Made by a program: the position numbers and the translations under genes | The notes under the pieces: generated by a model | What the model saw: the letters and a program-made list of their open reading frames with translations, nothing else | What the model was told of the DNA's origin: nothing | The model's database searches: none | Origin: Acutalibacteraceae bacterium | Lineage (GTDB): Bacteria > Bacillota > Clostridia > Oscillospirales > Acutalibacteraceae | DNA: 64,000 bases | Direction of reading: 5' to 3' | Assembly (NCBI GenBank): GCA_045541505.1 | Contig: JAZQJF010000003.1 | Location: 8,237 to 72,236 of the forward strand | Shown: piece by piece, positions 1-64,000 of the stretch | Position numbering within the stretch: position 1 is the stretch's first letter | Layout: every line of letters begins with the position of its first letter

Positions 1-1
1 T

Positions 2-1702
2 GACGATTGGGGCAAGATTTACGCAATCGGCTCTTATCATACCGCTGACAACTATGACGGCGATTATACAGGCCCTCTTTATTGTGAGCTTTTTGTGGAT
101 GATATAAGACAGACCGTTGCAAGATATCCCGATAATGATTATCTTTATACCGAAGAGGTTGTTAAAACAGGCTTGGGTAAAGAATCCGACGGTGCGCTTA
201 CAGAGGTTAAGGATTGGTATGAAATCCGCAACCCCGAACCTGATGTTTACAAAGTCAACCCTGAGCTTGCAAAAAGAATTTCAGGCTGGAAAAACCTTGA
301 AAATGTGTGGATGTTCGGATATTGGAAATATGACTGGGCAGATGCTTCAACTCCCATAGCAAGTTTTGATAAAGACACCGGTGAGATTACCCCCAGGTTC
401 GTTAGTCTTTACGGCACAAAGACCGATGCACCGTATTATTTTTTCAATGTTCTTGAAGAGCTTTCTTCACCCGGAGAATGGTATCTCGACAGAGAAAACG
501 GTTTGCTTTGTATGTGGGAGCCTGAAAACAAAGATAATGCAGAAATCACTCTTTCTCTCTCACTTGACCCTGTAATAAATTCTCAGGCCGATTTCATCAC
601 CTTTGACGGATTAACCGTAAAAGGAACACGAAGTGACGGCGTAGTTATAACAGGCAATAACAATACTGTTCAGAATTGTCTTATCAAAAATGTTGCAGGT
701 AATGCTCTTGTTATGAACGGAAGCAACAATCTTGCATATAACAACGAAATCACCCGTACCGGAAAGGGAGGAATTATTATTTCCGGCGGCGATACAGAAA
801 CTCTTACTCCCGGTAACAGCAAGGCTGACAACAATTACATCCACGATTGGTCGGAAATTTACCAGACCTATCCGCCTGCCGTTACTCTTGAAGGTGTTGG
901 AAATATCTGTTCTCACAACGAAATGGAAAACTCTCCTCACGAAGCAATTACTTACAAAGGCAACAATCACATTATTGAATATAATCTTATCCACGATGTG
1001 TGCCTTCTTTCAGATGATGCGGGTGCAATTTATTCGGGAAGAAGCTGGGTGTGGTACGGCAATGTTGTAAGATACAACTGTATTTATAACGTCGGTTCGG
1101 AAAATCACAGACCCGACGGTATTTATCTTGATGATGCGGTTTCAGGTCATCAGATTTACGGAAATCTTCTTATTAATATTCCCAGTAACTCAATTCACGT
1201 CGGCGGCGGCAGAGACAATGTTATAACCAATAATATCATCGTGAATCCCGGCAACAATGCCTTGAGATTTGATGACAGAGCAAGAGAAGGTGCTCTTGAA
1301 AACGGGTGGTTTACTCACGCTTACGTCGGCAGTGGTGATATGTGGGAAGCACTGTATAATTCACCCTGGCAGAGTGAAACCTGGCAAAATGCATTCCCCG
1401 AATACAAGAACTGCACAGACGATATTTCAGAATCAGATTCGCCCGCTTATATTCCCAACCCTGCAAGCACCTTCAAAAATAATATTATCATTAATAAAAA
1501 TATGGGCTATGGTGAAGTTTACAGTTCTGTTTGGAAGTTCAGCGATATAAGCGAAAATGGAATTTATAATGTAGGCAAATGTGATGAAATATTTGTGGAT
1601 ATTGATAACGGAGATTATAATATCAAAGATATTGATGAAATCAGAAAAGCTGCACCTGATTTTGAAGAAATCCCTCTTGATATGATAGGCAGAGTAAAAT
1701 GA
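2..1702 (+). CDS. right-handed parallel beta-helix (pectin-lyase fold) protein, probable glycan-active enzyme; 5' end lies outside the window
   Basis: The frame is open from nt 2, with no stop before the listed start at 95, so the gene is truncated by the window edge. It has repeated beta-helix turns (GNNNTVQNCLIKNVAGNALVMNGSNNLAYNNEI, NNHIIEYNLIHD, GNVVRYNCIYN). Confidence 0.75.
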   Translation, partial: DDWGKIYAIGSYHTADNYDGDYTGPLYCELFVDDIRQTVARYPDNDYLYTEEVVKTGLGKESDGALTEVKDWYEIRNPEPDVYKVNPELAKRISGWKNLENVWMFGYWKYDWADASTPIASFDKDTGEITPRFVSLYGTKTDAPYYFFNVLEELSSPGEWYLDRENGLLCMWEPENKDNAEITLSLSLDPVINSQADFITFDGLTVKGTRSDGVVITGNNNTVQNCLIKNVAGNALVMNGSNNLAYNNEITRTGKGGIIISGGDTETLTPGNSKADNNYIHDWSEIYQTYPPAVTLEGVGNICSHNEMENSPHEAITYKGNNHIIEYNLIHDVCLLSDDAGAIYSGRSWVWYGNVVRYNCIYNVGSENHRPDGIYLDDAVSGHQIYGNLLINIPSNSIHVGGGRDNVITNNIIVNPGNNALRFDDRAREGALENGWFTHAYVGSGDMWEALYNSPWQSETWQNAFPEYKNCTDDISESDSPAYIPNPASTFKNNIIINKNMGYGEVYSSVWKFSDISENGIYNVGKCDEIFVDIDNGDYNIKDIDEIRKAAPDFEEIPLDMIGRVK

Positions 1703-1766
1703 ATATTTACATTTTGTTGAACTGTTTTAACTTTGACAAAACAAACTATTAGGAGAAGTTGATTTT

Positions 1767-2168
1767 ATGGGATTTTTTGATTTCTTTAAAAACAAGAAAG
1801 TTGAATTGACTAAAGAACAAATAAAACTGAATAAACTGTGGGAATTGTGGGCCGAAGACAAAGTAGCTTCACCCTACTCAGAGCTAATGACTTATCAAAA
1901 AGGAATTAAAAACGGTGGTCATTATCAGTATTTCGCAAAAATTGAAAATGTGAGTGACATACAAAAAGAAATGTCACAACTTGAAAAAATTTTACCATCG
2001 TTTTTAATAGCTAATTTACGAGTAGCACACTATGCATATGTTAAATTTAAAGAGAATAATAATGATAAATACTCTGAAAGAAATTTACTGCGGTGTGATA
2101 ATGATTTTTTTCATAACGAAGAAATAGTTAATAACATATTAGAAACGTATGCTTGTGAAATTGAATGA
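1767..2168 (+). CDS. small hypothetical protein, DUF4375/DMP19-like (weak call)
   Basis: An AGGAGA RBS lies 10 nt upstream of the ATG. The 133-aa protein contains NGGHYQYF, which resembles the NGGxxQ(Y/F)F signature I recall for DUF4375/DMP19. Confidence 0.5.
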   Translation: MGFFDFFKNKKVELTKEQIKLNKLWELWAEDKVASPYSELMTYQKGIKNGGHYQYFAKIENVSDIQKEMSQLEKILPSFLIANLRVAHYAYVKFKENNNDKYSERNLLRCDNDFFHNEEIVNNILETYACEIE

Positions 2169-2343
2169 ACCTATTAATTTTTATATGGTTCTAAAGCGGT
2201 GTACCGCAAAGCTCTGAGGACAGAAGTTCTCGTGGCGCGCTTCTTATTTATCACTTCTTAATATCCCCTCTTAAAATCTCGGATGTTTTTTTGAAAAGCA
2301 ATAAGAAAGAATGAATAAACATACAGCTTTACACCCGGTCCGC

Positions 2344-2372
2344 TTGTAAATTCAGATTAAGCGTGATATAAT
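2344..2372 (+). promoter_or_regulatory. sigma-A type promoter (TTGTAA, 17 nt spacer, TGaTATAAT)
   Basis: TTGTAA at 2344-2349, a 17-nt spacer, and TATAAT at 2367-2372 with an upstream TG. It sits about 60 nt before the 2433 start. Confidence 0.5.
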
Positions 2373-2432
2373 TAATTTTGCAAATAGCAATTTTAATTAT
2401 AAATTTTTACGTAAAGAACAGGAGAAAAGCCT

Positions 2433-4073
2433 ATGCAAGCTACCATAAAATTTTTCTTTACATTTTTTACAACTATTTCAATTTTTTGTTCAAATCTTCT
2501 CTTCCCTCCCCTCGTCTGCCCCGAGAGCGAAAATTTTGATTTTTCTTTTCTCGAATATCCGGAAGAGGCAATTATTACCCTTGAAGAAGCAGGACTCACC
2601 GAGCAGGAACTTGTGGGCAGAGCCTCTGCAGAGCTTCCTGAATATGTTCAGTCAGGCGGATATGAGGATATAAACGGAATCACGATTTCGCCTTATTACA
2701 CCGCAAAGGTAAGCGGAGAGGACATCCCTGTTTACGCTTCAGTAGTTTTTATACGTGTTGACGATACAGGTACTCTTCACTCTTTCTCTGAAATTTATGT
2801 TGATTCAAGTGAGGAGTTTTCATTTAACATTGAGATAACAGGCGCTGACGTTACACTTAAAAACGCAATTGTATTACCCGAATCTCACGGTGTAAAGGCA
2901 CAGTGTGAAGATAACACGGTAACTGCGTCAATCAATAAAACCGGAATATATACTTTCCTTTTTAATGATGCAAATCAATATTACGGCTACACTCTTATGG
3001 TTCGCGAAAAGGTTGACGAAGATAAAGAAATTGCACAATATATCGCAGAATACGGCGAAGATAACGTTATAATTCTTGATAAAGGCATTTATGAATACGA
3101 TTATGTGAATTTTGTTTCACAAAATAATCTTGTAATTTATCTTCGCGAAGGTGCTTACGTAATTGCAAATCATCTTTATGATATTGACTGCGCTGAAGAT
3201 GAAAACAAATATTGGGAACCAACTGCACCGGGAGATAATTCTATAGGTCTTACAAGATACCCATTTCTTAATTTTTACAACTGCAGCAACATAACCCTTG
3301 CAGGCAGAGGTGTAATAGATATGACCCGTCTTGACAGGCGTGAAAGACGCGGTGTTGTTTTCACAAACTGCAATAACGTGACTCTCAGAGATGTAAAAAT
3401 CATCAACTCACCTGAATGGTCATTTATCTCCTACTGCTGCACTAATGTCAATATTGACAACGTTGACATAATCGGCAACCGCGGTAACTGTGACGGTTTT
3501 GCAATCTGCAACAGCCATAATGTAACTGTTGATAACTGCTTTGCAAGAGTGGCTGATGACACATTCGAGGTAAAGGCTCTCGGCGGTACTATGGACAGCA
3601 AAAACATCACATTTACAAATTGCATCGCCTGGGGCGGATATGCAAGATGCTTTGGCATTACCGGTGAAGTAAACAAGATGATTTCAGACGTCACATTCCG
3701 TGACTGCGCCGTAGTTTACCGTGACGGAATATGGGATAACGACAGAATAGGTTCGCTTGTTGTCGTAGCAGAACAGACTGATGGCGGTATTGACGGAATC
3801 GTTTTTGAAAATATCGAAATATTCCGTGATGAAGGCAGACCGATTCTCGTAAAGATTTATGATGAAGAAGCAGAAAATTTTGAAATTAAAAATGTAGTAT
3901 TCAGAAACATCTCTTACACTTCATATATGAAACCGAAAATTGCAGGTACTGACAGCAAAACAAATACGGTTCAGGTTGAGCTTGATGGCATAACTGTCCA
4001 CGGAAAAGAACTGCTGTTCCCGAAAACGAGATTTATCATCGGCAGGCATTGTGATGTGACTTCAAATTTTTAA
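2433..4073 (+). CDS. secreted pectin-lyase-fold glycoside hydrolase (GH28-like)
   Basis: AGGAGA RBS and a hydrophobic N-terminal signal-like segment. Beta-helix repeats with GH28-like motifs are present (NCSNITLAGRG, GNCDGFAICNSHNVTVDNCFARVADDTFEVKA). Confidence 0.7.
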   Translation: MQATIKFFFTFFTTISIFCSNLLFPPLVCPESENFDFSFLEYPEEAIITLEEAGLTEQELVGRASAELPEYVQSGGYEDINGITISPYYTAKVSGEDIPVYASVVFIRVDDTGTLHSFSEIYVDSSEEFSFNIEITGADVTLKNAIVLPESHGVKAQCEDNTVTASINKTGIYTFLFNDANQYYGYTLMVREKVDEDKEIAQYIAEYGEDNVIILDKGIYEYDYVNFVSQNNLVIYLREGAYVIANHLYDIDCAEDENKYWEPTAPGDNSIGLTRYPFLNFYNCSNITLAGRGVIDMTRLDRRERRGVVFTNCNNVTLRDVKIINSPEWSFISYCCTNVNIDNVDIIGNRGNCDGFAICNSHNVTVDNCFARVADDTFEVKALGGTMDSKNITFTNCIAWGGYARCFGITGEVNKMISDVTFRDCAVVYRDGIWDNDRIGSLVVVAEQTDGGIDGIVFENIEIFRDEGRPILVKIYDEEAENFEIKNVVFRNISYTSYMKPKIAGTDSKTNTVQVELDGITVHGKELLFPKTRFIIGRHCDVTSNF

Positions 4074-4111
4074 ATAACTGTTTAGTTTTTTGTAGAAATC
4101 AGCAATTTAAC

Positions 4112-4146
4112 AAAAATCCGTACACTCATGTGTACGGATTTTTTTA
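4112..4146 (+). terminator. Rho-independent terminator
   Basis: Stem ATCCGTACA (4116-4124) pairs with TGTACGGAT (4131-4139), followed by a T run. Confidence 0.75.
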
Positions 4147-4191
4147 GTATATTAACTGTAAAAAGTCAAAGCAGAATATATTCTCACACAA

Positions 4192-4220
4192 TTGTAAATT
4201 CAGACTAAATATGATATAAT
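4192..4220 (+). promoter_or_regulatory. sigma-A type promoter (TTGTAA, 17 nt spacer, TGaTATAAT)
   Basis: TTGTAA at 4192-4197, a 17-nt spacer, and TATAAT at 4215-4220. It is near-identical to the promoter at 2344-2372 through the first part of the spacer. Confidence 0.5.
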
Positions 4221-4253
4221 TCATCATAAACATTTAACTTTTGGAGATTCATT

Positions 4254-5435
4254 ATGGCAAGTTTACTTTTAATCATTATTTATGTTGCTTTTATAGGTCT
4301 TGGTGTCCCCGATTCGCTTATCGGTTCAGCCTGGCCTGCAATTCATACAGAACTCGGTATTCCTGTTGAAATGGTAAGTATTCTCACTTTTTTAGTTTCA
4401 GGCTGTACGGTGCTCTCGAGCATGTTCAGTACAAGAATTCTCAACAAATTAGGCACTGCAAAGGTTACAGCTTTCAGCACTGCTATGACCGCTCTTTCTT
4501 TGCTTGGTTTTTCACTGGTTCCATCGTTTTTCTTTATGATACCGTTAGCCGTTGTATTGGGTCTTGGCGCCGGTGCAATTGACTCGGGCCTCAATAATTA
4601 TGTCGCTCTTCACTGTAAAGCAAGTCATATGAATTTTCTTCACTGCTTTTACGGTGTTGGTGTATCATTAAGTCCTTACATTATGTCACAAGCTTTCAGT
4701 AATGTTGGTTGGCGCGGCGGTTATCGCTATGCTTTTTATGTTCAGTTAGCTATTGCGTTGTTACTTATTTTTTCTATTCCGTTATGGAAAAAGAATTCTT
4801 CAGCACAAGAAGCAGATGAAGAAATCGGTGTAACCCTTTCAATTGCTGAAATGATAAAAAGATCAGAGGTTAGACAAGTATGGATAATTATGCTTATGAC
4901 TAATGCAATTGAGTATGCTTGCGGAGTATGGGGAAGCACCTATTTAGTTGAGGAAAAAGGATTTAAAATTGAACACGGTGCACTTGCTCTTACCATTTAT
5001 TATGTCGGAATGTCAATAGGACGTTTTGCTTCAGGTTTGCTTGCAAACAAAATTAAAACCTGGAAGCGCATTTTTATTGGTTGCATAATTCTTGCACCGG
5101 CAATCGTTATTATGCTTCTTCCTTTAGGCAACATTTTTGCAGTTGTCGGCTTATTCCTTATTGGACTCGGTAACGGTTCCATTTACCCAAATATGATACA
5201 TTTAACTCCACACAATTTTGGCAAAGAAGTGTCACAGTCAATTATGGGCTCACAAATTGCTTTTGCATATATCGGCGTTATGCTGGCTCCACCTATGGTA
5301 AGTTTAATAAGCGGTGTGTTGGGAATTAAAGTTTACCCAATTTTACTTGCATTGCTTTATGCAGCAATGGTCGTAACTCTTAAATGTTTTGTAAATCGTT
5401 TAAAAAAACAAGGCAGATATACTAAGGATGTTTAA
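4254..5435 (+). CDS. MFS transporter
   Basis: 393 aa with about 12 hydrophobic segments in the typical 6+6 organisation and a central charged loop. A GGAG RBS precedes the start. Confidence 0.85.
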   Translation: MASLLLIIIYVAFIGLGVPDSLIGSAWPAIHTELGIPVEMVSILTFLVSGCTVLSSMFSTRILNKLGTAKVTAFSTAMTALSLLGFSLVPSFFFMIPLAVVLGLGAGAIDSGLNNYVALHCKASHMNFLHCFYGVGVSLSPYIMSQAFSNVGWRGGYRYAFYVQLAIALLLIFSIPLWKKNSSAQEADEEIGVTLSIAEMIKRSEVRQVWIIMLMTNAIEYACGVWGSTYLVEEKGFKIEHGALALTIYYVGMSIGRFASGLLANKIKTWKRIFIGCIILAPAIVIMLLPLGNIFAVVGLFLIGLGNGSIYPNMIHLTPHNFGKEVSQSIMGSQIAFAYIGVMLAPPMVSLISGVLGIKVYPILLALLYAAMVVTLKCFVNRLKKQGRYTKDV

Positions 5436-5436
5436 A

Positions 5437-7722
5437 ATGAAAAGCAACGATATTTTCAATATAAATAGTTTTATTACTCCGGATGTTTCATTTGCGCCCG
5501 TATATGTATGGGTGTGGAATGATGTTTGCACAAAAAACATTATAGACACTCAGCTGAACGAAATGCAGAATCTCGGTATAAGAGCATTTTATATTCTTCC
5601 TGAACCGAAAGATTTTCGTCCCGACAGAATGCCTACAAATCTGACTCCCGATTACCTTACAGATGAATTTTTTGAGCTGTGTGAATATGCAATCAAGCAA
5701 GGAAAATCATTGGGAATGAACTGCTGGATTTATGATGAAGGCGGCTGGCCATCCGGCAGCGCTTGCAGTAAAGTAACAAGGGATCATCCTGAGTATTCGG
5801 TGAAAAATTCCCGTTATCCCGATTTGCTTAACAAAAAGGCAACAGAATATTTTATAGAAATCACTCACGAAAAATATGCTTCTGCGATAGGTGAAAATTT
5901 CAAAGATTATGTTACTGCAGTATTCACCGATGAACCCAAAGCACCGTTTGCTGCTTCTAACAAAGAGTTACAAGACAAATTTAAAGAACTCTATGGGAAA
6001 TCAATATCAGATTATCTTCCGTTAATCAAAGGTGAAATTATTCCTACAGAAGAAAACGTTCACATATTGCGTCAATGGTATGATTTATGCAGCCACGCAT
6101 TCTGTGAGAACTTCCTTTTGCCCTGCAAAAAGTGGGCAAATGATAAAGGGATAGCTCTTACAGGGCATCTCGATGTTGACCACAGTCCTGACGGTTGTGT
6201 GAATGGCGGATATAACTATAATCTTATGCGAGCTCTCAGGTGCTTTGATATTCCTGGTGTAGATTTTATATGGCGTCAGGTTTACCCTGAAAACAGAGTA
6301 ACTGATAAAAATGATTTCAATGCATATAACGGTTTTTTCCCGAGATATGCTTCATCAGCTGCAGCACAAAATGGCACAAGGTTTGCTTTATGTGAAATTT
6401 TTGGTGTAGCGGGTGCAAGCGTTACATACGATGTAATGCGTTATACAGTAGGCTACGGTGCAGTGCGAGGAATAAATATTTTTAATCCGTTTAATTTTCC
6501 TCTGGGCAGAAGCGGTCAGCTTCTTGCTCAGGAGTTGCCTGTATTCACTCAAAAACAACCGTTTTGCCGATACCTCAGCGTCTTTAACAAATATATGGAA
6601 AGATTGTCTTACATAAGTTCACTTGGTGAGCGTGTATATGACGCCGCCCTTTATTACCCTGTTTCTGATTTTCAGGGAGGTTTAAATGCAGAAAAGTCAG
6701 CTAAAGAGTTTGACACTCTCGGAAGAACTCTTGAAAATATGTTAGTCGATTTTGATATTATAGACGATGATATTATACAAATGTCTGAAATCACAGATAA
6801 CGGATATATGTGCATCGGCAGTGCTGAATATAAACATATAATCATTCCGGAAGATGCATACATTCCCGAAGCAACACAAATTGCGTTAGATAAATTTATA
6901 AAACGGGGCGGTAATGTTTCGCACAAGCTTTCTAATCTCACTCCTGTAGTAAAAGCAGACGGCAATGAATTACGTGCTATGCACAGGAAAATTGCAAACG
7001 GAGATTTATTAATTCTCTTCAGAGAAACAGGAGAAGACGGTAATTACAATATTCAATTACCATCGGCAAATGCCTATTTGCTTGACTTAACTGATGGTAA
7101 GTTGCAACATGCCGAAACCGAAAACGGTGTTCTGAAAATTTCTCTTGCCATAGGTGAAACTGCTGTTATTTTATTAACCGATGATGTTTTCCAAACAGAA
7201 AGCCACAACAATTATAAAGATAAAATTAATATCAACAGTGACTTTATGTTCAAAAGAGAAGCAGAGCTTGTATGCGATAAAAACGGATTCAATAAAATTA
7301 AACACTCAGAAAATGCTGTTTCCATACGCCTTGGCGACTGGTCTTTGGTTGTTGGCAGTGCGTATTCCGGCAGCGGTATTTATGAAACAAGCTTTACACT
7401 TCCAACTGAGAAAATCAGTAAAAAAGGTGAGCTTGATTTAGGTGATGTGCATTTTGCAGCATCAGCATATCTTAACGGGCATTTACTTGGTGTAAGTTTA
7501 GCATCGCCATATAAGTTTAAAATACCCGATGGTATAATCAGTGAAAATAATACGCTGAAAATAGTTGTAACCAACACATCGGCAAACTGGTATGTAAATA
7601 CTAATTACTTTAAAAAGTGGAAAACTGAAGAATTATCTGAGTATTTTGATGGTGAAATTGAATATGCAAAAGATTTTCTCTCAGGCGGGTTGTATGGCCC
7701 TGTTACGCTTTACACAGAATGA
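5437..7722 (+). CDS. glycoside hydrolase (GH106-like / jelly-roll glycosyl hydrolase family; family assignment tentative)
   Basis: I chose the ATG at 5437 because AAGGA lies 10 nt upstream; the ATG at 5428 has no spacer. The N-terminal FAPVYVWVWND...LGIRAFYILPEP...WIYDEGGWPSG signature recalls rhamnosidase-related hydrolases, and the C-terminus has a sugar-binding-like beta domain. Confidence 0.7.
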   Translation: MKSNDIFNINSFITPDVSFAPVYVWVWNDVCTKNIIDTQLNEMQNLGIRAFYILPEPKDFRPDRMPTNLTPDYLTDEFFELCEYAIKQGKSLGMNCWIYDEGGWPSGSACSKVTRDHPEYSVKNSRYPDLLNKKATEYFIEITHEKYASAIGENFKDYVTAVFTDEPKAPFAASNKELQDKFKELYGKSISDYLPLIKGEIIPTEENVHILRQWYDLCSHAFCENFLLPCKKWANDKGIALTGHLDVDHSPDGCVNGGYNYNLMRALRCFDIPGVDFIWRQVYPENRVTDKNDFNAYNGFFPRYASSAAAQNGTRFALCEIFGVAGASVTYDVMRYTVGYGAVRGINIFNPFNFPLGRSGQLLAQELPVFTQKQPFCRYLSVFNKYMERLSYISSLGERVYDAALYYPVSDFQGGLNAEKSAKEFDTLGRTLENMLVDFDIIDDDIIQMSEITDNGYMCIGSAEYKHIIIPEDAYIPEATQIALDKFIKRGGNVSHKLSNLTPVVKADGNELRAMHRKIANGDLLILFRETGEDGNYNIQLPSANAYLLDLTDGKLQHAETENGVLKISLAIGETAVILLTDDVFQTESHNNYKDKININSDFMFKREAELVCDKNGFNKIKHSENAVSIRLGDWSLVVGSAYSGSGIYETSFTLPTEKISKKGELDLGDVHFAASAYLNGHLLGVSLASPYKFKIPDGIISENNTLKIVVTNTSANWYVNTNYFKKWKTEELSEYFDGEIEYAKDFLSGGLYGPVTLYTE

Positions 7723-7779
7723 TGAAGATTCTGAAATACAATAATTTTATTTCAGTGATGATATAAAGGAGAATGAGCC

Positions 7780-8031
7780 TTGGACAATTATAAACAGCGC
7801 ATAAAAAATTGCATTGATCATTTGAATTCTATTCGCTTCCCTTGTGAAGATTGGAAGGAAGACAAAGTATATTTCGATAATTTAGAAAAAGAATTCTCTG
7901 AAGATGCAACTGACGAAGAAGAAAAATCACTTCTTCAGGAATTGAGAGAACTGATTTATGAAAAAAGAGTTTCCAGTTTAAATATGAATAAAACAACAGA
8001 GGAATTGTTCGCCGGCTGGAATGATGACTAA
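7780..8031 (+). CDS. small acidic hypothetical protein (83 aa)
   Basis: A TTG start lies 7 nt after a strong AAGGAGA RBS. The protein is acidic and predicted helical, with no family recognised. Confidence 0.5.
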   Translation: MDNYKQRIKNCIDHLNSIRFPCEDWKEDKVYFDNLEKEFSEDATDEEEKSLLQELRELIYEKRVSSLNMNKTTEELFAGWNDD

Positions 8032-8054
8032 AATTTTCTGAGGGTGAAAACAGT

Positions 8055-9203
8055 ATGAAAAAAAAGAAAAAGTTACTATGGCAGCAAATAACCGGGATAA
8101 CGTTTTTACTTGTGCTCGGTATGATTTGCGGTTTTGCACTGAATAATAACCTTGACAAATTCACGCCCGATACACCATTGCATCACAGGCTTCTGATTTT
8201 CGCAGGGCAACTTCTTTGTATGTATATTGCATTGCTGTTCCATATGATAATTCACGAAACAGGTCACCTTATATTCGGTTTGATTTCAGGATATAAATTC
8301 AGCTCATTTCGCATTGCATCTTTTATGCTGGTAAAGGATAACGGAAAGCTACGCCTTAAACGATTCAGCATATCAGGAACAGGCGGCCAGTGTCTTATGA
8401 CTCCGCCTGATTTAAAAGACGGTAAAATACCTTTTGTTTTATATAATCTCGGCGGTTCTGTTTTCAATGTAATTATCAGCACTTTATTCTTAGGTATTTA
8501 TTTTCTTTGTGCAGACATCCCCTATCTTTCATCAATTCTTCTCATATTTACTGCTATCGGATTTGTGTCTGCTATGACCAACGGAATACCAATGAGGCTC
8601 GGAACGGTTGATAATGACGGTTATAATACTGTTGCTTTATCAGGCAACAAAGCTGCAGTTGAAGCATTTTGGGTTCAGCTTAAGGTTGTTGAGCAAAGCT
8701 CAAAAGGAGTTTGTATCAAAGATATGCCTGCAGAGTGGTTTACCGTGCCGTCAGATGAAGAATTAAAAAACAGTATGATTGCCGTCCGCGGAGTTTTTGC
8801 CTGCAACAGACTTATGGAGCAGAAAAGATTTGAAGATGCAGATAAACTTATGTCACATATACTTGAAATTGAGAGCGGTATGGTAGGGCTGCACCGCAGT
8901 CTGATGATATGCGACAGAATTTTTGTTGAGCTGACGGGAAAAAACCGATTGGAAGTCATACAAAATATGCTTACTAAAGAGCAGAATAAATTTATGAAAT
9001 CAATGAAACGTTATCCGACTGTGCTTCGCACTCAATACTCCATTGCCTTGCTTTACGAAAACGATACCGCTAAAGCAGAAAGAATAAAAAAGGAATTTGA
9101 TAATTGTGCGAAATCTTATCCGTATCCCCACGAGACTGATACAGAAAGAGAATTAATGGAAATTGCAGAAAGTAAATTCACATCCCTCTCACCTGCTCAC
9201 TGA
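8055..9203 (+). CDS. membrane-embedded M50 (site-2-protease-like) zinc metallopeptidase with a helical-repeat C-terminal domain
   Basis: HETGH lies inside a TM helix, a second NGIPMRLGTVDNDG motif (NxxPxxxxDG type) follows, there are about 4 TM segments, and the C-terminal ~180 aa are soluble and helical. Confidence 0.7.
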   Translation: MKKKKKLLWQQITGITFLLVLGMICGFALNNNLDKFTPDTPLHHRLLIFAGQLLCMYIALLFHMIIHETGHLIFGLISGYKFSSFRIASFMLVKDNGKLRLKRFSISGTGGQCLMTPPDLKDGKIPFVLYNLGGSVFNVIISTLFLGIYFLCADIPYLSSILLIFTAIGFVSAMTNGIPMRLGTVDNDGYNTVALSGNKAAVEAFWVQLKVVEQSSKGVCIKDMPAEWFTVPSDEELKNSMIAVRGVFACNRLMEQKRFEDADKLMSHILEIESGMVGLHRSLMICDRIFVELTGKNRLEVIQNMLTKEQNKFMKSMKRYPTVLRTQYSIALLYENDTAKAERIKKEFDNCAKSYPYPHETDTERELMEIAESKFTSLSPAH

Positions 9204-9216
9204 AAATATTGATAAA

Positions 9217-9250
9217 CAAAAATCCCGAACATTAAAGTTCGGGATTTTCT
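9217..9250. terminator. bidirectional Rho-independent terminator
   Basis: AATCCCGAAC (9221-9230) pairs with GTTCGGGATT (9237-9246), flanked by an A run and a T run. It lies between convergent genes. Confidence 0.7.
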
Positions 9251-9256
9251 GTTTAA

Positions 9257-11590
9257 TTATTCATTAATAAGTTTTAAGGTTTCGCCTGCAGAAAGCTCGG
9301 CTGTAAGGCAGTCATTGCTGATAACAAATGCCTTGTTTGCTTTGAGGTTCTTTGTTTTTTCATTCAGTTTAATTTTTAAAATGCAGTTAACTTCTGCTGT
9401 AACCGCAGCATTTTTAAGAATTGAATTTTCCCAACTGATATCAAAAGTAAGATTTCCTCTTGCTCTGATGCCTTTAACCGAGCCCTTATTCCAGTCATCA
9501 GGCAAAGCCGGTAAAAGCTCTGAAATTCTGTTATCAGGTGAACCAAAATGGCTTTGAAGAAGCATCTCTGTGATACCAGCTACGCCGCCGAAATTGCCGT
9601 CAATCTGGAAAGGCGGATGAATGTCAAAAAGATTGTTGGCTGTACATTTTTTTAACAGATATCTCAGGTGGTTATAAGCATTTTCACCGTCTTTGAGTCT
9701 GGTGTAGAAGCAAATCGTCCAAGCTCTTGACCAACCTGTTGAGCCGCCGCCGTTTTCAATTCGACGGGCAATAGTTCTTTTTGCAGCTTCATAAATTTCA
9801 GGATCACTTTCGTTGATCTGATCACCGGGGAAGAGACCGAAAAGATGGGAAATGTGACGGTGTCCGGGATCAGTTTCTTCATAGTCTCTGATCCACTCGC
9901 GGATAGTTCCGTATCTTTCACTGATTTCCATAGGAGGAAGCTTTTCTAAAATTTTCAAAAGAGCTTCAGCGAATTCTTCATCTTTACTGAGAACCTTACA
10001 AGCATGAACCGTGCGTGTAAAAAGAGCGTAAATAATCTGAAAATCTATTGTTGCACCTTCGGTGAACATACTTTCCTGCTTTTCACCGTTTGCATCAATA
10101 TAATAAAACTCATTTTCAGGAGAGTTTGAAGGAGAAGTGATCAGCTGTCCTCTTTCGTTCTCGGTCAGATAGTCCTGAACAAATTCGCAAGAGCCTTTTA
10201 AAATCGGGTAAATTTCTTCAAGATAGTCTTTGCTGTTGGTATATTCATAATGTTCCCAGAGATTAAGGCAAAGCCAGGGACCTGCCATCGGGAAAAATCC
10301 GCAGTCAACACTGTCGTGAACGCCTGTTCTGCCAAATGCATCGGTGGTATGGTTAACAACCCAGCCCCTTGCTCCGAAAAGCTCCTTTGCGGTTTCAGAA
10401 CCGAATTCGGAAATCATTTTCATAAAATGAATGAAAGGCGCTGATGTGGCTGAAAGGTTTGCACTTTCGCTTGGCCAGTAATTCATCTGAAGATTAATAT
10501 TTGTGTGGAAATCACTGCCCCATGGCGGGTTAAAATCGTGACACCATATGCCCTGAAGATTGGCCGGAAGCCTTGCGTTTTTGCCCGAACTTTCAATTAA
10601 AAGATATCTGCCGAAATTATAATAAAGAGAAAACAAATCAGGATCGTATTCATCCCATTTCAGCTCTTTAAGTCTCTGATCGGTTGGAAACTCACTAATT
10701 TCAGTTTTTTCCAATTCAAGAGATACATTGCCGAACCATTTTTTATGAGTAAGAATATGAGATTCTTTTACTTTTTCATAATCTTCTTTCTCAAGTTTTT
10801 CAATGGTTTTATTTAACTTGCACTTAAAATCAATTGTTTCGTCAATATCAAATTTATTAACGTCGTAATTAGTTTCAAAAGCGGCATAAACAATAACATA
10901 AGTCGCATCAGCAACTGTTATTGTGCTATGATAAGAAGTCAATTCTCCGTCCGTTTTTACACGAAGCTTTGAGCCGAATGACATACCTTCACCGCCCTCA
11001 CCATAGTAATGATGAGTGCTGTATGTAACTCTGCCGTTCATAATAATTGTATCATTATTGATACAGGAACTGTAGGCATCCTGCTTTCTTTTGATACTCA
11101 CATTGCAGGAAAATGGTTTATTATCAGTTTCAACCTTATAAACAAAAGCGTCAAAATCTTCACTGATAAAGCATTCGCTCTTATAGTTTGTTTTACTCTT
11201 TGTCCAGAAAATTCGGCTTACAGCTTCACTTAATTCCAACTCTTTGAGGTAGTTTGTATATGGTGATTTATCAAGAAAATCAACAAAAACCTCACCGAAG
11301 CTTTCATATGAACGCACAACAGGCGGATCAGATAAAAAAGTTTCACGGGCAAGCTGAGCAGCTTCTTTAAGCTTTTCTTCCTTGACAAGACAGCGGATCT
11401 CATTAAGAGCTTCGGGTGAAGCGTGGTATTTTTCCTGAATCTGTCTGCCACACCAAAGAGATTCTTCGTTTATTTCAATTTGTTCACAATTGGGGTTGCC
11501 GTATTGCATAGCACCAACTCTGCCGTTACCTAAAGGCAGCGCCCACATCCAATCATTTACAAATTCATCGTACCATAGTTTTGTTGACAT
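9257..11590 (-). CDS. GH95 alpha-L-fucosidase
   Basis: The N-terminus WYDEFVNDWMWALPLGNGRVGAM...INEESLW is the GH95 N-terminal domain signature. Size (777 aa) is typical for the family. Confidence 0.9.
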   Translation of the reverse strand: MSTKLWYDEFVNDWMWALPLGNGRVGAMQYGNPNCEQIEINEESLWCGRQIQEKYHASPEALNEIRCLVKEEKLKEAAQLARETFLSDPPVVRSYESFGEVFVDFLDKSPYTNYLKELELSEAVSRIFWTKSKTNYKSECFISEDFDAFVYKVETDNKPFSCNVSIKRKQDAYSSCINNDTIIMNGRVTYSTHHYYGEGGEGMSFGSKLRVKTDGELTSYHSTITVADATYVIVYAAFETNYDVNKFDIDETIDFKCKLNKTIEKLEKEDYEKVKESHILTHKKWFGNVSLELEKTEISEFPTDQRLKELKWDEYDPDLFSLYYNFGRYLLIESSGKNARLPANLQGIWCHDFNPPWGSDFHTNINLQMNYWPSESANLSATSAPFIHFMKMISEFGSETAKELFGARGWVVNHTTDAFGRTGVHDSVDCGFFPMAGPWLCLNLWEHYEYTNSKDYLEEIYPILKGSCEFVQDYLTENERGQLITSPSNSPENEFYYIDANGEKQESMFTEGATIDFQIIYALFTRTVHACKVLSKDEEFAEALLKILEKLPPMEISERYGTIREWIRDYEETDPGHRHISHLFGLFPGDQINESDPEIYEAAKRTIARRIENGGGSTGWSRAWTICFYTRLKDGENAYNHLRYLLKKCTANNLFDIHPPFQIDGNFGGVAGITEMLLQSHFGSPDNRISELLPALPDDWNKGSVKGIRARGNLTFDISWENSILKNAAVTAEVNCILKIKLNEKTKNLKANKAFVISNDCLTAELSAGETLKLINE

Positions 11591-11670
11591 TTTTTCACAA
11601 CCTATAAAAATAAATTTTATATATTATATCATCAGAATGAAGGCATTTCAATATAATTAAAGGAAACAAG

Positions 11671-11699
11671 TTGAAAACAAATTTTTTCTATGATATAAT
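11671..11699 (+). promoter_or_regulatory. sigma-A type promoter
   Basis: TTGAAA at 11671-11676, a 17-nt spacer, and TGaTATAAT ending at 11699. Confidence 0.5.
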
Positions 11700-11747
11700 T
11701 TTTTTGCAGATTATTTATGTCTGTATTAAATTTTGGGAGGATGTAAA

Positions 11748-12626
11748 ATGTTCAGAATTAATAATTTCACAAACAATGATGATGTCGATATCATTGCTCA
11801 AAGCGGTCCGTTTCAAGTTATTCAGTATAAAAGAGATTTAAGTGTCTCCCCTTCAACGGCAGTTACTGCTTATTTTTGCGATAAAATGAATATCCGCAAG
11901 CGCCAGGTTATTTGTAACCTTTCACAAACCGGCGGTATTATATGTCAAGCAGGCGCAATGCAATGGACTGTCGGTGATGTTAACGCATCGACAGGCGTTA
12001 AGGGAGCTTCGGATTTCTTCGGTAAATTAGTTAAAGGAAAGGTTACCGGCGAAAGTGCTATTAAGCCTGAGTATGTCGGCAGCGGAACACTTGTTCTTGA
12101 ACCTACTTACAGACATATTGTTTTGCTTGACACTAAAAACTGGAACGGCAAGGTTGTTCTTGATGACGGTTTATTCCTTGCTTGCGAATCATCAATTAAA
12201 CAAAAATTAGTCGCACGCTCCAACATTTCATCTGCAGTTCTTGGCGGTGAAGGTCTGTTTAATCTCGCTCTCGACGGCAGCGGAATTGCCGTGCTTGAAT
12301 GTCGTTGTCCTCAGGAAGAGCTGATAGAGGTTACTCTTGAAAACGACGTACTCAAAGTTGACGGAAGTTTTGCTATCGCGTGGAGTGACTCATTAACTTT
12401 TACTGTTGAACGCTCTGGCAAGACCCTTATCGGTTCTGCTGCTTCAGGCGAAGGATTTGTTAATGTCTACAGAGGCACCGGTAAAGTTCTGCTCGCACCT
12501 GTAGACAGTACAATCGGCGGTTTTCCTGTTTCTACCACTGCACCGTCTGCGCCAGCATCAGCCGGCACTAAAACAGCAGGTGTATTAGGCGCCTTTCTCG
12601 GCGGCGTAGCAGATGCTCTCGATTAA
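11748..12626 (+). CDS. AIM24 family protein (DUF124/TIGR00266-like)
   Basis: The ATG at 11748 lies 7 nt after GGGAGG. The body is beta-rich (GGIICQAGAMQW...GSGTLVLEP...LDDGLFLACE...GEGLFNL.L.GSG) and ends in a Gly/Ala-rich tail. Confidence 0.8.
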   Translation: MFRINNFTNNDDVDIIAQSGPFQVIQYKRDLSVSPSTAVTAYFCDKMNIRKRQVICNLSQTGGIICQAGAMQWTVGDVNASTGVKGASDFFGKLVKGKVTGESAIKPEYVGSGTLVLEPTYRHIVLLDTKNWNGKVVLDDGLFLACESSIKQKLVARSNISSAVLGGEGLFNLALDGSGIAVLECRCPQEELIEVTLENDVLKVDGSFAIAWSDSLTFTVERSGKTLIGSAASGEGFVNVYRGTGKVLLAPVDSTIGGFPVSTTAPSAPASAGTKTAGVLGAFLGGVADALD

Positions 12627-12642
12627 TTATATTTAAAAACAC

Positions 12643-12678
12643 GGACCCGTACTAACAAACGGGTCCTCTTACTTTTTT
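12643..12678 (+). terminator. Rho-independent terminator
   Basis: GGACCCGT pairs with ACGGGTCC, followed by a T-rich tract. Confidence 0.7.
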
Positions 12679-12738
12679 GAGATAATTAAACTATTCCACA
12701 TTATCTTTTTTATTGATTTATAGCATTATTTATGATAA

Positions 12739-15735
<2,997 letters not shown>

Positions 15736-15740
15736 GCAAC

Positions 15741-15768
15741 AAAGCCCCCGACTTCAGTCGGGGGCTTT
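15741..15768. terminator. bidirectional Rho-independent terminator
   Basis: A perfect 12-bp stem, AAAGCCCCCGAC/GTCGGGGGCTTT, lies between convergent genes. Confidence 0.8.
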
Positions 15769-15775
15769 CGCTTTG

Positions 15776-17257
15776 TTAAAATGTTATTTTAATTGTGTGT
15801 TCGCCTACGTTTGTCTTAAGAGTAACCACTGAGCCTTGGCTGTTTTTAATCGGGGTGATTGTAAATTCGCCGTCTGCTTCAATGCTTTTAACAGGCTTAT
15901 GAGCAAATATTTCGGTGGGTGCGGAATAAGCTTTATCCTGCTTATATGTAAGAATAAAGGATTCTTCATCCCGATTGTGGCAGTAGCTTATAATCTCACC
16001 TGTAACTGCTCTCGGATACGGTCTTGTAAGAACATCCTTGAAAAGCTCTGTGTCAAAAAGACCTCCGAAGTGTGCCCAATATGTGTTGCTCCACTTGTAA
16101 CTGTCAAAAAGGCTGAGAAGGAATTTCACGTGTGGGAACCATTCGTTACCCTCTGAAAATCCGCCCCACTCACCTACTATAACTGGAACATCCAATCGCT
16201 CCTGCGAGCGTCTATGTTCAGCAAAAATTGAGCCTACACGGTCATTACTTGCATATTTATAAGCAGGGGTATCAACCATAAGGTCATAAGCGTGGGGAGT
16301 AAAAATCACATTGCCGTCAGGCTTTCCGTTAACTTCAGGTACAGGGCAGGAATAAGGAATACCCAGGTTTGAATAATAACTGTTTTCCATAATAAGAATT
16401 TTATCTTTATCAATCTCTCTGATTGAAGAAGAAATCTTTGAAATAAACGGGAAATATCTGTTAAGGTCAAAATCTTTGATTATGGCATCACCTGCAGAGG
16501 TGATTTTGCGAAAGACTTTTGAATTATATAAATTGAGAACAGTTGCTTTTTCTTTACTTAAAGCTCTTTTAATTAATTCAAGCTTACTGATCGAATCATC
16601 GGTAAGAGTTGTTACAACAAGTTGTTTGATAAGCATACGGAAAACCTTGCCACCGGATTTCCCGGGAAACGGCTCGTTGAACATATCATAACCGATAACA
16701 GCAGGATGTGAGCCTAATTCACCCACAACAAACTGCCACATATCACTGAACCAATCCATAAGACCTTTACCGTCAACTTTTTTATTCTCCCAGAAATTAT
16801 CAAAAGCTTTATGAACGAAGCCACGCCAAAAATATCCCTCTGCCCACACAAAACGAGTCGGAACAGGCTTATATTTACCTGTGTCTGTTGCCCAGTCGGG
16901 TGCACCGTCACCGACATTTTCACCGTAATGTGAGAACAAATCCTGATGCATATCAAGATAAACATATATGCCCTTCTGCTCACATTCGTCAAGATAAGAA
17001 CGGATTTTGTTGAGATAAGCCATATTATATTTTCCAGGCTCAGGCTCAACAGCATCCCAGGTGATACCCATACGAATCATGTTAAACCCGTGTGTATAGA
17101 GGGTTTCTGCAATAGTGTCATCCCAGGCAAGGTCATAATCGTTTTTGCCTGTTTCTTTATTGGCACGGCCTTTATCGCAGACATTTATACCGTTAAAAAT
17201 TCGTTCTCTGCCATAGGAGTCAAGGATTTTAGTACCCTTAGTATAAATTCTTTCCAT
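15776..17257 (-). CDS. GH5 family glycoside hydrolase (endoglycoceramidase/cellulase-like)
   Basis: AAGGAG RBS. GH5 features are present: GFNMIRMGITWDAVEP, YVYLDMHQD, MFNEP (acid/base Glu), GEWGG (nucleophile Glu). Confidence 0.85.
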   Translation of the reverse strand: MERIYTKGTKILDSYGRERIFNGINVCDKGRANKETGKNDYDLAWDDTIAETLYTHGFNMIRMGITWDAVEPEPGKYNMAYLNKIRSYLDECEQKGIYVYLDMHQDLFSHYGENVGDGAPDWATDTGKYKPVPTRFVWAEGYFWRGFVHKAFDNFWENKKVDGKGLMDWFSDMWQFVVGELGSHPAVIGYDMFNEPFPGKSGGKVFRMLIKQLVVTTLTDDSISKLELIKRALSKEKATVLNLYNSKVFRKITSAGDAIIKDFDLNRYFPFISKISSSIREIDKDKILIMENSYYSNLGIPYSCPVPEVNGKPDGNVIFTPHAYDLMVDTPAYKYASNDRVGSIFAEHRRSQERLDVPVIVGEWGGFSEGNEWFPHVKFLLSLFDSYKWSNTYWAHFGGLFDTELFKDVLTRPYPRAVTGEIISYCHNRDEESFILTYKQDKAYSAPTEIFAHKPVKSIEADGEFTITPIKNSQGSVVTLKTNVGEHTIKITF

Positions 17258-17267
17258 AAGAATCTCC

Positions 17268-19781
17268 TTATTTACGTTTTGCAGCCTTCTTCTCTTCCTT
17301 CAGTTTTGCTATACGAGCTTCTTTTTCAGCAAGCTCTCGCTCCTGCTGAGCAAGGCGTTGCTGCTTTGCGAGCTCTACATTTGCTTTAGAAGACTCATAT
17401 TTTGCATAAATGTCTTCATAATGAGTATAGTTCTCTTCATCTGTGAGAAGCTTTTTAGCATCAATATACGGCTTAGCTGCACGGTTAAACTGAGCGTGAT
17501 TATCCATCTCTGCCTTCTGCTGTTTTCTGCAGTCTTCTTTCTTTTCCTTGAAAGATTTGATTTCAGCTTTGATTTCGGAAGCTCTGGCAGAGTCTTTTTC
17601 TTTTCTTGCCTGTGAAAGCTCAAAATAAAGTGTTTTCAGCTTTATGTCAAGCTCATCTTCAAGCTCAAATAAACCGTCAACTACACTGAAATCTGGCTGA
17701 ACGAGCTGAGTGTCCTTATAATACTTTGCAACAGTCTTATAGGCTCTGATTTTATTACGAGCCATATTCACCATAAAAGCGCGATATTCTTTTTCATCAT
17801 CGTTACTCTTAGGCAATGCCTTTGCCGCTTTAAGCTCTGATTTAGCCTGAGCAAGGTCAATATTCTGCATTCCGTCAAGACCTTCAGAGCAGATCTTACG
17901 GCTGTATTCAAGCTGAGCTTTAACCGTGTCTGATGAGAATTTATCAAGCTCACGGCAAACGAATTTTGAAATTTCAATTTCTTCATTGAGCGCAATAGCT
18001 TCGGCATAAGCCTTTTTAGCTGCCTTACGTTGTGCTTTGTCTTTAATTGATTTATAGTCTTTCTTGGAAACATCTTTTGGTGTAAGCACTGCAGTTTCAC
18101 GAGCGTTTTTTACTATTTCTACAGCTTCAACAATTCTGTCATCGTTAAGAACACCGTTACCGTAGTCTTCAAAAAGCATACGTACCTGAAGAACGCGTAC
18201 AACAGACTTTTGCTTACGCTCGTTGAAATCATACCAGAAATATGGCACAACATTCAAAAATGCACCCACACCTGCAACAATAACCAAAACCTGCAAAAGA
18301 TTCAAAAGAACATCGGGGTCATAAAGAGCAGAATAAGCATTCACATAGTTATTCTGTCCTTTTTCAAACTGCTCTGCGAGAAGCTCACCAACAGTTTTGC
18401 CTTCAGCAAGAACTCTGTTGAGAATTTCCGGGTTCGATGTTACAACTGCGGCATTTTCTTTGGTAATACCGCCCTTTTCATAAATAAACGGAAGAACCGA
18501 TGATGTAACAAGAGTAATAATTGTACCGATAGAAGTAACGGTTGCAAACATACCGTCAATTCTTTCACCTGTTTTGTACTGCTGATAATCTCTGATGTCT
18601 GCCTGAATTGAAGGGTTAAGAATATGAGCAAAAGAACCCATAAGAGCATTGAACCAAAGGCAGATGAGAACCATCCAGATTGTTGACTTGTTCAGTTCCT
18701 GAGTGAACATCAGCATTGAAATTATAAACACTACGTTAAAAAGATTGGTAACAATCAAAACTGTCTTTTTGCCCCACTTTCTGATGCAGAAAGGTGCAGC
18801 AAGCATACCCCATAAAGAAGCATTTCCGTAAAGAGCAAAAATCAGGCTATATTCTGTACCCGTACAGGCTCCACCGTAGTTATAAAGCCAATACATAATA
18901 TTGGCATAAGCACTTTCAAGGAAACCTATCCAGCCTGCCAAAGAAATAATCCAGAAGTATTTGTTACCTGCAACAGCACGAAGGGCATCTATAAATTTAA
19001 TCTGAACAACGTGGGATTTTGCCTGAACAATTTTTTCTTCAGTGTATTTATAAACAACAATACAAAGAAGAATGCCCAAAACAGCAAGAATAGGATATAG
19101 TAAACGATAGACTCTGATATCGGTTGAATTTGTGTCAAAAATATGCTGAGCAATAAGAGGCGTAATAAGGTTAACCACTGTCGGCGCAAAGGAATAAACT
19201 ATACTTTTAACAGAGGCAACATCTGCACGTTCCTGAGTATTTGGAGAAAGAACGTGAATGAGGTTTTCATATCCGTCATAAAAGAAATAGTAAAAGAAAT
19301 GCAGAATAAGATTAAACAGGAGTATCAGCGCACATTTTGCAACATACCCTGCACTTTCGCCAAATATAACCCTATCGCCAAAAAGACTTTCAAGCCATGA
19401 ATACGGAAACCACACCATAGCAATGCAGATAATTGCACTGGGAATTGCCATAGTAACTATGTATGGACGGTATTTGCCCGCTTTGTTTCGGGTGTTGTCA
19501 ATAATATTGGCTCTGATGCCTGTCAACGGAATATTGGCAAGAACAGCAATTACATACATTATGTACATATCCATTGCATCAACGCCCAAAGCACTTGAAA
19601 TAAGCGTATTGCCTGTTGCAAGCAAACATGCTGTGCCTATAGTGATGATCATATAAGCACCGATACCGCCGCCCGAATAAGCTGCGATTTCTTTAAAAGC
19701 CATATGTCTGCCCTCAGGCGGAGTATTCCAATATAATCTGACCTGGTCAATTAAGTCGGTTATTTTCTTCTTGAGTTCCAA
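17268..19781 (-). CDS. GPH/MFS-type glycoside:cation symporter fused to a ~317-aa Lys/Glu-rich helical C-terminal tail
   Basis: A TTG start lies 7 nt after AGGAGG. The first ~520 aa are polytopic and MelB/GPH-like. The tail (nt ~17271-18221) is charged, helical and of low hydrophobicity. The stop is 10 nt from the GH5 start. Confidence 0.85.
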   Translation of the reverse strand: MELKKKITDLIDQVRLYWNTPPEGRHMAFKEIAAYSGGGIGAYMIITIGTACLLATGNTLISSALGVDAMDMYIMYVIAVLANIPLTGIRANIIDNTRNKAGKYRPYIVTMAIPSAIICIAMVWFPYSWLESLFGDRVIFGESAGYVAKCALILLFNLILHFFYYFFYDGYENLIHVLSPNTQERADVASVKSIVYSFAPTVVNLITPLIAQHIFDTNSTDIRVYRLLYPILAVLGILLCIVVYKYTEEKIVQAKSHVVQIKFIDALRAVAGNKYFWIISLAGWIGFLESAYANIMYWLYNYGGACTGTEYSLIFALYGNASLWGMLAAPFCIRKWGKKTVLIVTNLFNVVFIISMLMFTQELNKSTIWMVLICLWFNALMGSFAHILNPSIQADIRDYQQYKTGERIDGMFATVTSIGTIITLVTSSVLPFIYEKGGITKENAAVVTSNPEILNRVLAEGKTVGELLAEQFEKGQNNYVNAYSALYDPDVLLNLLQVLVIVAGVGAFLNVVPYFWYDFNERKQKSVVRVLQVRMLFEDYGNGVLNDDRIVEAVEIVKNARETAVLTPKDVSKKDYKSIKDKAQRKAAKKAYAEAIALNEEIEISKFVCRELDKFSSDTVKAQLEYSRKICSEGLDGMQNIDLAQAKSELKAAKALPKSNDDEKEYRAFMVNMARNKIRAYKTVAKYYKDTQLVQPDFSVVDGLFELEDELDIKLKTLYFELSQARKEKDSARASEIKAEIKSFKEKKEDCRKQQKAEMDNHAQFNRAAKPYIDAKKLLTDEENYTHYEDIYAKYESSKANVELAKQQRLAQQERELAEKEARIAKLKEEKKAAKRK

Positions 19782-19794
19782 TCTGTTACCTCCT

Positions 19795-19830
19795 ATAAAA
19801 TAAAGCCGATGACACTCATGCCATCGGCTT
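19795..19830 (-). terminator. hairpin with a weak U-tract downstream of the NhaC gene (terminator or attenuator)
   Basis: AAGCCGATG (19803-19811) pairs with CATCGGCTT (19822-19830). On the minus strand it is followed by TATTTTAT, which runs directly into the AGGAGG RBS of the next gene. Confidence 0.5.
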
Positions 19831-19842
19831 AAAAACCGTGTT

Positions 19843-21522
19843 TTATTTAGCCGCTTTTGAATACTTTTTGTTTGTTATAATCTTAGCAACAAAGAGGAAG
19901 GCAAAGAGAACTACTATACTCAAAGGTAAGCAAATCCATGCATTCTGAACAAAACCTGCAACTACAAACATTACGAATGAAACAGCCGCAACGCTGATGG
20001 CATAAGGCATCTGAGTTGAAACATGGTTCAAATGGTTACACTGACCGCCTGCAGATGACATAATTGTTGTATCTGAAATCGGTGAGCAGTGGTCGCCGCA
20101 AACTGCACCTGCAAGGCAAGCTGAAATACCGATTATCATAAGCTCGGCATTTTCTGCACCTGCAAAGATGTAGGTAACGATTGGAATAAGGATACCGAAT
20201 GTTCCCCATGATGTGCCTGTTGCGAAAGCAAGACAGCAAGCTACAAGGAAAATGATAGCAGGAAGAAGCTTGTCAAGACCTTCAGCAGCGTTGCTCATAA
20301 TATCACCTACAAAATATTTTGCGCCAAGAGACGATGTCATATTTTTAAGAGCAGTTGCAAATGTAAGAATCAAAATAGCGGGAACCATAGCGATGAAGCC
20401 CTTTGGAACCGCATCCATAGCCTCTTTGAATGTGATAAGCTTTCTTACAACAAGATAGAGAATGATGAATACAAGAGCAATCATACCGCCCCAGGGAAGT
20501 CCGAAGGTTGCATCTGTGTTTGCAAAAGCATCAATAAATCCGACACCGTCAAGAATGCCGCCTACATAAACAAGAGCAAATACACTGATAGCGATAAGAA
20601 CAATAATCGGAAGAATAAGGTCAATAACCTTACCCTTGGAAGAAATGTTTTCTACTTCAACTTCATTCTTGTCACCTGAAGTATAAAGGTCGCCCTTTGT
20701 CATAGCGTTAAACTCGTGAATACGCATAGGACCGAAATCGAACTTCATAAGAGTGATGCCGATAATAAATACGATTGAAAGAATTGAGTAGAAGTTATAA
20801 GGAATAGCGCTGATAAAGAGCTTAAGTCCTTCACCTTCGGGAGCGTAGCTTGAAACAGCAGCTGCCCAGCTGGAGATAGGAGCTATCATACAAATAGGTG
20901 CTGCTGTAGCATCAATAAGGTATGAAAGCTTTGCTCTTGAAATTTTGTGACTGTCTGTTACCGGGCGCATAACTGAGCCGACTGTAAGACAGTTGAAATA
21001 GTCATCAATAAAAATAAGAACACCCAAAGCCATTGTTGCAAGAATTGCACCTGCTCGGCTCTTTATGTGTTTCTGAGCCCATTTACCAAAAGCTGCTGAA
21101 CCGCCTGCTTTGTTAACAAGGGCAACAATAATACCCAACTGAACAAGGAAAATAAAGATACCTGCGTTGCCGATTACAGCATCCTGCAAGCCTACTCCGA
21201 TCAGATCGTCCATAGTACCTGTAAATGAGAAATTTGATGAAAGAAGTGCGCCTGATAAAATACCGATAAAAAGTGAAGAGTAAACTTCTTTGGTGATTAA
21301 AGCAAGTCCGATAGCAATTACCGGCGGAAGCAATGCCCACAAAGAAGCTCTTACGGTACCTTCGCCACCACAAGTTTCACACGCAGCTTCTTCTGTAACT
21401 GCAACCGAACAGTCGGGGCAAGTTACAGTTGCAAGTGAAGCACCTGAAAAACCAACATAAGCCAGTATGCCTATAATGGCTACAATGGCTACCGCAAGGA
21501 TAATTTTGTTTGACTTTGTCAT
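19843..21522 (-). CDS. nhaC: NhaC-family Na+/H+ antiporter with an N-terminal TM helix and a CxxC-x9-CxxC segment
   Basis: The start is set at the ATG 6 nt after AGGAGG (the third codon of the listed ORF). The core is polytopic and NhaC-like, and the N-terminus carries CPDC...CETC. Confidence 0.85.
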   Translation of the reverse strand: MTKSNKIILAVAIVAIIGILAYVGFSGASLATVTCPDCSVAVTEEAACETCGGEGTVRASLWALLPPVIAIGLALITKEVYSSLFIGILSGALLSSNFSFTGTMDDLIGVGLQDAVIGNAGIFIFLVQLGIIVALVNKAGGSAAFGKWAQKHIKSRAGAILATMALGVLIFIDDYFNCLTVGSVMRPVTDSHKISRAKLSYLIDATAAPICMIAPISSWAAAVSSYAPEGEGLKLFISAIPYNFYSILSIVFIIGITLMKFDFGPMRIHEFNAMTKGDLYTSGDKNEVEVENISSKGKVIDLILPIIVLIAISVFALVYVGGILDGVGFIDAFANTDATFGLPWGGMIALVFIILYLVVRKLITFKEAMDAVPKGFIAMVPAILILTFATALKNMTSSLGAKYFVGDIMSNAAEGLDKLLPAIIFLVACCLAFATGTSWGTFGILIPIVTYIFAGAENAELMIIGISACLAGAVCGDHCSPISDTTIMSSAGGQCNHLNHVSTQMPYAISVAAVSFVMFVVAGFVQNAWICLPLSIVVLFAFLFVAKIITNKKYSKAAK

Positions 21523-21621
21523 AAACATCCTCCTAAAAATTTATATGAGACAACCCGCCTCAATATACCTCTCAAAGATACCATATATGCTGAATTTTGT
21601 CAATAATTTTGGTATTTGTAA

Positions 21622-21651
21622 ATAAAAAAATCCCGGTAAAAGCACCGGGAT
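21622..21651 (-). terminator. Rho-independent terminator
   Basis: ATCCCGGT pairs with ACCGGGAT, with a T7 run on the minus strand. Confidence 0.7.
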
Positions 21652-21670
21652 TGTATAAGGTGACATTGCT

Positions 21671-22621
21671 TTACTTCAAACGGTAATAAACTTTGCCGGG
21701 TTCAAGGGTTTTCCCTTTAAGATAGGCAAGTTCACTGACAGTTACAAAAGCATAGCCTTCATGCTGAAGCTTGTCCATCGCCATAATCGCTCCGTCAATT
21801 GTCGAATCGTAAAGATCATGCATAAGAATAATAACACCGTCTTCGGCGTTTTTAACAATGTTGTTGCAAACACTGTTTTTGTCTCTGTACTTCCAGTCAA
21901 GGGTATCAACACACCAGGTAATAATAGGAACACCTGCTGCAGATTTTACCTTATCGTTATAGCTTCCGTAAGGCGGTCTCACCAATCCGGGTGTAACGCC
22001 GAGTACTTTTTCCACAGCCTTGTTGGTTTTGACAAACTGATTCATCAGTTCATTCCCCTTAAGCTTTGTAAGGTCTTTGTGACTGTAAGTATGTGAACCG
22101 ATTTCATTACCCATATTGTGGGCACGTTTAAGAGTTGAGGCGTATTTTTCAACTCTGTCACCTACAACGAAAAATGTGACTCGTGCATTAAATTTATCAA
22201 GATTATCAAGAAGCCTGTTTGTGTGTTTGGGTGACGGCCCGTCATCAAACGTAAGAGCTATAAGTTTTTTATTACCTTTGATGGATTCAAGATAAGCTTC
22301 TCTGTCAGGATTAAATACCTGAGTAGTCGTATATTTGGTAGTGGTTATCTTTTCTTCTTTCTCAGGTTTTTTTACAGGCTTTTTAGTTATTGTTTTCTTC
22401 GTAGTAGCCATTGTTGTAGTAGTTGTTGTGGTGGTTGTTGTAGTTGTAGTTGTTGTAGTTGTGGTGGTTGTACTTGTCGTAGTTTGCGCAGTTGTTAAGC
22501 CTGTAGTGGCTTCAGCAGAAAAATGTGAATTTTTTGCTGCTGTAACGCAACCGAAAACCGCTGCGATTACAATAACAACCGAAGCAACAAATAAAACTGC
22601 TTTTTTGTTTTTTAACATCAT
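21671..22621 (-). CDS. membrane-anchored polysaccharide deacetylase (CE4, NodB homology domain) with a poly-Thr linker
   Basis: The start is at the ATG-ATG pair 10 nt after GGGGAGA. An N-terminal TM helix is followed by a Thr-rich linker, then NodB motifs (LTFDDGP, HTYSH, RPPYG). Confidence 0.85.
   Translation of the reverse strand: MMLKNKKAVLFVASVVIVIAAVFGCVTAAKNSHFSAEATTGLTTAQTTTSTTTTTTTTTTTTTTTTTTTTMATTKKTITKKPVKKPEKEEKITTTKYTTTQVFNPDREAYLESIKGNKKLIALTFDDGPSPKHTNRLLDNLDKFNARVTFFVVGDRVEKYASTLKRAHNMGNEIGSHTYSHKDLTKLKGNELMNQFVKTNKAVEKVLGVTPGLVRPPYGSYNDKVKSAAGVPIITWCVDTLDWKYRDKNSVCNNIVKNAEDGVIILMHDLYDSTIDGAIMAMDKLQHEGYAFVTVSELAYLKGKTLEPGKVYYRLK
22398..22500. repeat. low-complexity ACN-codon (poly-threonine) tract
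   Basis: Reads as GTNGTNGTN on the plus strand. It encodes ...TTTSTTTTTTTTTTTTTTTTTTTT... in the minus-strand CE4 gene. Confidence 0.8.
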
Positions 22622-22772
22622 TTTAGCTATATCTCCCCGGGAATTTGCTTTATGTAGTATTTTATCACCGAAAAAAACATCCGTCAATAATATTTGCAGT
22701 TTCTTTACAAATTATTTGCTTTTACGCGAAAAAGGATATATAATGCTTTATAATAACACACGGAGGTGCGAT

Positions 22773-25106
22773 ATGAATTTATCTTCTAAGTTTATTTCTG
22801 CAACAAAAAAGTATAACTCTTATTTTGAGCACATCCCTGCTCCCCTTTTCAGAAAATCTTTTAACATTGAAAAAGACATTGACAGCGCACAGATTACAAT
22901 TTGCGGTCTCGGTTTTTATAAAATGTATATTAACGGCAAAGACATAACAAAAGGTATGCTTGCCCCCTATATTTCAAATCCCGATCATATTTTGTATTAT
23001 GACAGCTATAATATTGCTCCGCTTTTGAAAAAAGGTGAAAACGTTATTGGTATTATTCTTGGTAACGGTATGCTCAACTGCCCCGGCGGCGCAGTGTGGG
23101 AATTTGAAAAAGCTTCATGGCGAAGCGCACCGAAGGTTGCTCTTAGCGCTGAATTCAAATATTCTGACGGCAGTGAGGAAGAATTTGAGGCAGATGAAAG
23201 CTTCAGAACAAGCGAAAGTCCCATCTGGTTTGACGATTTAAGAAGCGGAACTTTCTATAACGCTCTCAAAGAGCAGGACGGTTGGAACAACTCCGGTTTT
23301 GACGACAGCAACTGGGGCAACGCTTTTTATTGTGAAACTCCGAGAGGCGAACAGCGCATCTGCGAAGCTGAGCCTATTGTTGCAAGCAGAAGAATCAATT
23401 CTGTAAAAATGTGGAAAGGCGGTCTTGTTGACTATACCCCAGAAAGAAAGCTTGATTGGACAACTCTTGAATACCCGCAGTCCACTCAGGGACATATTTT
23501 TGATTTCGGTGTAAATTCAGCAGGCGTTTTTGAATTTAAAATCAAAGATGCAAAACCCGGAACAAGAGTTGAATTTTTCACATCTGAAACTATTGATGAA
23601 AACGGTAATATCGACACTTATAATTTTGCGAAATTCTTCCCGAAATATTACGGACAGCGTGATATTTATATCTGCAAAGGCGGTGAAGAAAGCTTTATTC
23701 CTGATTTTACATATCACGGATACAGATACCTTCTTGTTATCGGGCTGGAAGATTCTCAGATAAAAGAAGACACCGTAACTTATATAGAAGCTCACACAAA
23801 GCTTGAAGAAATGGGCGGTTTTGTTTGTTCAGACGAAACTGCAAACACTATTGAAAAAATGACATTCATCTCGGATAAGTCAAACTTTTTCTATTTTCCC
23901 ACCGACTGCCCTCACCGTGAAAAGAACGGCTGGACCGGTGACGCCGCACTTTCTGCTGAGCAGTTGATAATAAACCTCAGCGCAGAAAAAAGCTTCAAGG
24001 AATGGCTGCGCAACATAAGAAAAGCTATGAAAGATAACGGTGCTTTGCCGGGCATTGTTCCCACAGGTGATTGGGGTTATGAATGGGGCAACGGTCCTGC
24101 CTGGGATGCTGTTCTCACCTTTCTCCCCTATTACACCTATCTTTACAGAGGCGACAAAGAAATTCTTGAAGAAAACGCAACGGCCATTCTCCGCTATCTT
24201 AATTATATCGCTTCAAGAAGAGATAAAAACGGACTTATCGCTATAGGTCTCGGCGACTGGGTTCAGCCCGAAAGAAACGCAGGCGATCCAACTTGTCCGC
24301 TTATTGTAACAGACAGTATTTATTGCCTTACTATTTGTGAAAAGGCAGCGTTTATATTCAAAGAACTTGGTCTTACTCTTCAGTATAACTTTGCAATCTC
24401 ACTTTATAACGAATTCAGATCAGCAATAAGAACTCATCTTGTTGACTTTAACAATATGACTGTTTTCAGCGACACACAGTCAGCTATTGCTATGGCAATT
24501 TATTACGGTATATTTGACGGTTGTGAAATTCCCCTCGCAGTTAAACGCCTTGTTGAGCTGGTTCATCAGGCAGGCGATCTTTTTGACACCGGCGCTTTAG
24601 GTGCAAGGTGCATTTTCCACGTGCTCGCTGACTGCGGATACGCAGACCTTGCATACAAAATGATCAGCGGACCAGGATTTCCCTCTTACGGCTACTGGAT
24701 TAAACAAGGCTACACTGCATTATGTGAAAGCTTCCACCTTAAAGGTTTTGAATCACTTAACCATCATTTCTGGGGCGATGTTTCTTCCTGGTATCTTCAG
24801 AAGGTTGCAGGTATCAGAGTGAACCCCAACAGAGATGACGTTTCAAGAATCGACATAAAACCAAACTTTATTGAATCACTGACTTTTGCCGAGGGATGGC
24901 ATAATTCGGTTAACGGCGAGGTTTTTGTACGTTGGGATAAAGACGGCGATAACGCAACAATAAAAATCAATATACCTCAGGAATGTCACGGTTACCTTGT
25001 TTTACCTGAAAACTGGATAATAAAATCTGACAGCAGAAAAATCAACGCGCTTAAATTCGCCGAATTGGAAACTGTTACAGAACTTCAGCTTATCAGGATA
25101 AAATAA
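22773..25106 (+). CDS. GH78 alpha-L-rhamnosidase
   Basis: The ATG at 22773 lies 6 nt after GGAGG. TDCPHREKNGWTGDA is the GH78 catalytic-domain signature. The upstream part of the listed ORF is the antisense of the poly-Thr tract. Confidence 0.9.
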   Translation: MNLSSKFISATKKYNSYFEHIPAPLFRKSFNIEKDIDSAQITICGLGFYKMYINGKDITKGMLAPYISNPDHILYYDSYNIAPLLKKGENVIGIILGNGMLNCPGGAVWEFEKASWRSAPKVALSAEFKYSDGSEEEFEADESFRTSESPIWFDDLRSGTFYNALKEQDGWNNSGFDDSNWGNAFYCETPRGEQRICEAEPIVASRRINSVKMWKGGLVDYTPERKLDWTTLEYPQSTQGHIFDFGVNSAGVFEFKIKDAKPGTRVEFFTSETIDENGNIDTYNFAKFFPKYYGQRDIYICKGGEESFIPDFTYHGYRYLLVIGLEDSQIKEDTVTYIEAHTKLEEMGGFVCSDETANTIEKMTFISDKSNFFYFPTDCPHREKNGWTGDAALSAEQLIINLSAEKSFKEWLRNIRKAMKDNGALPGIVPTGDWGYEWGNGPAWDAVLTFLPYYTYLYRGDKEILEENATAILRYLNYIASRRDKNGLIAIGLGDWVQPERNAGDPTCPLIVTDSIYCLTICEKAAFIFKELGLTLQYNFAISLYNEFRSAIRTHLVDFNNMTVFSDTQSAIAMAIYYGIFDGCEIPLAVKRLVELVHQAGDLFDTGALGARCIFHVLADCGYADLAYKMISGPGFPSYGYWIKQGYTALCESFHLKGFESLNHHFWGDVSSWYLQKVAGIRVNPNRDDVSRIDIKPNFIESLTFAEGWHNSVNGEVFVRWDKDGDNATIKINIPQECHGYLVLPENWIIKSDSRKINALKFAELETVTELQLIRIK

Positions 25107-25138
25107 TAATATATTTTTAAAAAATATCTAAAAAGCTG

Positions 25139-25167
25139 TTTACATTAAAATAAATCAATGCTATAAT
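25139..25167 (+). promoter_or_regulatory. sigma-A type promoter
   Basis: TTTACA at 25139-25144, a 17-nt spacer, and TATAAT at 25162-25167. Confidence 0.55.
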
Positions 25168-25238
25168 TTAAAAAAGTCTTATATTTGCACCTCAGTGCAC
25201 TATAAGATCAGAATATTATCGCGTTAGAGTCTATCTTT

Positions 25239-25281
25239 CGTCTCTGTTCAGGTTTATCACCACGAACAGAGACGTTTAATT
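25239..25281 (+). promoter_or_regulatory. 5' leader hairpin (possible attenuator)
   Basis: An 11-bp perfect stem, CGTCTCTGTTC (25239-25249) with GAACAGAGACG (25264-25274), has a 14-nt loop and is followed by TTTAATT. It lies between the promoter and the RBS. Confidence 0.4.
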
Positions 25282-25315
25282 GTCTGTGGCAACCGATTTC
25301 GCAAAGGAGATTACA

Positions 25316-27310
25316 ATGAAAAACTACAACAAGTATAAACCCCAATACTTCATGCCCCCTGTTACTACATACGATTGGGTAAAAAAAGAATACATTGACA
25401 CTCCTCCTGCCTGGTGCAGTGTTGACCTTTGTGACGGTAATCAGGCTCTTATTGAACCTATGAACCTTGAAGAAAAAATCAGTTTTTTCAAGCTTCTTGT
25501 TGAAATCGGTTTTAAAGAGATTGAAGTTGGTTTTCCCGCTGAGTCAGAGACAGACAATTTATTTATCCGCCGTCTTATTGAGGACAGACTTATCCCCGAT
25601 GATGTTACTATTCAGGTTCTTACACAGTCGGACAAATCTCTTATACGCAAAACTTTTGACGCTGTAAGCGGAGCAAAGCGTGTTATAATTCATCTTTTCA
25701 ACTCAACTTCCGTTGCTCAGCGTGAGCAAATATTTAATAAAACAAAAGAAGAAGTTAAGAAAACAGCAACTGAAGGAGCAAAGCTTCTTTTGGACATGGC
25801 AAAGAAAAGCAAGAATGTTTTCTCATTTCAGTACAGTCCCGAAGGCTTTACCGGCACTGAAATTGATTTTGCTCTTGATATCTGCAACTGCGTTCTTGAT
25901 ATATGGCATCCCACCGCAGAACACAAGGCTATTATCAATCTCCCGGCATCTGTTGAAAGCTCAATGCCGCATATTTTCGCTTCTCAGGTTGAATTTATGA
26001 GTAAAAACCTCAAATACAGAGACGGAGTTACTCTCAGCGTACACACTCATAATGACAGAGGCTGCAGTGTCTGTGATGCTGAATTTGCCGTTCTCGCGGG
26101 TGCTGACAGAATAGAAGGTTCTCTTTTCGGTAACGGAAAAAGAACCGGCAACGCTGATATTATTACGCTTGCTATGAATATGTTTTCTCACGGTATTGAT
26201 CCTAAGCTTGATTTTTCAAACATACCCGAAATAGTTCAGAAATATGAACGTTATACCGGTATGCATGTGTATGAACGCTCACCGTATGCAGGAGCTCTTG
26301 TTTTCTCTGCTTTTTCAGGCTCACATCAGGAAGCAATCACCAAAGGTATCGAATACAGAGAAGAAAACAAGCTTGATACCTGGAACGTTCCATACCTTCC
26401 CATTGACCCGATAGATGTAGGCAGAACGTACGATTCCGACGTTATCCGTATCAACAGTCAGTCAGGAAAAGGCGGAGTTGCATATATCCTTAACAGAAGC
26501 TTCGGTCTTCAGATTCCGGATAAAATGCACGACGAATTGGGCAGCACCGTTAAATCGGTATCAGACCAAGAGCATAAAGAACTTACCCCTGACCTGGTTT
26601 ACGGTGTTTTCAGCAAAAAATACATTACCAACACACCTATTTTTAAAATAACCAAAAGTGTTTTCCAGCACGATTCTGTTGTCAAGGCTGAAATTGTTAT
26701 TGAGCTTTCTTCAGGTAATGTTTTCAATGTTAAATCAGAAGGTAACGGCCGCCTTGATGCAGTTGCAAAGGCTTTACAAAAATACTTTGATGTTGAATTT
26801 GATATCGGCATTTACGAACAGCACGCTCTCACAACCGGTTCAACCTCAAAAGCTATATCATACGTTAGCATAAACGGTGACGGTAATGTATATTGGGGTG
26901 TAGGAATAGACGAGGATATTATCAAGTCGTCAATTGACGCTCTTGTAATTGCGGTAAATCAGATCAAAAAGGTTCAGGATTTTCAGGTAAACACAGACCC
27001 GAGAATTATTGAGATGATAGACTACATCAAAGATCACTATAAAACAGTTACACTCGACGAGCTTTCATCAAAATTTTTCCTTTCTAAACAATATATTTCA
27101 AAATATATTAAAGAAAAGTCAGGTCTGACTTTTTGCGATAACGTTAAAAAGGTAAGAATGAAAAAGGCTGAAGAGCTTCTCATAACAACATCCATGAATG
27201 TTGAAAAGGTAGCTGAAAGCGCAGGATATCCGAGCGTGGAGCATTTCAACCGTAGATTCAAGAAAATGCACGGGCTCACACCTGTTCAGTACAGAAACAA
27301 GAATAAATAA
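25316..27310 (+). CDS. 2-isopropylmalate-synthase-like protein (long LeuA form, including the LeuA allosteric domain) fused to a C-terminal AraC/XylS HTH domain
   Basis: The ATG at 25316 follows AAGGAGA. LeuA-type motifs occur throughout (WCSVDLCDGNQALIEPM, EIEVGFP, HTHNDRG, ADRIEGSLFGNGKRTGN, FSGSHQ, INSQSGKGG). The last ~100 aa are an AraC double HTH (SKQYISKYIKE..., GYPSVEHFNRRFKKMHGLTPVQYR). Confidence 0.85.
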   Translation: MKNYNKYKPQYFMPPVTTYDWVKKEYIDTPPAWCSVDLCDGNQALIEPMNLEEKISFFKLLVEIGFKEIEVGFPAESETDNLFIRRLIEDRLIPDDVTIQVLTQSDKSLIRKTFDAVSGAKRVIIHLFNSTSVAQREQIFNKTKEEVKKTATEGAKLLLDMAKKSKNVFSFQYSPEGFTGTEIDFALDICNCVLDIWHPTAEHKAIINLPASVESSMPHIFASQVEFMSKNLKYRDGVTLSVHTHNDRGCSVCDAEFAVLAGADRIEGSLFGNGKRTGNADIITLAMNMFSHGIDPKLDFSNIPEIVQKYERYTGMHVYERSPYAGALVFSAFSGSHQEAITKGIEYREENKLDTWNVPYLPIDPIDVGRTYDSDVIRINSQSGKGGVAYILNRSFGLQIPDKMHDELGSTVKSVSDQEHKELTPDLVYGVFSKKYITNTPIFKITKSVFQHDSVVKAEIVIELSSGNVFNVKSEGNGRLDAVAKALQKYFDVEFDIGIYEQHALTTGSTSKAISYVSINGDGNVYWGVGIDEDIIKSSIDALVIAVNQIKKVQDFQVNTDPRIIEMIDYIKDHYKTVTLDELSSKFFLSKQYISKYIKEKSGLTFCDNVKKVRMKKAEELLITTSMNVEKVAESAGYPSVEHFNRRFKKMHGLTPVQYRNKNK

Positions 27311-27315
27311 AAGAG

Positions 27316-27351
27316 TCCCTCTTACGAGCAAATCGTAAGAGGGATTTTTTT
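27316..27351 (+). terminator. Rho-independent terminator
   Basis: A 12-bp stem, TCCCTCTTACGA/TCGTAAGAGGGA, is followed by T7. Confidence 0.85.
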
Positions 27352-27366
27352 ACAATAATATGTTAT

Positions 27367-28239
27367 TTAAAACCTCACATCTGCACATATGGCAGCGTGG
27401 TCAGAAAGATACATCATTTTAATTCTTTCGTCAATGATTTTATATCTATCAACCTCAACACCTTCTGAAACAAAAATGTAATCAATCGGCTTTGTGGCAA
27501 AAACATTTAAACCGTAATCTTTATAAGTTGCACCTTTATCTGATTTTTTGGCAAGATATTTTGAGTCAGACATAAAAGAAGTCATATCATTATAGGCAGC
27601 TGAGCCCTCCTGAGAATTAAAGTCACCTGTGCACACAACGGGATAGCCCTTTGCCTTGAGCTCTCCAATTTTTGATTTTAGAACCTGAATCTGCTTTGAC
27701 TGCACCGTTTCATAATTGAAATCAAGATGTGTGTTGATATGGGTGTAAATTTTGCCTGTTGAATTGTTTTTGAGAGTTGCCCATGTTGCAATTCTCGGAC
27801 AGCCTGAGCCTTCATATCTTGAGCCGAAAACATCAGGGGTATCAGAAAGCCAGATTGTACCGCTGTCAAGAAGGGTGTATTTATCTTTTAGGTAAAATAC
27901 TGCACTGGCCTCCGCACCTTCACCTTCTTCGCGAAGTTGAGCAACACAAGCATAGTCAGTCATTTTTTCTGTCAAAATATCGAGCCACTGCTGAGTAGCT
28001 TCCTGAACACCGAAGGAGTCGGGTGCATACTGCTCAAGTGCGGCGCAGATAAGCTTACTTCTGCCCTCAACAGAGCCGTAGTCATCGTCTTTATAGCGAA
28101 CATTAAAGGAAATTATTCTGGTTGCTTCTTCTGCTTTTTCGGGTACATTTCTGATAGTAAGGTTTGCAGGACTGAAAACACCTGCAGTAAAAAGAGCAGA
28201 AAGGATAAGAGCCATAAGTTGTCTGAATGCAAAAATCAT
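27367..28239 (-). CDS. secreted endonuclease/exonuclease/phosphatase (EEP) family protein
   Basis: The ATG at 28239 lies 7 nt after GAGGAG. A signal-like N-terminus is followed by EEP features (SFNVR, QE, GDFN, SDH near the C-terminus). Confidence 0.8.
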   Translation of the reverse strand: MIFAFRQLMALILSALFTAGVFSPANLTIRNVPEKAEEATRIISFNVRYKDDDYGSVEGRSKLICAALEQYAPDSFGVQEATQQWLDILTEKMTDYACVAQLREEGEGAEASAVFYLKDKYTLLDSGTIWLSDTPDVFGSRYEGSGCPRIATWATLKNNSTGKIYTHINTHLDFNYETVQSKQIQVLKSKIGELKAKGYPVVCTGDFNSQEGSAAYNDMTSFMSDSKYLAKKSDKGATYKDYGLNVFATKPIDYIFVSEGVEVDRYKIIDERIKMMYLSDHAAICADVRF

Positions 28240-28240
28240 A

Positions 28241-28945
28241 TTAATTCTCCTCAAAATAAAATTCTTTCATATCATCAAGACGCAGAAGCATCGGGGCAAG
28301 GCCGCCCGCAGCACCTGTGTCAATGTCAATCCAGGTGTCAGTGACAATGGCTTTGCCTTTGTATTCTTCGCCGTAATAAAAAGTTGGTGTGTGTCCGAAA
28401 ACAACTGTTATATCGTCAAAATATCGCTGTGTGAGTTCAGGCCTGTTCCACAGCAAATCACGCTGGGAATATTCAGAAAGCTTTTTGTTTTTTTCAAAAG
28501 AACCGAATCCGCTGTGAGTGAGAATAAAATCCCTATCCTCTACGCTCAGTAATTCACAAACAGGCGCATCTTCAAGATATTCAAGTATGTATCTTATTTC
28601 TGAATCTCTCATTGAACGAAGGGATTCAAGGGTTGCGCAACCGCCGTTCATCACCCAGGTAGAATAATTATCAAATTCTGAGCCTGTAAGGTTCGCGATT
28701 GACTCATCGGTAATTTCATCAAAAAGAAAATCACAAGCGAGCAACATAGCCTCGTGATTGCCGAGTATCAGCTGAGCATTAGGCATCGACATTAAAAGAC
28801 GAAGCAATTTTATTCCGTCAGAGCCTCTGTCAATGACATCACCGAGAACATAGAGAAAATCATCATCGCAAAAACCGACAGAATCAAGCATTGATCTGAA
28901 TTTTTCAATGGGGTAACCGTGTAAATCAGCAGTTACATAAATCAT
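28241..28945 (-). CDS. metallophosphoesterase (PPP-family Ser/Thr phosphatase-like)
   Basis: The ATG at 28945 lies 7 nt after GAGGGG. PPP motifs are present: DLHG, GDVIDRG, GNHE, GHTP. Confidence 0.85.
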   Translation of the reverse strand: MIYVTADLHGYPIEKFRSMLDSVGFCDDDFLYVLGDVIDRGSDGIKLLRLLMSMPNAQLILGNHEAMLLACDFLFDEITDESIANLTGSEFDNYSTWVMNGGCATLESLRSMRDSEIRYILEYLEDAPVCELLSVEDRDFILTHSGFGSFEKNKKLSEYSQRDLLWNRPELTQRYFDDITVVFGHTPTFYYGEEYKGKAIVTDTWIDIDTGAAGGLAPMLLRLDDMKEFYFEEN

Positions 28946-28963
28946 ATCATCACCCCTCGGGTA

Positions 28964-28992
28964 ATTATAGCTCAAAATTTCTTTTCTGTCAA
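28964..28992 (-). promoter_or_regulatory. possible sigma-A promoter (TTGACA, 17 nt spacer, TATAAT)
   Basis: The hexamers are perfect on the minus strand, but the -10 box is only ~6 nt from the RBS, so the leader would be extremely short. Confidence 0.4.
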
Positions 28993-29040
28993 AATATATT
29001 TAAATTGTTTTATCAGTATTTCTGACGGTACTCACTCCAA

Positions 29041-29074
29041 AAGAAAAAATGCAAACGACACCCCGAAGGATGCC
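29041..29074 (-). terminator. second, strand-specific hairpin with UUCG loop and U-tract
   Basis: The minus-strand RNA reads GGCAUCC-UUCG-GGGUGUC followed by GUUUGCAUUUUUUCUUUU. Two G.U pairs make the stem valid only on the minus strand. Confidence 0.45.
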
Positions 29075-29113
29075 TTATTTCCGTATTAAATTCCCAAGCG
29101 ATTGGGATTTTGG

Positions 29114-29148
29114 GTATAAAACTCGGGAGAGGTCGTTTGACCCCTCCC
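29114..29148 (-). terminator. Rho-independent terminator after the immunity gene
   Basis: The minus-strand stem GGGAGGGGUC/GACCUCUCCC (one G.U pair) is followed by GAGUUUUAUA. Confidence 0.6.
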
Positions 29149-29181
29149 ATACAAAAGCAAATGAGCTTTTTGATATTCAGT

Positions 29182-29478
29182 TTAATCCTCAAACCTTATA
29201 CTGATGGTCTGGTCTTCCATGGACCATAATGCCCATTTAAAGAAATCTGCCCATGAATCATCAACCTTAGAATCTTCCCACAAAGGTTTAAATTCATCTT
29301 CCTTTTCTTTTGGAATAAGCCACCCCATCATATCCTCGCCTTCCATCGAAGATGTTTCAAAATCATTACCATCTCCGGCATCAGCGAAAAAAATCATTCC
29401 CAAACGCTCCGCTTCATTCTGTATTAAAGCAAAAAATACATTGAACTTATCGCTTTCTTGCGTTCTTAACCCTTTCAT
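29182..29478 (-). CDS. acidic 98-aa protein, putative cognate immunity protein of the adjacent toxin remnant
   Basis: A perfect AAGGAGG lies 8 nt upstream of the ATG. The gene overlaps the 3' end of the toxin ORF by 32 nt. The protein is very acidic and Trp-rich, and its own terminator follows. Confidence 0.55.
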   Translation of the reverse strand: MKGLRTQESDKFNVFFALIQNEAERLGMIFFADAGDGNDFETSSMEGEDMMGWLIPKEKEDEFKPLWEDSKVDDSWADFFKWALWSMEDQTISIRFED

Positions 29479-30066
29479 TGTTGATGCCTCCTTTCAAGAT
29501 AGTAATAAATTCACCATTTTGTTTTGTTATGACAACATCTTCACCCTTAATAAAAAACAAAACATCTTCCGCTTGACCTCGCCAAGACCCGATGCGCTTC
29601 TCTTGTACCTTATAAACAATATCATTGATAATTGTTTTAAACTTAGCTCTTCCTTCAGGCGTTGTTGGGTCTAAATCAAATTCCGGTGCGTGTTTTCCGA
29701 CTTTTTTGCCAAACTGTTTGTCTGACACTGATAGCTTGATGTTATCCTCTCTCATTATACCACTATTTTCAGAATTTGCAATAGCTTGTGTGCTTTCAAG
29801 GGCGGTTTCAGCCTCTTTCAGCTTTCTTCGGGGGTGTATTCAAAATCATCAAGCTCGGGATAATGGGTTGCACAGCCGTGTCGGCAGTTGGGATGAAACA
29901 ATCCTGCTCCCATTGCCGTTGACATCAGCATATAATCGCCGTCAGAGGGCTTTCCGCCCGAATAGACATCATCAATAAGGATTTTACCTTCAAAGGTTCT
30001 GCAAAGCTCACAGGCGGTACATATGTTTCTGTCAAAATTTTCTTCTTTGCATAGAATGATAACGGA
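29447..30066 (-). pseudogene. 5'-truncated, frameshifted MuF(SPP1 gp7)-type polymorphic toxin with a colicin-D/BECR-like C-terminal domain
   Basis: Region 30066-29818 translates without a start codon to ...NFDRNICTACELCRTFEGK...GLFHPNCRHGCATHY...EYTPEES*. A shifted frame is open from 29839 and reads KLKEAETALEST...MREDNIKLSVSDKQFGKKVGKHAPEFDL... to 29447. The internal ATG at 29755 has no RBS. Confidence 0.6.
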
Positions 30067-30099
30067 TTAATATCCTATCAAAAATAAAGGAGAAATGTT

Positions 30100-30315
30100 A
30101 TGAATTATTCACCTGCTTCAAAGCAAGCGGGCGGAGCTGTATGTGTTCGCAATGACTTTCACGTTGCTATCACGCCGCTCCCCGCTGACCCTGTCGTTGC
30201 AATGGCTTATGTGCCGTTTCAGACCGACACCAATACCTACCCTGAAATGCAGGCACTTGCCTGCGGTACACTTTTTCCGTGCCTTAACAAGCCTTTCAAA
30301 GGTCGTGGGGCATAA
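30100..30315 (+). CDS. cotJA: spore coat-associated protein CotJA
   Basis: AAGGAG RBS, 71 aa, with the MAYVPFQ...LFP.L.KPF motif. It is the first gene of a cotJABC-like operon. Confidence 0.85.
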   Translation: MNYSPASKQAGGAVCVRNDFHVAITPLPADPVVAMAYVPFQTDTNTYPEMQALACGTLFPCLNKPFKGRGA

Positions 30316-30569
30316 TGGTTGACAAAAGAAATATGAGCACACAGCTTTCTGCAGTTCAGTTTGCGATGTGGGAGCTTCACCTTTACCTTGACACTCACCC
30401 TGAAGACATCAGCGCACTTAAACTCTATAACAAGTATGAAGAAAAATATTGTGCCCTGCTTGATGAATACGAATCAAAATTCGGTCCGTTATATTCAACA
30501 AGAGGCACTCCCGGTGTAAGATGGCTTAAAAATCCGTGGCCCTGGGATTATGAAGGAGGCAATTGCTGA
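30315..30569 (+). CDS. cotJB: spore coat protein CotJB
   Basis: 84 aa with FAMWELHLYLDTHP, typical of CotJB. Its start overlaps the cotJA stop. Confidence 0.85.
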   Translation: MVDKRNMSTQLSAVQFAMWELHLYLDTHPEDISALKLYNKYEEKYCALLDEYESKFGPLYSTRGTPGVRWLKNPWPWDYEGGNC

Positions 30570-31165
30570 TGTTTGTTTATGAAAAAAAGCTTCAATACCC
30601 TGTAAAGATTACTAACCCGAACCCCAAGTATGCACAGATAATTATAAGTCAGTACGGCGGCCCTGACGGTGAGTTGGGCGCATCGTTGAGATACCTCAGC
30701 CAGCGTTATTCAATGCCGTACGCCGAGCTTAAAGGTCTTTTGACCGACGTGGGCACGGAAGAACTTTCTCATCTTGAGATGATCGGTGCAATTGTTTATC
30801 AGTTAACACGAAATTTATCTCCCGATGATATAAAAAAATCGGGATTTGACGCATATTTTGTTGACCACACAACAGGTGTTTACCCTACAGCTGCAAGCGG
30901 TTTTCCATGGAGCGCTGCAAGCATGCAGTCAAAAGGCGACCTGATAACAGACCTTCACGAAAACCTTGCTGCAGAACAAAAAGCAAGAACTACCTACGAT
31001 AATATTCTCCGCCTTGTGGATGACCCTGACGTACGTGAACCTATCAAATTCTTAAGAGCAAGAGAAATTGTTCATTATCAGCGATTCGGTGAAGGTCTCC
31101 GCCTCGCAACAGACCGGCTGGACAGCAAAAATTTCTACGCATTTAACCCAAGCTTTGATAAATAA
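30569..31165 (+). CDS. cotJC: CotJC, manganese-catalase-family spore coat protein
   Basis: The ATG at 30569 overlaps the cotJB stop (TGATG), and GAAGGAGG lies 9 nt upstream. Motifs QYGGPDGELGASLRYLSQR and EELSHLEMIG are present. Confidence 0.9.
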   Translation: MFVYEKKLQYPVKITNPNPKYAQIIISQYGGPDGELGASLRYLSQRYSMPYAELKGLLTDVGTEELSHLEMIGAIVYQLTRNLSPDDIKKSGFDAYFVDHTTGVYPTAASGFPWSAASMQSKGDLITDLHENLAAEQKARTTYDNILRLVDDPDVREPIKFLRAREIVHYQRFGEGLRLATDRLDSKNFYAFNPSFDK

Positions 31166-31176
31166 AACATTGTTTT

Positions 31177-31212
31177 CTGCACCCTGCTCAATTAAGCCGG
31201 GTGCAGTTTTTT
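31177..31212 (+). terminator. Rho-independent terminator
   Basis: CTGCACCC pairs with GGGTGCAG, followed by T6. Confidence 0.8.
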
Positions 31213-31274
31213 GTTGACATAACAGCAACGCAGTGGTATATTATTCTAAAACAGAAGAAAGGTATGATATATAT

Positions 31275-32135
31275 ATGAAAAAATTCTTTTCCATATTGTT
31301 AAGTATTATTCTTATTGTAAGTGTTTTAAGCGTCGGCGCTTTAGCAGCAGACAAGCCATTTTACCTGGTTCTCGGTGATTCAATTGCCTACGGTTCAGGT
31401 CTCGGTAACCCACAGGATGCCTGCTACGGTAAAATTGTTGCCGATACAAACGGTTATACTTATGCTAACCATTCAGTTCCGGGTCACACAACATCAAACC
31501 TTATAGGAAGACTCAGTGAAGAAGAAGTAATTTCTGACCTGAAAAAAGCTGATATTATCAGCATTTCAATAGGCGGTAATAATTTTCTTATGAGTAATCT
31601 TGCCGGGCTGATGTTTGACTCTATGGTTATGGATGATTACAGTGAGTTTGATGCAATTGCCGAAACCTTCTATAATGAATTCTGTGAGATTATGGATATT
31701 ATAAATATGCACAACCCCGATGCAGTTGTTCTTATGCAAACACTTTATAATCCCCAGTCCCCTCCGCTGAGAGCACCTTATCAGCAAGGCGCTGACAGAA
31801 TCAATGCTGCAATTGAGCGCTATGATAGCGAGCATCCGGATGAAATTGTTATTGTTGACGTTGCAACCGCTCTTGGTGACGATATGGAAAAATTCGCGGG
31901 TGATGATATCCACCCCAGTGTTAAAGGTAACGAGGAAATTGCAAAAGTAATTCTTGAAAAGCTTTGTGAGCTGAAACTCGGCAACAGCACTCAGCCTGTA
32001 ATTTCAGTTAAAGGAACCGATATTGAAATTCCCGAGATATTCACTGCCTCATTGAAAATAATCGGTTATGTTTTCAGCTTTATCGGCAATTTTGCTTTCA
32101 TTATTAACACAATAATAAATACAATTCACACATAA
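31275..32135 (+). CDS. SGNH/GDSL-family hydrolase (esterase) with a signal peptide and a hydrophobic C-terminal segment
   Basis: The start is at MKKFFSILLS. Block I is GDSIAYG, block III is GGNN, and the DxxH region is DDIHPS. Confidence 0.8.
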   Translation: MKKFFSILLSIILIVSVLSVGALAADKPFYLVLGDSIAYGSGLGNPQDACYGKIVADTNGYTYANHSVPGHTTSNLIGRLSEEEVISDLKKADIISISIGGNNFLMSNLAGLMFDSMVMDDYSEFDAIAETFYNEFCEIMDIINMHNPDAVVLMQTLYNPQSPPLRAPYQQGADRINAAIERYDSEHPDEIVIVDVATALGDDMEKFAGDDIHPSVKGNEEIAKVILEKLCELKLGNSTQPVISVKGTDIEIPEIFTASLKIIGYVFSFIGNFAFIINTIINTIHT

Positions 32136-32140
32136 AAAAT

Positions 32141-32176
32141 GGGTCTGCTTTTCAAAAAGGCAGACCCTGTTTTTTT
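32141..32176. terminator. bidirectional Rho-independent terminator
   Basis: GGGTCTGC pairs with GCAGACCC, with flanking A and T runs. It lies between convergent genes. Confidence 0.8.
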
Positions 32177-33248
32177 ATATTTTATAAAAATCTTTATACC
32201 ACTTGGCAAATTCTCTGAGACCTTCACGTAAAGGGGTGTTTGGTCTGAAACTGAAATCACGCTCCAGCGCACTTGTATCAGCGTAAGTGACAGCAACGTC
32301 GCCCTGTTGCATAGGCACGAGTTTTTTATGAGCATCAAAGTTATAATCTTCAGGTAAAACGCCAGCAGAAACCAGCTCCTGCTGAAGTATATCAACAAAA
32401 TCAAGAAGGTTTTCAGGGTTACTGTTACCGATGTTATATACTCTGTAAGGTGCAACAGGAAGACCGTCCTCCCCTTTTTCTTTTTCAGGGGCATTTTGCA
32501 TAACCAAGCTTACGCCTTTAACAATATCATTCACAAAAGTGAAGTCACGTTTGCAGTTACCGAAATTAAATATTTCGATTGTTTCACCTTTAATAAGCTT
32601 GTTTGTAAAGCCGAAATATGCCATATCAGGACGTCCGGCAGGGCCGTAAACCGTGAAAAAGCGCAGGCCTGTTGAGGGAATATCGTAAAGCTTTGAATAA
32701 GAGTGAGCCAGAAGCTCATTGCTTTTTTTAGTAGCAGCATAGAGGCTTACGGGGGTATCTGCTTTATCGTCGGTAGAATAGGGAATTTTTGCATTTGAGC
32801 CGTAAACCGAAGAGCTTGATGCATAAACAAGATGCTCCACAGGGTTATGACGGCAGGCTTCAAGGATGTTATAAAAGCCGATTATGTTTGACTCAATATA
32901 AACATCAGGATTTGTTACGGAATAACGCACACCTGCCTGAGCGGCAAGGTTAACAACTACGTTAAATTTATATTCGGCAAAGAGAGAATCAATAAGTGAT
33001 TTATCTGCAAGATTGCCTTTGATAAAAATCCACTTATTCTCAGCATTTTCCCGGGAAACCGATTCAATTTCACCGAGTCGGTATTCTTTGATCGAAACGT
33101 CGTAATAGTCATTCATATTATCAAGACCGACAATGACAGCGCCTTTGAGAGTTTTCAATAATTCGACCACAAGATTTGAGCCGATAAAACCTGCGGCACC
33201 TGTAACAAGAATTGTTTTATTATTTAAATCTATATTTGGAGTGAGCAT
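32175..33248 (-). CDS. NAD-dependent sugar-nucleotide epimerase (UDP-glucuronate 4-epimerase-like, SDR family)
   Basis: GAAGFIGS Rossmann motif and the YAATK catalytic YxxxK. 357 aa, CapI/GalE-like throughout. Confidence 0.85.
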   Translation of the reverse strand: MLTPNIDLNNKTILVTGAAGFIGSNLVVELLKTLKGAVIVGLDNMNDYYDVSIKEYRLGEIESVSRENAENKWIFIKGNLADKSLIDSLFAEYKFNVVVNLAAQAGVRYSVTNPDVYIESNIIGFYNILEACRHNPVEHLVYASSSSVYGSNAKIPYSTDDKADTPVSLYAATKKSNELLAHSYSKLYDIPSTGLRFFTVYGPAGRPDMAYFGFTNKLIKGETIEIFNFGNCKRDFTFVNDIVKGVSLVMQNAPEKEKGEDGLPVAPYRVYNIGNSNPENLLDFVDILQQELVSAGVLPEDYNFDAHKKLVPMQQGDVAVTYADTSALERDFSFRPNTPLREGLREFAKWYKDFYKI

Positions 33249-33316
33249 AATTACCTCCGAAGTTTAATTAACACAGTAATTATATACTGACTCCACTTTT
33301 GTGTCAACAAAACATC

Positions 33317-33344
33317 TTGAAAATTCAGCATTTGGCAGTATAAT
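33317..33344 (+). promoter_or_regulatory. sigma-A type promoter
   Basis: TTGAAA at 33317-33322, a 16-nt spacer, and TATAAT at 33339-33344. Confidence 0.5.
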
Positions 33345-33364
33345 TAAATCAAGGAGTGACAGAT

Positions 33365-34720
33365 ATGGATTTTTTATCTTTTATGAAACAGGCTGCCAAT
33401 GTCAAGCCAAACAAACGTCAATTAAATATGTTAAGAGAAACACCTTTTTACGCTTTTGTACATTTCAGCCCCAACACATTCACCGACCTTGAATGGGGGT
33501 TGGGTGATGAAGATCCTGCCATATTCAACCCCACAAAGCTTGATTGCGAGCAATGGGCTAAGACCATAAAAGATGCAGGGATGAAAGGAATGGTTCTCAC
33601 CGCAAAACATCACGACGGTTTTTGTCTGTGGCAGAGCAAATATACCGAGCATTGTATGAAAAACAGCCCATATAAAAACGGCAAGGGCGACATAGTCAAA
33701 GAAGCCGCAGAAGCGTGTAAAAAGTACGATTTGAAATTCGGCTTTTATCTCTCACCATGGGACAGAAATTCAAAATACTACGGCACTGACGAATATAACA
33801 CTTATTATAAAAATCAGCTTACAGAGTTACTTACAAACTACGGTGATATTTTCCACGTGTGGTTTGACGGTGCTTGCGGTGAAGGACCCAACGGTAAAAA
33901 GCAAGTTTACGATTTTGACGGATATTTTGACCTTGTGCATACGCTTCAGCCTGATGCAACAATTTTTCAGGACGGCGGCGAGATACGTTGGTGCGGAAAC
34001 GAAGCCGGCAAACCCTCATACGCTCAATGGGCAGTTGTACCGATGGAACTGAGTAAATTCTGCCCGCCGCAAACACAAGCCGGTCCGCTTGCAACTGACG
34101 ACAGCCTTGAATATATTTATAACACTGATACAAATATCGGTGAGATGTCAAACATTGTGTATTCAAAGGGACTTGTTTTCTCCCCTGCCGAAACGGATAT
34201 GTCGATCCGTCCCGGCTGGTTTTATCATAAAAATGAAGAACCGCATTCACTTGAAAGACTGTTTGACACATATCTCAATACAGTAGGAGGAAACACAACT
34301 TTCAATCTGAATGTTCCGCCCACACCCGAAGGACTTTTTGACGAAAGAGATGTTAAAAGGCTTCACGAATTGGGCGAGAAAATAAGAACAGAGCTTGGAA
34401 CTGACCTTACCTGCGATGCTGAGATTGAAGAAGTAAAAAAAGAAAACACAAACCTTTGCGAATTTATTATAAAGCTCCCTGAAAAGAGAAAAATCAAGTA
34501 TCTGGAGCTTGCAGAAAAAATTGCAGAAGGTCAGCGCGTTGAGTCGTTTATTGTTTATTGTAAAAACAGTGACGGTATAAACAAGAAGATTTGCCAGCGC
34601 AACACAATCGGCAGCAGAAAAATAGTGAGATTTGACGAGAGTGTTGAAACCGATGAGATTACCGTAAAAATTGTGTCAGCAAGGGATACGGTTTTGATTG
34701 AGTGGATTAAAATGTACTAA
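33365..34720 (+). CDS. GH29 alpha-L-fucosidase
   Basis: The ATG at 33365 lies 8 nt after AAGGAG. GH29 motifs are present: AKHHDGFCLW, YLSPWD, WFDGA. Confidence 0.9.
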   Translation: MDFLSFMKQAANVKPNKRQLNMLRETPFYAFVHFSPNTFTDLEWGLGDEDPAIFNPTKLDCEQWAKTIKDAGMKGMVLTAKHHDGFCLWQSKYTEHCMKNSPYKNGKGDIVKEAAEACKKYDLKFGFYLSPWDRNSKYYGTDEYNTYYKNQLTELLTNYGDIFHVWFDGACGEGPNGKKQVYDFDGYFDLVHTLQPDATIFQDGGEIRWCGNEAGKPSYAQWAVVPMELSKFCPPQTQAGPLATDDSLEYIYNTDTNIGEMSNIVYSKGLVFSPAETDMSIRPGWFYHKNEEPHSLERLFDTYLNTVGGNTTFNLNVPPTPEGLFDERDVKRLHELGEKIRTELGTDLTCDAEIEEVKKENTNLCEFIIKLPEKRKIKYLELAEKIAEGQRVESFIVYCKNSDGINKKICQRNTIGSRKIVRFDESVETDEITVKIVSARDTVLIEWIKMY

Positions 34721-34748
34721 AATTAAAAAGGAGCGGTCACCCCCTCCT

Positions 34749-35366
34749 TTATTTTTTACTTTTCTTTGCTCTGACAGTGAAAAAAATCAGTAAAGCAAAA
34801 AGCAACCATTGACCATATACAAGAAGAAAATGCTCTGTATAACCCTCAGTATATATAATCGGGTTCAAAATATTAAAAAACGGAACAGATGAAATAAAGG
34901 GAAGAAACGCAACAACGGCAATAAACGCTATCCAAAAAGTGATAAGATATGGGTGCTTCACATTCTTTGCAAGAAGAATACCCAACAGCACAACAGTTGC
35001 AGGAATTATAGTTAATACACCGCCTCGAAACAAAACTGAAAGAAGAGAAAGAACGGCAAATACTATTGCAAGAATAATACCAACATATTTTCTCACAACC
35101 TGCTCGTTGTTCTTTGTTTCACCGTCGGTATCCTTAACATAAACATAAACAGGATCTGAGGGAGTCTGCCCACCTTTTAAAATATAATCTATTGACACAT
35201 TGAATATTTCACTAAGTTGAATAAGCTTATCTGCCTCAGGCTTGCACATACTGTTTTCCCACTTTGAAATGGTCTGACGTGATACTTCAAGCCTGTCTGC
35301 CAAATCACCCTGAGACATATTATTTTTGTTTCTGAGTTCATAAATTCTTTCACCAAAGTCTGACAT
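34749..35366 (-). CDS. XRE-family HTH transcriptional regulator with a C-terminal multi-TM domain
   Basis: The N-terminus is an HTH_3 domain (LRNKNNMSQGDLADRLEVSRQTISKWEN). The C-terminal half has about 4 hydrophobic helices. Confidence 0.8.
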   Translation of the reverse strand: MSDFGERIYELRNKNNMSQGDLADRLEVSRQTISKWENSMCKPEADKLIQLSEIFNVSIDYILKGGQTPSDPVYVYVKDTDGETKNNEQVVRKYVGIILAIVFAVLSLLSVLFRGGVLTIIPATVVLLGILLAKNVKHPYLITFWIAFIAVVAFLPFISSVPFFNILNPIIYTEGYTEHFLLVYGQWLLFALLIFFTVRAKKSKK

Positions 35367-35390
35367 AATATCAGCTCCTTTCTTGAGAAA

Positions 35391-35419
35391 ATATTAGCTC
35401 AGAATGGCTTTCAAGTCAA
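35391..35419 (-). promoter_or_regulatory. possible promoter of the XRE gene (TTGACT, 17 nt spacer, TAATAT)
   Basis: The hexamers were read on the minus strand. Confidence 0.45.
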
Positions 35420-35440
35420 TCAATTATGGTTTAAATTTTA

Positions 35441-35455
35441 GCAACCTGAGGTTGC
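35441..35455. promoter_or_regulatory. perfect palindrome GCAACC-TGA-GGTTGC (possible operator)
   Basis: A 6-3-6 inverted repeat lies about 22 nt upstream of the putative -35 box of the XRE gene. Confidence 0.3.
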
Positions 35456-35460
35456 AACAC

Positions 35461-35489
35461 AGAAAAACGGTGCAGTTTTAGCTGCACCG
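35461..35489 (-). terminator. Rho-independent terminator
   Basis: CGGTGCAG pairs with CTGCACCG, followed by TTTTTCT on the minus strand. Confidence 0.75.
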
Positions 35490-35494
35490 ATACT

Positions 35495-36649
35495 TTATTT
35501 CCACAGATTCTTGTAGATTGTGAGGACATCGTCTTTTTCAACTGTTTTAATGGTGTTTGCAGGTGAACCAGAAGCAACAGCATCCCCTGCCATTTTATCC
35601 ATTTTTGAAAAGAATTCGTCTTTATCAATTCTGTATTTTTCAAGGGTCGGAATTTCACAGATATCACAAAGCTTTTTGCACTCTGCAATGAACTTTTCTG
35701 CAGCTGACTTATCATCATCATTATTATCAGCGGCACCGATAGCTCTTGCCATTGCGGCAAAGCGGTCCAAAGCTCCGTCATAAACATAATTAAAGCATTC
35801 ACAAAGGAGCATTGCGTTGCTGATTCCGTGAGGCACGTGGAACAATGCGCCGATGGGACGGCTCATTCCGTGAATAACGGTAACAGATGCATTATTAAAC
35901 GCTATTCCCGCTTCAAGGGCTGCCTGAGACATCTGTGCTCTTGCGTTGACATTATCACCCTCATTATAGCAAACGGGAAGATATTTAAAAATCTTTTTGA
36001 TAGCTGAAAGAGCGTAATTATCGGTAAGTGGCTGAGCCCTTTTGGATGTATAAGCCTCTGCAGCGTGGCAAAGAGCGTCAAGACCTGTAGCAGCTGTGAC
36101 GGACTTTGGTGCAGTCATTGTAAATGCAGGGTCAACGACTGCGATATCAGGCATCAGCACTGTACCTTTGAGGAGCATTTTTATGTCTTTTTCGGTATTT
36201 GTAATGATTGTGAACTGCGTTGCCTCTGAGCCTGTTCCGCTGGTGGTAGGAACGGCAACCATAGGTGGTGTAGGTACGGTAATCACCTTGCCGAGATAGT
36301 CGTTGATTGATCCTCCTGAGGTGGCAAGGGCAGCAATAGCCTTCATTGAGTCAATGGGAGAACCTCCGCCAACTGCAACCAAAAAATCACAGCCTTCATT
36401 TTTATAAACAGAAAGACCTGCATCGATCATTTTATCGGTAGGCTCGCCTGTGATACCGTCAAAAATCACGAAGTCAACACCGTTTGCTGATAATACATCG
36501 GTAACAAGCTTGGCGTTTCCTAACTTGACCATCATTGGGTCGGTAACAACAAGCGCTTTTTTACCAAGAGAGCAGATTGAAGCTGCACCGTCAGAAAGGG
36601 CGTTTTCGCCATAGAAAACCTGCTTTGGCATAATAAACTGAAATCCCAT
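35495..36649 (-). CDS. iron-containing alcohol dehydrogenase (lactaldehyde reductase / propanediol oxidoreductase-like)
   Basis: A 384-aa Fe-ADH with GGGSPID and conserved His residues (HAAEAY, HGMSRPIG..FHVPHG). The context of fucosidases fits a FucO-like role, but that role is an inference. Confidence 0.85.
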   Translation of the reverse strand: MGFQFIMPKQVFYGENALSDGAASICSLGKKALVVTDPMMVKLGNAKLVTDVLSANGVDFVIFDGITGEPTDKMIDAGLSVYKNEGCDFLVAVGGGSPIDSMKAIAALATSGGSINDYLGKVITVPTPPMVAVPTTSGTGSEATQFTIITNTEKDIKMLLKGTVLMPDIAVVDPAFTMTAPKSVTAATGLDALCHAAEAYTSKRAQPLTDNYALSAIKKIFKYLPVCYNEGDNVNARAQMSQAALEAGIAFNNASVTVIHGMSRPIGALFHVPHGISNAMLLCECFNYVYDGALDRFAAMARAIGAADNNDDDKSAAEKFIAECKKLCDICEIPTLEKYRIDKDEFFSKMDKMAGDAVASGSPANTIKTVEKDDVLTIYKNLWK

Positions 36650-36710
36650 ATAAATACCTCACTTTAAATTACTGAAAATATGATAGCAGAATATACAGAT
36701 GTTTGCAAGG

Positions 36711-36743
36711 AAAAATTTACGCCGACAGCATTAACTGTCGGCG
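36711..36743 (-). terminator. Rho-independent terminator
   Basis: CGCCGACAG pairs with CTGTCGGCG, followed by TAAATTTTT on the minus strand. Confidence 0.75.
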
Positions 36744-36749
36744 TTTTCA

Positions 36750-37034
36750 TTATTCAAAAAATGATTCAGCAATAAGAAAATCATTATAAAGCCCCGCGAA
36801 TTCACCGTCAAGACTTACATAACCTTCGTTAACGCTGTTATAAAGTTCTTCTTTTGTAAAAGATACAACTTCATTTAGCTTAACGCATTTTTCTCTCGCT
36901 TGTATCAGGAACTTGATTTGTTCAGGCAACAAAGAGCTGAATTTATCCTCGTTTTCACTAAGAAAAACGTCAAAACAATTTTCTGAACAGGCTGCATATT
37001 CACTCAGTTTGCGAATCGTATTCCCTGTAAACAA
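36750..37034 (-). CDS. 94-codon ATG-less ORF in frame directly after the GH38 stop codon; hypothetical acidic helical protein
   Basis: The frame is open for 95 codons in AT-rich DNA. The only start candidate is the TTG immediately after TAA (TAATTG). There is no internal Met and only a weak RBS. Confidence 0.35.
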   Translation of the reverse strand: MFTGNTIRKLSEYAACSENCFDVFLSENEDKFSSLLPEQIKFLIQAREKCVKLNEVVSFTKEELYNSVNEGYVSLDGEFAGLYNDFLIAESFFE

Positions 37035-40000
37035 TTAAAACTTAACCTTGAAGTTTTTGATTTCAAAGGGTTTAGCTGTAAACGAGATTGTGTTGCCGCT
37101 AAATTCAACGGGAACATCATTACGCTCAATCAGATCACACTCTGCAGCATAAGTAATATCAGCAAAGAGTGAAACTGTTGCCTTAGTTGTTCTGCCGGTC
37201 TTTTCAACCATACGAACAATGTAAGCATCCTCTTCTTCACATTTCTTAACTGCTTCAAGAGTTATATTGTCACAGTCAAGGTTGATGAATGAGCCGATCA
37301 TCTCTCCGTCACCCGTAGGTGTTGCGCAAACGAGAGGATTGTTGATTTCAAGACCCATTGTGAGAGTCTTTGCATGTTTCCAGTCATTAGCGTGAGGATA
37401 AAGTGAATATGTGAAGTAATGCTCACCTCTGTCAGAAGTGGGGTCGGGCTTGATGGGAGCTTTAAGAAGAGTGAGAATCATCTTATGCTCGTTAACCTCG
37501 TGACCGTACTTACAGTCGTTAAGAAGGCTTACTCCGTAATCAGTGTCAGACATATCGATCCAGTTATGAGCATTAACCTCAAACTTTGCTTTATCATAAG
37601 GATTATAGCGGTATGAGCTGCATTCCATAGTTGCATAAGCAATGTCTCTTGTGTAATTCTTTGTCTGAAGGTCAACATCGAAGAACACTTTGAGAAGCTT
37701 CTGGTTTTCGTGCCAGCTGATGTGAGTATCAAAGTCAATACGGTCAATTTCATTATAAATAATAATGTTCTGGTGAATTACAGATTTGAGAATTTCTTTC
37801 TCAATAGTAATCATTGTGTAAACATCGCCTGAAACGATTGATTTAACAACGCCGTCTTTAACTTCATATTCACGGTCAACATATGTAGCAACAATATCCC
37901 AAGCATCATAAGCACCGGGCATATCTTCAAAGAGTCTGAAGTCATTACCCTTGCCGCCCTCTGACAATACTTCTCTGTTATTAACCTTGTCATAAATTGA
38001 AACAAGAACAGCTTTATCATCAAGAGTAAGAGCAAAGAAATCGTTTTCAATCTTTGTGCCTGTGCATTCGGTAAGCTTACGCTCTGCCTTTGCAGGAGCC
38101 TTATAGTAAACCTTATAGCCTACTGCGGGAACATCCTTGGCAACAAAGAGAAGCTTTTTATCGCCGTTGGGCTTTGTATAAGCCTGAACATCAACAGGGT
38201 TTCCGTTTTCATCAAAGATATCAACATCCTGATAATCAAGCTCAACCTTTGAAGTTGAAGCAACTGCAAGTGAATTGAAGAGAACAAACGGTGTGCCTAT
38301 AGAAGCATCAAAGCCGATCTTCTTGCTGATAACTGCAAGAGCATCAGCGCGAACTTTTTCACCTGTTGCGATAACTTCATCATAAATGCCCATCAATTTG
38401 CCGAAAACTTCAGTAATATGAGTGCCGGGCAATGAATCGTGGAACTGGTTTGTGAGAATCTTTTTCCAACCAGCTTCAAGCTCAAGGCGAGGATATTCGT
38501 AACCGTACTGCTCTGCAATTGTTGCATACATCTCAGCCTGACGGTAGAGATTTTCACAGTATCTGTTAGCCTTTTTAAGAGCTGCTTTTGTTGTGTGGAC
38601 GCCGCGATGCTCTTCAAGATAAAGCTCATCTTTCCAGGTAACAACCTTATCACCTGCTTTGATAGCCTTCTGTTTCATACTCTCAAGAGAATCTTCGATC
38701 TTGCAGGCTCTTGTTTCGGGAAGACCGGGGAAGTTTTTATAACGCTTAACGTATTCAAGCATTTCAGCGTCAACACCGCCGCCACCGTCACCCCAGCCGT
38801 AGCAATACATTGACTCACCGATTGTATCTTTATCGGTGTATTTAATCCAGTTTGTTTTAAGTGAATCGGGTTCCATTGAACCGATGAAATGTGTGGGAGG
38901 TACAGCTGCAAATACTTTTGAGCCGTCGGGACCTTCCCACCAGAAAGAGTTATAAAGCCAGGGGTTGGTATCGTTCCAGATACCCATTTATGAGTAACGA
39001 AATATTCCATACCTGCTTTTTTCATAATCTGGGGCATACAGTAGCTGTTACCGAAAACGTCAGGCAACCAGCAGGTTTTGGGAGTTACGCCAAACCATTT
39101 TTCTGCGTAGCGCACACCGTGAAGGAACTGACGGACAAAGGATTCACCTGAAATAATGTTACAGTCAGGCTCTACCCACATACCGCCGATATATTCCCAT
39201 CTGCCCTCTTTAACTCTCTGCTGAACCTGCTCAAAGAGGTTTGGATAGTGGATACGCATTTCTTCATACATACCTGCCTGGCTCTGTGAGAAGATAAAGT
39301 CATCGTACTGCTCCATAAGGCGAAGCATTGTAGCGTGAGTACGGCCGACCTTACGGACGAACTCTTTATAAGCCCACATATAAACCATATCAAGATGTGA
39401 GTTACCGATAAGGTCAAGCTGACCCATGCATTTATAGTTGGGGTTATTATAAACTCTGTCGTGAAGAACTTTTTTACACATTCTGAGTTTTGCCTTGAAT
39501 ACCTCAAAATCAGGCTCATCAAAGTCAACATACTGGAATGCTTCTTTAAGAGACTCACGGATAAGAGTGCCGTAGTCATTATTCATACCGGGGATGAAAA
39601 GAGCATTGAATACGGCCTTCAGATCCCAGTAAATGTCGCTGATTTCATCATCAGTTGTAGCGATGAATGAGCATTCAAGCTTTTTGAGAGTGCTTTCGTT
39701 TGAATGCCATACAAAATATGACTCAACGTCAATATCAAACTCCTCGCCTGCTTTTGCACATTCGGTAAGAGTAACGGCGTTACGGAAGGGGTCAAGACCC
39801 TGATAAGGAACACCGTTAACAGAAACAAGTGAGTCACCGCCGAAGTAAATGTAGAGAGTAACTCTCTGACCTGCGAACTTCTCGGGGATAACAATTTTGT
39901 TTTTAAAGAAAGCACTAAGGCCGTTACCGCCCCAGTAGTCACCTACCTTAAGCTCTTTCCAGCCGTCGTAAAGATATTCATACTCACCGATTTCTTTATA

Positions 40001-40201
40001 AATGCACTCTCGCATCTGCCATGAGCCTGTGTTTTCAAAGTCGGTGTAAATTCTCTTTTTCAGTGTTTTTAATTTAATCTCGGCGAGTTCATCAAAAGCA
40101 AAAATACCTCTCTGCTTGTTTTTGATAATGTCACGCCAGGTGTCAATATGAGCGTCCATACCTTCGGTTGAAGGAACAGTCTTTTTCTCGTTCTCTGACA
40201 T
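37035..40201 (-). pseudogene. GH38 alpha-mannosidase interrupted by a single frameshift (or an assembly homopolymer error)
   Basis: The N-terminal ORF (start ATG 40201, AAGGAG RBS) is GH38-like up to ...GMEYFVTHK and then becomes meaningless. The frame starting at 38987 continues with GIWNDTNPW..FWWEGPDGS, the expected GH38 sequence. The junction is the A3 run at 38987-38989 (read on the minus strand). Confidence 0.85.
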
Positions 40202-40242
40202 AATTTCAACTCCTTTTAGATTTATTGAAAACAAATCAATTT

Positions 40243-40271
40243 ATTATATCATTCATTATTTTCATTTTCAA
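40243..40271 (-). promoter_or_regulatory. sigma-A type promoter of the GH38 gene (TTGAAA, 17 nt spacer, TATAAT)
   Basis: The hexamers were read on the minus strand, about 40 nt upstream of the start. Confidence 0.5.
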
Positions 40272-40290
40272 CAGTAAAAGCAAATTTTGT

Positions 40291-40320
40291 TAAATAAAAA
40301 GCCATCGGATAACCGATGGC
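40291..40320 (-). terminator. Rho-independent terminator of the mini-gene
   Basis: GCCATCGG pairs with CCGATGGC, followed by TTTTTATTT on the minus strand. Confidence 0.7.
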
Positions 40321-40339
40321 AGTTAAAGTATGCTTTAAC

Positions 40340-40414
40340 TTATGAAAAAAGATACTCAAAAATGTACATTGGAAGATAGAAAAGGTCTGAAAGAATTGCC
40401 AAAATTGATAACAT
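40340..40414 (-). CDS. 24-aa hydrophobic peptide (MLSILAILSDLFYLPMYIFEYLFS), unannotated small ORF
   Basis: AAAGGAGA lies 7 nt upstream of the ATG, with its own putative promoter upstream and its own terminator 20 nt downstream. The ORF is below the size cut-off of the ORF track. Confidence 0.45.
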   Translation of the reverse strand: MLSILAILSDLFYLPMYIFEYLFS

Positions 40415-40443
40415 AGCTGTTTCTCCTTTCTTTTGTTGAATTA

Positions 40444-40472
40444 ATTATACCACAAAACTTAACATATTTCTA
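40444..40472 (-). promoter_or_regulatory. possible promoter of the mini-gene (TAGAAA, 17 nt spacer, TGgTATAAT)
   Basis: An extended -10 box was read on the minus strand; the -35 box matches consensus at 4 of 6 positions. Confidence 0.4.
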
Positions 40473-40573
40473 CACAAAAAAGAAAATAAAAAACACTGCT
40501 ACCTGTCGTTTAAATAATACTTGACGGTTTATCCTGCAGCGTGGTAAACTTGTGACATAAAGGAGGTGGCGAA

Positions 40574-41689
40574 GTGAAAAAAATTTTGTTTTTTTCTGAA
40601 TCCCTGAATGGCGGCGGAGCAGAAGCTGCTTTGGTAAGAATTGTGGAGCTTCTTGCTGATAAATACGATATCACCGTTGTTACCCAGACTGACGGTGAAA
40701 AATACACTGATTATATCAAATCACTTTGCACACATAAATCCTTTACAAAAAAAAGCAATTCAGATTCACTTAACAGTTTTATCATTAAGAGCTTTCTGTC
40801 TCTTCCCCCGGCTTTGGTTTGCCAAACCTACCTTCACGGTAACTATGATATAGAGGTTGCTTGCTGTGAGGGATATTCTGCAAAAATAATTGCTGCATCT
40901 AAAAGAAAAAGCATCAAAATTGCCTATATACACACAGATTTCATTAATAACCCATGGAGCTCCTCTGTTTATAAAGGCGGGGAAGCGGAAGAAAAGGAGT
41001 GTTATTCCAGGTTTGATAAAATCATATGTGTATCTGAAACCATACGTCAATCTTTTGTGAAAAAATACGGTATGGCCGAAAAAACACAAGTTATTTATAA
41101 CCTTATTGATGATAGAAAAATCAAAGAGCTGAGCGAAAAACCTGCAACGTTAAATATTTCAAAAAGGCCGTCATTTATTCTCGTCGGCAACTATCTTCAG
41201 GTAAAAGGCTATGAGCGTCTGATGTCGGTTGCTCACAGACTCAAAAACCACGGTTATGAATTTTCTTTCACAATTATAGGCAGACCTGAAGAAAGATACA
41301 AAATCGAAGCTTTAAGAAACAAGTTCTCTCTTGGCGATTATATAAATCTGATGGGTTTTGAAAACAACCCCTACAAATATATGAAACAGGCTGACTGCTA
41401 CATCTGTTCCTCTTATGCTGAGGGTTACAGTACCGCTGTTTGCGAAGCCGTTATATGCGGATTACCGATAATAACCACTGACTGTTCGGGAATGAGTGAA
41501 ATTTTCGGAAATCACGAAATCGGTATAATTTGTGAAAATAATGAGGATGGATTGTATGAAGCGATTAAAAAGGTACTCGACACCCCTGAATTATTAAAGC
41601 AATACAGACAGGCTTCTTTAATCAGGGCTAACGATTTCAGTTATAAAACAAGAGCCGAGGAAATTGAAAAATACTATAATAAGCTATAA
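40574..41689 (+). CDS. GT4-family (group 1) glycosyltransferase
   Basis: A GTG start lies 7 nt after AAAGGAGG. The N-terminus has GGAE, and a C-terminal EGYSTAVCEA..GLP segment matches the E-x7-E type motif. Confidence 0.85.
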   Translation: MKKILFFSESLNGGGAEAALVRIVELLADKYDITVVTQTDGEKYTDYIKSLCTHKSFTKKSNSDSLNSFIIKSFLSLPPALVCQTYLHGNYDIEVACCEGYSAKIIAASKRKSIKIAYIHTDFINNPWSSSVYKGGEAEEKECYSRFDKIICVSETIRQSFVKKYGMAEKTQVIYNLIDDRKIKELSEKPATLNISKRPSFILVGNYLQVKGYERLMSVAHRLKNHGYEFSFTIIGRPEERYKIEALRNKFSLGDYINLMGFENNPYKYMKQADCYICSSYAEGYSTAVCEAVICGLPIITTDCSGMSEIFGNHEIGIICENNEDGLYEAIKKVLDTPELLKQYRQASLIRANDFSYKTRAEEIEKYYNKL

Positions 41690-41717
41690 AACCGACGGAA
41701 ATCCGTCGGTTTTTGGT

Positions 41718-42554
41718 TTAATTTATGTTTTTCTTTTTAAATGCAAAGATACCTGCGAAGGTGGAAACCGCAGACAAGCTGATTGCCATAGGAATGATGT
41801 TGAATTTCACCGCGTCTCCTTGATAGATCAACTCATACATAGAGTCAACTTCATAATAAAAGCTGTCTCTGACAGCGAACAACTGACAAACAGGTAAAAA
41901 ATCTTCTATAAACACATAAGCTTTCAGTTCCGCTGTGGTTAATCCGTAGTAATATATCGGATTTTCTGAAAAATTCACCAATTCAACTTCGCTCCAGATA
42001 ATATACATTACAGCAACTACTGCGAAGCAAACAACCAAAGAAACCACTTCGTTTTTTATGTTCATAGAAATTGCAGTAAAAATACAGCAAAAAGACATTA
42101 ACGGAAGCAAAGAATAAAGGTAACCCTTCAGAATTTCCGTTCCCGAAAATGCAAAATCATATTTCAGGGCTTTTGCCATTAAATAAACAACAGCCATATA
42201 AATTGCCACGAGAACAGCGCACACGATAAACACCGTTATAAGGTTGGAAAAATAGACACTTTCACGCCTTAAACCTCGTGTAATTTTGTTTCTTAAGGTG
42301 TTGTGGCGGTAGCCTTTGCCGATATAGAAAGATGAAAAAACAGCACTTACAAAGATGAGATAACCACCGCAGTAACCAAAAAGCTCCATATCTGCAAAAG
42401 GCATCCAATACGGATCATAACCATCTGAATAACAGGAGTATGAAAAAAGATATTGAAACTCCATAAAAAGTGCTATTACCATCAGACCAAGAATTATTTT
42501 TAAGCATAAATCTCTTTTTAGTGTTTTGAAATTTAAAACAAATAGGTTACGCAT
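41718..42554 (-). CDS. ABC-2 type exporter permease
   Basis: The ATG at 42554 overlaps the ATPase stop (AATGCGTAA) and follows a GGTGGTGA RBS. There are about 6 TM segments. Confidence 0.75.
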   Translation of the reverse strand: MRNLFVLNFKTLKRDLCLKIILGLMVIALFMEFQYLFSYSCYSDGYDPYWMPFADMELFGYCGGYLIFVSAVFSSFYIGKGYRHNTLRNKITRGLRRESVYFSNLITVFIVCAVLVAIYMAVVYLMAKALKYDFAFSGTEILKGYLYSLLPLMSFCCIFTAISMNIKNEVVSLVVCFAVVAVMYIIWSEVELVNFSENPIYYYGLTTAELKAYVFIEDFLPVCQLFAVRDSFYYEVDSMYELIYQGDAVKFNIIPMAISLSAVSTFAGIFAFKKKNIN

Positions 42555-43464
42555 TAATTTCACCACCCACAAGATTTATATAATAATTTTCAAGGCTTTC
42601 GTTGTTTTCTGTGACTGAAATAACATCACAGCCCTCTTTATCAAGAGTAACCGCAACGTCAACGAGACGTACATCGCCAAAAACATCTACCTGATTTTCT
42701 GAAATAAGCTTATAATCCAGCTCAAGCTGCTTTGCCACACGTTCAAATACTTCAATGTCGCTGAGCTTATATCTCGTGCATTTCTTGCCGTACGAATTAA
42801 GTTCTTCGGCAGTAATTTCTTTAACCATTCTTCCGCTGTCCATAAACCCGTAATGAGTGGCAACCCTTGCAAGCTCGTCAAGAATATGGCTTGATATAAT
42901 AAAAGTTATCTGCTTTTCTCGGTTGAGTTTCAGAATCAGCTCACGAATCTGTATTATTCCCTGTGGGTCAATTCCGTTGGCAGGCTCATCGAGAATCACA
43001 AGCTCAGGCTCCCCTGCCAGAGCCATAGCAATACCCAGACGCTGACGCATTCCCAAAGAAAAAGCTTTTGCTTTTTTTTCTGAAGACGTATCAAGACCGA
43101 CAGAAGATAAGAGATCGTCGATAGTGCTGTAATCAGAAAGTCCTATTATGTTATATTGAACAACCAGATTCTCGCGGGCTGTCAGATCAAGATCAATGGC
43201 GGGTGATTCTGCCATAACGCCGACTTTCTTACGGATTTTTCTTACCGCCTCCGGTTTTACGCTATCAACACCCAAAAGAGTATATCCGCCCTTTGAAGCC
43301 TGTTGTAAACCGCTGACGATACGGATAAGAGTTGTTTTGCCCGCACCGTTTCTGCCCACAAGGCCATAAATAGCACCTTTCGGCACATTCATGGAAAGAT
43401 ACCTCAGAGCAGGGTTTGTTTTATAAAACTTGACCATATCTTTTATCGAAAGAATACATTCCAT
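42547..43464 (-). CDS. ABC transporter ATP-binding protein
   Basis: Walker A is GRNGAGKTT, the ABC signature is LSLGMRQR-like (FSLGMRQRLG), and Walker B is LVILDEP. Confidence 0.9.
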   Translation of the reverse strand: MECILSIKDMVKFYKTNPALRYLSMNVPKGAIYGLVGRNGAGKTTLIRIVSGLQQASKGGYTLLGVDSVKPEAVRKIRKKVGVMAESPAIDLDLTARENLVVQYNIIGLSDYSTIDDLLSSVGLDTSSEKKAKAFSLGMRQRLGIAMALAGEPELVILDEPANGIDPQGIIQIRELILKLNREKQITFIISSHILDELARVATHYGFMDSGRMVKEITAEELNSYGKKCTRYKLSDIEVFERVAKQLELDYKLISENQVDVFGDVRLVDVAVTLDKEGCDVISVTENNESLENYYINLVGGEINA

Positions 43465-43543
43465 AATTGTCCCTCCCTATTAAATGATAAATGATTTAAC
43501 TAAACTTGTTGTTAAGAGAAAATAAAGATCTTGTTAAGAATTA

Positions 43544-43876
43544 TTATATCTCCTTATACACTTTAAGAATTTCTTCCATATCAGGCGTGTCAACTTCAGA
43601 ATCCTTCCAATACCACCAGTGGAGCTTTTTAGGGTCAGCTGTGTGTACGGTAGCATAGTATATCGCACACCTGAAACCGTAGAGAATTGATTTTTCTATA
43701 ACCTCTCCCCTTTTTATACTGAGCTCATAATACATTTCTTCAGCATCTCTGCCGTTTAACTGAGACACTGTTTCAAAGCCCAATTCCGAAAGAGCTTCAC
43801 AACACTCGGGTTCAATACCGGGAATTTGTGAGATTATTTCTGTTTTTGACGATTTTTTCTTTCTTGAGAAAAGCAT
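43544..43876 (-). CDS. helix-hairpin-helix domain protein (Cdd1 'pathogenicity locus'-like)
   Basis: The IPGIEPECCEALSELGFETVSQL segment is HhH-like. I chose the ATG at 43876 (GGAG 9 nt upstream); 43882 is an alternative start. Confidence 0.6.
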   Translation of the reverse strand: MLFSRKKKSSKTEIISQIPGIEPECCEALSELGFETVSQLNGRDAEEMYYELSIKRGEVIEKSILYGFRCAIYYATVHTADPKKLHWWYWKDSEVDTPDMEEILKVYKEI

Positions 43877-43970
43877 TTTCATTAACTCCGTATCTTGACG
43901 ATTGTCTTAGTTTCATTTAAAATATTGTATCATATTTATTTTTAATTTCAATATAGCCGAGGTATTATCT

Positions 43971-44639
43971 ATGAGAATGAGAAGAAAAAAGAATCTTGAT
44001 AAACGTCTGTCAGAATGCGGTAATGTTTTTGAGATTTATACAGAAGACCGAAACTTTAATGAAGCGGTCAAAGAAAAGGAATATTTTGACTTTGAGAAGA
44101 TTTTTGGAAACAGTAATCCTATTGTGCTTGAAATCGGTTGCGGCAAAGGTCAGTTTGCATGTGAATGGGCAAAAGCGCATCCGGATATGAATGTTATAGC
44201 AGTTGAAAAATTCGGGAATGTTATTGTTCAGGCTTGTGAAAAAGCTGAAGAAATGGGACTTAAGAATCTTTTCTTTGTTAAAGGAAATGCAGAATATCTG
44301 CCACGATATATCCCTGACGGGGTTATCGAAAGGATTTTTCTGAATTTCTCATGTCCGTTCCCTAAAAACAGACACGAGGTTCACCGATTAACTCATAAAA
44401 GATTTCTTGATATTTATAAGCTTCTTTTATCAAAAAACGGCGAAATCCATCAAAAAACCGATAATATGAAGCTTTTTGAGTTTTCAATTCAGTCATTTTC
44501 AGAAAACGGTTTTGCTCTTAAAAACGTTTCCCTTGACCTGCATAACAGCAATTTTGAGAATAATATTGTCACTGAATACGAGCACAGATTTTCTTCAATG
44601 GGTATGCCTATTTACAGACTTGAAGCATATATAAAATAA
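43971..44639 (+). CDS. trmB: tRNA (guanine-N7)-methyltransferase
   Basis: LEIGCGKGQF is the SAM-binding motif. The size and the N-terminal MRMRRKK are typical of TrmB. Confidence 0.9.
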   Translation: MRMRRKKNLDKRLSECGNVFEIYTEDRNFNEAVKEKEYFDFEKIFGNSNPIVLEIGCGKGQFACEWAKAHPDMNVIAVEKFGNVIVQACEKAEEMGLKNLFFVKGNAEYLPRYIPDGVIERIFLNFSCPFPKNRHEVHRLTHKRFLDIYKLLLSKNGEIHQKTDNMKLFEFSIQSFSENGFALKNVSLDLHNSNFENNIVTEYEHRFSSMGMPIYRLEAYIK

Positions 44640-44734
44640 TTTAAACTTTTTTCTCAAAAACTATTTATTATTTTGTATTTATATGATAGAATAACCCTAT
44701 TGTGAAGTATTATGTTCAAAAGGAGTGAATCGTT

Positions 44735-45973
44735 ATGTATATAGCTATTATGGGTTACGGCACTGTAGGTTCAGGTGTTGCCGAAGTTATATCAAACAAT
44801 CACGACAGCATTGCTAAAAAAAGCTCACAGACTGAGCTTGAGGTTAAATATATTCTCGACCTTAGAGATTTTCCGGGCGATGTTAACGAAAATAAAATGA
44901 TTAAGGATTTCAACATTATCCTTAACGACCCCGAAGTGAGAATTGTTGTTGAAACTATGGGCGGTCTGCGCCCTGCTTATGATTTTGTTTCTTCTTGCCT
45001 TAAAGCAGGTAAAAGTGTTGTTACATCCAACAAAGAGCTTGTTGCCGCAAAAGGTGATGAATTGCTTAAAATTGCTGAAGAAATGAATGTTAACTTTTTA
45101 TTTGAAGCAAGTGTCGGCGGCGGTATTCCTGTTATACGTCCTATCAGCCAGTGCCTTGCTGCAAACAGAATCGACGAAATCGCAGGTATTCTCAACGGCA
45201 CAACAAACTTCATTTTAACAATGATGATTGACAAAAACATGAGCTTTGAGGATGCTTTGAAACTCGCTCAGGATAACGGCTACGCTGAAAAAGACCCTAC
45301 AGCTGACGTTGAGGGTCACGATGCCTGCCGTAAAATATGCATTCTTGCCGCTCTTTGCTTCGGCAAACACGTTTATCCCGATGCAGTTTACACTGATGGA
45401 ATTACAAAAATCACACTTACCGACGTTGAATATGTACGCTCTTGGGGCGGTGTTATCAAGCTCATCGGCAGAGCTAAGAGACTTGATAACGGCAAAATTT
45501 CTGCTGTTGTCAGCCCTGCCCTCGTCAAAAACGGCAGCCAGCTCGCAAGCGTTAATGATGTTTTCAACGCTGTTCTTGTAAGAGGCGATGCAACAGGAGA
45601 CGTTGTTTTTTACGGTAAAGGTGCAGGTAAGCTCCCCACTGCCTCTGCTGTTGTTGCCGATGTTATGGATTGCGCCAGAAATATAGACAAGCGCAAGGCT
45701 TTTGGTTGGGAAAGCGGAACTGACAACTATGTTGTTGATTATAATGAAATTGAAACTGCTTTTTATGTAAGAACAAAGACTGAAAACAAAGCTCAGGCTA
45801 TTGAAGCATTAAATAATGCTTTCGGCTCTATTGAAATTCTTTCAAAAGAAAATGCAGATGCCGACGAACTTGCATTTGTAACACCTTCGGGTATTGAAAA
45901 AGAGCTTAATTCAAAGCTTGAAAGTGTTGACAGCATCAGCGTTCTTTCAAAAATCAGATTAGTAGATTATTGA
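44735..45973 (+). CDS. hom: homoserine dehydrogenase
   Basis: The N-terminus GYGTVGSGV is a Rossmann motif. NKELVA and FEASVGGGIP motifs are present, and the C-terminus has an ACT-like domain. Confidence 0.9.
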   Translation: MYIAIMGYGTVGSGVAEVISNNHDSIAKKSSQTELEVKYILDLRDFPGDVNENKMIKDFNIILNDPEVRIVVETMGGLRPAYDFVSSCLKAGKSVVTSNKELVAAKGDELLKIAEEMNVNFLFEASVGGGIPVIRPISQCLAANRIDEIAGILNGTTNFILTMMIDKNMSFEDALKLAQDNGYAEKDPTADVEGHDACRKICILAALCFGKHVYPDAVYTDGITKITLTDVEYVRSWGGVIKLIGRAKRLDNGKISAVVSPALVKNGSQLASVNDVFNAVLVRGDATGDVVFYGKGAGKLPTASAVVADVMDCARNIDKRKAFGWESGTDNYVVDYNEIETAFYVRTKTENKAQAIEALNNAFGSIEILSKENADADELAFVTPSGIEKELNSKLESVDSISVLSKIRLVDY

Positions 45974-45995
45974 TAATAGTAGGTGAATTAAAGTT

Positions 45996-47204
45996 ATGGG
46001 TCTTATTGTTCAGAAATTCGGCGGCAGCTCTGTTGCCAACGCCGAGCGCGTTATGAATGTTGCTAAAATTGTTACAGACACTTACAAACAGGGCAACGAT
46101 GTGGTAGTTGTTGTTTCAGCTCAGGGCGATACTACAGACGACCTTATTGCTAAAGCAAAAGAAATCAACGTAAATGCTACAAAAAGAGAAATGGATATGC
46201 TCCTTGCAAGCGGCGAGCAGATTTCAATTTCACTTCTCGCTATGGCTATTCAGTCATTAGGTTTCCCCGTTATTTCTCTTCTTGGCTGGCAGGCAGGTTT
46301 TTCAACAAACTCTGTTTACTCCGCAGCAAGAATCAAGAAAGTGTCTACTGACCGTCTTAAGATGGAACTCGGCAACAAAAAAATTGTTGTTGTTGCAGGT
46401 TTCCAGGGTCTTAATGATAAGGAAGATATTACTACTCTCGGCAGAGGCGGTTCAGACACAAGCGCTGTTGCTATTGCTTCAGCTCTTAATGCTGACAAAT
46501 GTCAGATTTTTACAGACGTTGACGGTGTTTACACCGCTGACCCCAGAAAAGTTAAAAACGCCAGAAGGCTTAACGAAATCACTTATGACGAAATGCTTGA
46601 GCTCGCAACTCTCGGCGCTCAGGTTCTTAACAATCGTTCAGTTGAAATGGCTAAAAAATATAATGTTGAGCTTGAAGTTATTTCAAGCCTTAATCCTATT
46701 CCAGGCACAATAGTCAAGGAGGTTGCTAAAATGGAAAAAATGCTCGTTAGAGGTGTTACTAAAGACACCGATGTTGCCCGTATCTCAATAGTAGGTCTTA
46801 CAGATGTTCCCGGTATTGCTTTCAAAATCTTCTCAAAGCTTGCCGCTAAGGATATCAATGTTGATATTATTCTTCAGTCAGTCGGCAGAAACAACACAAA
46901 AGATATTGCTTTCACAGTTTCTAAAGACAACGCTCCCATTGCTATTGAAGCTTTACGCTCACTCCCCTTCGTTGACGAAGATCTTCCCATTGAGTGTGAC
47001 ACTGACGTTGCTAAGGTTTCTGTTGTTGGCGCAGGTATGGAAACACACCCCGGCACAGCTTCAAAAATGTTTGAGGCTCTCTACAACAATGACATCAACA
47101 TCCAGATGATTTCTACAAGTGAAATCAAAATTTCTGTTCTTATCGATGCTAAAGATGCTGACAAGGCTGTTATTGCTGTTCACGATGCATTTTTAGGCGC
47201 ATAA
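45996..47204 (+). CDS. lysC: aspartate kinase
   Basis: VQKFGGSSV, GRGGSDTSA and DVDGVYTADPR motifs are present, with tandem ACT domains at the C-terminus. Confidence 0.9.
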   Translation: MGLIVQKFGGSSVANAERVMNVAKIVTDTYKQGNDVVVVVSAQGDTTDDLIAKAKEINVNATKREMDMLLASGEQISISLLAMAIQSLGFPVISLLGWQAGFSTNSVYSAARIKKVSTDRLKMELGNKKIVVVAGFQGLNDKEDITTLGRGGSDTSAVAIASALNADKCQIFTDVDGVYTADPRKVKNARRLNEITYDEMLELATLGAQVLNNRSVEMAKKYNVELEVISSLNPIPGTIVKEVAKMEKMLVRGVTKDTDVARISIVGLTDVPGIAFKIFSKLAAKDINVDIILQSVGRNNTKDIAFTVSKDNAPIAIEALRSLPFVDEDLPIECDTDVAKVSVVGAGMETHPGTASKMFEALYNNDINIQMISTSEIKISVLIDAKDADKAVIAVHDAFLGA

Positions 47205-47218
47205 AGGATGTAAAATTT

Positions 47219-48310
47219 ATGGACTTTAAAAAGATTGTAAAAAACTCAGTTTGCTGCGCTCTCGCAGGCGTGATTATGTTCGGCTGTGTTTCATGTAAAA
47301 AAGATTCTCAGGAAGACTCAACTACTAAACCGGCAGATACCACACAGAGCACTACACAGACAACTACAGTTTTTGCCGGTGACATTAACCCTCTTACCGG
47401 TGAAGACGGACTTAACGAATCAGCTTACGGCAAACGACCCGTTGCTGTTGTTGTTGAAAACTCTGTTGCAGCAAGACCACAGTGGGGTCTCTCAACACCT
47501 GATGTTCTCGTTGAAGGTGTTGTAGAAGGCGGTATCACAAGAATGCTTCTGCTGTATGCTGATGTTAACGAAATTCCGAAGGTTGGTCCCATCCGCTCAG
47601 CAAGACATGACTTTGTTGAATTTGCAGAGTGCTTTGACTCAATTTTTGTTCACTGCGGTTGGAGCATTTATGCTGAAAAGAAAATAAAGAATGACGGTGT
47701 TAACAACCTTAACGGTATTCAGAATTATAACCCGAAGTTCTTTTACAGAGACTCTTCAAGAGCTCATAAGGGCACAGAGCATACCGGTTATTCAAACGGT
47801 AGCTACATAAACGCTACCATCAACGCTCTTGAATACAGAACTGACGTAAAATCAGACTATAAAACCGTTCTTAATTTTGTTCAGAACGGCGAGGCTGTTA
47901 CACCTGCCAATGCGTGTAATAAAATTTCTTTCCAGTATTCAAGCTCAGCCAAGTATTCAATGACATACAACGCTGACGACGGCAGATATTATGCTTCTCT
48001 CGGCTCAAACGCAAGAAAAGACGCCAATGGTGTTCACCTCAATTACAAAAACGTACTCGTTCTTTATTGCAAGGTCAACTCTATGGGTGATTCAAAAGGT
48101 TGCGTTGATATGAAGCTTGAAAACGCCAACAAGGGTTACTTCATTACCAATGGCGGTTATGAAGAAATCAGCTGGACTAAAAACGGTTCAGGCTCTGCAT
48201 CAAAGCTTGTTATCAAGAAAGCAAACGGTGAAGAGCTTATTATGAACAAAGGTAATTCTTACATTGCTCTTGTACCTACTTCTCAGCAGAGTGCAACAGT
48301 AATTTCATAA
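47219..48310 (+). CDS. DUF3048-family lipoprotein (YerB-like)
   Basis: A lipobox-like MFGC is followed by a Thr/Gln-rich linker. The P.AVVVEN...ARPQWGL segment is typical of DUF3048. Confidence 0.7.
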   Translation: MDFKKIVKNSVCCALAGVIMFGCVSCKKDSQEDSTTKPADTTQSTTQTTTVFAGDINPLTGEDGLNESAYGKRPVAVVVENSVAARPQWGLSTPDVLVEGVVEGGITRMLLLYADVNEIPKVGPIRSARHDFVEFAECFDSIFVHCGWSIYAEKKIKNDGVNNLNGIQNYNPKFFYRDSSRAHKGTEHTGYSNGSYINATINALEYRTDVKSDYKTVLNFVQNGEAVTPANACNKISFQYSSSAKYSMTYNADDGRYYASLGSNARKDANGVHLNYKNVLVLYCKVNSMGDSKGCVDMKLENANKGYFITNGGYEEISWTKNGSGSASKLVIKKANGEELIMNKGNSYIALVPTSQQSATVIS

Positions 48311-48328
48311 CATTTAAAGGTGAAAATA

Positions 48329-49312
48329 ATGAACTTAAAAGGCAGACATTTTTTAAAGCTTCTTGATTTCACTGCTGAAGAAATCGGTTATCTTATTGAC
48401 CTTGCCGCGGAGCTTAAGGCTAAGAAAAAAGCAGGTATTCTTCACGATGATTTCAAAGGCAAAAATATAGCTCTCATTTTTGAAAAAACAAGCACAAGAA
48501 CCCGTTGCAGCTTTGAGGTTGCAGCTCACGATCTCGGACTCGGAACCACTTACCTTGACCCCAAAAGCTCACAGATCGGCAAAAAAGAAAGCATTGCCGA
48601 CACAGCAAGGGTTCTGGGCGGTATGTTTGACGGTATTGAGTACCGCGGTTTCGGCCAGGAAATTGTTGAAGCACTTGCAGAGTACGCCGGTGTGCCTGTG
48701 TGGAACGGACTTACAAACGAGTTTCATCCTACTCAGATTCTTGCAGATTTTCTTACTATCAGAGAGCATTTCGGTTATTTAAAAGGCATCAACTTTGTTT
48801 ATATGGGTGATGCAAGGTACAATATGGGTAATTCCCTTATGGTAGGCTGCGCTAAAATGGGTCTTAATTTTACCGCTTGTGCGCCTGAAGAATATTTCCC
48901 CGACAAAGAGCTTATTGCTCAGTGTCAGGAAATTGCCAAAGACAGTGGAGCAGTTCTTCGCTTTATCACTGACCCTATGGAAGCTACCAAGAATGCTGAT
49001 GTTATTTATACAGATGTTTGGGTTTCTATGGGTGAACCTGACGAAGTATGGAAAGAGCGTCTCGATGCACTTCTCCCCTATCAGGTTAACAAAAAGCTTA
49101 TGGATAACGCCGGTGAGCAGTGTGTGTTTATGCATTGTCTGCCCGCTTATCACGACCTTAAAACTGAAGTCGGCAAAACCGTCGGTGATAAGTTTGGTCT
49201 TAATGAGCTGGAAGTAACCGACGAAGTGTTTGAAAGCAAAAGCTCAATTGTATTCAAAGAAGCTGAAAACAGAATGCATACTATCAAGGCAGTTATCGCC
49301 GCTACGATATAA
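48329..49312 (+). CDS. argF: ornithine carbamoyltransferase
   Basis: The ATG at 48329 follows [21 protein letters not shown] and HCLPA motifs are present. Confidence 0.9.
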
Positions 49313-49351
49313 ATTGCAACAGAATTTGCAGAAAGGATGTGAAGGGATTAT

Positions 49352-50194
49352 ATGCCAATGAAATTGTTTTATATAACAAATAAACCTGCCGTTGCTCTTA
49401 TTGCAGAGAAATACGGTGTTGACCGCATCTGGGTCGACCTGGAAACAATGGGCAAAGCAGAACGTCAAAAGCATATGGACTCTGTTAAATCCCAACACAG
49501 CATTCAGGATATTGAAGTAATTTCAAAACTCCTTACTTCATCTGAGCTTATGGTGCGCATTAACCCGTGGCACGACGGCTCAATTGATGAAATTGAAAAG
49601 GTTATCGCTGCAGGAGCTGACAGAATTATGCTCCCCATGTGGAAAACATATGAAGAGGCCGATTCCTTTTTGAAGGCTGTTAATAAAAGAGTCAGAACTA
49701 ACCTCTTACTTGAAACAAAAGAAGCTGTGGAGTGCCTTGATGACATTCTTGAGCATCCCCTTCTTGAGGAAATTCACATAGGACTCAATGACCTTCATCT
49801 CAGCTACGGACTTACTTTTATGTTTGAGCTGCTCCCCAACGGAACTGTGGAAGCACTTTGCGAAAAGATCAGCGCAAAGGGTATCCCCTACGGTTTTGGC
49901 GGAATAGCAAGACTTGGAGAAGGACTTTTACCTGCAGAAAGAATATTGATTGAACACCACAGAGTCGGTTCAACAATGGCTAACCTTTCAAGGAGCTTCT
50001 GCAACACTGATAAGGTCACCGACCTTGCAGAGGTTGAACAAATCTTTGCTGAAAATATGAAAATTATCCGCGATTATGAAAGCACATTAGACGGCATCAC
50101 TGATGAAGAATACTGTGAAAATCAGAATGAAATCAAAAAGTGTGTCAAGATAATTGTTGCAACTATCAAGGAGCGAAGAGAATGCTCGAATTAA
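49352..50194 (+). CDS. HpcH/HpaI aldolase / citrate-lyase-beta-like family protein
   Basis: The sequence has a TIM-barrel-like pattern (VDLE...GK.ERQ, RINP, LLLETKEA, IHIGLNDL). The start could be 49352 or 49358. Confidence 0.7.
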   Translation: MPMKLFYITNKPAVALIAEKYGVDRIWVDLETMGKAERQKHMDSVKSQHSIQDIEVISKLLTSSELMVRINPWHDGSIDEIEKVIAAGADRIMLPMWKTYEEADSFLKAVNKRVRTNLLLETKEAVECLDDILEHPLLEEIHIGLNDLHLSYGLTFMFELLPNGTVEALCEKISAKGIPYGFGGIARLGEGLLPAERILIEHHRVGSTMANLSRSFCNTDKVTDLAEVEQIFAENMKIIRDYESTLDGITDEEYCENQNEIKKCVKIIVATIKERRECSN

Positions 50195-51402
50195 CGAAGG
50201 ATAAGCTTTTATCACTGTCAGAGGATTTCGGAAATGCATTTTATCTGCTTGAATCACGACAGTTTCAAAACAACTACACACGCCTGAGTAACGAGTTCAA
50301 AAAAATATACAGCAATTTCAATATTGCGTATTCATACAAAACAAACTACACACCGAAGCTTTGCAGAATTGTAAACGATAACGGAGGCTATGCAGAGGTT
50401 GTTTCTGATATGGAAGCAGAAATAGCCCTGCGGGTTGGTGTGCAGCCTACAAGAATTATATGGAACGGTCCTATCAAAAACACATCTGTTGTCAACAGAC
50501 TTCTTCTCTCAGGAGCAACGGTGAACATTGACAGCATTTACGAAATTGATAATATCTGTTCCCTTGCAGACGCACACCCTGATACAACATTAAATGTAGG
50601 TATCCGTTGCAATTTTGATGTAGGCGACGGTGTTATTTCCCGTTTTGGGGTTGACTCTGAAAGTGAAGATTTTGAAAAACTTTTGGAAATAATCAACAGA
50701 TATAAAAACATCCGTCTTATCAACATTCAGTGCCACTTTGCTAAAAGGCAAGTAGAATACTGGCCTGCAAGAGCGGAAGGTATGTCCAGAACCGCTGTAC
50801 GGGTTAAAGATAAGTTAGGTTATCTTCCTCAGCGAGTTGACATCGGCGGCGGAATTTTCGGAAATATGGCAGACGAGCTGAAAGCTCAGTTCAGCTCCCC
50901 TATTCCTGATTACTCGGAATATGCCCTTGCGGCGGCTACTGTTTTTAAAAAGTATTTCCCTGATGAAGAGCCTGAGCTTCTTATTGAACCCGGTTCTGCA
51001 CTTGCAGGTGACTGTATGAGATTTGTCGGCAGAGTTGAAGGCATAAAAACAGTACGCGCAAAAACTTTTATCACAATGCTGGGCAGCCAGAAGAATATCA
51101 GTATGTCAGGCGTTAATCCTCCTATGAAAATTATTCACTGCGGTGAGGAATTGCTTACGGTAACTGACGCTGATATCGTTGGCTACACCTGCATTGAAGG
51201 TGACGTTTTATATCACGGTTTTAACGGTGAAATTGCAGTTGGAGATTATATTGTTTTTTCAAACTGCGGTTCTTATTCATTAGTAATGAAACCACCGTTC
51301 ATTTTACCTAACTTCCCTGTTATTGATATTTGCGGTGAAGAGGCCGAGGTTATCAAAAGACAGGAATATTTTGAAGATATATTCTCTACTTTTTCTTTTT
51401 AA
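50182..51402 (+). CDS. PLP-dependent decarboxylase, Orn/DAP/Arg decarboxylase family (alanine-racemase fold)
   Basis: The ATG at 50182 lies 8 nt after AAGGAG and overlaps the upstream gene by 13 nt. AYSYKTNY carries the PLP lysine; GGG, EPGSALAGD and CGSYS motifs are present. Confidence 0.85.
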   Translation: MLELTKDKLLSLSEDFGNAFYLLESRQFQNNYTRLSNEFKKIYSNFNIAYSYKTNYTPKLCRIVNDNGGYAEVVSDMEAEIALRVGVQPTRIIWNGPIKNTSVVNRLLLSGATVNIDSIYEIDNICSLADAHPDTTLNVGIRCNFDVGDGVISRFGVDSESEDFEKLLEIINRYKNIRLINIQCHFAKRQVEYWPARAEGMSRTAVRVKDKLGYLPQRVDIGGGIFGNMADELKAQFSSPIPDYSEYALAAATVFKKYFPDEEPELLIEPGSALAGDCMRFVGRVEGIKTVRAKTFITMLGSQKNISMSGVNPPMKIIHCGEELLTVTDADIVGYTCIEGDVLYHGFNGEIAVGDYIVFSNCGSYSLVMKPPFILPNFPVIDICGEEAEVIKRQEYFEDIFSTFSF

Positions 51403-51413
51403 TCGGTGACAGT

Positions 51414-52115
51414 ATGTATTTTTTCAACACTTTTTTAAAACGCTTATTTGATATTATTATCAGCGGTTTTGCATTGATTATTCTGCTGCCCGTGTGGATA
51501 ATTGTTGCCATAGCAATAAAGCTTGACAGCAAAGGTCCTGTTCTTTTCAAGCAGGAAAGACGCACTAAAAACGGCAGAGTTTTTGAAATGTATAAATTTC
51601 GCTCTATGGTTGTAAATGCCGAATCAATGGGGGCCGGTTTATTTAATTATGAAAACGACCCTAGAGTCACAAAGGTCGGCAGATGGCTTCGCACAAGCAG
51701 TGTTGATGAATTACCTCAGTTGTGGAATGTCTTCAAGGGCGACTTGTCGCTTGTGGGTCCCCGACCCTGTGTTAAATATGAGCTTGGCGATTTTGACACT
51801 CTTAACAAAAAATACAAAAAGCGTTTTGAAGTCAAAGGCGGTATCGCAGGACTTGCTCAGGTAAAGGGACGCAACGAAAACTCCTGGGACGAAAAGGTTA
51901 CATACGATAACCAATATATTGAAGAATTCAAAAAACAGGGTGTCTGGCTTGATTTAAAAATTCTTTTTGCTACTGTTGCTAAGGTATTTAAAAAGCAAAA
52001 CATTTATGAAGAAAAAGCTGATGACACAATGGATGATGCTCAGGCTGCAAAGCTTGCTGAGGAAGAAATCATCCGCATAGCACATCTCCCCGACGACGAA
52101 ACAATTACGATGTAA
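51414..52115 (+). CDS. small polyprenyl-phosphate sugar-phosphate transferase (Bac_transf family, PglC/WcaJ C-terminal type)
   Basis: An N-terminal re-entrant helix is followed by KFRSM, DELPQLWNV..GD.SLVGPRP motifs. Confidence 0.85.
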   Translation: MYFFNTFLKRLFDIIISGFALIILLPVWIIVAIAIKLDSKGPVLFKQERRTKNGRVFEMYKFRSMVVNAESMGAGLFNYENDPRVTKVGRWLRTSSVDELPQLWNVFKGDLSLVGPRPCVKYELGDFDTLNKKYKKRFEVKGGIAGLAQVKGRNENSWDEKVTYDNQYIEEFKKQGVWLDLKILFATVAKVFKKQNIYEEKADDTMDDAQAAKLAEEEIIRIAHLPDDETITM

Positions 52116-52127
52116 AAGGTGACTTAA

Positions 52128-53060
52128 ATGAAAACTGATGTTGCAAACAGATTCATATGGTTCAAAGGCGAAATTCTTAATGTAAATGACGCTAAAATTA
52201 ATGTACTTGCCCCTACTTCACAGTTTGGCCTTAATGTATTTGAAGGCATCCCCTGCTATTGGAATGAAGATAAAAAAGAGCTTTACGCTTTTCGTCTTGA
52301 TGATCACTATGATAGACTTCTGCGCTCAGCAAGGCTTATTCAGCTTGACTGCCCTTACACTAAAGCTGACTTCAAAAAAGCTTTCATTGATGTTATAAAA
52401 GCCAATGAATACGACGAAAACCTTTCTGTAAGACAGACCCTTTTTGTTGACGGATTCGGTTCTTGGGGTTCTGAAGGCCCTGTTGAGATGTTTGTAGCAC
52501 CTATTCCGAAAGGAAACACTAGCTCTGTTTATAACAAAAAAGGCCTTAACTGCTGTATCAGTTCATGGGAGCGTATTTCAGACAATGCTCTTTCACCCCG
52601 CATCAAATGCGGTGCTAACTATATAAACAGCCGTATGGGCCAGAGAGAAGCTCTTCGCAACGGTTTTGACACCTGCATTTTCCTTAACAGCAACGGCAAG
52701 GTTTCTGAAGGACCCGGTTCATGCTTCTTTATGGTTACAAACGGTAAATTGGTTACCCCCCTGATTACTGACAGTGTACTTGAAAGCATAACAAGAGACA
52801 CGATTGTCAGACTCGCAAAAGATAAGAATATTCCCGTGGAAGAAAGAACAATTGACCGCACAGAGCTTTATACCTGTGACGAAGCTTTTCTTTGCGGCTC
52901 TGCGATGGAAATTACTCCTGTTTTGTCAATTGATAAATACAGCGTAGGCACAGGTGTTGCCGGTGAAATCACAGCTGTGCTTCACTCAGCTTATCTTGAT
53001 ATTGCTAAAGGCAATGATGACAAATATAAAAACTGGGTAACTCCCGTTTACGGTGAATAA
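52128..53060 (+). CDS. fold-type IV (class IV) aminotransferase (branched-chain / D-amino-acid aminotransferase family)
   Basis: AAGGTGA RBS. The layout is BCAT-like (FEG..., RLL.SA..., E....NIF, GITR-like ESITRD). Confidence 0.85.
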   Translation: MKTDVANRFIWFKGEILNVNDAKINVLAPTSQFGLNVFEGIPCYWNEDKKELYAFRLDDHYDRLLRSARLIQLDCPYTKADFKKAFIDVIKANEYDENLSVRQTLFVDGFGSWGSEGPVEMFVAPIPKGNTSSVYNKKGLNCCISSWERISDNALSPRIKCGANYINSRMGQREALRNGFDTCIFLNSNGKVSEGPGSCFFMVTNGKLVTPLITDSVLESITRDTIVRLAKDKNIPVEERTIDRTELYTCDEAFLCGSAMEITPVLSIDKYSVGTGVAGEITAVLHSAYLDIAKGNDDKYKNWVTPVYGE

Positions 53061-53061
53061 A

Positions 53062-53829
53062 ATGAAAAAAAAGTTTATCGACAGTCTTGTTTCAGTAATC
53101 ACACCCGTTTACAACGCTGAAAGATTTTTAAAAATTTGTGTTGAGTCTGCGCTTAATCAGACTTATAAAGATATTGAAATCGTTCTTGTTGATGACTGTT
53201 CAAAAGACAGCTCTGCTGAAATAATACATACCCTTTGCGAACAGTATCCGAATATTGTTTATCATCTTCAAGAAAAAAATATGGGTGCAGGTGTTGCAAG
53301 AAACACTGCCCTTGAGCTTGCCAAAGGGCAATATGTAGCTTTTCTTGACAGCGACGATATGTGGAAGCCTGATAAAATCAGTAAGCAAATTGATGTTATG
53401 AAAAAAACAGGTGCTCCCCTTTGTTATACCGCTATTGAAATGGTTGACGAAAATGGGACTCTGGTTAAAGAAAAGCGTAAGGTTAAAGAAATCTGCGATT
53501 ATAATTATCTTTTGCATAACACCGTTATCCCAACATCAGGATTAGTTGTTGACAGGAATCAGTGCGGTGACTTCAGAATGCACCTTCGCCGTGGCGGTCA
53601 GGATTATGCAACCTGGCTGAAGCTTATGCGAAACGGCGCTGTTGCAAGAGGAATTGACGAAGCACTCGTTCAATACAGAATCGTCAGCGGTTCACTCTCA
53701 TCTAACAAATTCAAAAGTATTCAGCAGGTGTGGGAAATTCAGACACAAGATGAAAAAATCGGTAAAATTTCTGCTGCGTTTCACGTTTTGTGTTTCACGA
53801 TCAACGCATTGAAGAAATATTTATTTTAA
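53062..53829 (+). CDS. GT2-family glycosyltransferase
   Basis: VSVITPVYNAE....SALNQTYKDIEIVLVDDCS is followed by FLDSDD (DxD motif). The start is set at the ATG at 53062 rather than the GTG at 53053. Confidence 0.85.
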   Translation: MKKKFIDSLVSVITPVYNAERFLKICVESALNQTYKDIEIVLVDDCSKDSSAEIIHTLCEQYPNIVYHLQEKNMGAGVARNTALELAKGQYVAFLDSDDMWKPDKISKQIDVMKKTGAPLCYTAIEMVDENGTLVKEKRKVKEICDYNYLLHNTVIPTSGLVVDRNQCGDFRMHLRRGGQDYATWLKLMRNGAVARGIDEALVQYRIVSGSLSSNKFKSIQQVWEIQTQDEKIGKISAAFHVLCFTINALKKYLF

Positions 53830-53838
53830 GGTGATATT

Positions 53839-54315
53839 ATGGCAAACAGCAAATATATATTATATAAATATGTTGAGGCGGGCGGAGAAGAATTAACCGA
53901 TGTTAAGGTTAAACGTTTTTACTTTGATAAGGTGTTTATCAAACAAATGGTTTATAACAGCGTTATCTGCGGATTCAAGCAAAAGGTCTATTACACTGAA
54001 GATGAAAAAGGACTTACGCAATACATAATGTGCATAGGTAAATGCCAAAAGTTTCCCTTTCTGAAAAAAAATGACTGCATACTCGGCCCGGGCTGGACAC
54101 GAGAAGACGTTCGCGGCAAGGGACTGCTTGCAAAAATGCTTAACTATATATGCCAGGATGTGCTTAAAGAGCATCCCGACGCCAATATTTACGCAGTTGT
54201 AAGAGAAGAAAATGTTTCTTCAACAAAAGGTATTTTTAAAGCTGATTTTAAAAAAATCGGATATGTTGAAAAAACTCCCAAATTAAAAATCTATTCAAAA
54301 GTTCATCTCGATTAA
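53839..54315 (+). CDS. GNAT-like N-acetyltransferase (weak call)
   Basis: AAGGTGA RBS. VRGKGLLAKML resembles GNAT motif A (R-x-x-G-x-G/A). Confidence 0.55.
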   Translation: MANSKYILYKYVEAGGEELTDVKVKRFYFDKVFIKQMVYNSVICGFKQKVYYTEDEKGLTQYIMCIGKCQKFPFLKKNDCILGPGWTREDVRGKGLLAKMLNYICQDVLKEHPDANIYAVVREENVSSTKGIFKADFKKIGYVEKTPKLKIYSKVHLD

Positions 54316-54356
54316 AAAAGGTAACACGGCAAATAACCGTGTTACCTTTTTCTTTG
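54316..54356. terminator. bidirectional Rho-independent terminator
   Basis: A 14-bp perfect stem, AAAAGGTAACACGG/CCGTGTTACCTTTT, lies between convergent genes. Confidence 0.85.
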
Positions 54357-54358
54357 TT

Positions 54359-57300
54359 TTACAGATTAACAGTTTTACCGAGATGAAGCGAATAGATAAT
54401 TGTACTCTCAACATCAATACCCGTACATTCTTTCAAAGCACGCTCATACATCCTGAGCTGAGCTGAATATCTGTCTTTTAGTATATTGACATCATTCACC
54501 CTGTCAGTTTTATAGTCAACTATAACCCACTTTCCGTTACGGATAAAAGCACAGTCAATATATCCCTGAACAACAATAGGTTCATTTGCAGACTCGCTTT
54601 CAATTTCAGGGTATATCTCAGCTGCATTAACCGTAAAGGTCACCTTTTTCTCTCTGACAAGTATTTCAGAAGCCGCTATTTCTTTTGCAGTTTCGCTGTC
54701 AAAAAAGCGCGACAGTGAATCATAATCAAGAACACCTTCCTCCTCAGGAGAAAGCTTTTTATTCTTAACCATAAGCTTTGCCTGTTCTTTTACATCAAGG
54801 TCAGCTGTATAATCATAAAATTCCATAAATTTATGAACTGCCGTTCCTTTTGAAGCAGAGCTGACACCGCTGTCCAAAGCAAAATTCGGTTTTGACGAAG
54901 CAAAATACCTCATACTTTCCTGCTGTGCTTCAAGCTGTGAGGGTGAAACCTTGGCAACAATTTCTGACAGATTGCCGTAAGGATACGTAAAATTCAATCG
55001 GTCTTCAAGCAGCTTCATAAGCTCTTCATCAGGCTCAGGATATTTTATTTCTTCAGCTTCCGCTTCATTTTTAGGAAAATCTTCAAAAAGCTCTACCTTG
55101 AGTTTCAACTCAGAATTAAAATCAATAAACGGCATCGGTTCTTCTCTTTTTGCAGAAAAATCAGGATGATCAGAAGCGGCGAGAATAAGCCAGTCACCCA
55201 TATTGCCGGAGCTGATAACGCGGAACGGATTTATCTTATTTCCTGTTATAAGCGATGCAACAGCGGACAGTTTTTTGTCGGGATTATCTTCTCTTAATAC
55301 ACACACAAGACGCTCTTTTGCTCTTGTGAGAGCAACATATAAAACTCTGAGTTCTTCAGAGCGTGTTGCCCGCTGCTCTTCAAGCTGAATGGCTTTAAAG
55401 GCAAGGGTATCAAACTTTCTGTATGATTCGACTCGTCTGAATGCGATGCCGTGCTGAGGATTAAAAATGATACCGCTTCTTAAGAAATCGTCATTAAACT
55501 TGGTTGAGCAGTCAGCAAGAATACACACAGGGAATTCAAGGCCTTTACTTTTGTGAATGCTCATAATTCTTACAACATCTGCACTCTCAGAAATTTCATT
55601 TGCAATTTCCATATCACCCTGTCGTTTCTCTACCCTGTCAACAAAGCGGATAAAACCTGAAATTCCGATATGACCTGCCTGCTCATATTTTTCGGCATAG
55701 TCAAGCAGAAGTGACAGATTTGCTCTGCGCTGAGAGCCGCCCGGCATAGCGCAAACAAGAGCATCGTAGCCTGTTACCTCAAAAAGCTCTCTTACAAAAT
55801 CACCTGCCCCCAGGGTTGCACTGAGAGTACGCAGAATGTCAAGGCAGTCAAGAAAAGATTTACACTTTTTATTTCCGTTATTGGCGGCGTTTTTCACACA
55901 GGTATAAAAAGATGTTTTACGGCTGTCAATACGCAAAGATGCTAGTTCATCCGGGGTAAAGCCGAATGAAGGTGATAGCATTGTTGTGACAAGAGGAATA
56001 TCCTGCTGTGGGTTATCAACTGTTCTGATCATCGCAAGAGCTGTTTTGATTTCTGTTGCATCAAAAAAACCGTTTGCGGTTGTAACGTGGCAAGGAACAC
56101 CTGCCTCATTGAGAACACCTGCATAAATATCTGCCTTACCCTTTGGCGAGCGCAAAAGAATACAGAAATCTCTGTAGCTTACCTTGCGCTCAGAATCACC
56201 GTCTTTAACGGTAAGACCTGAGTCTATAGCATTTTTTATGTATTGGGCAATATATTCAGCCTCAAAAGTACGGCTGACTTTATTAACAGGGTCAGTGATT
56301 ATATGAAGCTCAGCATCTGCACAGGATTTAGGTGAATACTCTGCTTTTGCCTTTAACTGCTCACTTTCATCATATTCAAGCTCACCAGCTGTTTTGCTCA
56401 TAAGGCGTGAGAAGGTATAGTTTACAAAATCAGCCACACCCTTACGGCTTCTGAAGTTATAATCAAGGTTGATTTTTGCCGGGTAATTTCCATCTTCGTA
56501 GGGTTCAAGCTTTTCTCTTCTTTCAAGAAAAATTCCCGGCATCGCCTGACGGAAACGATATATACTCTGCTTCACGTCACCTACCATAAAAAGATTCTTT
56601 TCATCATCTGAAACTGCCTTAAAAAGAAGATTCTGCGTTTCGTTAATATCCTGAAATTCGTCAACGAGAATTTCATCAAAGCTTTTTGAAATTTCCTTTG
56701 CAAGGTCAGTTTTTACGGGGTTTCCGTTTTCGTCTGTTTTTTCAACAAGAAGCTGTATTGTATAGTCAACAACATCGCTGAAATCTGCGCCATCGGACAT
56801 TTTTTTCAGCACAAAAAACTCGTTTTTAAAATTCTTAACAAGTTCAACTATCTTTTTTACTATGGGCAAAGAGTATTTTATATCATCAAGAAACTCTTCT
56901 TCGTTACAGCAAAACAGCTTCGGCAAACGCTTGGTAACTATATTGACAATTTCAGCTTTAATCGCCTTTGCGCGGAAAGCGTAACGGGTTTTGGTTCTGG
57001 GAATTCTGCCTGACTCAAAGGCTGACGGATATGAACAGATATCTTCCCAGTTGCCCGCATCAATAACATTAAGATACTCCTGAAAGAACGACTGATAATA
57101 CCCGAAAAGCTCCTGATATTTTTCAGCGTTTTCGGGGTCATCTTTACTGATAACATCGGCGGCACTACAAGAGAGTTCAAGGCAATATAAAATCATATAT
57201 CTTATGTTTTCGATTATTATTTTACCCCAGACACTCTCCCCAGCCGAAGTGCAGTTTTCATATGATTCAACAATTTTATCCAACCATTTTTCAGGGTACG

Positions 57301-57853
57301 GGAAAGCACGTGAACTGTTGTAAAGAGAAATAATCATATCGGCAAGGGCTCCGTCATTGCTGCCTGAAACGAGCAAATCCAGAAGCTTACGGAATTCCGG
57401 TGAATTCTCTTTATAAGCCTGTTCAATCACCTTATCAACAGCCTCGCCCATCATAAGGCTTAACTGCGACTGTTCAAGAAGTTTAAAATCAGGTGAGATA
57501 CCCAGTTGCTGAAAATTCTCTCTTACAAGCTTACCGCAAAAGCCGTCAATTGTGCTTATATTTGCAAATGGTAATAACATCCTCTGCCTTATGAGATGTT
57601 CGTTTTCAGGATTTTCTTCAAGACGTTTATCAAGTGCAGCTGCGATTTTTTCTTTCATCTGAGCTGTTGCCGCTTTAGTAAAGGTTACGATAAGAAGCCT
57701 GTCTGCCGAGCAGGGATTTTCTTCATCTTCAAGACGGCGGATTACCCTTTCAACAAGAACGGTTGTTTTGCCTGAGCCTGCCGCAGCAGATACAAGTATA
57801 GTGCCGTTTCTTGAATCAATCGCCTGTTGCTGTTCCTTCGTCCACTTTGGCAT
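54359..57853 (-). CDS. addA: ATP-dependent helicase/nuclease AddA
   Basis: The UvrD-like helicase carries GSGKT Walker A, and the C-terminus has a RecB-family nuclease (GYIDCAF...DYKTD). The start is ATG 57853, with GTG 57862 as an alternative. Confidence 0.9.
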   Translation of the reverse strand: MPKWTKEQQQAIDSRNGTILVSAAAGSGKTTVLVERVIRRLEDEENPCSADRLLIVTFTKAATAQMKEKIAAALDKRLEENPENEHLIRQRMLLPFANISTIDGFCGKLVRENFQQLGISPDFKLLEQSQLSLMMGEAVDKVIEQAYKENSPEFRKLLDLLVSGSNDGALADMIISLYNSSRAFPYPEKWLDKIVESYENCTSAGESVWGKIIIENIRYMILYCLELSCSAADVISKDDPENAEKYQELFGYYQSFFQEYLNVIDAGNWEDICSYPSAFESGRIPRTKTRYAFRAKAIKAEIVNIVTKRLPKLFCCNEEEFLDDIKYSLPIVKKIVELVKNFKNEFFVLKKMSDGADFSDVVDYTIQLLVEKTDENGNPVKTDLAKEISKSFDEILVDEFQDINETQNLLFKAVSDDEKNLFMVGDVKQSIYRFRQAMPGIFLERREKLEPYEDGNYPAKINLDYNFRSRKGVADFVNYTFSRLMSKTAGELEYDESEQLKAKAEYSPKSCADAELHIITDPVNKVSRTFEAEYIAQYIKNAIDSGLTVKDGDSERKVSYRDFCILLRSPKGKADIYAGVLNEAGVPCHVTTANGFFDATEIKTALAMIRTVDNPQQDIPLVTTMLSPSFGFTPDELASLRIDSRKTSFYTCVKNAANNGNKKCKSFLDCLDILRTLSATLGAGDFVRELFEVTGYDALVCAMPGGSQRRANLSLLLDYAEKYEQAGHIGISGFIRFVDRVEKRQGDMEIANEISESADVVRIMSIHKSKGLEFPVCILADCSTKFNDDFLRSGIIFNPQHGIAFRRVESYRKFDTLAFKAIQLEEQRATRSEELRVLYVALTRAKERLVCVLREDNPDKKLSAVASLITGNKINPFRVISSGNMGDWLILAASDHPDFSAKREEPMPFIDFNSELKLKVELFEDFPKNEAEAEEIKYPEPDEELMKLLEDRLNFTYPYGNLSEIVAKVSPSQLEAQQESMRYFASSKPNFALDSGVSSASKGTAVHKFMEFYDYTADLDVKEQAKLMVKNKKLSPEEEGVLDYDSLSRFFDSETAKEIAASEILVREKKVTFTVNAAEIYPEIESESANEPIVVQGYIDCAFIRNGKWVIVDYKTDRVNDVNILKDRYSAQLRMYERALKECTGIDVESTIIYSLHLGKTVNL

Positions 57854-60800
57854 TCTCTTCACCGTCCTTTCTGTTATTGAGCTTATCGAAACATTGAGAA
57901 TCAGGATAGCTTACAATTTCTTCACTCATATCACCTGATTCAAAACCGCACACGCTTTTATAATCGCAATATTGACAAGCATCTTTATAAGCTGAGTTTG
58001 AATTCAGACTGAATACAGGCCTTGCAGGGATTTCGCCGTTATGAAGGCAATCTCCCATTTTTCTTAAAATATCTTCTACCTTTTGGCTGAGAAGATTCAT
58101 TTCTTTAATGCCGATAAGACTGCCTGAAAAGGTGCACTTCTCTTCATCATATTTTACAGGAATAAACATTCCTGATTTTTCACTGTCCATTCCGATAATG
58201 ACTCTGGAATCATCAAGCACCATACCGTTCATTCTGCAGTCAAGCATCTGCTGAGTTAGTACCTGCTCATCGCTTGCATCTCTGCCGAGATTTGTATTTG
58301 TAGCTTTAACAGGCATATATAATACACCTGCAGGTGTAATATTTTCATACTTGCCTGTGCCGTTTTTCCAGATAGAAAAAAGATAAATCAGCATCTGCAT
58401 ATTTAACCCGTAAAAAACATCGCTGAGCTGAAAATTCTTTCCACCCGATTTGTAGTCAACAACCCTGACAAATTTTTTGCCGTCAAGGTCCATCATATCG
58501 ACACGGTCCACTGAGCCCTTAAGCTTGATTGAGCCGCCTTGAGTCAAGTCAACAACAAACGGTTTGACTTCACTGTCGTTGTCAATTTTCAGCTCAAAAT
58601 CAACAGGCACAAACTCGCTGACGGCAAACTCACGCACAAGACGTTTAGCCACAGAACAGACGGTTTTTCCAAGATTCATATAGAGATAGTTAAACCTCTC
58701 GCTATGCTCCTGATCGGCGCTCATATTAGTTCGGAAATATAAATCAAGAAGCGCCATAACCTTTTCGTCTATTTCTTCATCAGTCATTTTACAAAGAGCT
58801 TCGCTGCCGTTAGTTTTAATAAGCATTTCCAGAATGTAATGAATTACCGTACCTCTTTGCATCGGGTCAAGCTCTGCAGATCTTGGGGCAGATGCCTGAA
58901 TTCCGTATTTGCAGAAATACTCAAAGGGGCATTTGAAATAAGTTTCAACTCTTGTTGCCGACATATACATATCTTCACCGAAGAGTTTTCGTGCAATATT
59001 TATATCTTCAATAGCAAATTCTTCTTTATCTGCTGCACGTCTGAGGGCCTTAAGACGGTTTCTGAATTCAGACAAAGCACCGAAATACTCTTTAAGGGTC
59101 TGAGTAACGGTGTCACTGTTTTTCCACCCTTTTGCCATAATTTCAAATGCGGCATCAGCACTTCTGAGATATTCTTTTTTATCAACAAGGGAAGTATCAC
59201 TCTCTCTGATTTCAGGAAAGATCTTTTTAATCTGTGAAACTAATTCAGATGGGGCAGTTTCTTCACCGGTCAGGCTTTTGGCGCAATAAGATAAGTAAAG
59301 CCTGTCTTTTGCACCGCACAAAGTTTTATATGAAATAAATCGTTCTTCCATAACATCTTCATCAGCATCCTGACCGAGATCAACACCAAAATCCTTGAGC
59401 TGACGGCGGTCATTACGGGAAAGAACTTTTTTATTAAGCTGAACATACGGAAAAACTCCATCGTTAACGCCAAGAGCAAAAATAACATTTGGTGATGACG
59501 TGAGAACTCTGTCAGCAGCACCTATCATTACCTCATCAAGACCGACAGGCAAAGCACCGATAGTGTAGCGTGAAACCATTGTATTAAAAAGTTCACCGAA
59601 ACGTTTGGCATTAAGCTGAGTATTTTTCAGAACAGAGGCTGTATCGTTAAGAATACTGATAAGTATATCCCATATTCTGCCCTGCTCTGCGGCAAGTTCA
59701 ATTTCACCTTTACTGCTTAGTTCAATTGCAATATTTTTAAGATTATGAGCAACGTTGAAGCTCACAAGAAGATCATACACGGCTTTGGCAGCAGCCTGAC
59801 CGTCAGCAGATTTCAACGCATTTCGGAACACAGAAAGAGGATATGTCACAGCTTTTCTTGTTGCATTTATTCTTTCAAGAATTTCCATATGCTTTTCAAG
59901 CATTTCGTTACCTAAACCGTCAGGGTGGCCCTTGAAATCATCACACCAGCGCGAGCCGTTGATTTTCCACATAACAACGTAGTTTTCAAGTGTGGAAATA
60001 TCATGAGAGGAAATACCCGTAAGCCCTGTTTTAAGTAATCTCAAAACATCTTCGACACTGAATCCGTCGGCTGCAATTTTAACCGCTGAATTTACAAAAT
60101 TGATAAGCGGCTGAGTCATAATAGGCTGACGCTTATCAACATAAACGGGAACTCCGAATTTTTTAAGACTCGCTTTTATTTTGCTTTCATAGGTTGTTCC
60201 GTCACGGCTGATAACTGCAATATCACGGCAACGGTAACCGCATTCACTGATAAGGTATTTAATCTGTGAGGCAACCCAATCACATTCGTCAGCTATACTT
60301 GAACCTCGGCAGACAGCTATGCTTTCAGGCGCACCGCTCCATCTCTCAGGTACAATTGAATACAACTGCTTTTCAAGGTGAGAAATTTCGGGTGAATTAT
60401 AATAGTCGCTTTTTTCAGCAGTGATTATTTCAACCGGAGGCATAGAGCATTTTTCATTAACTGAGAGCAGCTTACGTGCTGTTCTGCGTGTGTGTGCAAA
60501 AACACTGTTTTTTTCAAAAAGTCCTGTCACTTTATCAGTGCAAACCGATATATATAAATCTTTTGCACGAGGTAAAATATCTGAGATTATTTTAATTTCC
60601 TGGGCTGTGAAGCCTCTGAAACCATCAATAAAAACAGTTTTATTATTAAACCAATCAATGTTGTTAATTACATTATGTAAACGGTCAAGTGAAGTCTCAT
60701 CATCAAAATAGCTTTGTTCAAGCAAGGCATCGTATGCCCCTGAAATCAATGAAAGCTCATAAATTTTACTTTTCAACACACCGTCTTTCATTTTATCACT

Positions 60801-61220
60801 GCACTCTGAAAGGGCATCAGACGAAACGGAGCATTGACGGAATTCCTTGAGCATACCAAGAATTTCTGTTATAAATCCTTGGGTATATTTAGATTTTGAA
60901 TACATCTCCAGTTTATCACTCACCTGCTCAAGAGCAAGAGACATTACAACAGCACGTATGCTGTCATTAATTTCGGGAAGAACTGAATTATCAAACATCT
61001 TAAGTAAATGTTTAGCAAGAAAAGTGAAACTGAACACACTTACTTTATCAGCTTTTTCTGCCCCCATCTGAACAACTATATTCTTTTCTGTTTCAAATGA
61101 ATATTGCTCAGGAACAATAAGAAGAATGTCTCTTTCCCCTGAGTCAACACGCTTTTCAATTTCAGAATAAATCCTTTGAGTTTTTCCGCATCCGATGCGT
61201 CCGATAATCAAATGAAGCAC
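57816..61220 (-). CDS. addB: helicase-nuclease AddB
   Basis: The N-terminus has GRIGCGKT. The C-terminus has nuclease and Fe-S cysteines (C..C..C, DYKSG). The 3' end overlaps the addA start. Confidence 0.9.
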   Translation of the reverse strand: MLHLIIGRIGCGKTQRIYSEIEKRVDSGERDILLIVPEQYSFETEKNIVVQMGAEKADKVSVFSFTFLAKHLLKMFDNSVLPEINDSIRAVVMSLALEQVSDKLEMYSKSKYTQGFITEILGMLKEFRQCSVSSDALSECSDKMKDGVLKSKIYELSLISGAYDALLEQSYFDDETSLDRLHNVINNIDWFNNKTVFIDGFRGFTAQEIKIISDILPRAKDLYISVCTDKVTGLFEKNSVFAHTRRTARKLLSVNEKCSMPPVEIITAEKSDYYNSPEISHLEKQLYSIVPERWSGAPESIAVCRGSSIADECDWVASQIKYLISECGYRCRDIAVISRDGTTYESKIKASLKKFGVPVYVDKRQPIMTQPLINFVNSAVKIAADGFSVEDVLRLLKTGLTGISSHDISTLENYVVMWKINGSRWCDDFKGHPDGLGNEMLEKHMEILERINATRKAVTYPLSVFRNALKSADGQAAAKAVYDLLVSFNVAHNLKNIAIELSSKGEIELAAEQGRIWDILISILNDTASVLKNTQLNAKRFGELFNTMVSRYTIGALPVGLDEVMIGAADRVLTSSPNVIFALGVNDGVFPYVQLNKKVLSRNDRRQLKDFGVDLGQDADEDVMEERFISYKTLCGAKDRLYLSYCAKSLTGEETAPSELVSQIKKIFPEIRESDTSLVDKKEYLRSADAAFEIMAKGWKNSDTVTQTLKEYFGALSEFRNRLKALRRAADKEEFAIEDINIARKLFGEDMYMSATRVETYFKCPFEYFCKYGIQASAPRSAELDPMQRGTVIHYILEMLIKTNGSEALCKMTDEEIDEKVMALLDLYFRTNMSADQEHSERFNYLYMNLGKTVCSVAKRLVREFAVSEFVPVDFELKIDNDSEVKPFVVDLTQGGSIKLKGSVDRVDMMDLDGKKFVRVVDYKSGGKNFQLSDVFYGLNMQMLIYLFSIWKNGTGKYENITPAGVLYMPVKATNTNLGRDASDEQVLTQQMLDCRMNGMVLDDSRVIIGMDSEKSGMFIPVKYDEEKCTFSGSLIGIKEMNLLSQKVEDILRKMGDCLHNGEIPARPVFSLNSNSAYKDACQYCDYKSVCGFESGDMSEEIVSYPDSQCFDKLNNRKDGEENAKVDEGTATGD

Positions 61221-61389
61221 ACTATCACCTCGATGAGATGATTATATCAAAGTTTTTAGTTTTTAGCAACTCTTACTGTACTGTATATGGGTCAATTGAA
61301 CACTTGCCAAAAATCGACTGATTCAGATAAATTTATTTCATTTTATTAGACACTAATTTTGTTTGTGTATAGTATCAGACATTATTGTG

Positions 61390-61418
61390 TTGACAAGTTT
61401 GTTAAAATATAATATACT
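61390..61418 (+). promoter_or_regulatory. sigma-A type promoter (TTGACA, 17 nt spacer, TATACT)
   Basis: The hexamers were read on the plus strand, about 50 nt upstream of the 61467 start. Confidence 0.5.
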
Positions 61419-61466
61419 TTACAAAGGCATGTTTTACTTTGTGTAATAATATGAGGAAGTGAACCG

Positions 61467-63011
61467 GTGAAACAAAAAATTTCAACAGTCAAAGAGCTTG
61501 CTGTTTTTGCAGCACAAAATTATAAAGACAAGACTTTTTGCAGGTTTCTCAGAGATGATGAGATTTGCACAAAATCTTTTAATCAGTTTTATGAAGACTG
61601 CCTTGCAGTAAGCAGATATATCAAAACAAAAAATGAAGATAAAATGCACATTGCTTTTATCGGTAAAACCAATTATGAATACATTGCCTGTCTTACAGGT
61701 ATGATTTTCAGCGGTAATGTTGTTGTTCCCTTTGCACCTGACATCAGCATAGATGAAGCTTGTCAGCTTTTTAAAGATGCTGATATTGAAATGCTGTTTT
61801 GTGAAGAGGAGTTTATCCCCGCTGCTGAAGAAATATGTAACAGATATGACGGCATCAGAAAGGTAGTTTCTCTTGGGGACTGGCATTGGTTTGAAGGTAT
61901 TTTTAAAAAATATTCTTCGGACTCTGAGTACGCTTATCTTTCAGATGTTGAAGTTGACCCATATGCCTGTTCTTTGATTATTTACACTTCAGGCACAACC
62001 GGAGAAAGAAAAGGTGTTATGCTTTCAAACAACAACCTTGCTTCAAATTCATGCTATGATACATATAAAGCTGACGAAGGCGAAGTAACACTTTCTCTTC
62101 TTCCCATGCATCACGTTTTTTGTTATGCGTGCGATGTGCTTAAAAGCCTTTATGACGGCAATGAGGTATGCCTTAACGGGGCTTTGATAAATCTTTATAA
62201 AAACATGCTTTTATTCCAGCCGACAAATGCCCGTATTGTACCGTTGCTTTGTAAAGCAATTCTTACCAAGATTAAAATTGCAGAAAGAAAGCACCCTGAG
62301 CTTTCACCGAGAGAAGCTGCAGAACTTGTTGTTGGCAAAAGACTCAAAAGATTTATTGCAGGCAGTGCGTTTTTAAGCGGCTCAATTATTGATGCCTTTG
62401 AAAAATACGGTATCACAGCGCGTCAGGGTTACGGAATGAGCGAATGCAGCCCGAGAATCACAACATCAGACTTTTCTGAAAAACACAAATATTCAAACGG
62501 CGTTCTGCACGGCGTTGACAAGGTCAGATGTGCTGACGGTGAAATTCAGGTTAAGGGTCCGTCAGTTATGCTGGGATATTACAAAAAGCCTGAAAGAACT
62601 GCCGAAGTTTTTACAGAAGACGGTTTCCTTCACACAGGCGACCTCGGATACATTGAAGACGATCACGTTTACCTTGTTGGCCGAAAGAAAAATCTGATTA
62701 TTCTTTCAAATGGTGAAAATGTTTCACCTGAGGAAATTGAAAACAAATTTATAGATGACGGCATAGTTAAAGAAATTGTTGTATATGCAGAAGATGACAG
62801 CATTGTGGCTGAAATTTACCCTGACGAATCACTTATTGACGGCATAAGCTTTGACGATGTACGCAAGCAACTCGACAAAATTGTTGACAGGGTTAACTCA
62901 GAAATAAAAACTGACAGACAGATCCGTACTTTCAAAATAAGAGAGAAGCCTTTCGACAGAACTTCAACAGGAAAAATCAAACGTTCTCAGTTTAATTATT
63001 CGGAGGAATAA
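61467..63011 (+). CDS. AMP-dependent synthetase/ligase (fatty-acyl-AMP/CoA ligase-like adenylating enzyme)
   Basis: A GTG start follows GAGGAAGTGA. YTSGTTGERKGV, GYGMSE and TGDLG motifs are present, with a C-terminal GKIKR (A10 Lys). Confidence 0.85.
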   Translation: MKQKISTVKELAVFAAQNYKDKTFCRFLRDDEICTKSFNQFYEDCLAVSRYIKTKNEDKMHIAFIGKTNYEYIACLTGMIFSGNVVVPFAPDISIDEACQLFKDADIEMLFCEEEFIPAAEEICNRYDGIRKVVSLGDWHWFEGIFKKYSSDSEYAYLSDVEVDPYACSLIIYTSGTTGERKGVMLSNNNLASNSCYDTYKADEGEVTLSLLPMHHVFCYACDVLKSLYDGNEVCLNGALINLYKNMLLFQPTNARIVPLLCKAILTKIKIAERKHPELSPREAAELVVGKRLKRFIAGSAFLSGSIIDAFEKYGITARQGYGMSECSPRITTSDFSEKHKYSNGVLHGVDKVRCADGEIQVKGPSVMLGYYKKPERTAEVFTEDGFLHTGDLGYIEDDHVYLVGRKKNLIILSNGENVSPEEIENKFIDDGIVKEIVVYAEDDSIVAEIYPDESLIDGISFDDVRKQLDKIVDRVNSEIKTDRQIRTFKIREKPFDRTSTGKIKRSQFNYSEE

Positions 63012-63013
63012 AA

Positions 63014-64000
63014 ATGGTAACAAAAAAATTACCTAACGGAAGCGAAGTAAACGCTTACCCTATTTCAAACTCCCAACAGATGATGTTTCTTATGTCTCTC
63101 AAATACGGTTCAGGCTACCCTGTTAACAACATCGGATGCGGATATTATTGGAAAGGCGAAATGGATACTGACATTCTAAAAAAATCCATTTATGAAGCCA
63201 TTGAACGCTGTGATACCATGCGCCTGAGATTTGCAACTGATAAAAAGCACAAGGTAGTTCAGTATGTTGTTCCTAAAAGCGAGCTTCAGGTTGAAGAATG
63301 GGATTATTCTCATTTGACTATTGAAGAAGCACAGCCGAAGCTTACAGCTTTTTCAAGAGAAAACATTCCTATGTTCAACCGTGAGATTCATACAATAGCA
63401 ATCATTACATTTGCTGACGGTTATCATGGAATTTATGCAAGATTCCAGCACCTGGCAATGGATGCTTATTCAGTTAAAATCTTTTTTAACGACATTATTG
63501 AAATTTATCTCAGCAAAGCTAAAGGCGAAGCTTATCCCAAGCCTATGCGTGCGTATATTCCTGTTCTTGAAAAAGAGCTTGGATATCAGGAATCTGAACG
63601 CCATGAAGCAGACAAGCAGTACTGGTACGATTCCCTTGCAAAAGCTGACGAGCCGATTTTCACTGACTATATGCTGGAAAACAGACTTAAACAACAGCAG
63701 GTTAAAAATCCGGGTCAGAGATATGCTGACATTCATTCAGGACTTCCTGATGCGGATATATTCAAAAAGAGTATGAGCGCAGAAGACAGTGAAAAGGTTA
63801 TGAAGCTTTGCAATGATAATAACCTTTCAATTTTCTCTGTTATTTCAATGGGAGTGCGCACTGCTCTTTCCTGCTTTAATGATAATCAGGAAGATGTTTC
63901 TTTTAAAATGATCATCAACCGCAGAGGCACAATTGCCGAAAAGAAATCAGGCGGATTGAGAATCAACTTCTTGCCTATGAGAAGCATCATTAAACCTGAA
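63014..64000 (+). CDS. stand-alone NRPS-type condensation-domain protein, 3' end outside the window
   Basis: The ATG at 63014 lies 7 nt after GGAGG and 2 nt after the upstream stop. The frame is open to the window end, so it is absent from the ORF track. QHLAMDAYS at 63446-63472 is a variant of the C-domain HHxxxDG motif. Confidence 0.75.
   Translation, partial: MVTKKLPNGSEVNAYPISNSQQMMFLMSLKYGSGYPVNNIGCGYYWKGEMDTDILKKSIYEAIERCDTMRLRFATDKKHKVVQYVVPKSELQVEEWDYSHLTIEEAQPKLTAFSRENIPMFNREIHTIAIITFADGYHGIYARFQHLAMDAYSVKIFFNDIIEIYLSKAKGEAYPKPMRAYIPVLEKELGYQESERHEADKQYWYDSLAKADEPIFTDYMLENRLKQQQVKNPGQRYADIHSGLPDADIFKKSMSAEDSEKVMKLCNDNNLSIFSVISMGVRTALSCFNDNQEDVSFKMIINRRGTIAEKKSGGLRINFLPMRSIIKPE

Follow-up and report, generated by a model that had tools for sequence, protein, structure and literature searches.

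In the 64,000-nucleotide stretch of Acutalibacteraceae DNA analysed here (the window), one gene joins the body of a 2-isopropylmalate synthase (LeuA) to an AraC-type DNA-binding domain and carries replacements at catalytic positions. This raises the question of whether its product is still an enzyme, has become a regulator or is on its way to being lost. The window copy looks like an enzyme partway to a pure gene regulator, and with moderate confidence it is taken here for a catalytically disabled LeuA scaffold that has been retained as an effector-sensing AraC regulator.

Gene and domain architecture

The gene and its domains are placed as follows.

25316-27310, + strand: coding sequence (664 aa), long-form isopropylmalate synthase body with AraC-type DNA-binding domain
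25409-26236, + strand: HMGL-like TIM barrel, catalytic (residues 32-307; Pfam, 207 bits, E=3.6e-61)
26297-26494, + strand: IPMS_D2, post-catalytic linker subdomain (residues 328-393; Pfam, 109 bits)
26585-26965, + strand: LeuA_dimer, allosteric and dimerisation domain (residues 424-550; Pfam, 84 bits)
27062-27298, + strand: HTH_18, AraC/XylS double helix-turn-helix (residues 583-661; 66.4 bits, cut-off 33.6)

The reading frame opens with an ATG behind AAGGAG (25304-25309). An alternative TTG start at 25280, lying in the T tail just 3' of the leader hairpin, is implausible. Profile searches confirmed the LeuA-AraC architecture described in the initial annotation, with the order HMGL-like, IPMS_D2, LeuA_dimer and HTH_18 and every Pfam score above its own cut-off, and residues 623-661 additionally matched HTH_AraC (38.2 bits, cut-off 26.6). 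Up to residue 550 the protein is collinear with M. tuberculosis LeuA (1sr9, 3fig, 3hps; residues 20-550, about 48% identity) and shares with it the TIM barrel, the linker subdomains and the beta-beta-beta-alpha regulatory/dimerisation domain, but it carries an extra AraC helix-turn-helix (HTH) of about 100 aa. The LeuA_dimer motifs SEGNGRLDAV, YEQHALTTGS and WGVGID are kept.

An AF2 model of the 664-aa protein reached a mean pLDDT of 85.8 and contains seven confident helices at residues 562-663. The top Foldseek matches were M. tuberculosis LeuA chains, and among the PDB structural matches listed none covers more than the LeuA body, i.e., none reaches the HTH. For the tail, matches were obtained to AraC-family DNA-binding domains of known structure (XylR 4fe4, YesN 3lsg, AraC 2k9s, MarA and Rns). 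With AraC/XylS regulators that have non-cupin sensors, such as XylR (periplasmic-binding-protein fold, 4fe4/4fe7) and YesN-type receiver-AraC proteins (3lsg), the window protein has in common a C-terminal double HTH behind an N-terminal module for ligand sensing and dimerisation; in contrast to these, it has the entire body of a LeuA enzyme, 560 aa long, as its sensor module.

The LeuA-AraC fusion family

The fusion is widespread in gut Clostridia, genuine and ancient. It was present in at least 120 protein clusters and at about 40 genome loci (Lachnospiraceae, Acutalibacteraceae and others), and the five-domain architecture is common to all of the best 120 homologues. A chimeric assembly, which the initial annotation had named as an artefact to be checked, is excluded, as the junction recurs in at least 120 homologous clusters that are independent of each other. 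No description of a LeuA-AraC fusion was found in the searchable literature, and the canonical members have no database name other than '2-isopropylmalate synthase', for instance in Hespellia stercorisuis, Lachnobacterium bovis and Acetobacterium paludosum.

Canonical fusions are 61-84% identical to the window protein, collinear with it and about 660 aa long; they have the same five domains, and the closest ones share the locus next to a GH78 gene. All 119 other members compared keep R80, D81, H167, Y169, E218, T254, H285, H287, E317 and H379 (M. tuberculosis LeuA numbering), and at every canonical genome locus the catalytic residues are complete as well, with all 19 active-site residues checked being kept. 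A Leu T-box lies 5' of the gene in nine of the nine closest relatives, recognised by RF00230 at 118-126 bits or by the TGGTACCGCG motif, with the specifier GAA-CUC, and also at several Lachnospiraceae loci; T-box scores in relatives as a whole run from 118 to 137 bits. About 20 canonical Lachnospiraceae loci have no T-box despite intact active sites, and a missing T-box is therefore not diagnostic. Because their catalytic residues are intact and the closest relatives carry a Leu T-box, canonical members are probably functional LeuA enzymes with a DNA-binding tail; with the HTH conserved beside intact catalytic residues, they are candidate trigger enzymes.

Trigger enzymes such as PutA, BirA and NadR combine catalysis and transcriptional control in one protein. 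The fusions resemble them in joining a metabolic enzyme to a DNA-binding function, and by analogy the regulator could read metabolite status. They differ in bringing together the DRE-TIM Claisen condensation enzyme family and an AraC/XylS domain, and in the window copy the enzymatic half has probably been lost.

The allele with the substitutions was found in one genome only. The initial annotation had proposed that a catalytically compromised scaffold was recruited as a sensor and had suggested testing whether the substitutions co-occur with the HTH. The recruitment fails and there is no such co-occurrence, since the fusion predates the substitutions and occurs far more widely, and the other fusions (119/119) keep their catalytic residues. 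The window copy is thus a lineage-specific descendant of an enzyme to which the HTH was already attached.

Active-site substitutions

Alignment to M. tuberculosis LeuA (1sr9, E=5e-140) placed both reported replacements where they had been read by eye. Cys39 occupies the position of Arg80 (codon TGT at 25430-25432, CGT in relatives), and Lys275 that of Glu317 (codon AAA at 26138-26140), so that the GNGERTGN motif reads GNGKRTGN. Four additional active-site changes were identified, which brings the count to 6 of the 19 positions checked.

25697-25699, + strand: F128 (Tyr169Phe), HMGL-like barrel
25844-25846, + strand: G177 (Ser219Gly), HMGL-like barrel
25949-25951, + strand: S212 (Thr254Ser), HMGL-like barrel
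26330-26332, + strand: E339 (Asp381Glu), linker, just 3' of the HMGL-like barrel

The metal ligands are retained, as had been claimed (D40, H243 and H245, aligned to Asp81, His285 and His287), and so are the Glu218/His379 pair (E176 and H337), Gln84, Asn83 and His167. Metal ligands and Glu/His pair are thus common to the window protein and M. tuberculosis LeuA, whereas Arg80Cys, Glu317Lys, Tyr169Phe and Thr254Ser set the two apart.

The two main replacements proved to be as unusual as the initial annotation had supposed. Among 150 diverse representatives of 50% clusters, Arg80 was found in 100 of the 111 aligned and Glu317 in 138 of 147, with Lys at position 317 in none of the 147; the cases without Arg80 show several other active-site losses too. 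Glu317 is retained even in a degenerate pseudo-IPMS-AraC clade that is described below, and its role is therefore probably structural.

Domain-specific evolution

The window protein has 13 private changes at columns that are invariant in the other 119 proteins (next-highest protein 3, median 0). All 13, the essential Arg included, lie in the catalytic domain, and none of the 26 family-invariant columns of the regulatory domain or the 18 of the HTH is changed. Identity to the closest relative is 78.9% in the catalytic, 86.2% in the regulatory and 93.3% in the HTH domain, and the catalytic domains of the relatives are 91-92% identical to each other. In neighbour-joining trees, the terminal branch of the window copy measures 0.200 for the catalytic domain versus 0.036-0.042 in relatives (about 5-fold), 0.109 versus 0.043-0.087 for the regulatory domain and 0.062 versus 0.043-0.049 for the HTH. 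By these rates, constraint has been lost in the catalytic domain but kept in the regulatory and HTH domains. A mild rise, roughly 1.3-2 fold, was also seen in the regulatory and HTH rates.

A decaying gene might produce a similar picture. LeuA could have become dispensable through leucine uptake or another leuA, with the whole gene including the HTH now turning into a pseudogene and the reading frame still intact since the loss is recent. This explanation is considered unlikely. It would be in line with the burst of 13 hits at invariant sites and with Tajima counts in which all three domains exceed the sister lineage (67 vs 5 in the catalytic, 11 vs 2 in the regulatory and 6 vs 1 in the HTH domain). 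However, the 5-fold acceleration is restricted to the catalytic domain, the regulatory and HTH branches were judged to stay within the range of the relatives, and 0/44 invariant columns changed in these two domains together. Even within the catalytic domain, the 70 lineage-specific changes avoid conserved sites (13 at invariant columns versus 30.4 expected, p=1e-5) and are conservative (mean BLOSUM62 +0.63 versus -0.44 for random missense, p=3e-7), and for these reasons the gene does not appear to be a neutral pseudogene. It contains neither stop codons nor indels, and a gene evolving neutrally would take 70 nonsynonymous hits without a stop with a probability of 0.025. In pairwise comparison dN/dS comes to about 0.08, with dS saturated and branch-specific omega accordingly rough.

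Promoter, leader RNA and T-box decay

The flanking signals of the gene are the following.

25139-25167, + strand: near-consensus sigma-70-type promoter (TTTACA at 25139-25144, 17-nt spacer, TATAAT at 25162-25167)
25176-25315, + strand: leader RNA, remnant of a Leu T-box (alignment to leaders of relatives, fold)
25239-25282, + strand: retained T-box terminator hairpin (arms 25239-25249 and 25264-25274) with T-rich tail TTTAATTG
27316-27351, + strand: intrinsic terminator 3' of the gene (12-bp stem, hairpin 27316-27344, then T run)

An own promoter and a 3' terminator had been predicted, and both were recovered. The promoter has 11/12 matches and a TG ahead of the -10 element, and a match this good has a probability of 0.015 in shuffles of the 209-nt intergenic region. 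In relatives the same block reads TTTAGA...TTTTGG, and according to the alignment the window version arose by point changes. The downstream terminator appears to be bidirectional.

The leader folds with -41.6 kcal/mol (z-score -3.85). Its 5' hairpin at 25176-25208 has an inner stem that resembles a remnant of Stem III and is followed at 25210-25223 by the degraded T-box sequence AGAATATTATCGCG, which reads AGAGTGGTACCGCG in relatives; the tRNA-acceptor-binding UGGUACC has become UAUUAUC. Further 3' come the terminator hairpin and then the ribosome-binding site. A deletion of about 220 nt took Stem I, the specifier loop, Stem II and the native promoter, and the RF00230 covariance model gave no match in the window at the gathering score or at E<=10. 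Of the Leu T-box leader known from Firmicutes leu/ilv genes (RF00230), the window copy thus preserves a 3' portion, in which homology extends over the T-box sequence and the terminator of relatives, whereas Stem I and specifier are deleted; canonical fusions of the Acutalibacteraceae clade have the Leu T-box intact. The terminator arms differ from those of relatives at 1 of 22 positions and the adjacent T-box segment at 9 of 32 (Fisher p=0.028), and the lone arm change (U.G to U-A) makes the terminator stem stronger.

The hairpin reported at 25239-25281 is real, but rather than a novel leader of its own it is, from homology to the relatives, the leftover terminator of a degraded T-box. Such a terminator without an antiterminator could largely silence the gene, and the destroyed T-box with its stranded hairpin is a point for decay of the whole gene. 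The gain of a near-consensus promoter argues against it.

Locus and the degenerate clade

Two further features lie upstream.

22773-25106, + strand: GH78 alpha-L-rhamnosidase gene, directly 5' of the fusion gene
22660-22687, + strand: bipartite motif TTYTANCAC-N12-15-GTCAA, candidate operator, conserved in the divergent deacetylase/GH78 promoter region

As reported before, the neighbours of the fusion gene are glycosidases, and no leuBCD or ilv genes were found among the 40 annotated ORFs of at least 150 aa in the window (57816-61220 lies outside the scan). GH78 adjacency was found at all Acutalibacteraceae-type loci examined, be they canonical, transitional or dead. The window was also searched for the upstream block conserved in relatives, and nothing was enriched. 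A GH38 gene in the window appears split; this may point to decaying genes or to errors of assembly in the genome concerned and could be counted in favour of a pseudogene.

Positional orthologues at five loci (L044, L047, L060, L061 and L063) adjoin the same GH78 gene and have lost 11-15 of the 19 active-site residues, metal ligands included. Their mean identity is 79% in the HTH, 63% in the regulatory and 48% in the catalytic domain, with canonical proteins showing the reverse order of conservation, the catalytic domain first (79.5%, 56% and 63%). These orthologues show the end state, with metal ligands gone and the HTH kept, and the proteins of this clade have persisted for long under purifying selection, which again speaks against a relic.

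The pseudo-IPMS-AraC clade (P0271-P0282) resembles the window copy in the locus order (deacetylase, GH78, fusion gene), in being without a functional T-box, in its released catalytic-domain constraint, in an HTH that is about 73% identical and in conserved regulatory-domain motifs. One member, MCQ2472478.1, is annotated as 'helix-turn-helix domain-containing protein'. In contrast to the window copy, the clade has lost its metal ligands (H285R, H287S/C, D81N/E) and shows the conserved replacements Q84R and H167N, and its genes follow GH78 by 18-33 nt, whereas the window gene has a 209-nt leader and its own promoter. Of the 13 invariant-column changes of the window protein, 11 fall among the 82 columns also lost by this clade (Fisher p=0.0065). 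The clade forms a separate, older, monophyletic lineage, and the window copy groups with canonical members, nesting among canonical lineages in the GH78 tree and in the regulatory and HTH trees. By its place in the GH78 tree, the loss in the window copy is independent of that clade.

Residual enzyme activity

Mutagenesis of homologues provides an idea of what the substitutions mean. In MtIPMS, R80A and R80K are inactive (PMC10464499, table), and in MAMS R89A, R89K and R89Q are inactive, whereas T257S is still active; the Arg has been called invariant throughout the DRE-TIM superfamily (PMC11532901). By analogy, the window protein most likely no longer makes isopropylmalate. Several of its active-site changes, namely Tyr169Phe, Thr254Ser (a replacement of the same kind as the tolerated T257S of MAMS) and Asp381Glu, are mild, and with metal ligands and the Glu218/His379 pair retained, residual or altered chemistry is possible.

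A still working isopropylmalate synthase or bifunctional trigger enzyme, in which Cys39 and Lys275 are a compensated active-site rearrangement of a fast-evolving housekeeping leuA, is somewhat less probable again than decay of the whole gene. The retained metal ligands, Glu218, His379, Gln84 and Asn83, the conservative replacements of Tyr169, Thr254 and Asp381, the confidently predicted fold and an NF002991 score of 741.7 bits (cut-off 455) would all suit an active enzyme, and the Lys, a positive charge near the barrel top, might partly replace Arg80. On the other hand, MtIPMS and MAMS do not tolerate even a Lys in place of the Arg, none of the 147 diverse representatives has Lys at 317, and Glu317 is kept even in the degenerate clade. 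The TIGR00970 score (618.8) falls below the equivalog cut-off of 697.4, the accelerated catalytic domain is changed at sites that overlap those released in the degenerate clade, and the leucine-responsive T-box control kept by all nine close relatives is lost. Least probable by far is an altered barrel that runs a different metal-dependent reaction (with another keto acid or of lyase type) and carries the HTH as a passenger, as the kept metal site, the changed pocket lining (Tyr169Phe, Thr254Ser, Ser219Gly) and the functional diversity of the DRE-TIM superfamily (PMC11532901) are set against an Arg required by every characterised reaction class (PMC11532901), no partner pathway genes nearby, changes that coincide with decaying sites of the degenerate clade and form no new conserved pattern, and an allele unique to one genome.

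Proposed explanation

The idea of an IPMS scaffold with compromised catalysis and a sensing role is consistent with the indispensable Arg in homologues and with the domain-specific rate shift; what has to be given up is the causal recruitment. In the proposed course of events, a deletion of about 220 nt removed the native promoter together with the half of the T-box that senses tRNA. Upstream, a near-consensus constitutive promoter arose. The catalytic barrel lost its catalysis-specific constraint, with Arg80Cys and 12 other changes at family-invariant positions, while the leucine-binding regulatory/dimerisation domain and the HTH stayed under normal purifying selection. The protein is probably retained as an AraC-type transcription factor that forms dimers and senses an effector, both functions being provided, on this view, by the LeuA body. 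Leucine is a candidate ligand (regulatory domain), as are possibly metal and keto acid in the still-liganded pocket. The domain architecture, the unique substitutions, the domain-specific rate shift, the T-box decay and the parallel orthologues are shown by the sequence comparisons; we infer loss of activity, DNA binding, the identity of the effector and the target genes, and the adjacent deacetylase/GH78 promoter with its conserved bipartite motif is only a lead as a target.

A wider proposal is more tentative and, at present, rather doubtful. LeuA-AraC fusions might form a class of leucine-pathway trigger enzymes that has so far gone undescribed in gut Clostridia. Their LeuA dimer would sense leucine, or else the keto-acid substrate of the enzyme, and relay the signal straight to the AraC DNA-binding domain. 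In Acutalibacteraceae, they may have been converted at least twice independently into pure pseudoenzyme transcription factors, each time at the same GH78-linked locus, with the window copy as an early intermediate. Targets could include the deacetylase/GH78 promoter, and if this is true, such targeting would couple amino-acid status to glycan degradation.

Domain architecture of the window protein

The fusion gene encodes an isopropylmalate synthase (LeuA, IPMS) body that continues into an AraC-type helix-turn-helix (HTH), and the domain order read by eye in the initial annotation was recovered by Pfam.

25316–27310, + strand: fusion ORF, 664 aa
6 nt upstream of the ATG: ribosome-binding site AAGGAG
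Residues 32–307: HMGL-like TIM barrel (Pfam)
Residues 328–393: IPMS_D2 (Pfam)
Residues 424–550: LeuA_dimer (Pfam)
Residues 583–661: HTH_18/HTH_AraC (Pfam), scores above the curated cut-offs

The LeuA body matches M. tuberculosis LeuA with E=5e-140, and the HTH tail scores as an AraC/XylS DNA-binding domain and resembles solved members of the AraC family. All three parts were confidently modelled by AlphaFold2 (mean pLDDT 85.8), and the top structural matches were LeuA chains; among the PDB matches listed, none reached past the LeuA body into the HTH. The protein exceeds the NF002991 subfamily cut-off and does not reach the TIGR00970 equivalog cut-off, and the catalytic Arg, a defining feature of LeuA, is absent.

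The LeuA-AraC fusion family

A five-domain architecture is common to all 120 best database homologues (61–83% identity), which, where named, carry only the label '2-isopropylmalate synthase'. In species-representative genomes, the fusion was found in Lachnospiraceae (Butyrivibrio, Roseburia, Dorea, Hespellia, Wujia, and others), Acutalibacteraceae, Anaerovoracaceae, and one MAG labelled Oscillospiraceae, and protein-database searches added a homologue from Acetobacterium. Neither an artefactual join in the assembly nor an overlooked stop codon explains the fusion, as the identical junction recurs in >120 clusters and at about 40 genome loci, and the spread of the fusion across many taxa excludes a chimera.

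The initial annotation had raised the possibility that the active-site substitutions co-occur with the HTH, which turned out not to be so. Arg80, Tyr169, Thr254, Glu317 (M. tuberculosis LeuA numbering, 1sr9), and all other catalytic residues checked are kept in 119/119 other family members, and the residues are also intact at every canonical genome locus. A T-box leader (RF00230, 118–126 bits) with GAA followed by a CUC (Leu) codon in its specifier loop precedes the gene in the nine closest relatives, which are Acutalibacteraceae or 'Clostridia' MAGs with 79–84% identity, and a T-box also lies 5' of the fusion gene at several Lachnospiraceae loci. The substitutions are thus not tied to possession of the HTH. 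Judged from these sequences, the ancestral and typical state is probably a catalytically competent, leucine-regulated LeuA that also bears an AraC domain, and we infer that the canonical fusion protein is a candidate trigger enzyme.

In five related MAGs of one lineage (L028 and L032–L035), a homopolymeric A run lies exactly at the LeuA/HTH domain junction, some 1650 nt from the start of the fusion gene (at about 7125–7145 in L032, for example). Ten A residues (L028) give an in-frame fusion of 662 aa; with nine (L032, L034) or eight (L033, L035), the LeuA ORF stops at ...AAKKN* and the HTH is out of frame with it. The length differences may be assembly errors in the homopolymer, or they may reflect a switch, by phase variation or transcriptional slippage, between an isoform with the enzyme alone and one with enzyme plus regulator.

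An unfused LeuA of 553 aa, 64% identical to the window protein and with intact catalytic residues and its own Leu T-box, was found in the Acutalibacteraceae MAG DOME_MAG_6032 (locus L057, 1528–3189). Acutalibacteraceae therefore possess HTH-less leuA genes as well, and such a gene could provide the working enzyme where the fused copy has decayed.

Active-site substitutions of the window copy

Alignment to LeuA confirmed that Cys39 and Lys275 occupy the positions of Arg80 and Glu317, at exactly the codons named in the initial annotation. Asp81, His285/His287, Glu218, and His379 are kept, and four further changes in the active-site region had been overlooked (Tyr169Phe, Thr254Ser, Ser219Gly, and Asp381Glu). 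At columns invariant in the other 119 proteins, the window protein carries 13 substitutions (R80C, E/D121, R147D, H149S, I150L, A164V, Y169F, V180I, G208N, S219G, T254S, E317K, and D381E), all 13 of them in the catalytic domain; among the others the maximum is 3, and the median is 0. Compared with the codons of the relatives, most are single-nucleotide changes, and R147D (AGA to GAC) and G208N (GGC to AAT) took three each, which marks them as evolved differences and not sequencing errors. With 13 invariant-site changes, two of them involving three nucleotides each, sequencing error was ruled out as the source for this allele, sampled from a single assembly.

Arg80 is the R in the name of the DRE-TIM superfamily. 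A table in PMC10464499 lists both R80A and R80K as destroying the activity of M. tuberculosis IPMS. In the IPMS homologue methylthioalkylmalate synthase, the corresponding exchanges R89A, R89K, and R89Q abolish activity, and Arg89 is described as an essential residue that does not vary within the superfamily; the T257S variant of the same enzyme stays active (PMC11532901). Lys at position 317 is absent from 150 diverse 50%-identity representatives, and in the few of these where Arg80 is missing, several further catalytic residues are missing too.

Such losses of Arg80 and other catalytic residues occur in several other lineages of these long-form IPMS representatives, both in unfused proteins of about 555 aa (P0134, P0182, P0223, P0227, P0236, P0260, and P0264) and in HTH-fused ones (P0124 and P0210). 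Degenerate IPMS-like proteins, both HTH-bearing and HTH-less, thus seem to have emerged repeatedly.

Leader and promoter of the window gene

The fusion gene follows a GH78 alpha-L-rhamnosidase gene (22773–25106, + strand) at a distance of 209 nt in the window and about 430 nt in the relatives. The alignment shows a deletion of ~220 nt in the window leader, which took out Stem I (including the specifier) and Stem II as well as the native promoter. The terminator hairpin is left, together with a mutated T-box sequence and a hairpin that resembles a remnant of Stem III. The T-box sequence AGAGUGGUACCGCG has changed to AGAAUAUUAUCGCG, destroying the UGG pairing with the tRNA 3' end. Only 1 of 22 positions in the terminator arms differs from the relatives, a change that strengthens the stem, versus 9 of 32 in the adjoining T-box segment (p=0.028). 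No T-box or other known RNA was detected in the window leader at the gathering score or at E<=10.

A promoter (TTTACA-17-TATAAT with TG) matches at 11 of 12 positions and arose via point changes in a block kept as TTTAGA...TTTTGG in the relatives; the chance of an equally good match was 0.015 in shuffles of the intergenic region. From the sequence of this leader, tRNA-Leu control is predicted to be lost in the window, with a putative constitutive promoter now feeding the leftover terminator. Lack of a T-box is not diagnostic by itself, as about 20 canonical Lachnospiraceae loci are also without one. In the Acutalibacteraceae clade, the association is perfect, with an intact T-box at 9/9 canonical and 0/7 decayed loci. 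The conserved upstream block of the relatives, TTAAAAAACTCACTT, gave 9 hits in the window versus 7.9 expected, and thus no regulon signal.

Domain-specific rates and remaining constraint

Divergence was compared for each domain between the window protein, its relatives, and a degenerate clade of pseudo-IPMS-AraC proteins (P0271–P0282).

Table. Divergence by domain (catalytic; regulatory; HTH)
Identity, window versus closest relative P0002: 78.9%; 86.2%; 93.3%
Identity, P0002 versus P0003/P0004: 91–92%; 80–83%; 93–94%
NJ terminal branch, window: 0.200; 0.109; 0.062
NJ terminal branches, L001/L006: 0.036/0.042; 0.043/0.087; 0.049/0.043
Tajima unique changes, window versus P0002: 67 vs 5; 11 vs 2; 6 vs 1
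Mean pairwise identity, canonical proteins: 79.5%; 56%; 63%
Mean pairwise identity, degenerate clade: 48%; 63%; 79%

The syntenic GH78 of the window is 80–82% identical to that of the relatives and 63% to that of locus L001, and the L001 fusion protein, despite this 63%, has a catalytic domain 92% identical to the relatives. Acceleration is therefore confined to the window gene, mainly to its catalytic domain, and is not genome-wide.

Pairwise dN/dS was about 0.08, a rough value since dS was saturated (>1.1 between all relatives), and relative-rate, site-class, and BLOSUM tests were for this reason used in place of branch-specific dN/dS. Among 70 lineage-specific changes in the catalytic domain, 13 fell at invariant columns versus 30.4 expected under a uniform distribution (p=1e-5), and their mean BLOSUM62 score was +0.63 versus -0.44 when missense mutations of ancestral codons were drawn at random (p=3e-7). 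The window gene is free of indels and stop codons (P=0.025 for the absence of stops after 70 neutral hits), and 0/44 family-invariant columns are changed in its regulatory and HTH domains. Constraint on the catalytic domain is relaxed, yet the domain does not evolve neutrally. The constraint tests argue against wholesale pseudogenisation, and the pattern of changes fits the release of a subset of constraints.

Positional orthologues and decay series

At every Acutalibacteraceae-type locus, the fusion gene follows the GH78 gene, which is divergent from a polysaccharide deacetylase gene, and the genes 3' of the fusion vary. At the syntenic locus L001 (10953–20271), CotJA, CotJB, and Mn-catalase lie directly 3' of the fusion gene and an Exo_endo_phos/Metallophos pair 8 kb off; in the rearranged window region (27367–31165), this pair is directly 3' of the fusion gene and Mn-catalase is at 30563–31165.

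At five loci (L044, L047, L060, L061, and L063), the fusion gene starts 18–33 nt after GH78 without a leader. Its products are the 12 clusters of the degenerate clade, which have lost 11–15 of 19 active-site residues, including Arg80 and all metal ligands, with Q84R, H167N, H285R, and H287S/C as recurrent replacements; one of them carries merely the NCBI label 'helix-turn-helix domain-containing protein'. The order of conservation of the domains is inverted compared with canonical proteins (see Table), and the clade keeps 17/26 invariant columns of the regulatory domain and 17/18 of the HTH, versus 44/169 of the catalytic domain. Two proteins are transitional: P0283 (H379Q, 29 invariant-site hits), encoded at locus L062, 95 nt after GH78 and without a T-box, and P0284 (D81G and H379Y, 43 hits). 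Invariant-site changes are thus graded, from 0–3 in canonical proteins through 13 in the window, 29 in P0283, and 43 in P0284 to >120 in the degenerate clade, and 11 of the 13 window hits fall within the 82 columns also released in that clade (p=0.0065).

In the GH78 tree, the window is nested among canonical T-box-bearing lineages, and the degenerate clade forms a monophyletic group elsewhere, sister to L062, so at least two independent losses are required. Whenever catalysis decays, selection preserves the regulatory/dimerisation domain and the HTH.

Proposed mechanism and candidate target

In the most likely mechanism, the LeuA dimer would supply dimerisation and effector binding for two AraC domains, and the metal and keto-acid pocket of the window protein may still bind a ligand. 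The motifs GNGPLAA and YYEHAMSAG of M. tuberculosis LeuA, which we take to form the leucine pocket in the 1sr9 structure, have their counterparts in GNGRLDAV and YEQHALTTG of the window regulatory domain, and these are conserved in canonical, window, and degenerate forms. Leucine would, because of this conservation, be the most economical effector.

Upstream of the GH78 gene, two elements were located.

22660–22687: bipartite motif TTYTANCAC-N12-15-GTCAA, in the divergent deacetylase/GH78 promoter region
22716–22744: conserved promoter TTGCTT-17-TATAAT, downstream of the bipartite motif

The bipartite motif occurs once per locus, about 30–60 nt upstream of the GH78 -35 element. It was also found upstream of GH78 at L007–L010, L044, L047, L052, L053, L060, L062, and L063, and was present at all GH78-fusion loci with an examined upstream region, except L001. 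Its conservation across genomes in which the GH78 proteins are only about 62% identical makes it a candidate regulator-binding site. As a putative target of the fusion protein it is the only lead, linked by adjacency alone.

The surrounding region (95–40234) is rich in glycoside hydrolases (GH28, GH106-like, GH95, GH2, GH5, GH78, GH29, and GH38) and also contains sugar transporters, including MFS transporters, and the polysaccharide deacetylase, which points to a locus for the breakdown of rhamnose- and fucose-rich glycans from plants or the host. The GH38 alpha-mannosidase (37035–40234, - strand) is split into two overlapping ORFs, one with the N-terminal half of the GH38 N domain (38675–40234) and one with the remainder (37035–38987), which suggests a frameshift, through either a pseudogene or an assembly error.

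Relation to known systems and significance

The window protein is functionally similar to trigger enzymes and enzyme-derived regulators but differs in both the enzyme family and the DNA-binding family. In the full-text literature, no description of LeuA-AraC fusions, of IPMS as a trigger enzyme, or of an IPMS pseudoenzyme was found. If true, this would be a new enzyme-derived regulator, in which a complete enzyme of amino-acid biosynthesis has become the sensor module of an AraC factor.

The LeuA-AraC family is abundant in gut Lachnospiraceae and Oscillospirales, and databases say only '2-isopropylmalate synthase'. The window gene, and probably others alike, would be annotated as functional LeuA because the NF002991 cut-off is passed, and metabolic reconstructions of gut MAGs based on such misannotation would predict leucine prototrophy in error. 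The graded states at one locus provide a natural series for pseudoenzyme evolution and make an order of events testable, in which T-box control would be lost first, then the catalytic Arg or His, and then the metal site, with the DNA-binding domain kept throughout.
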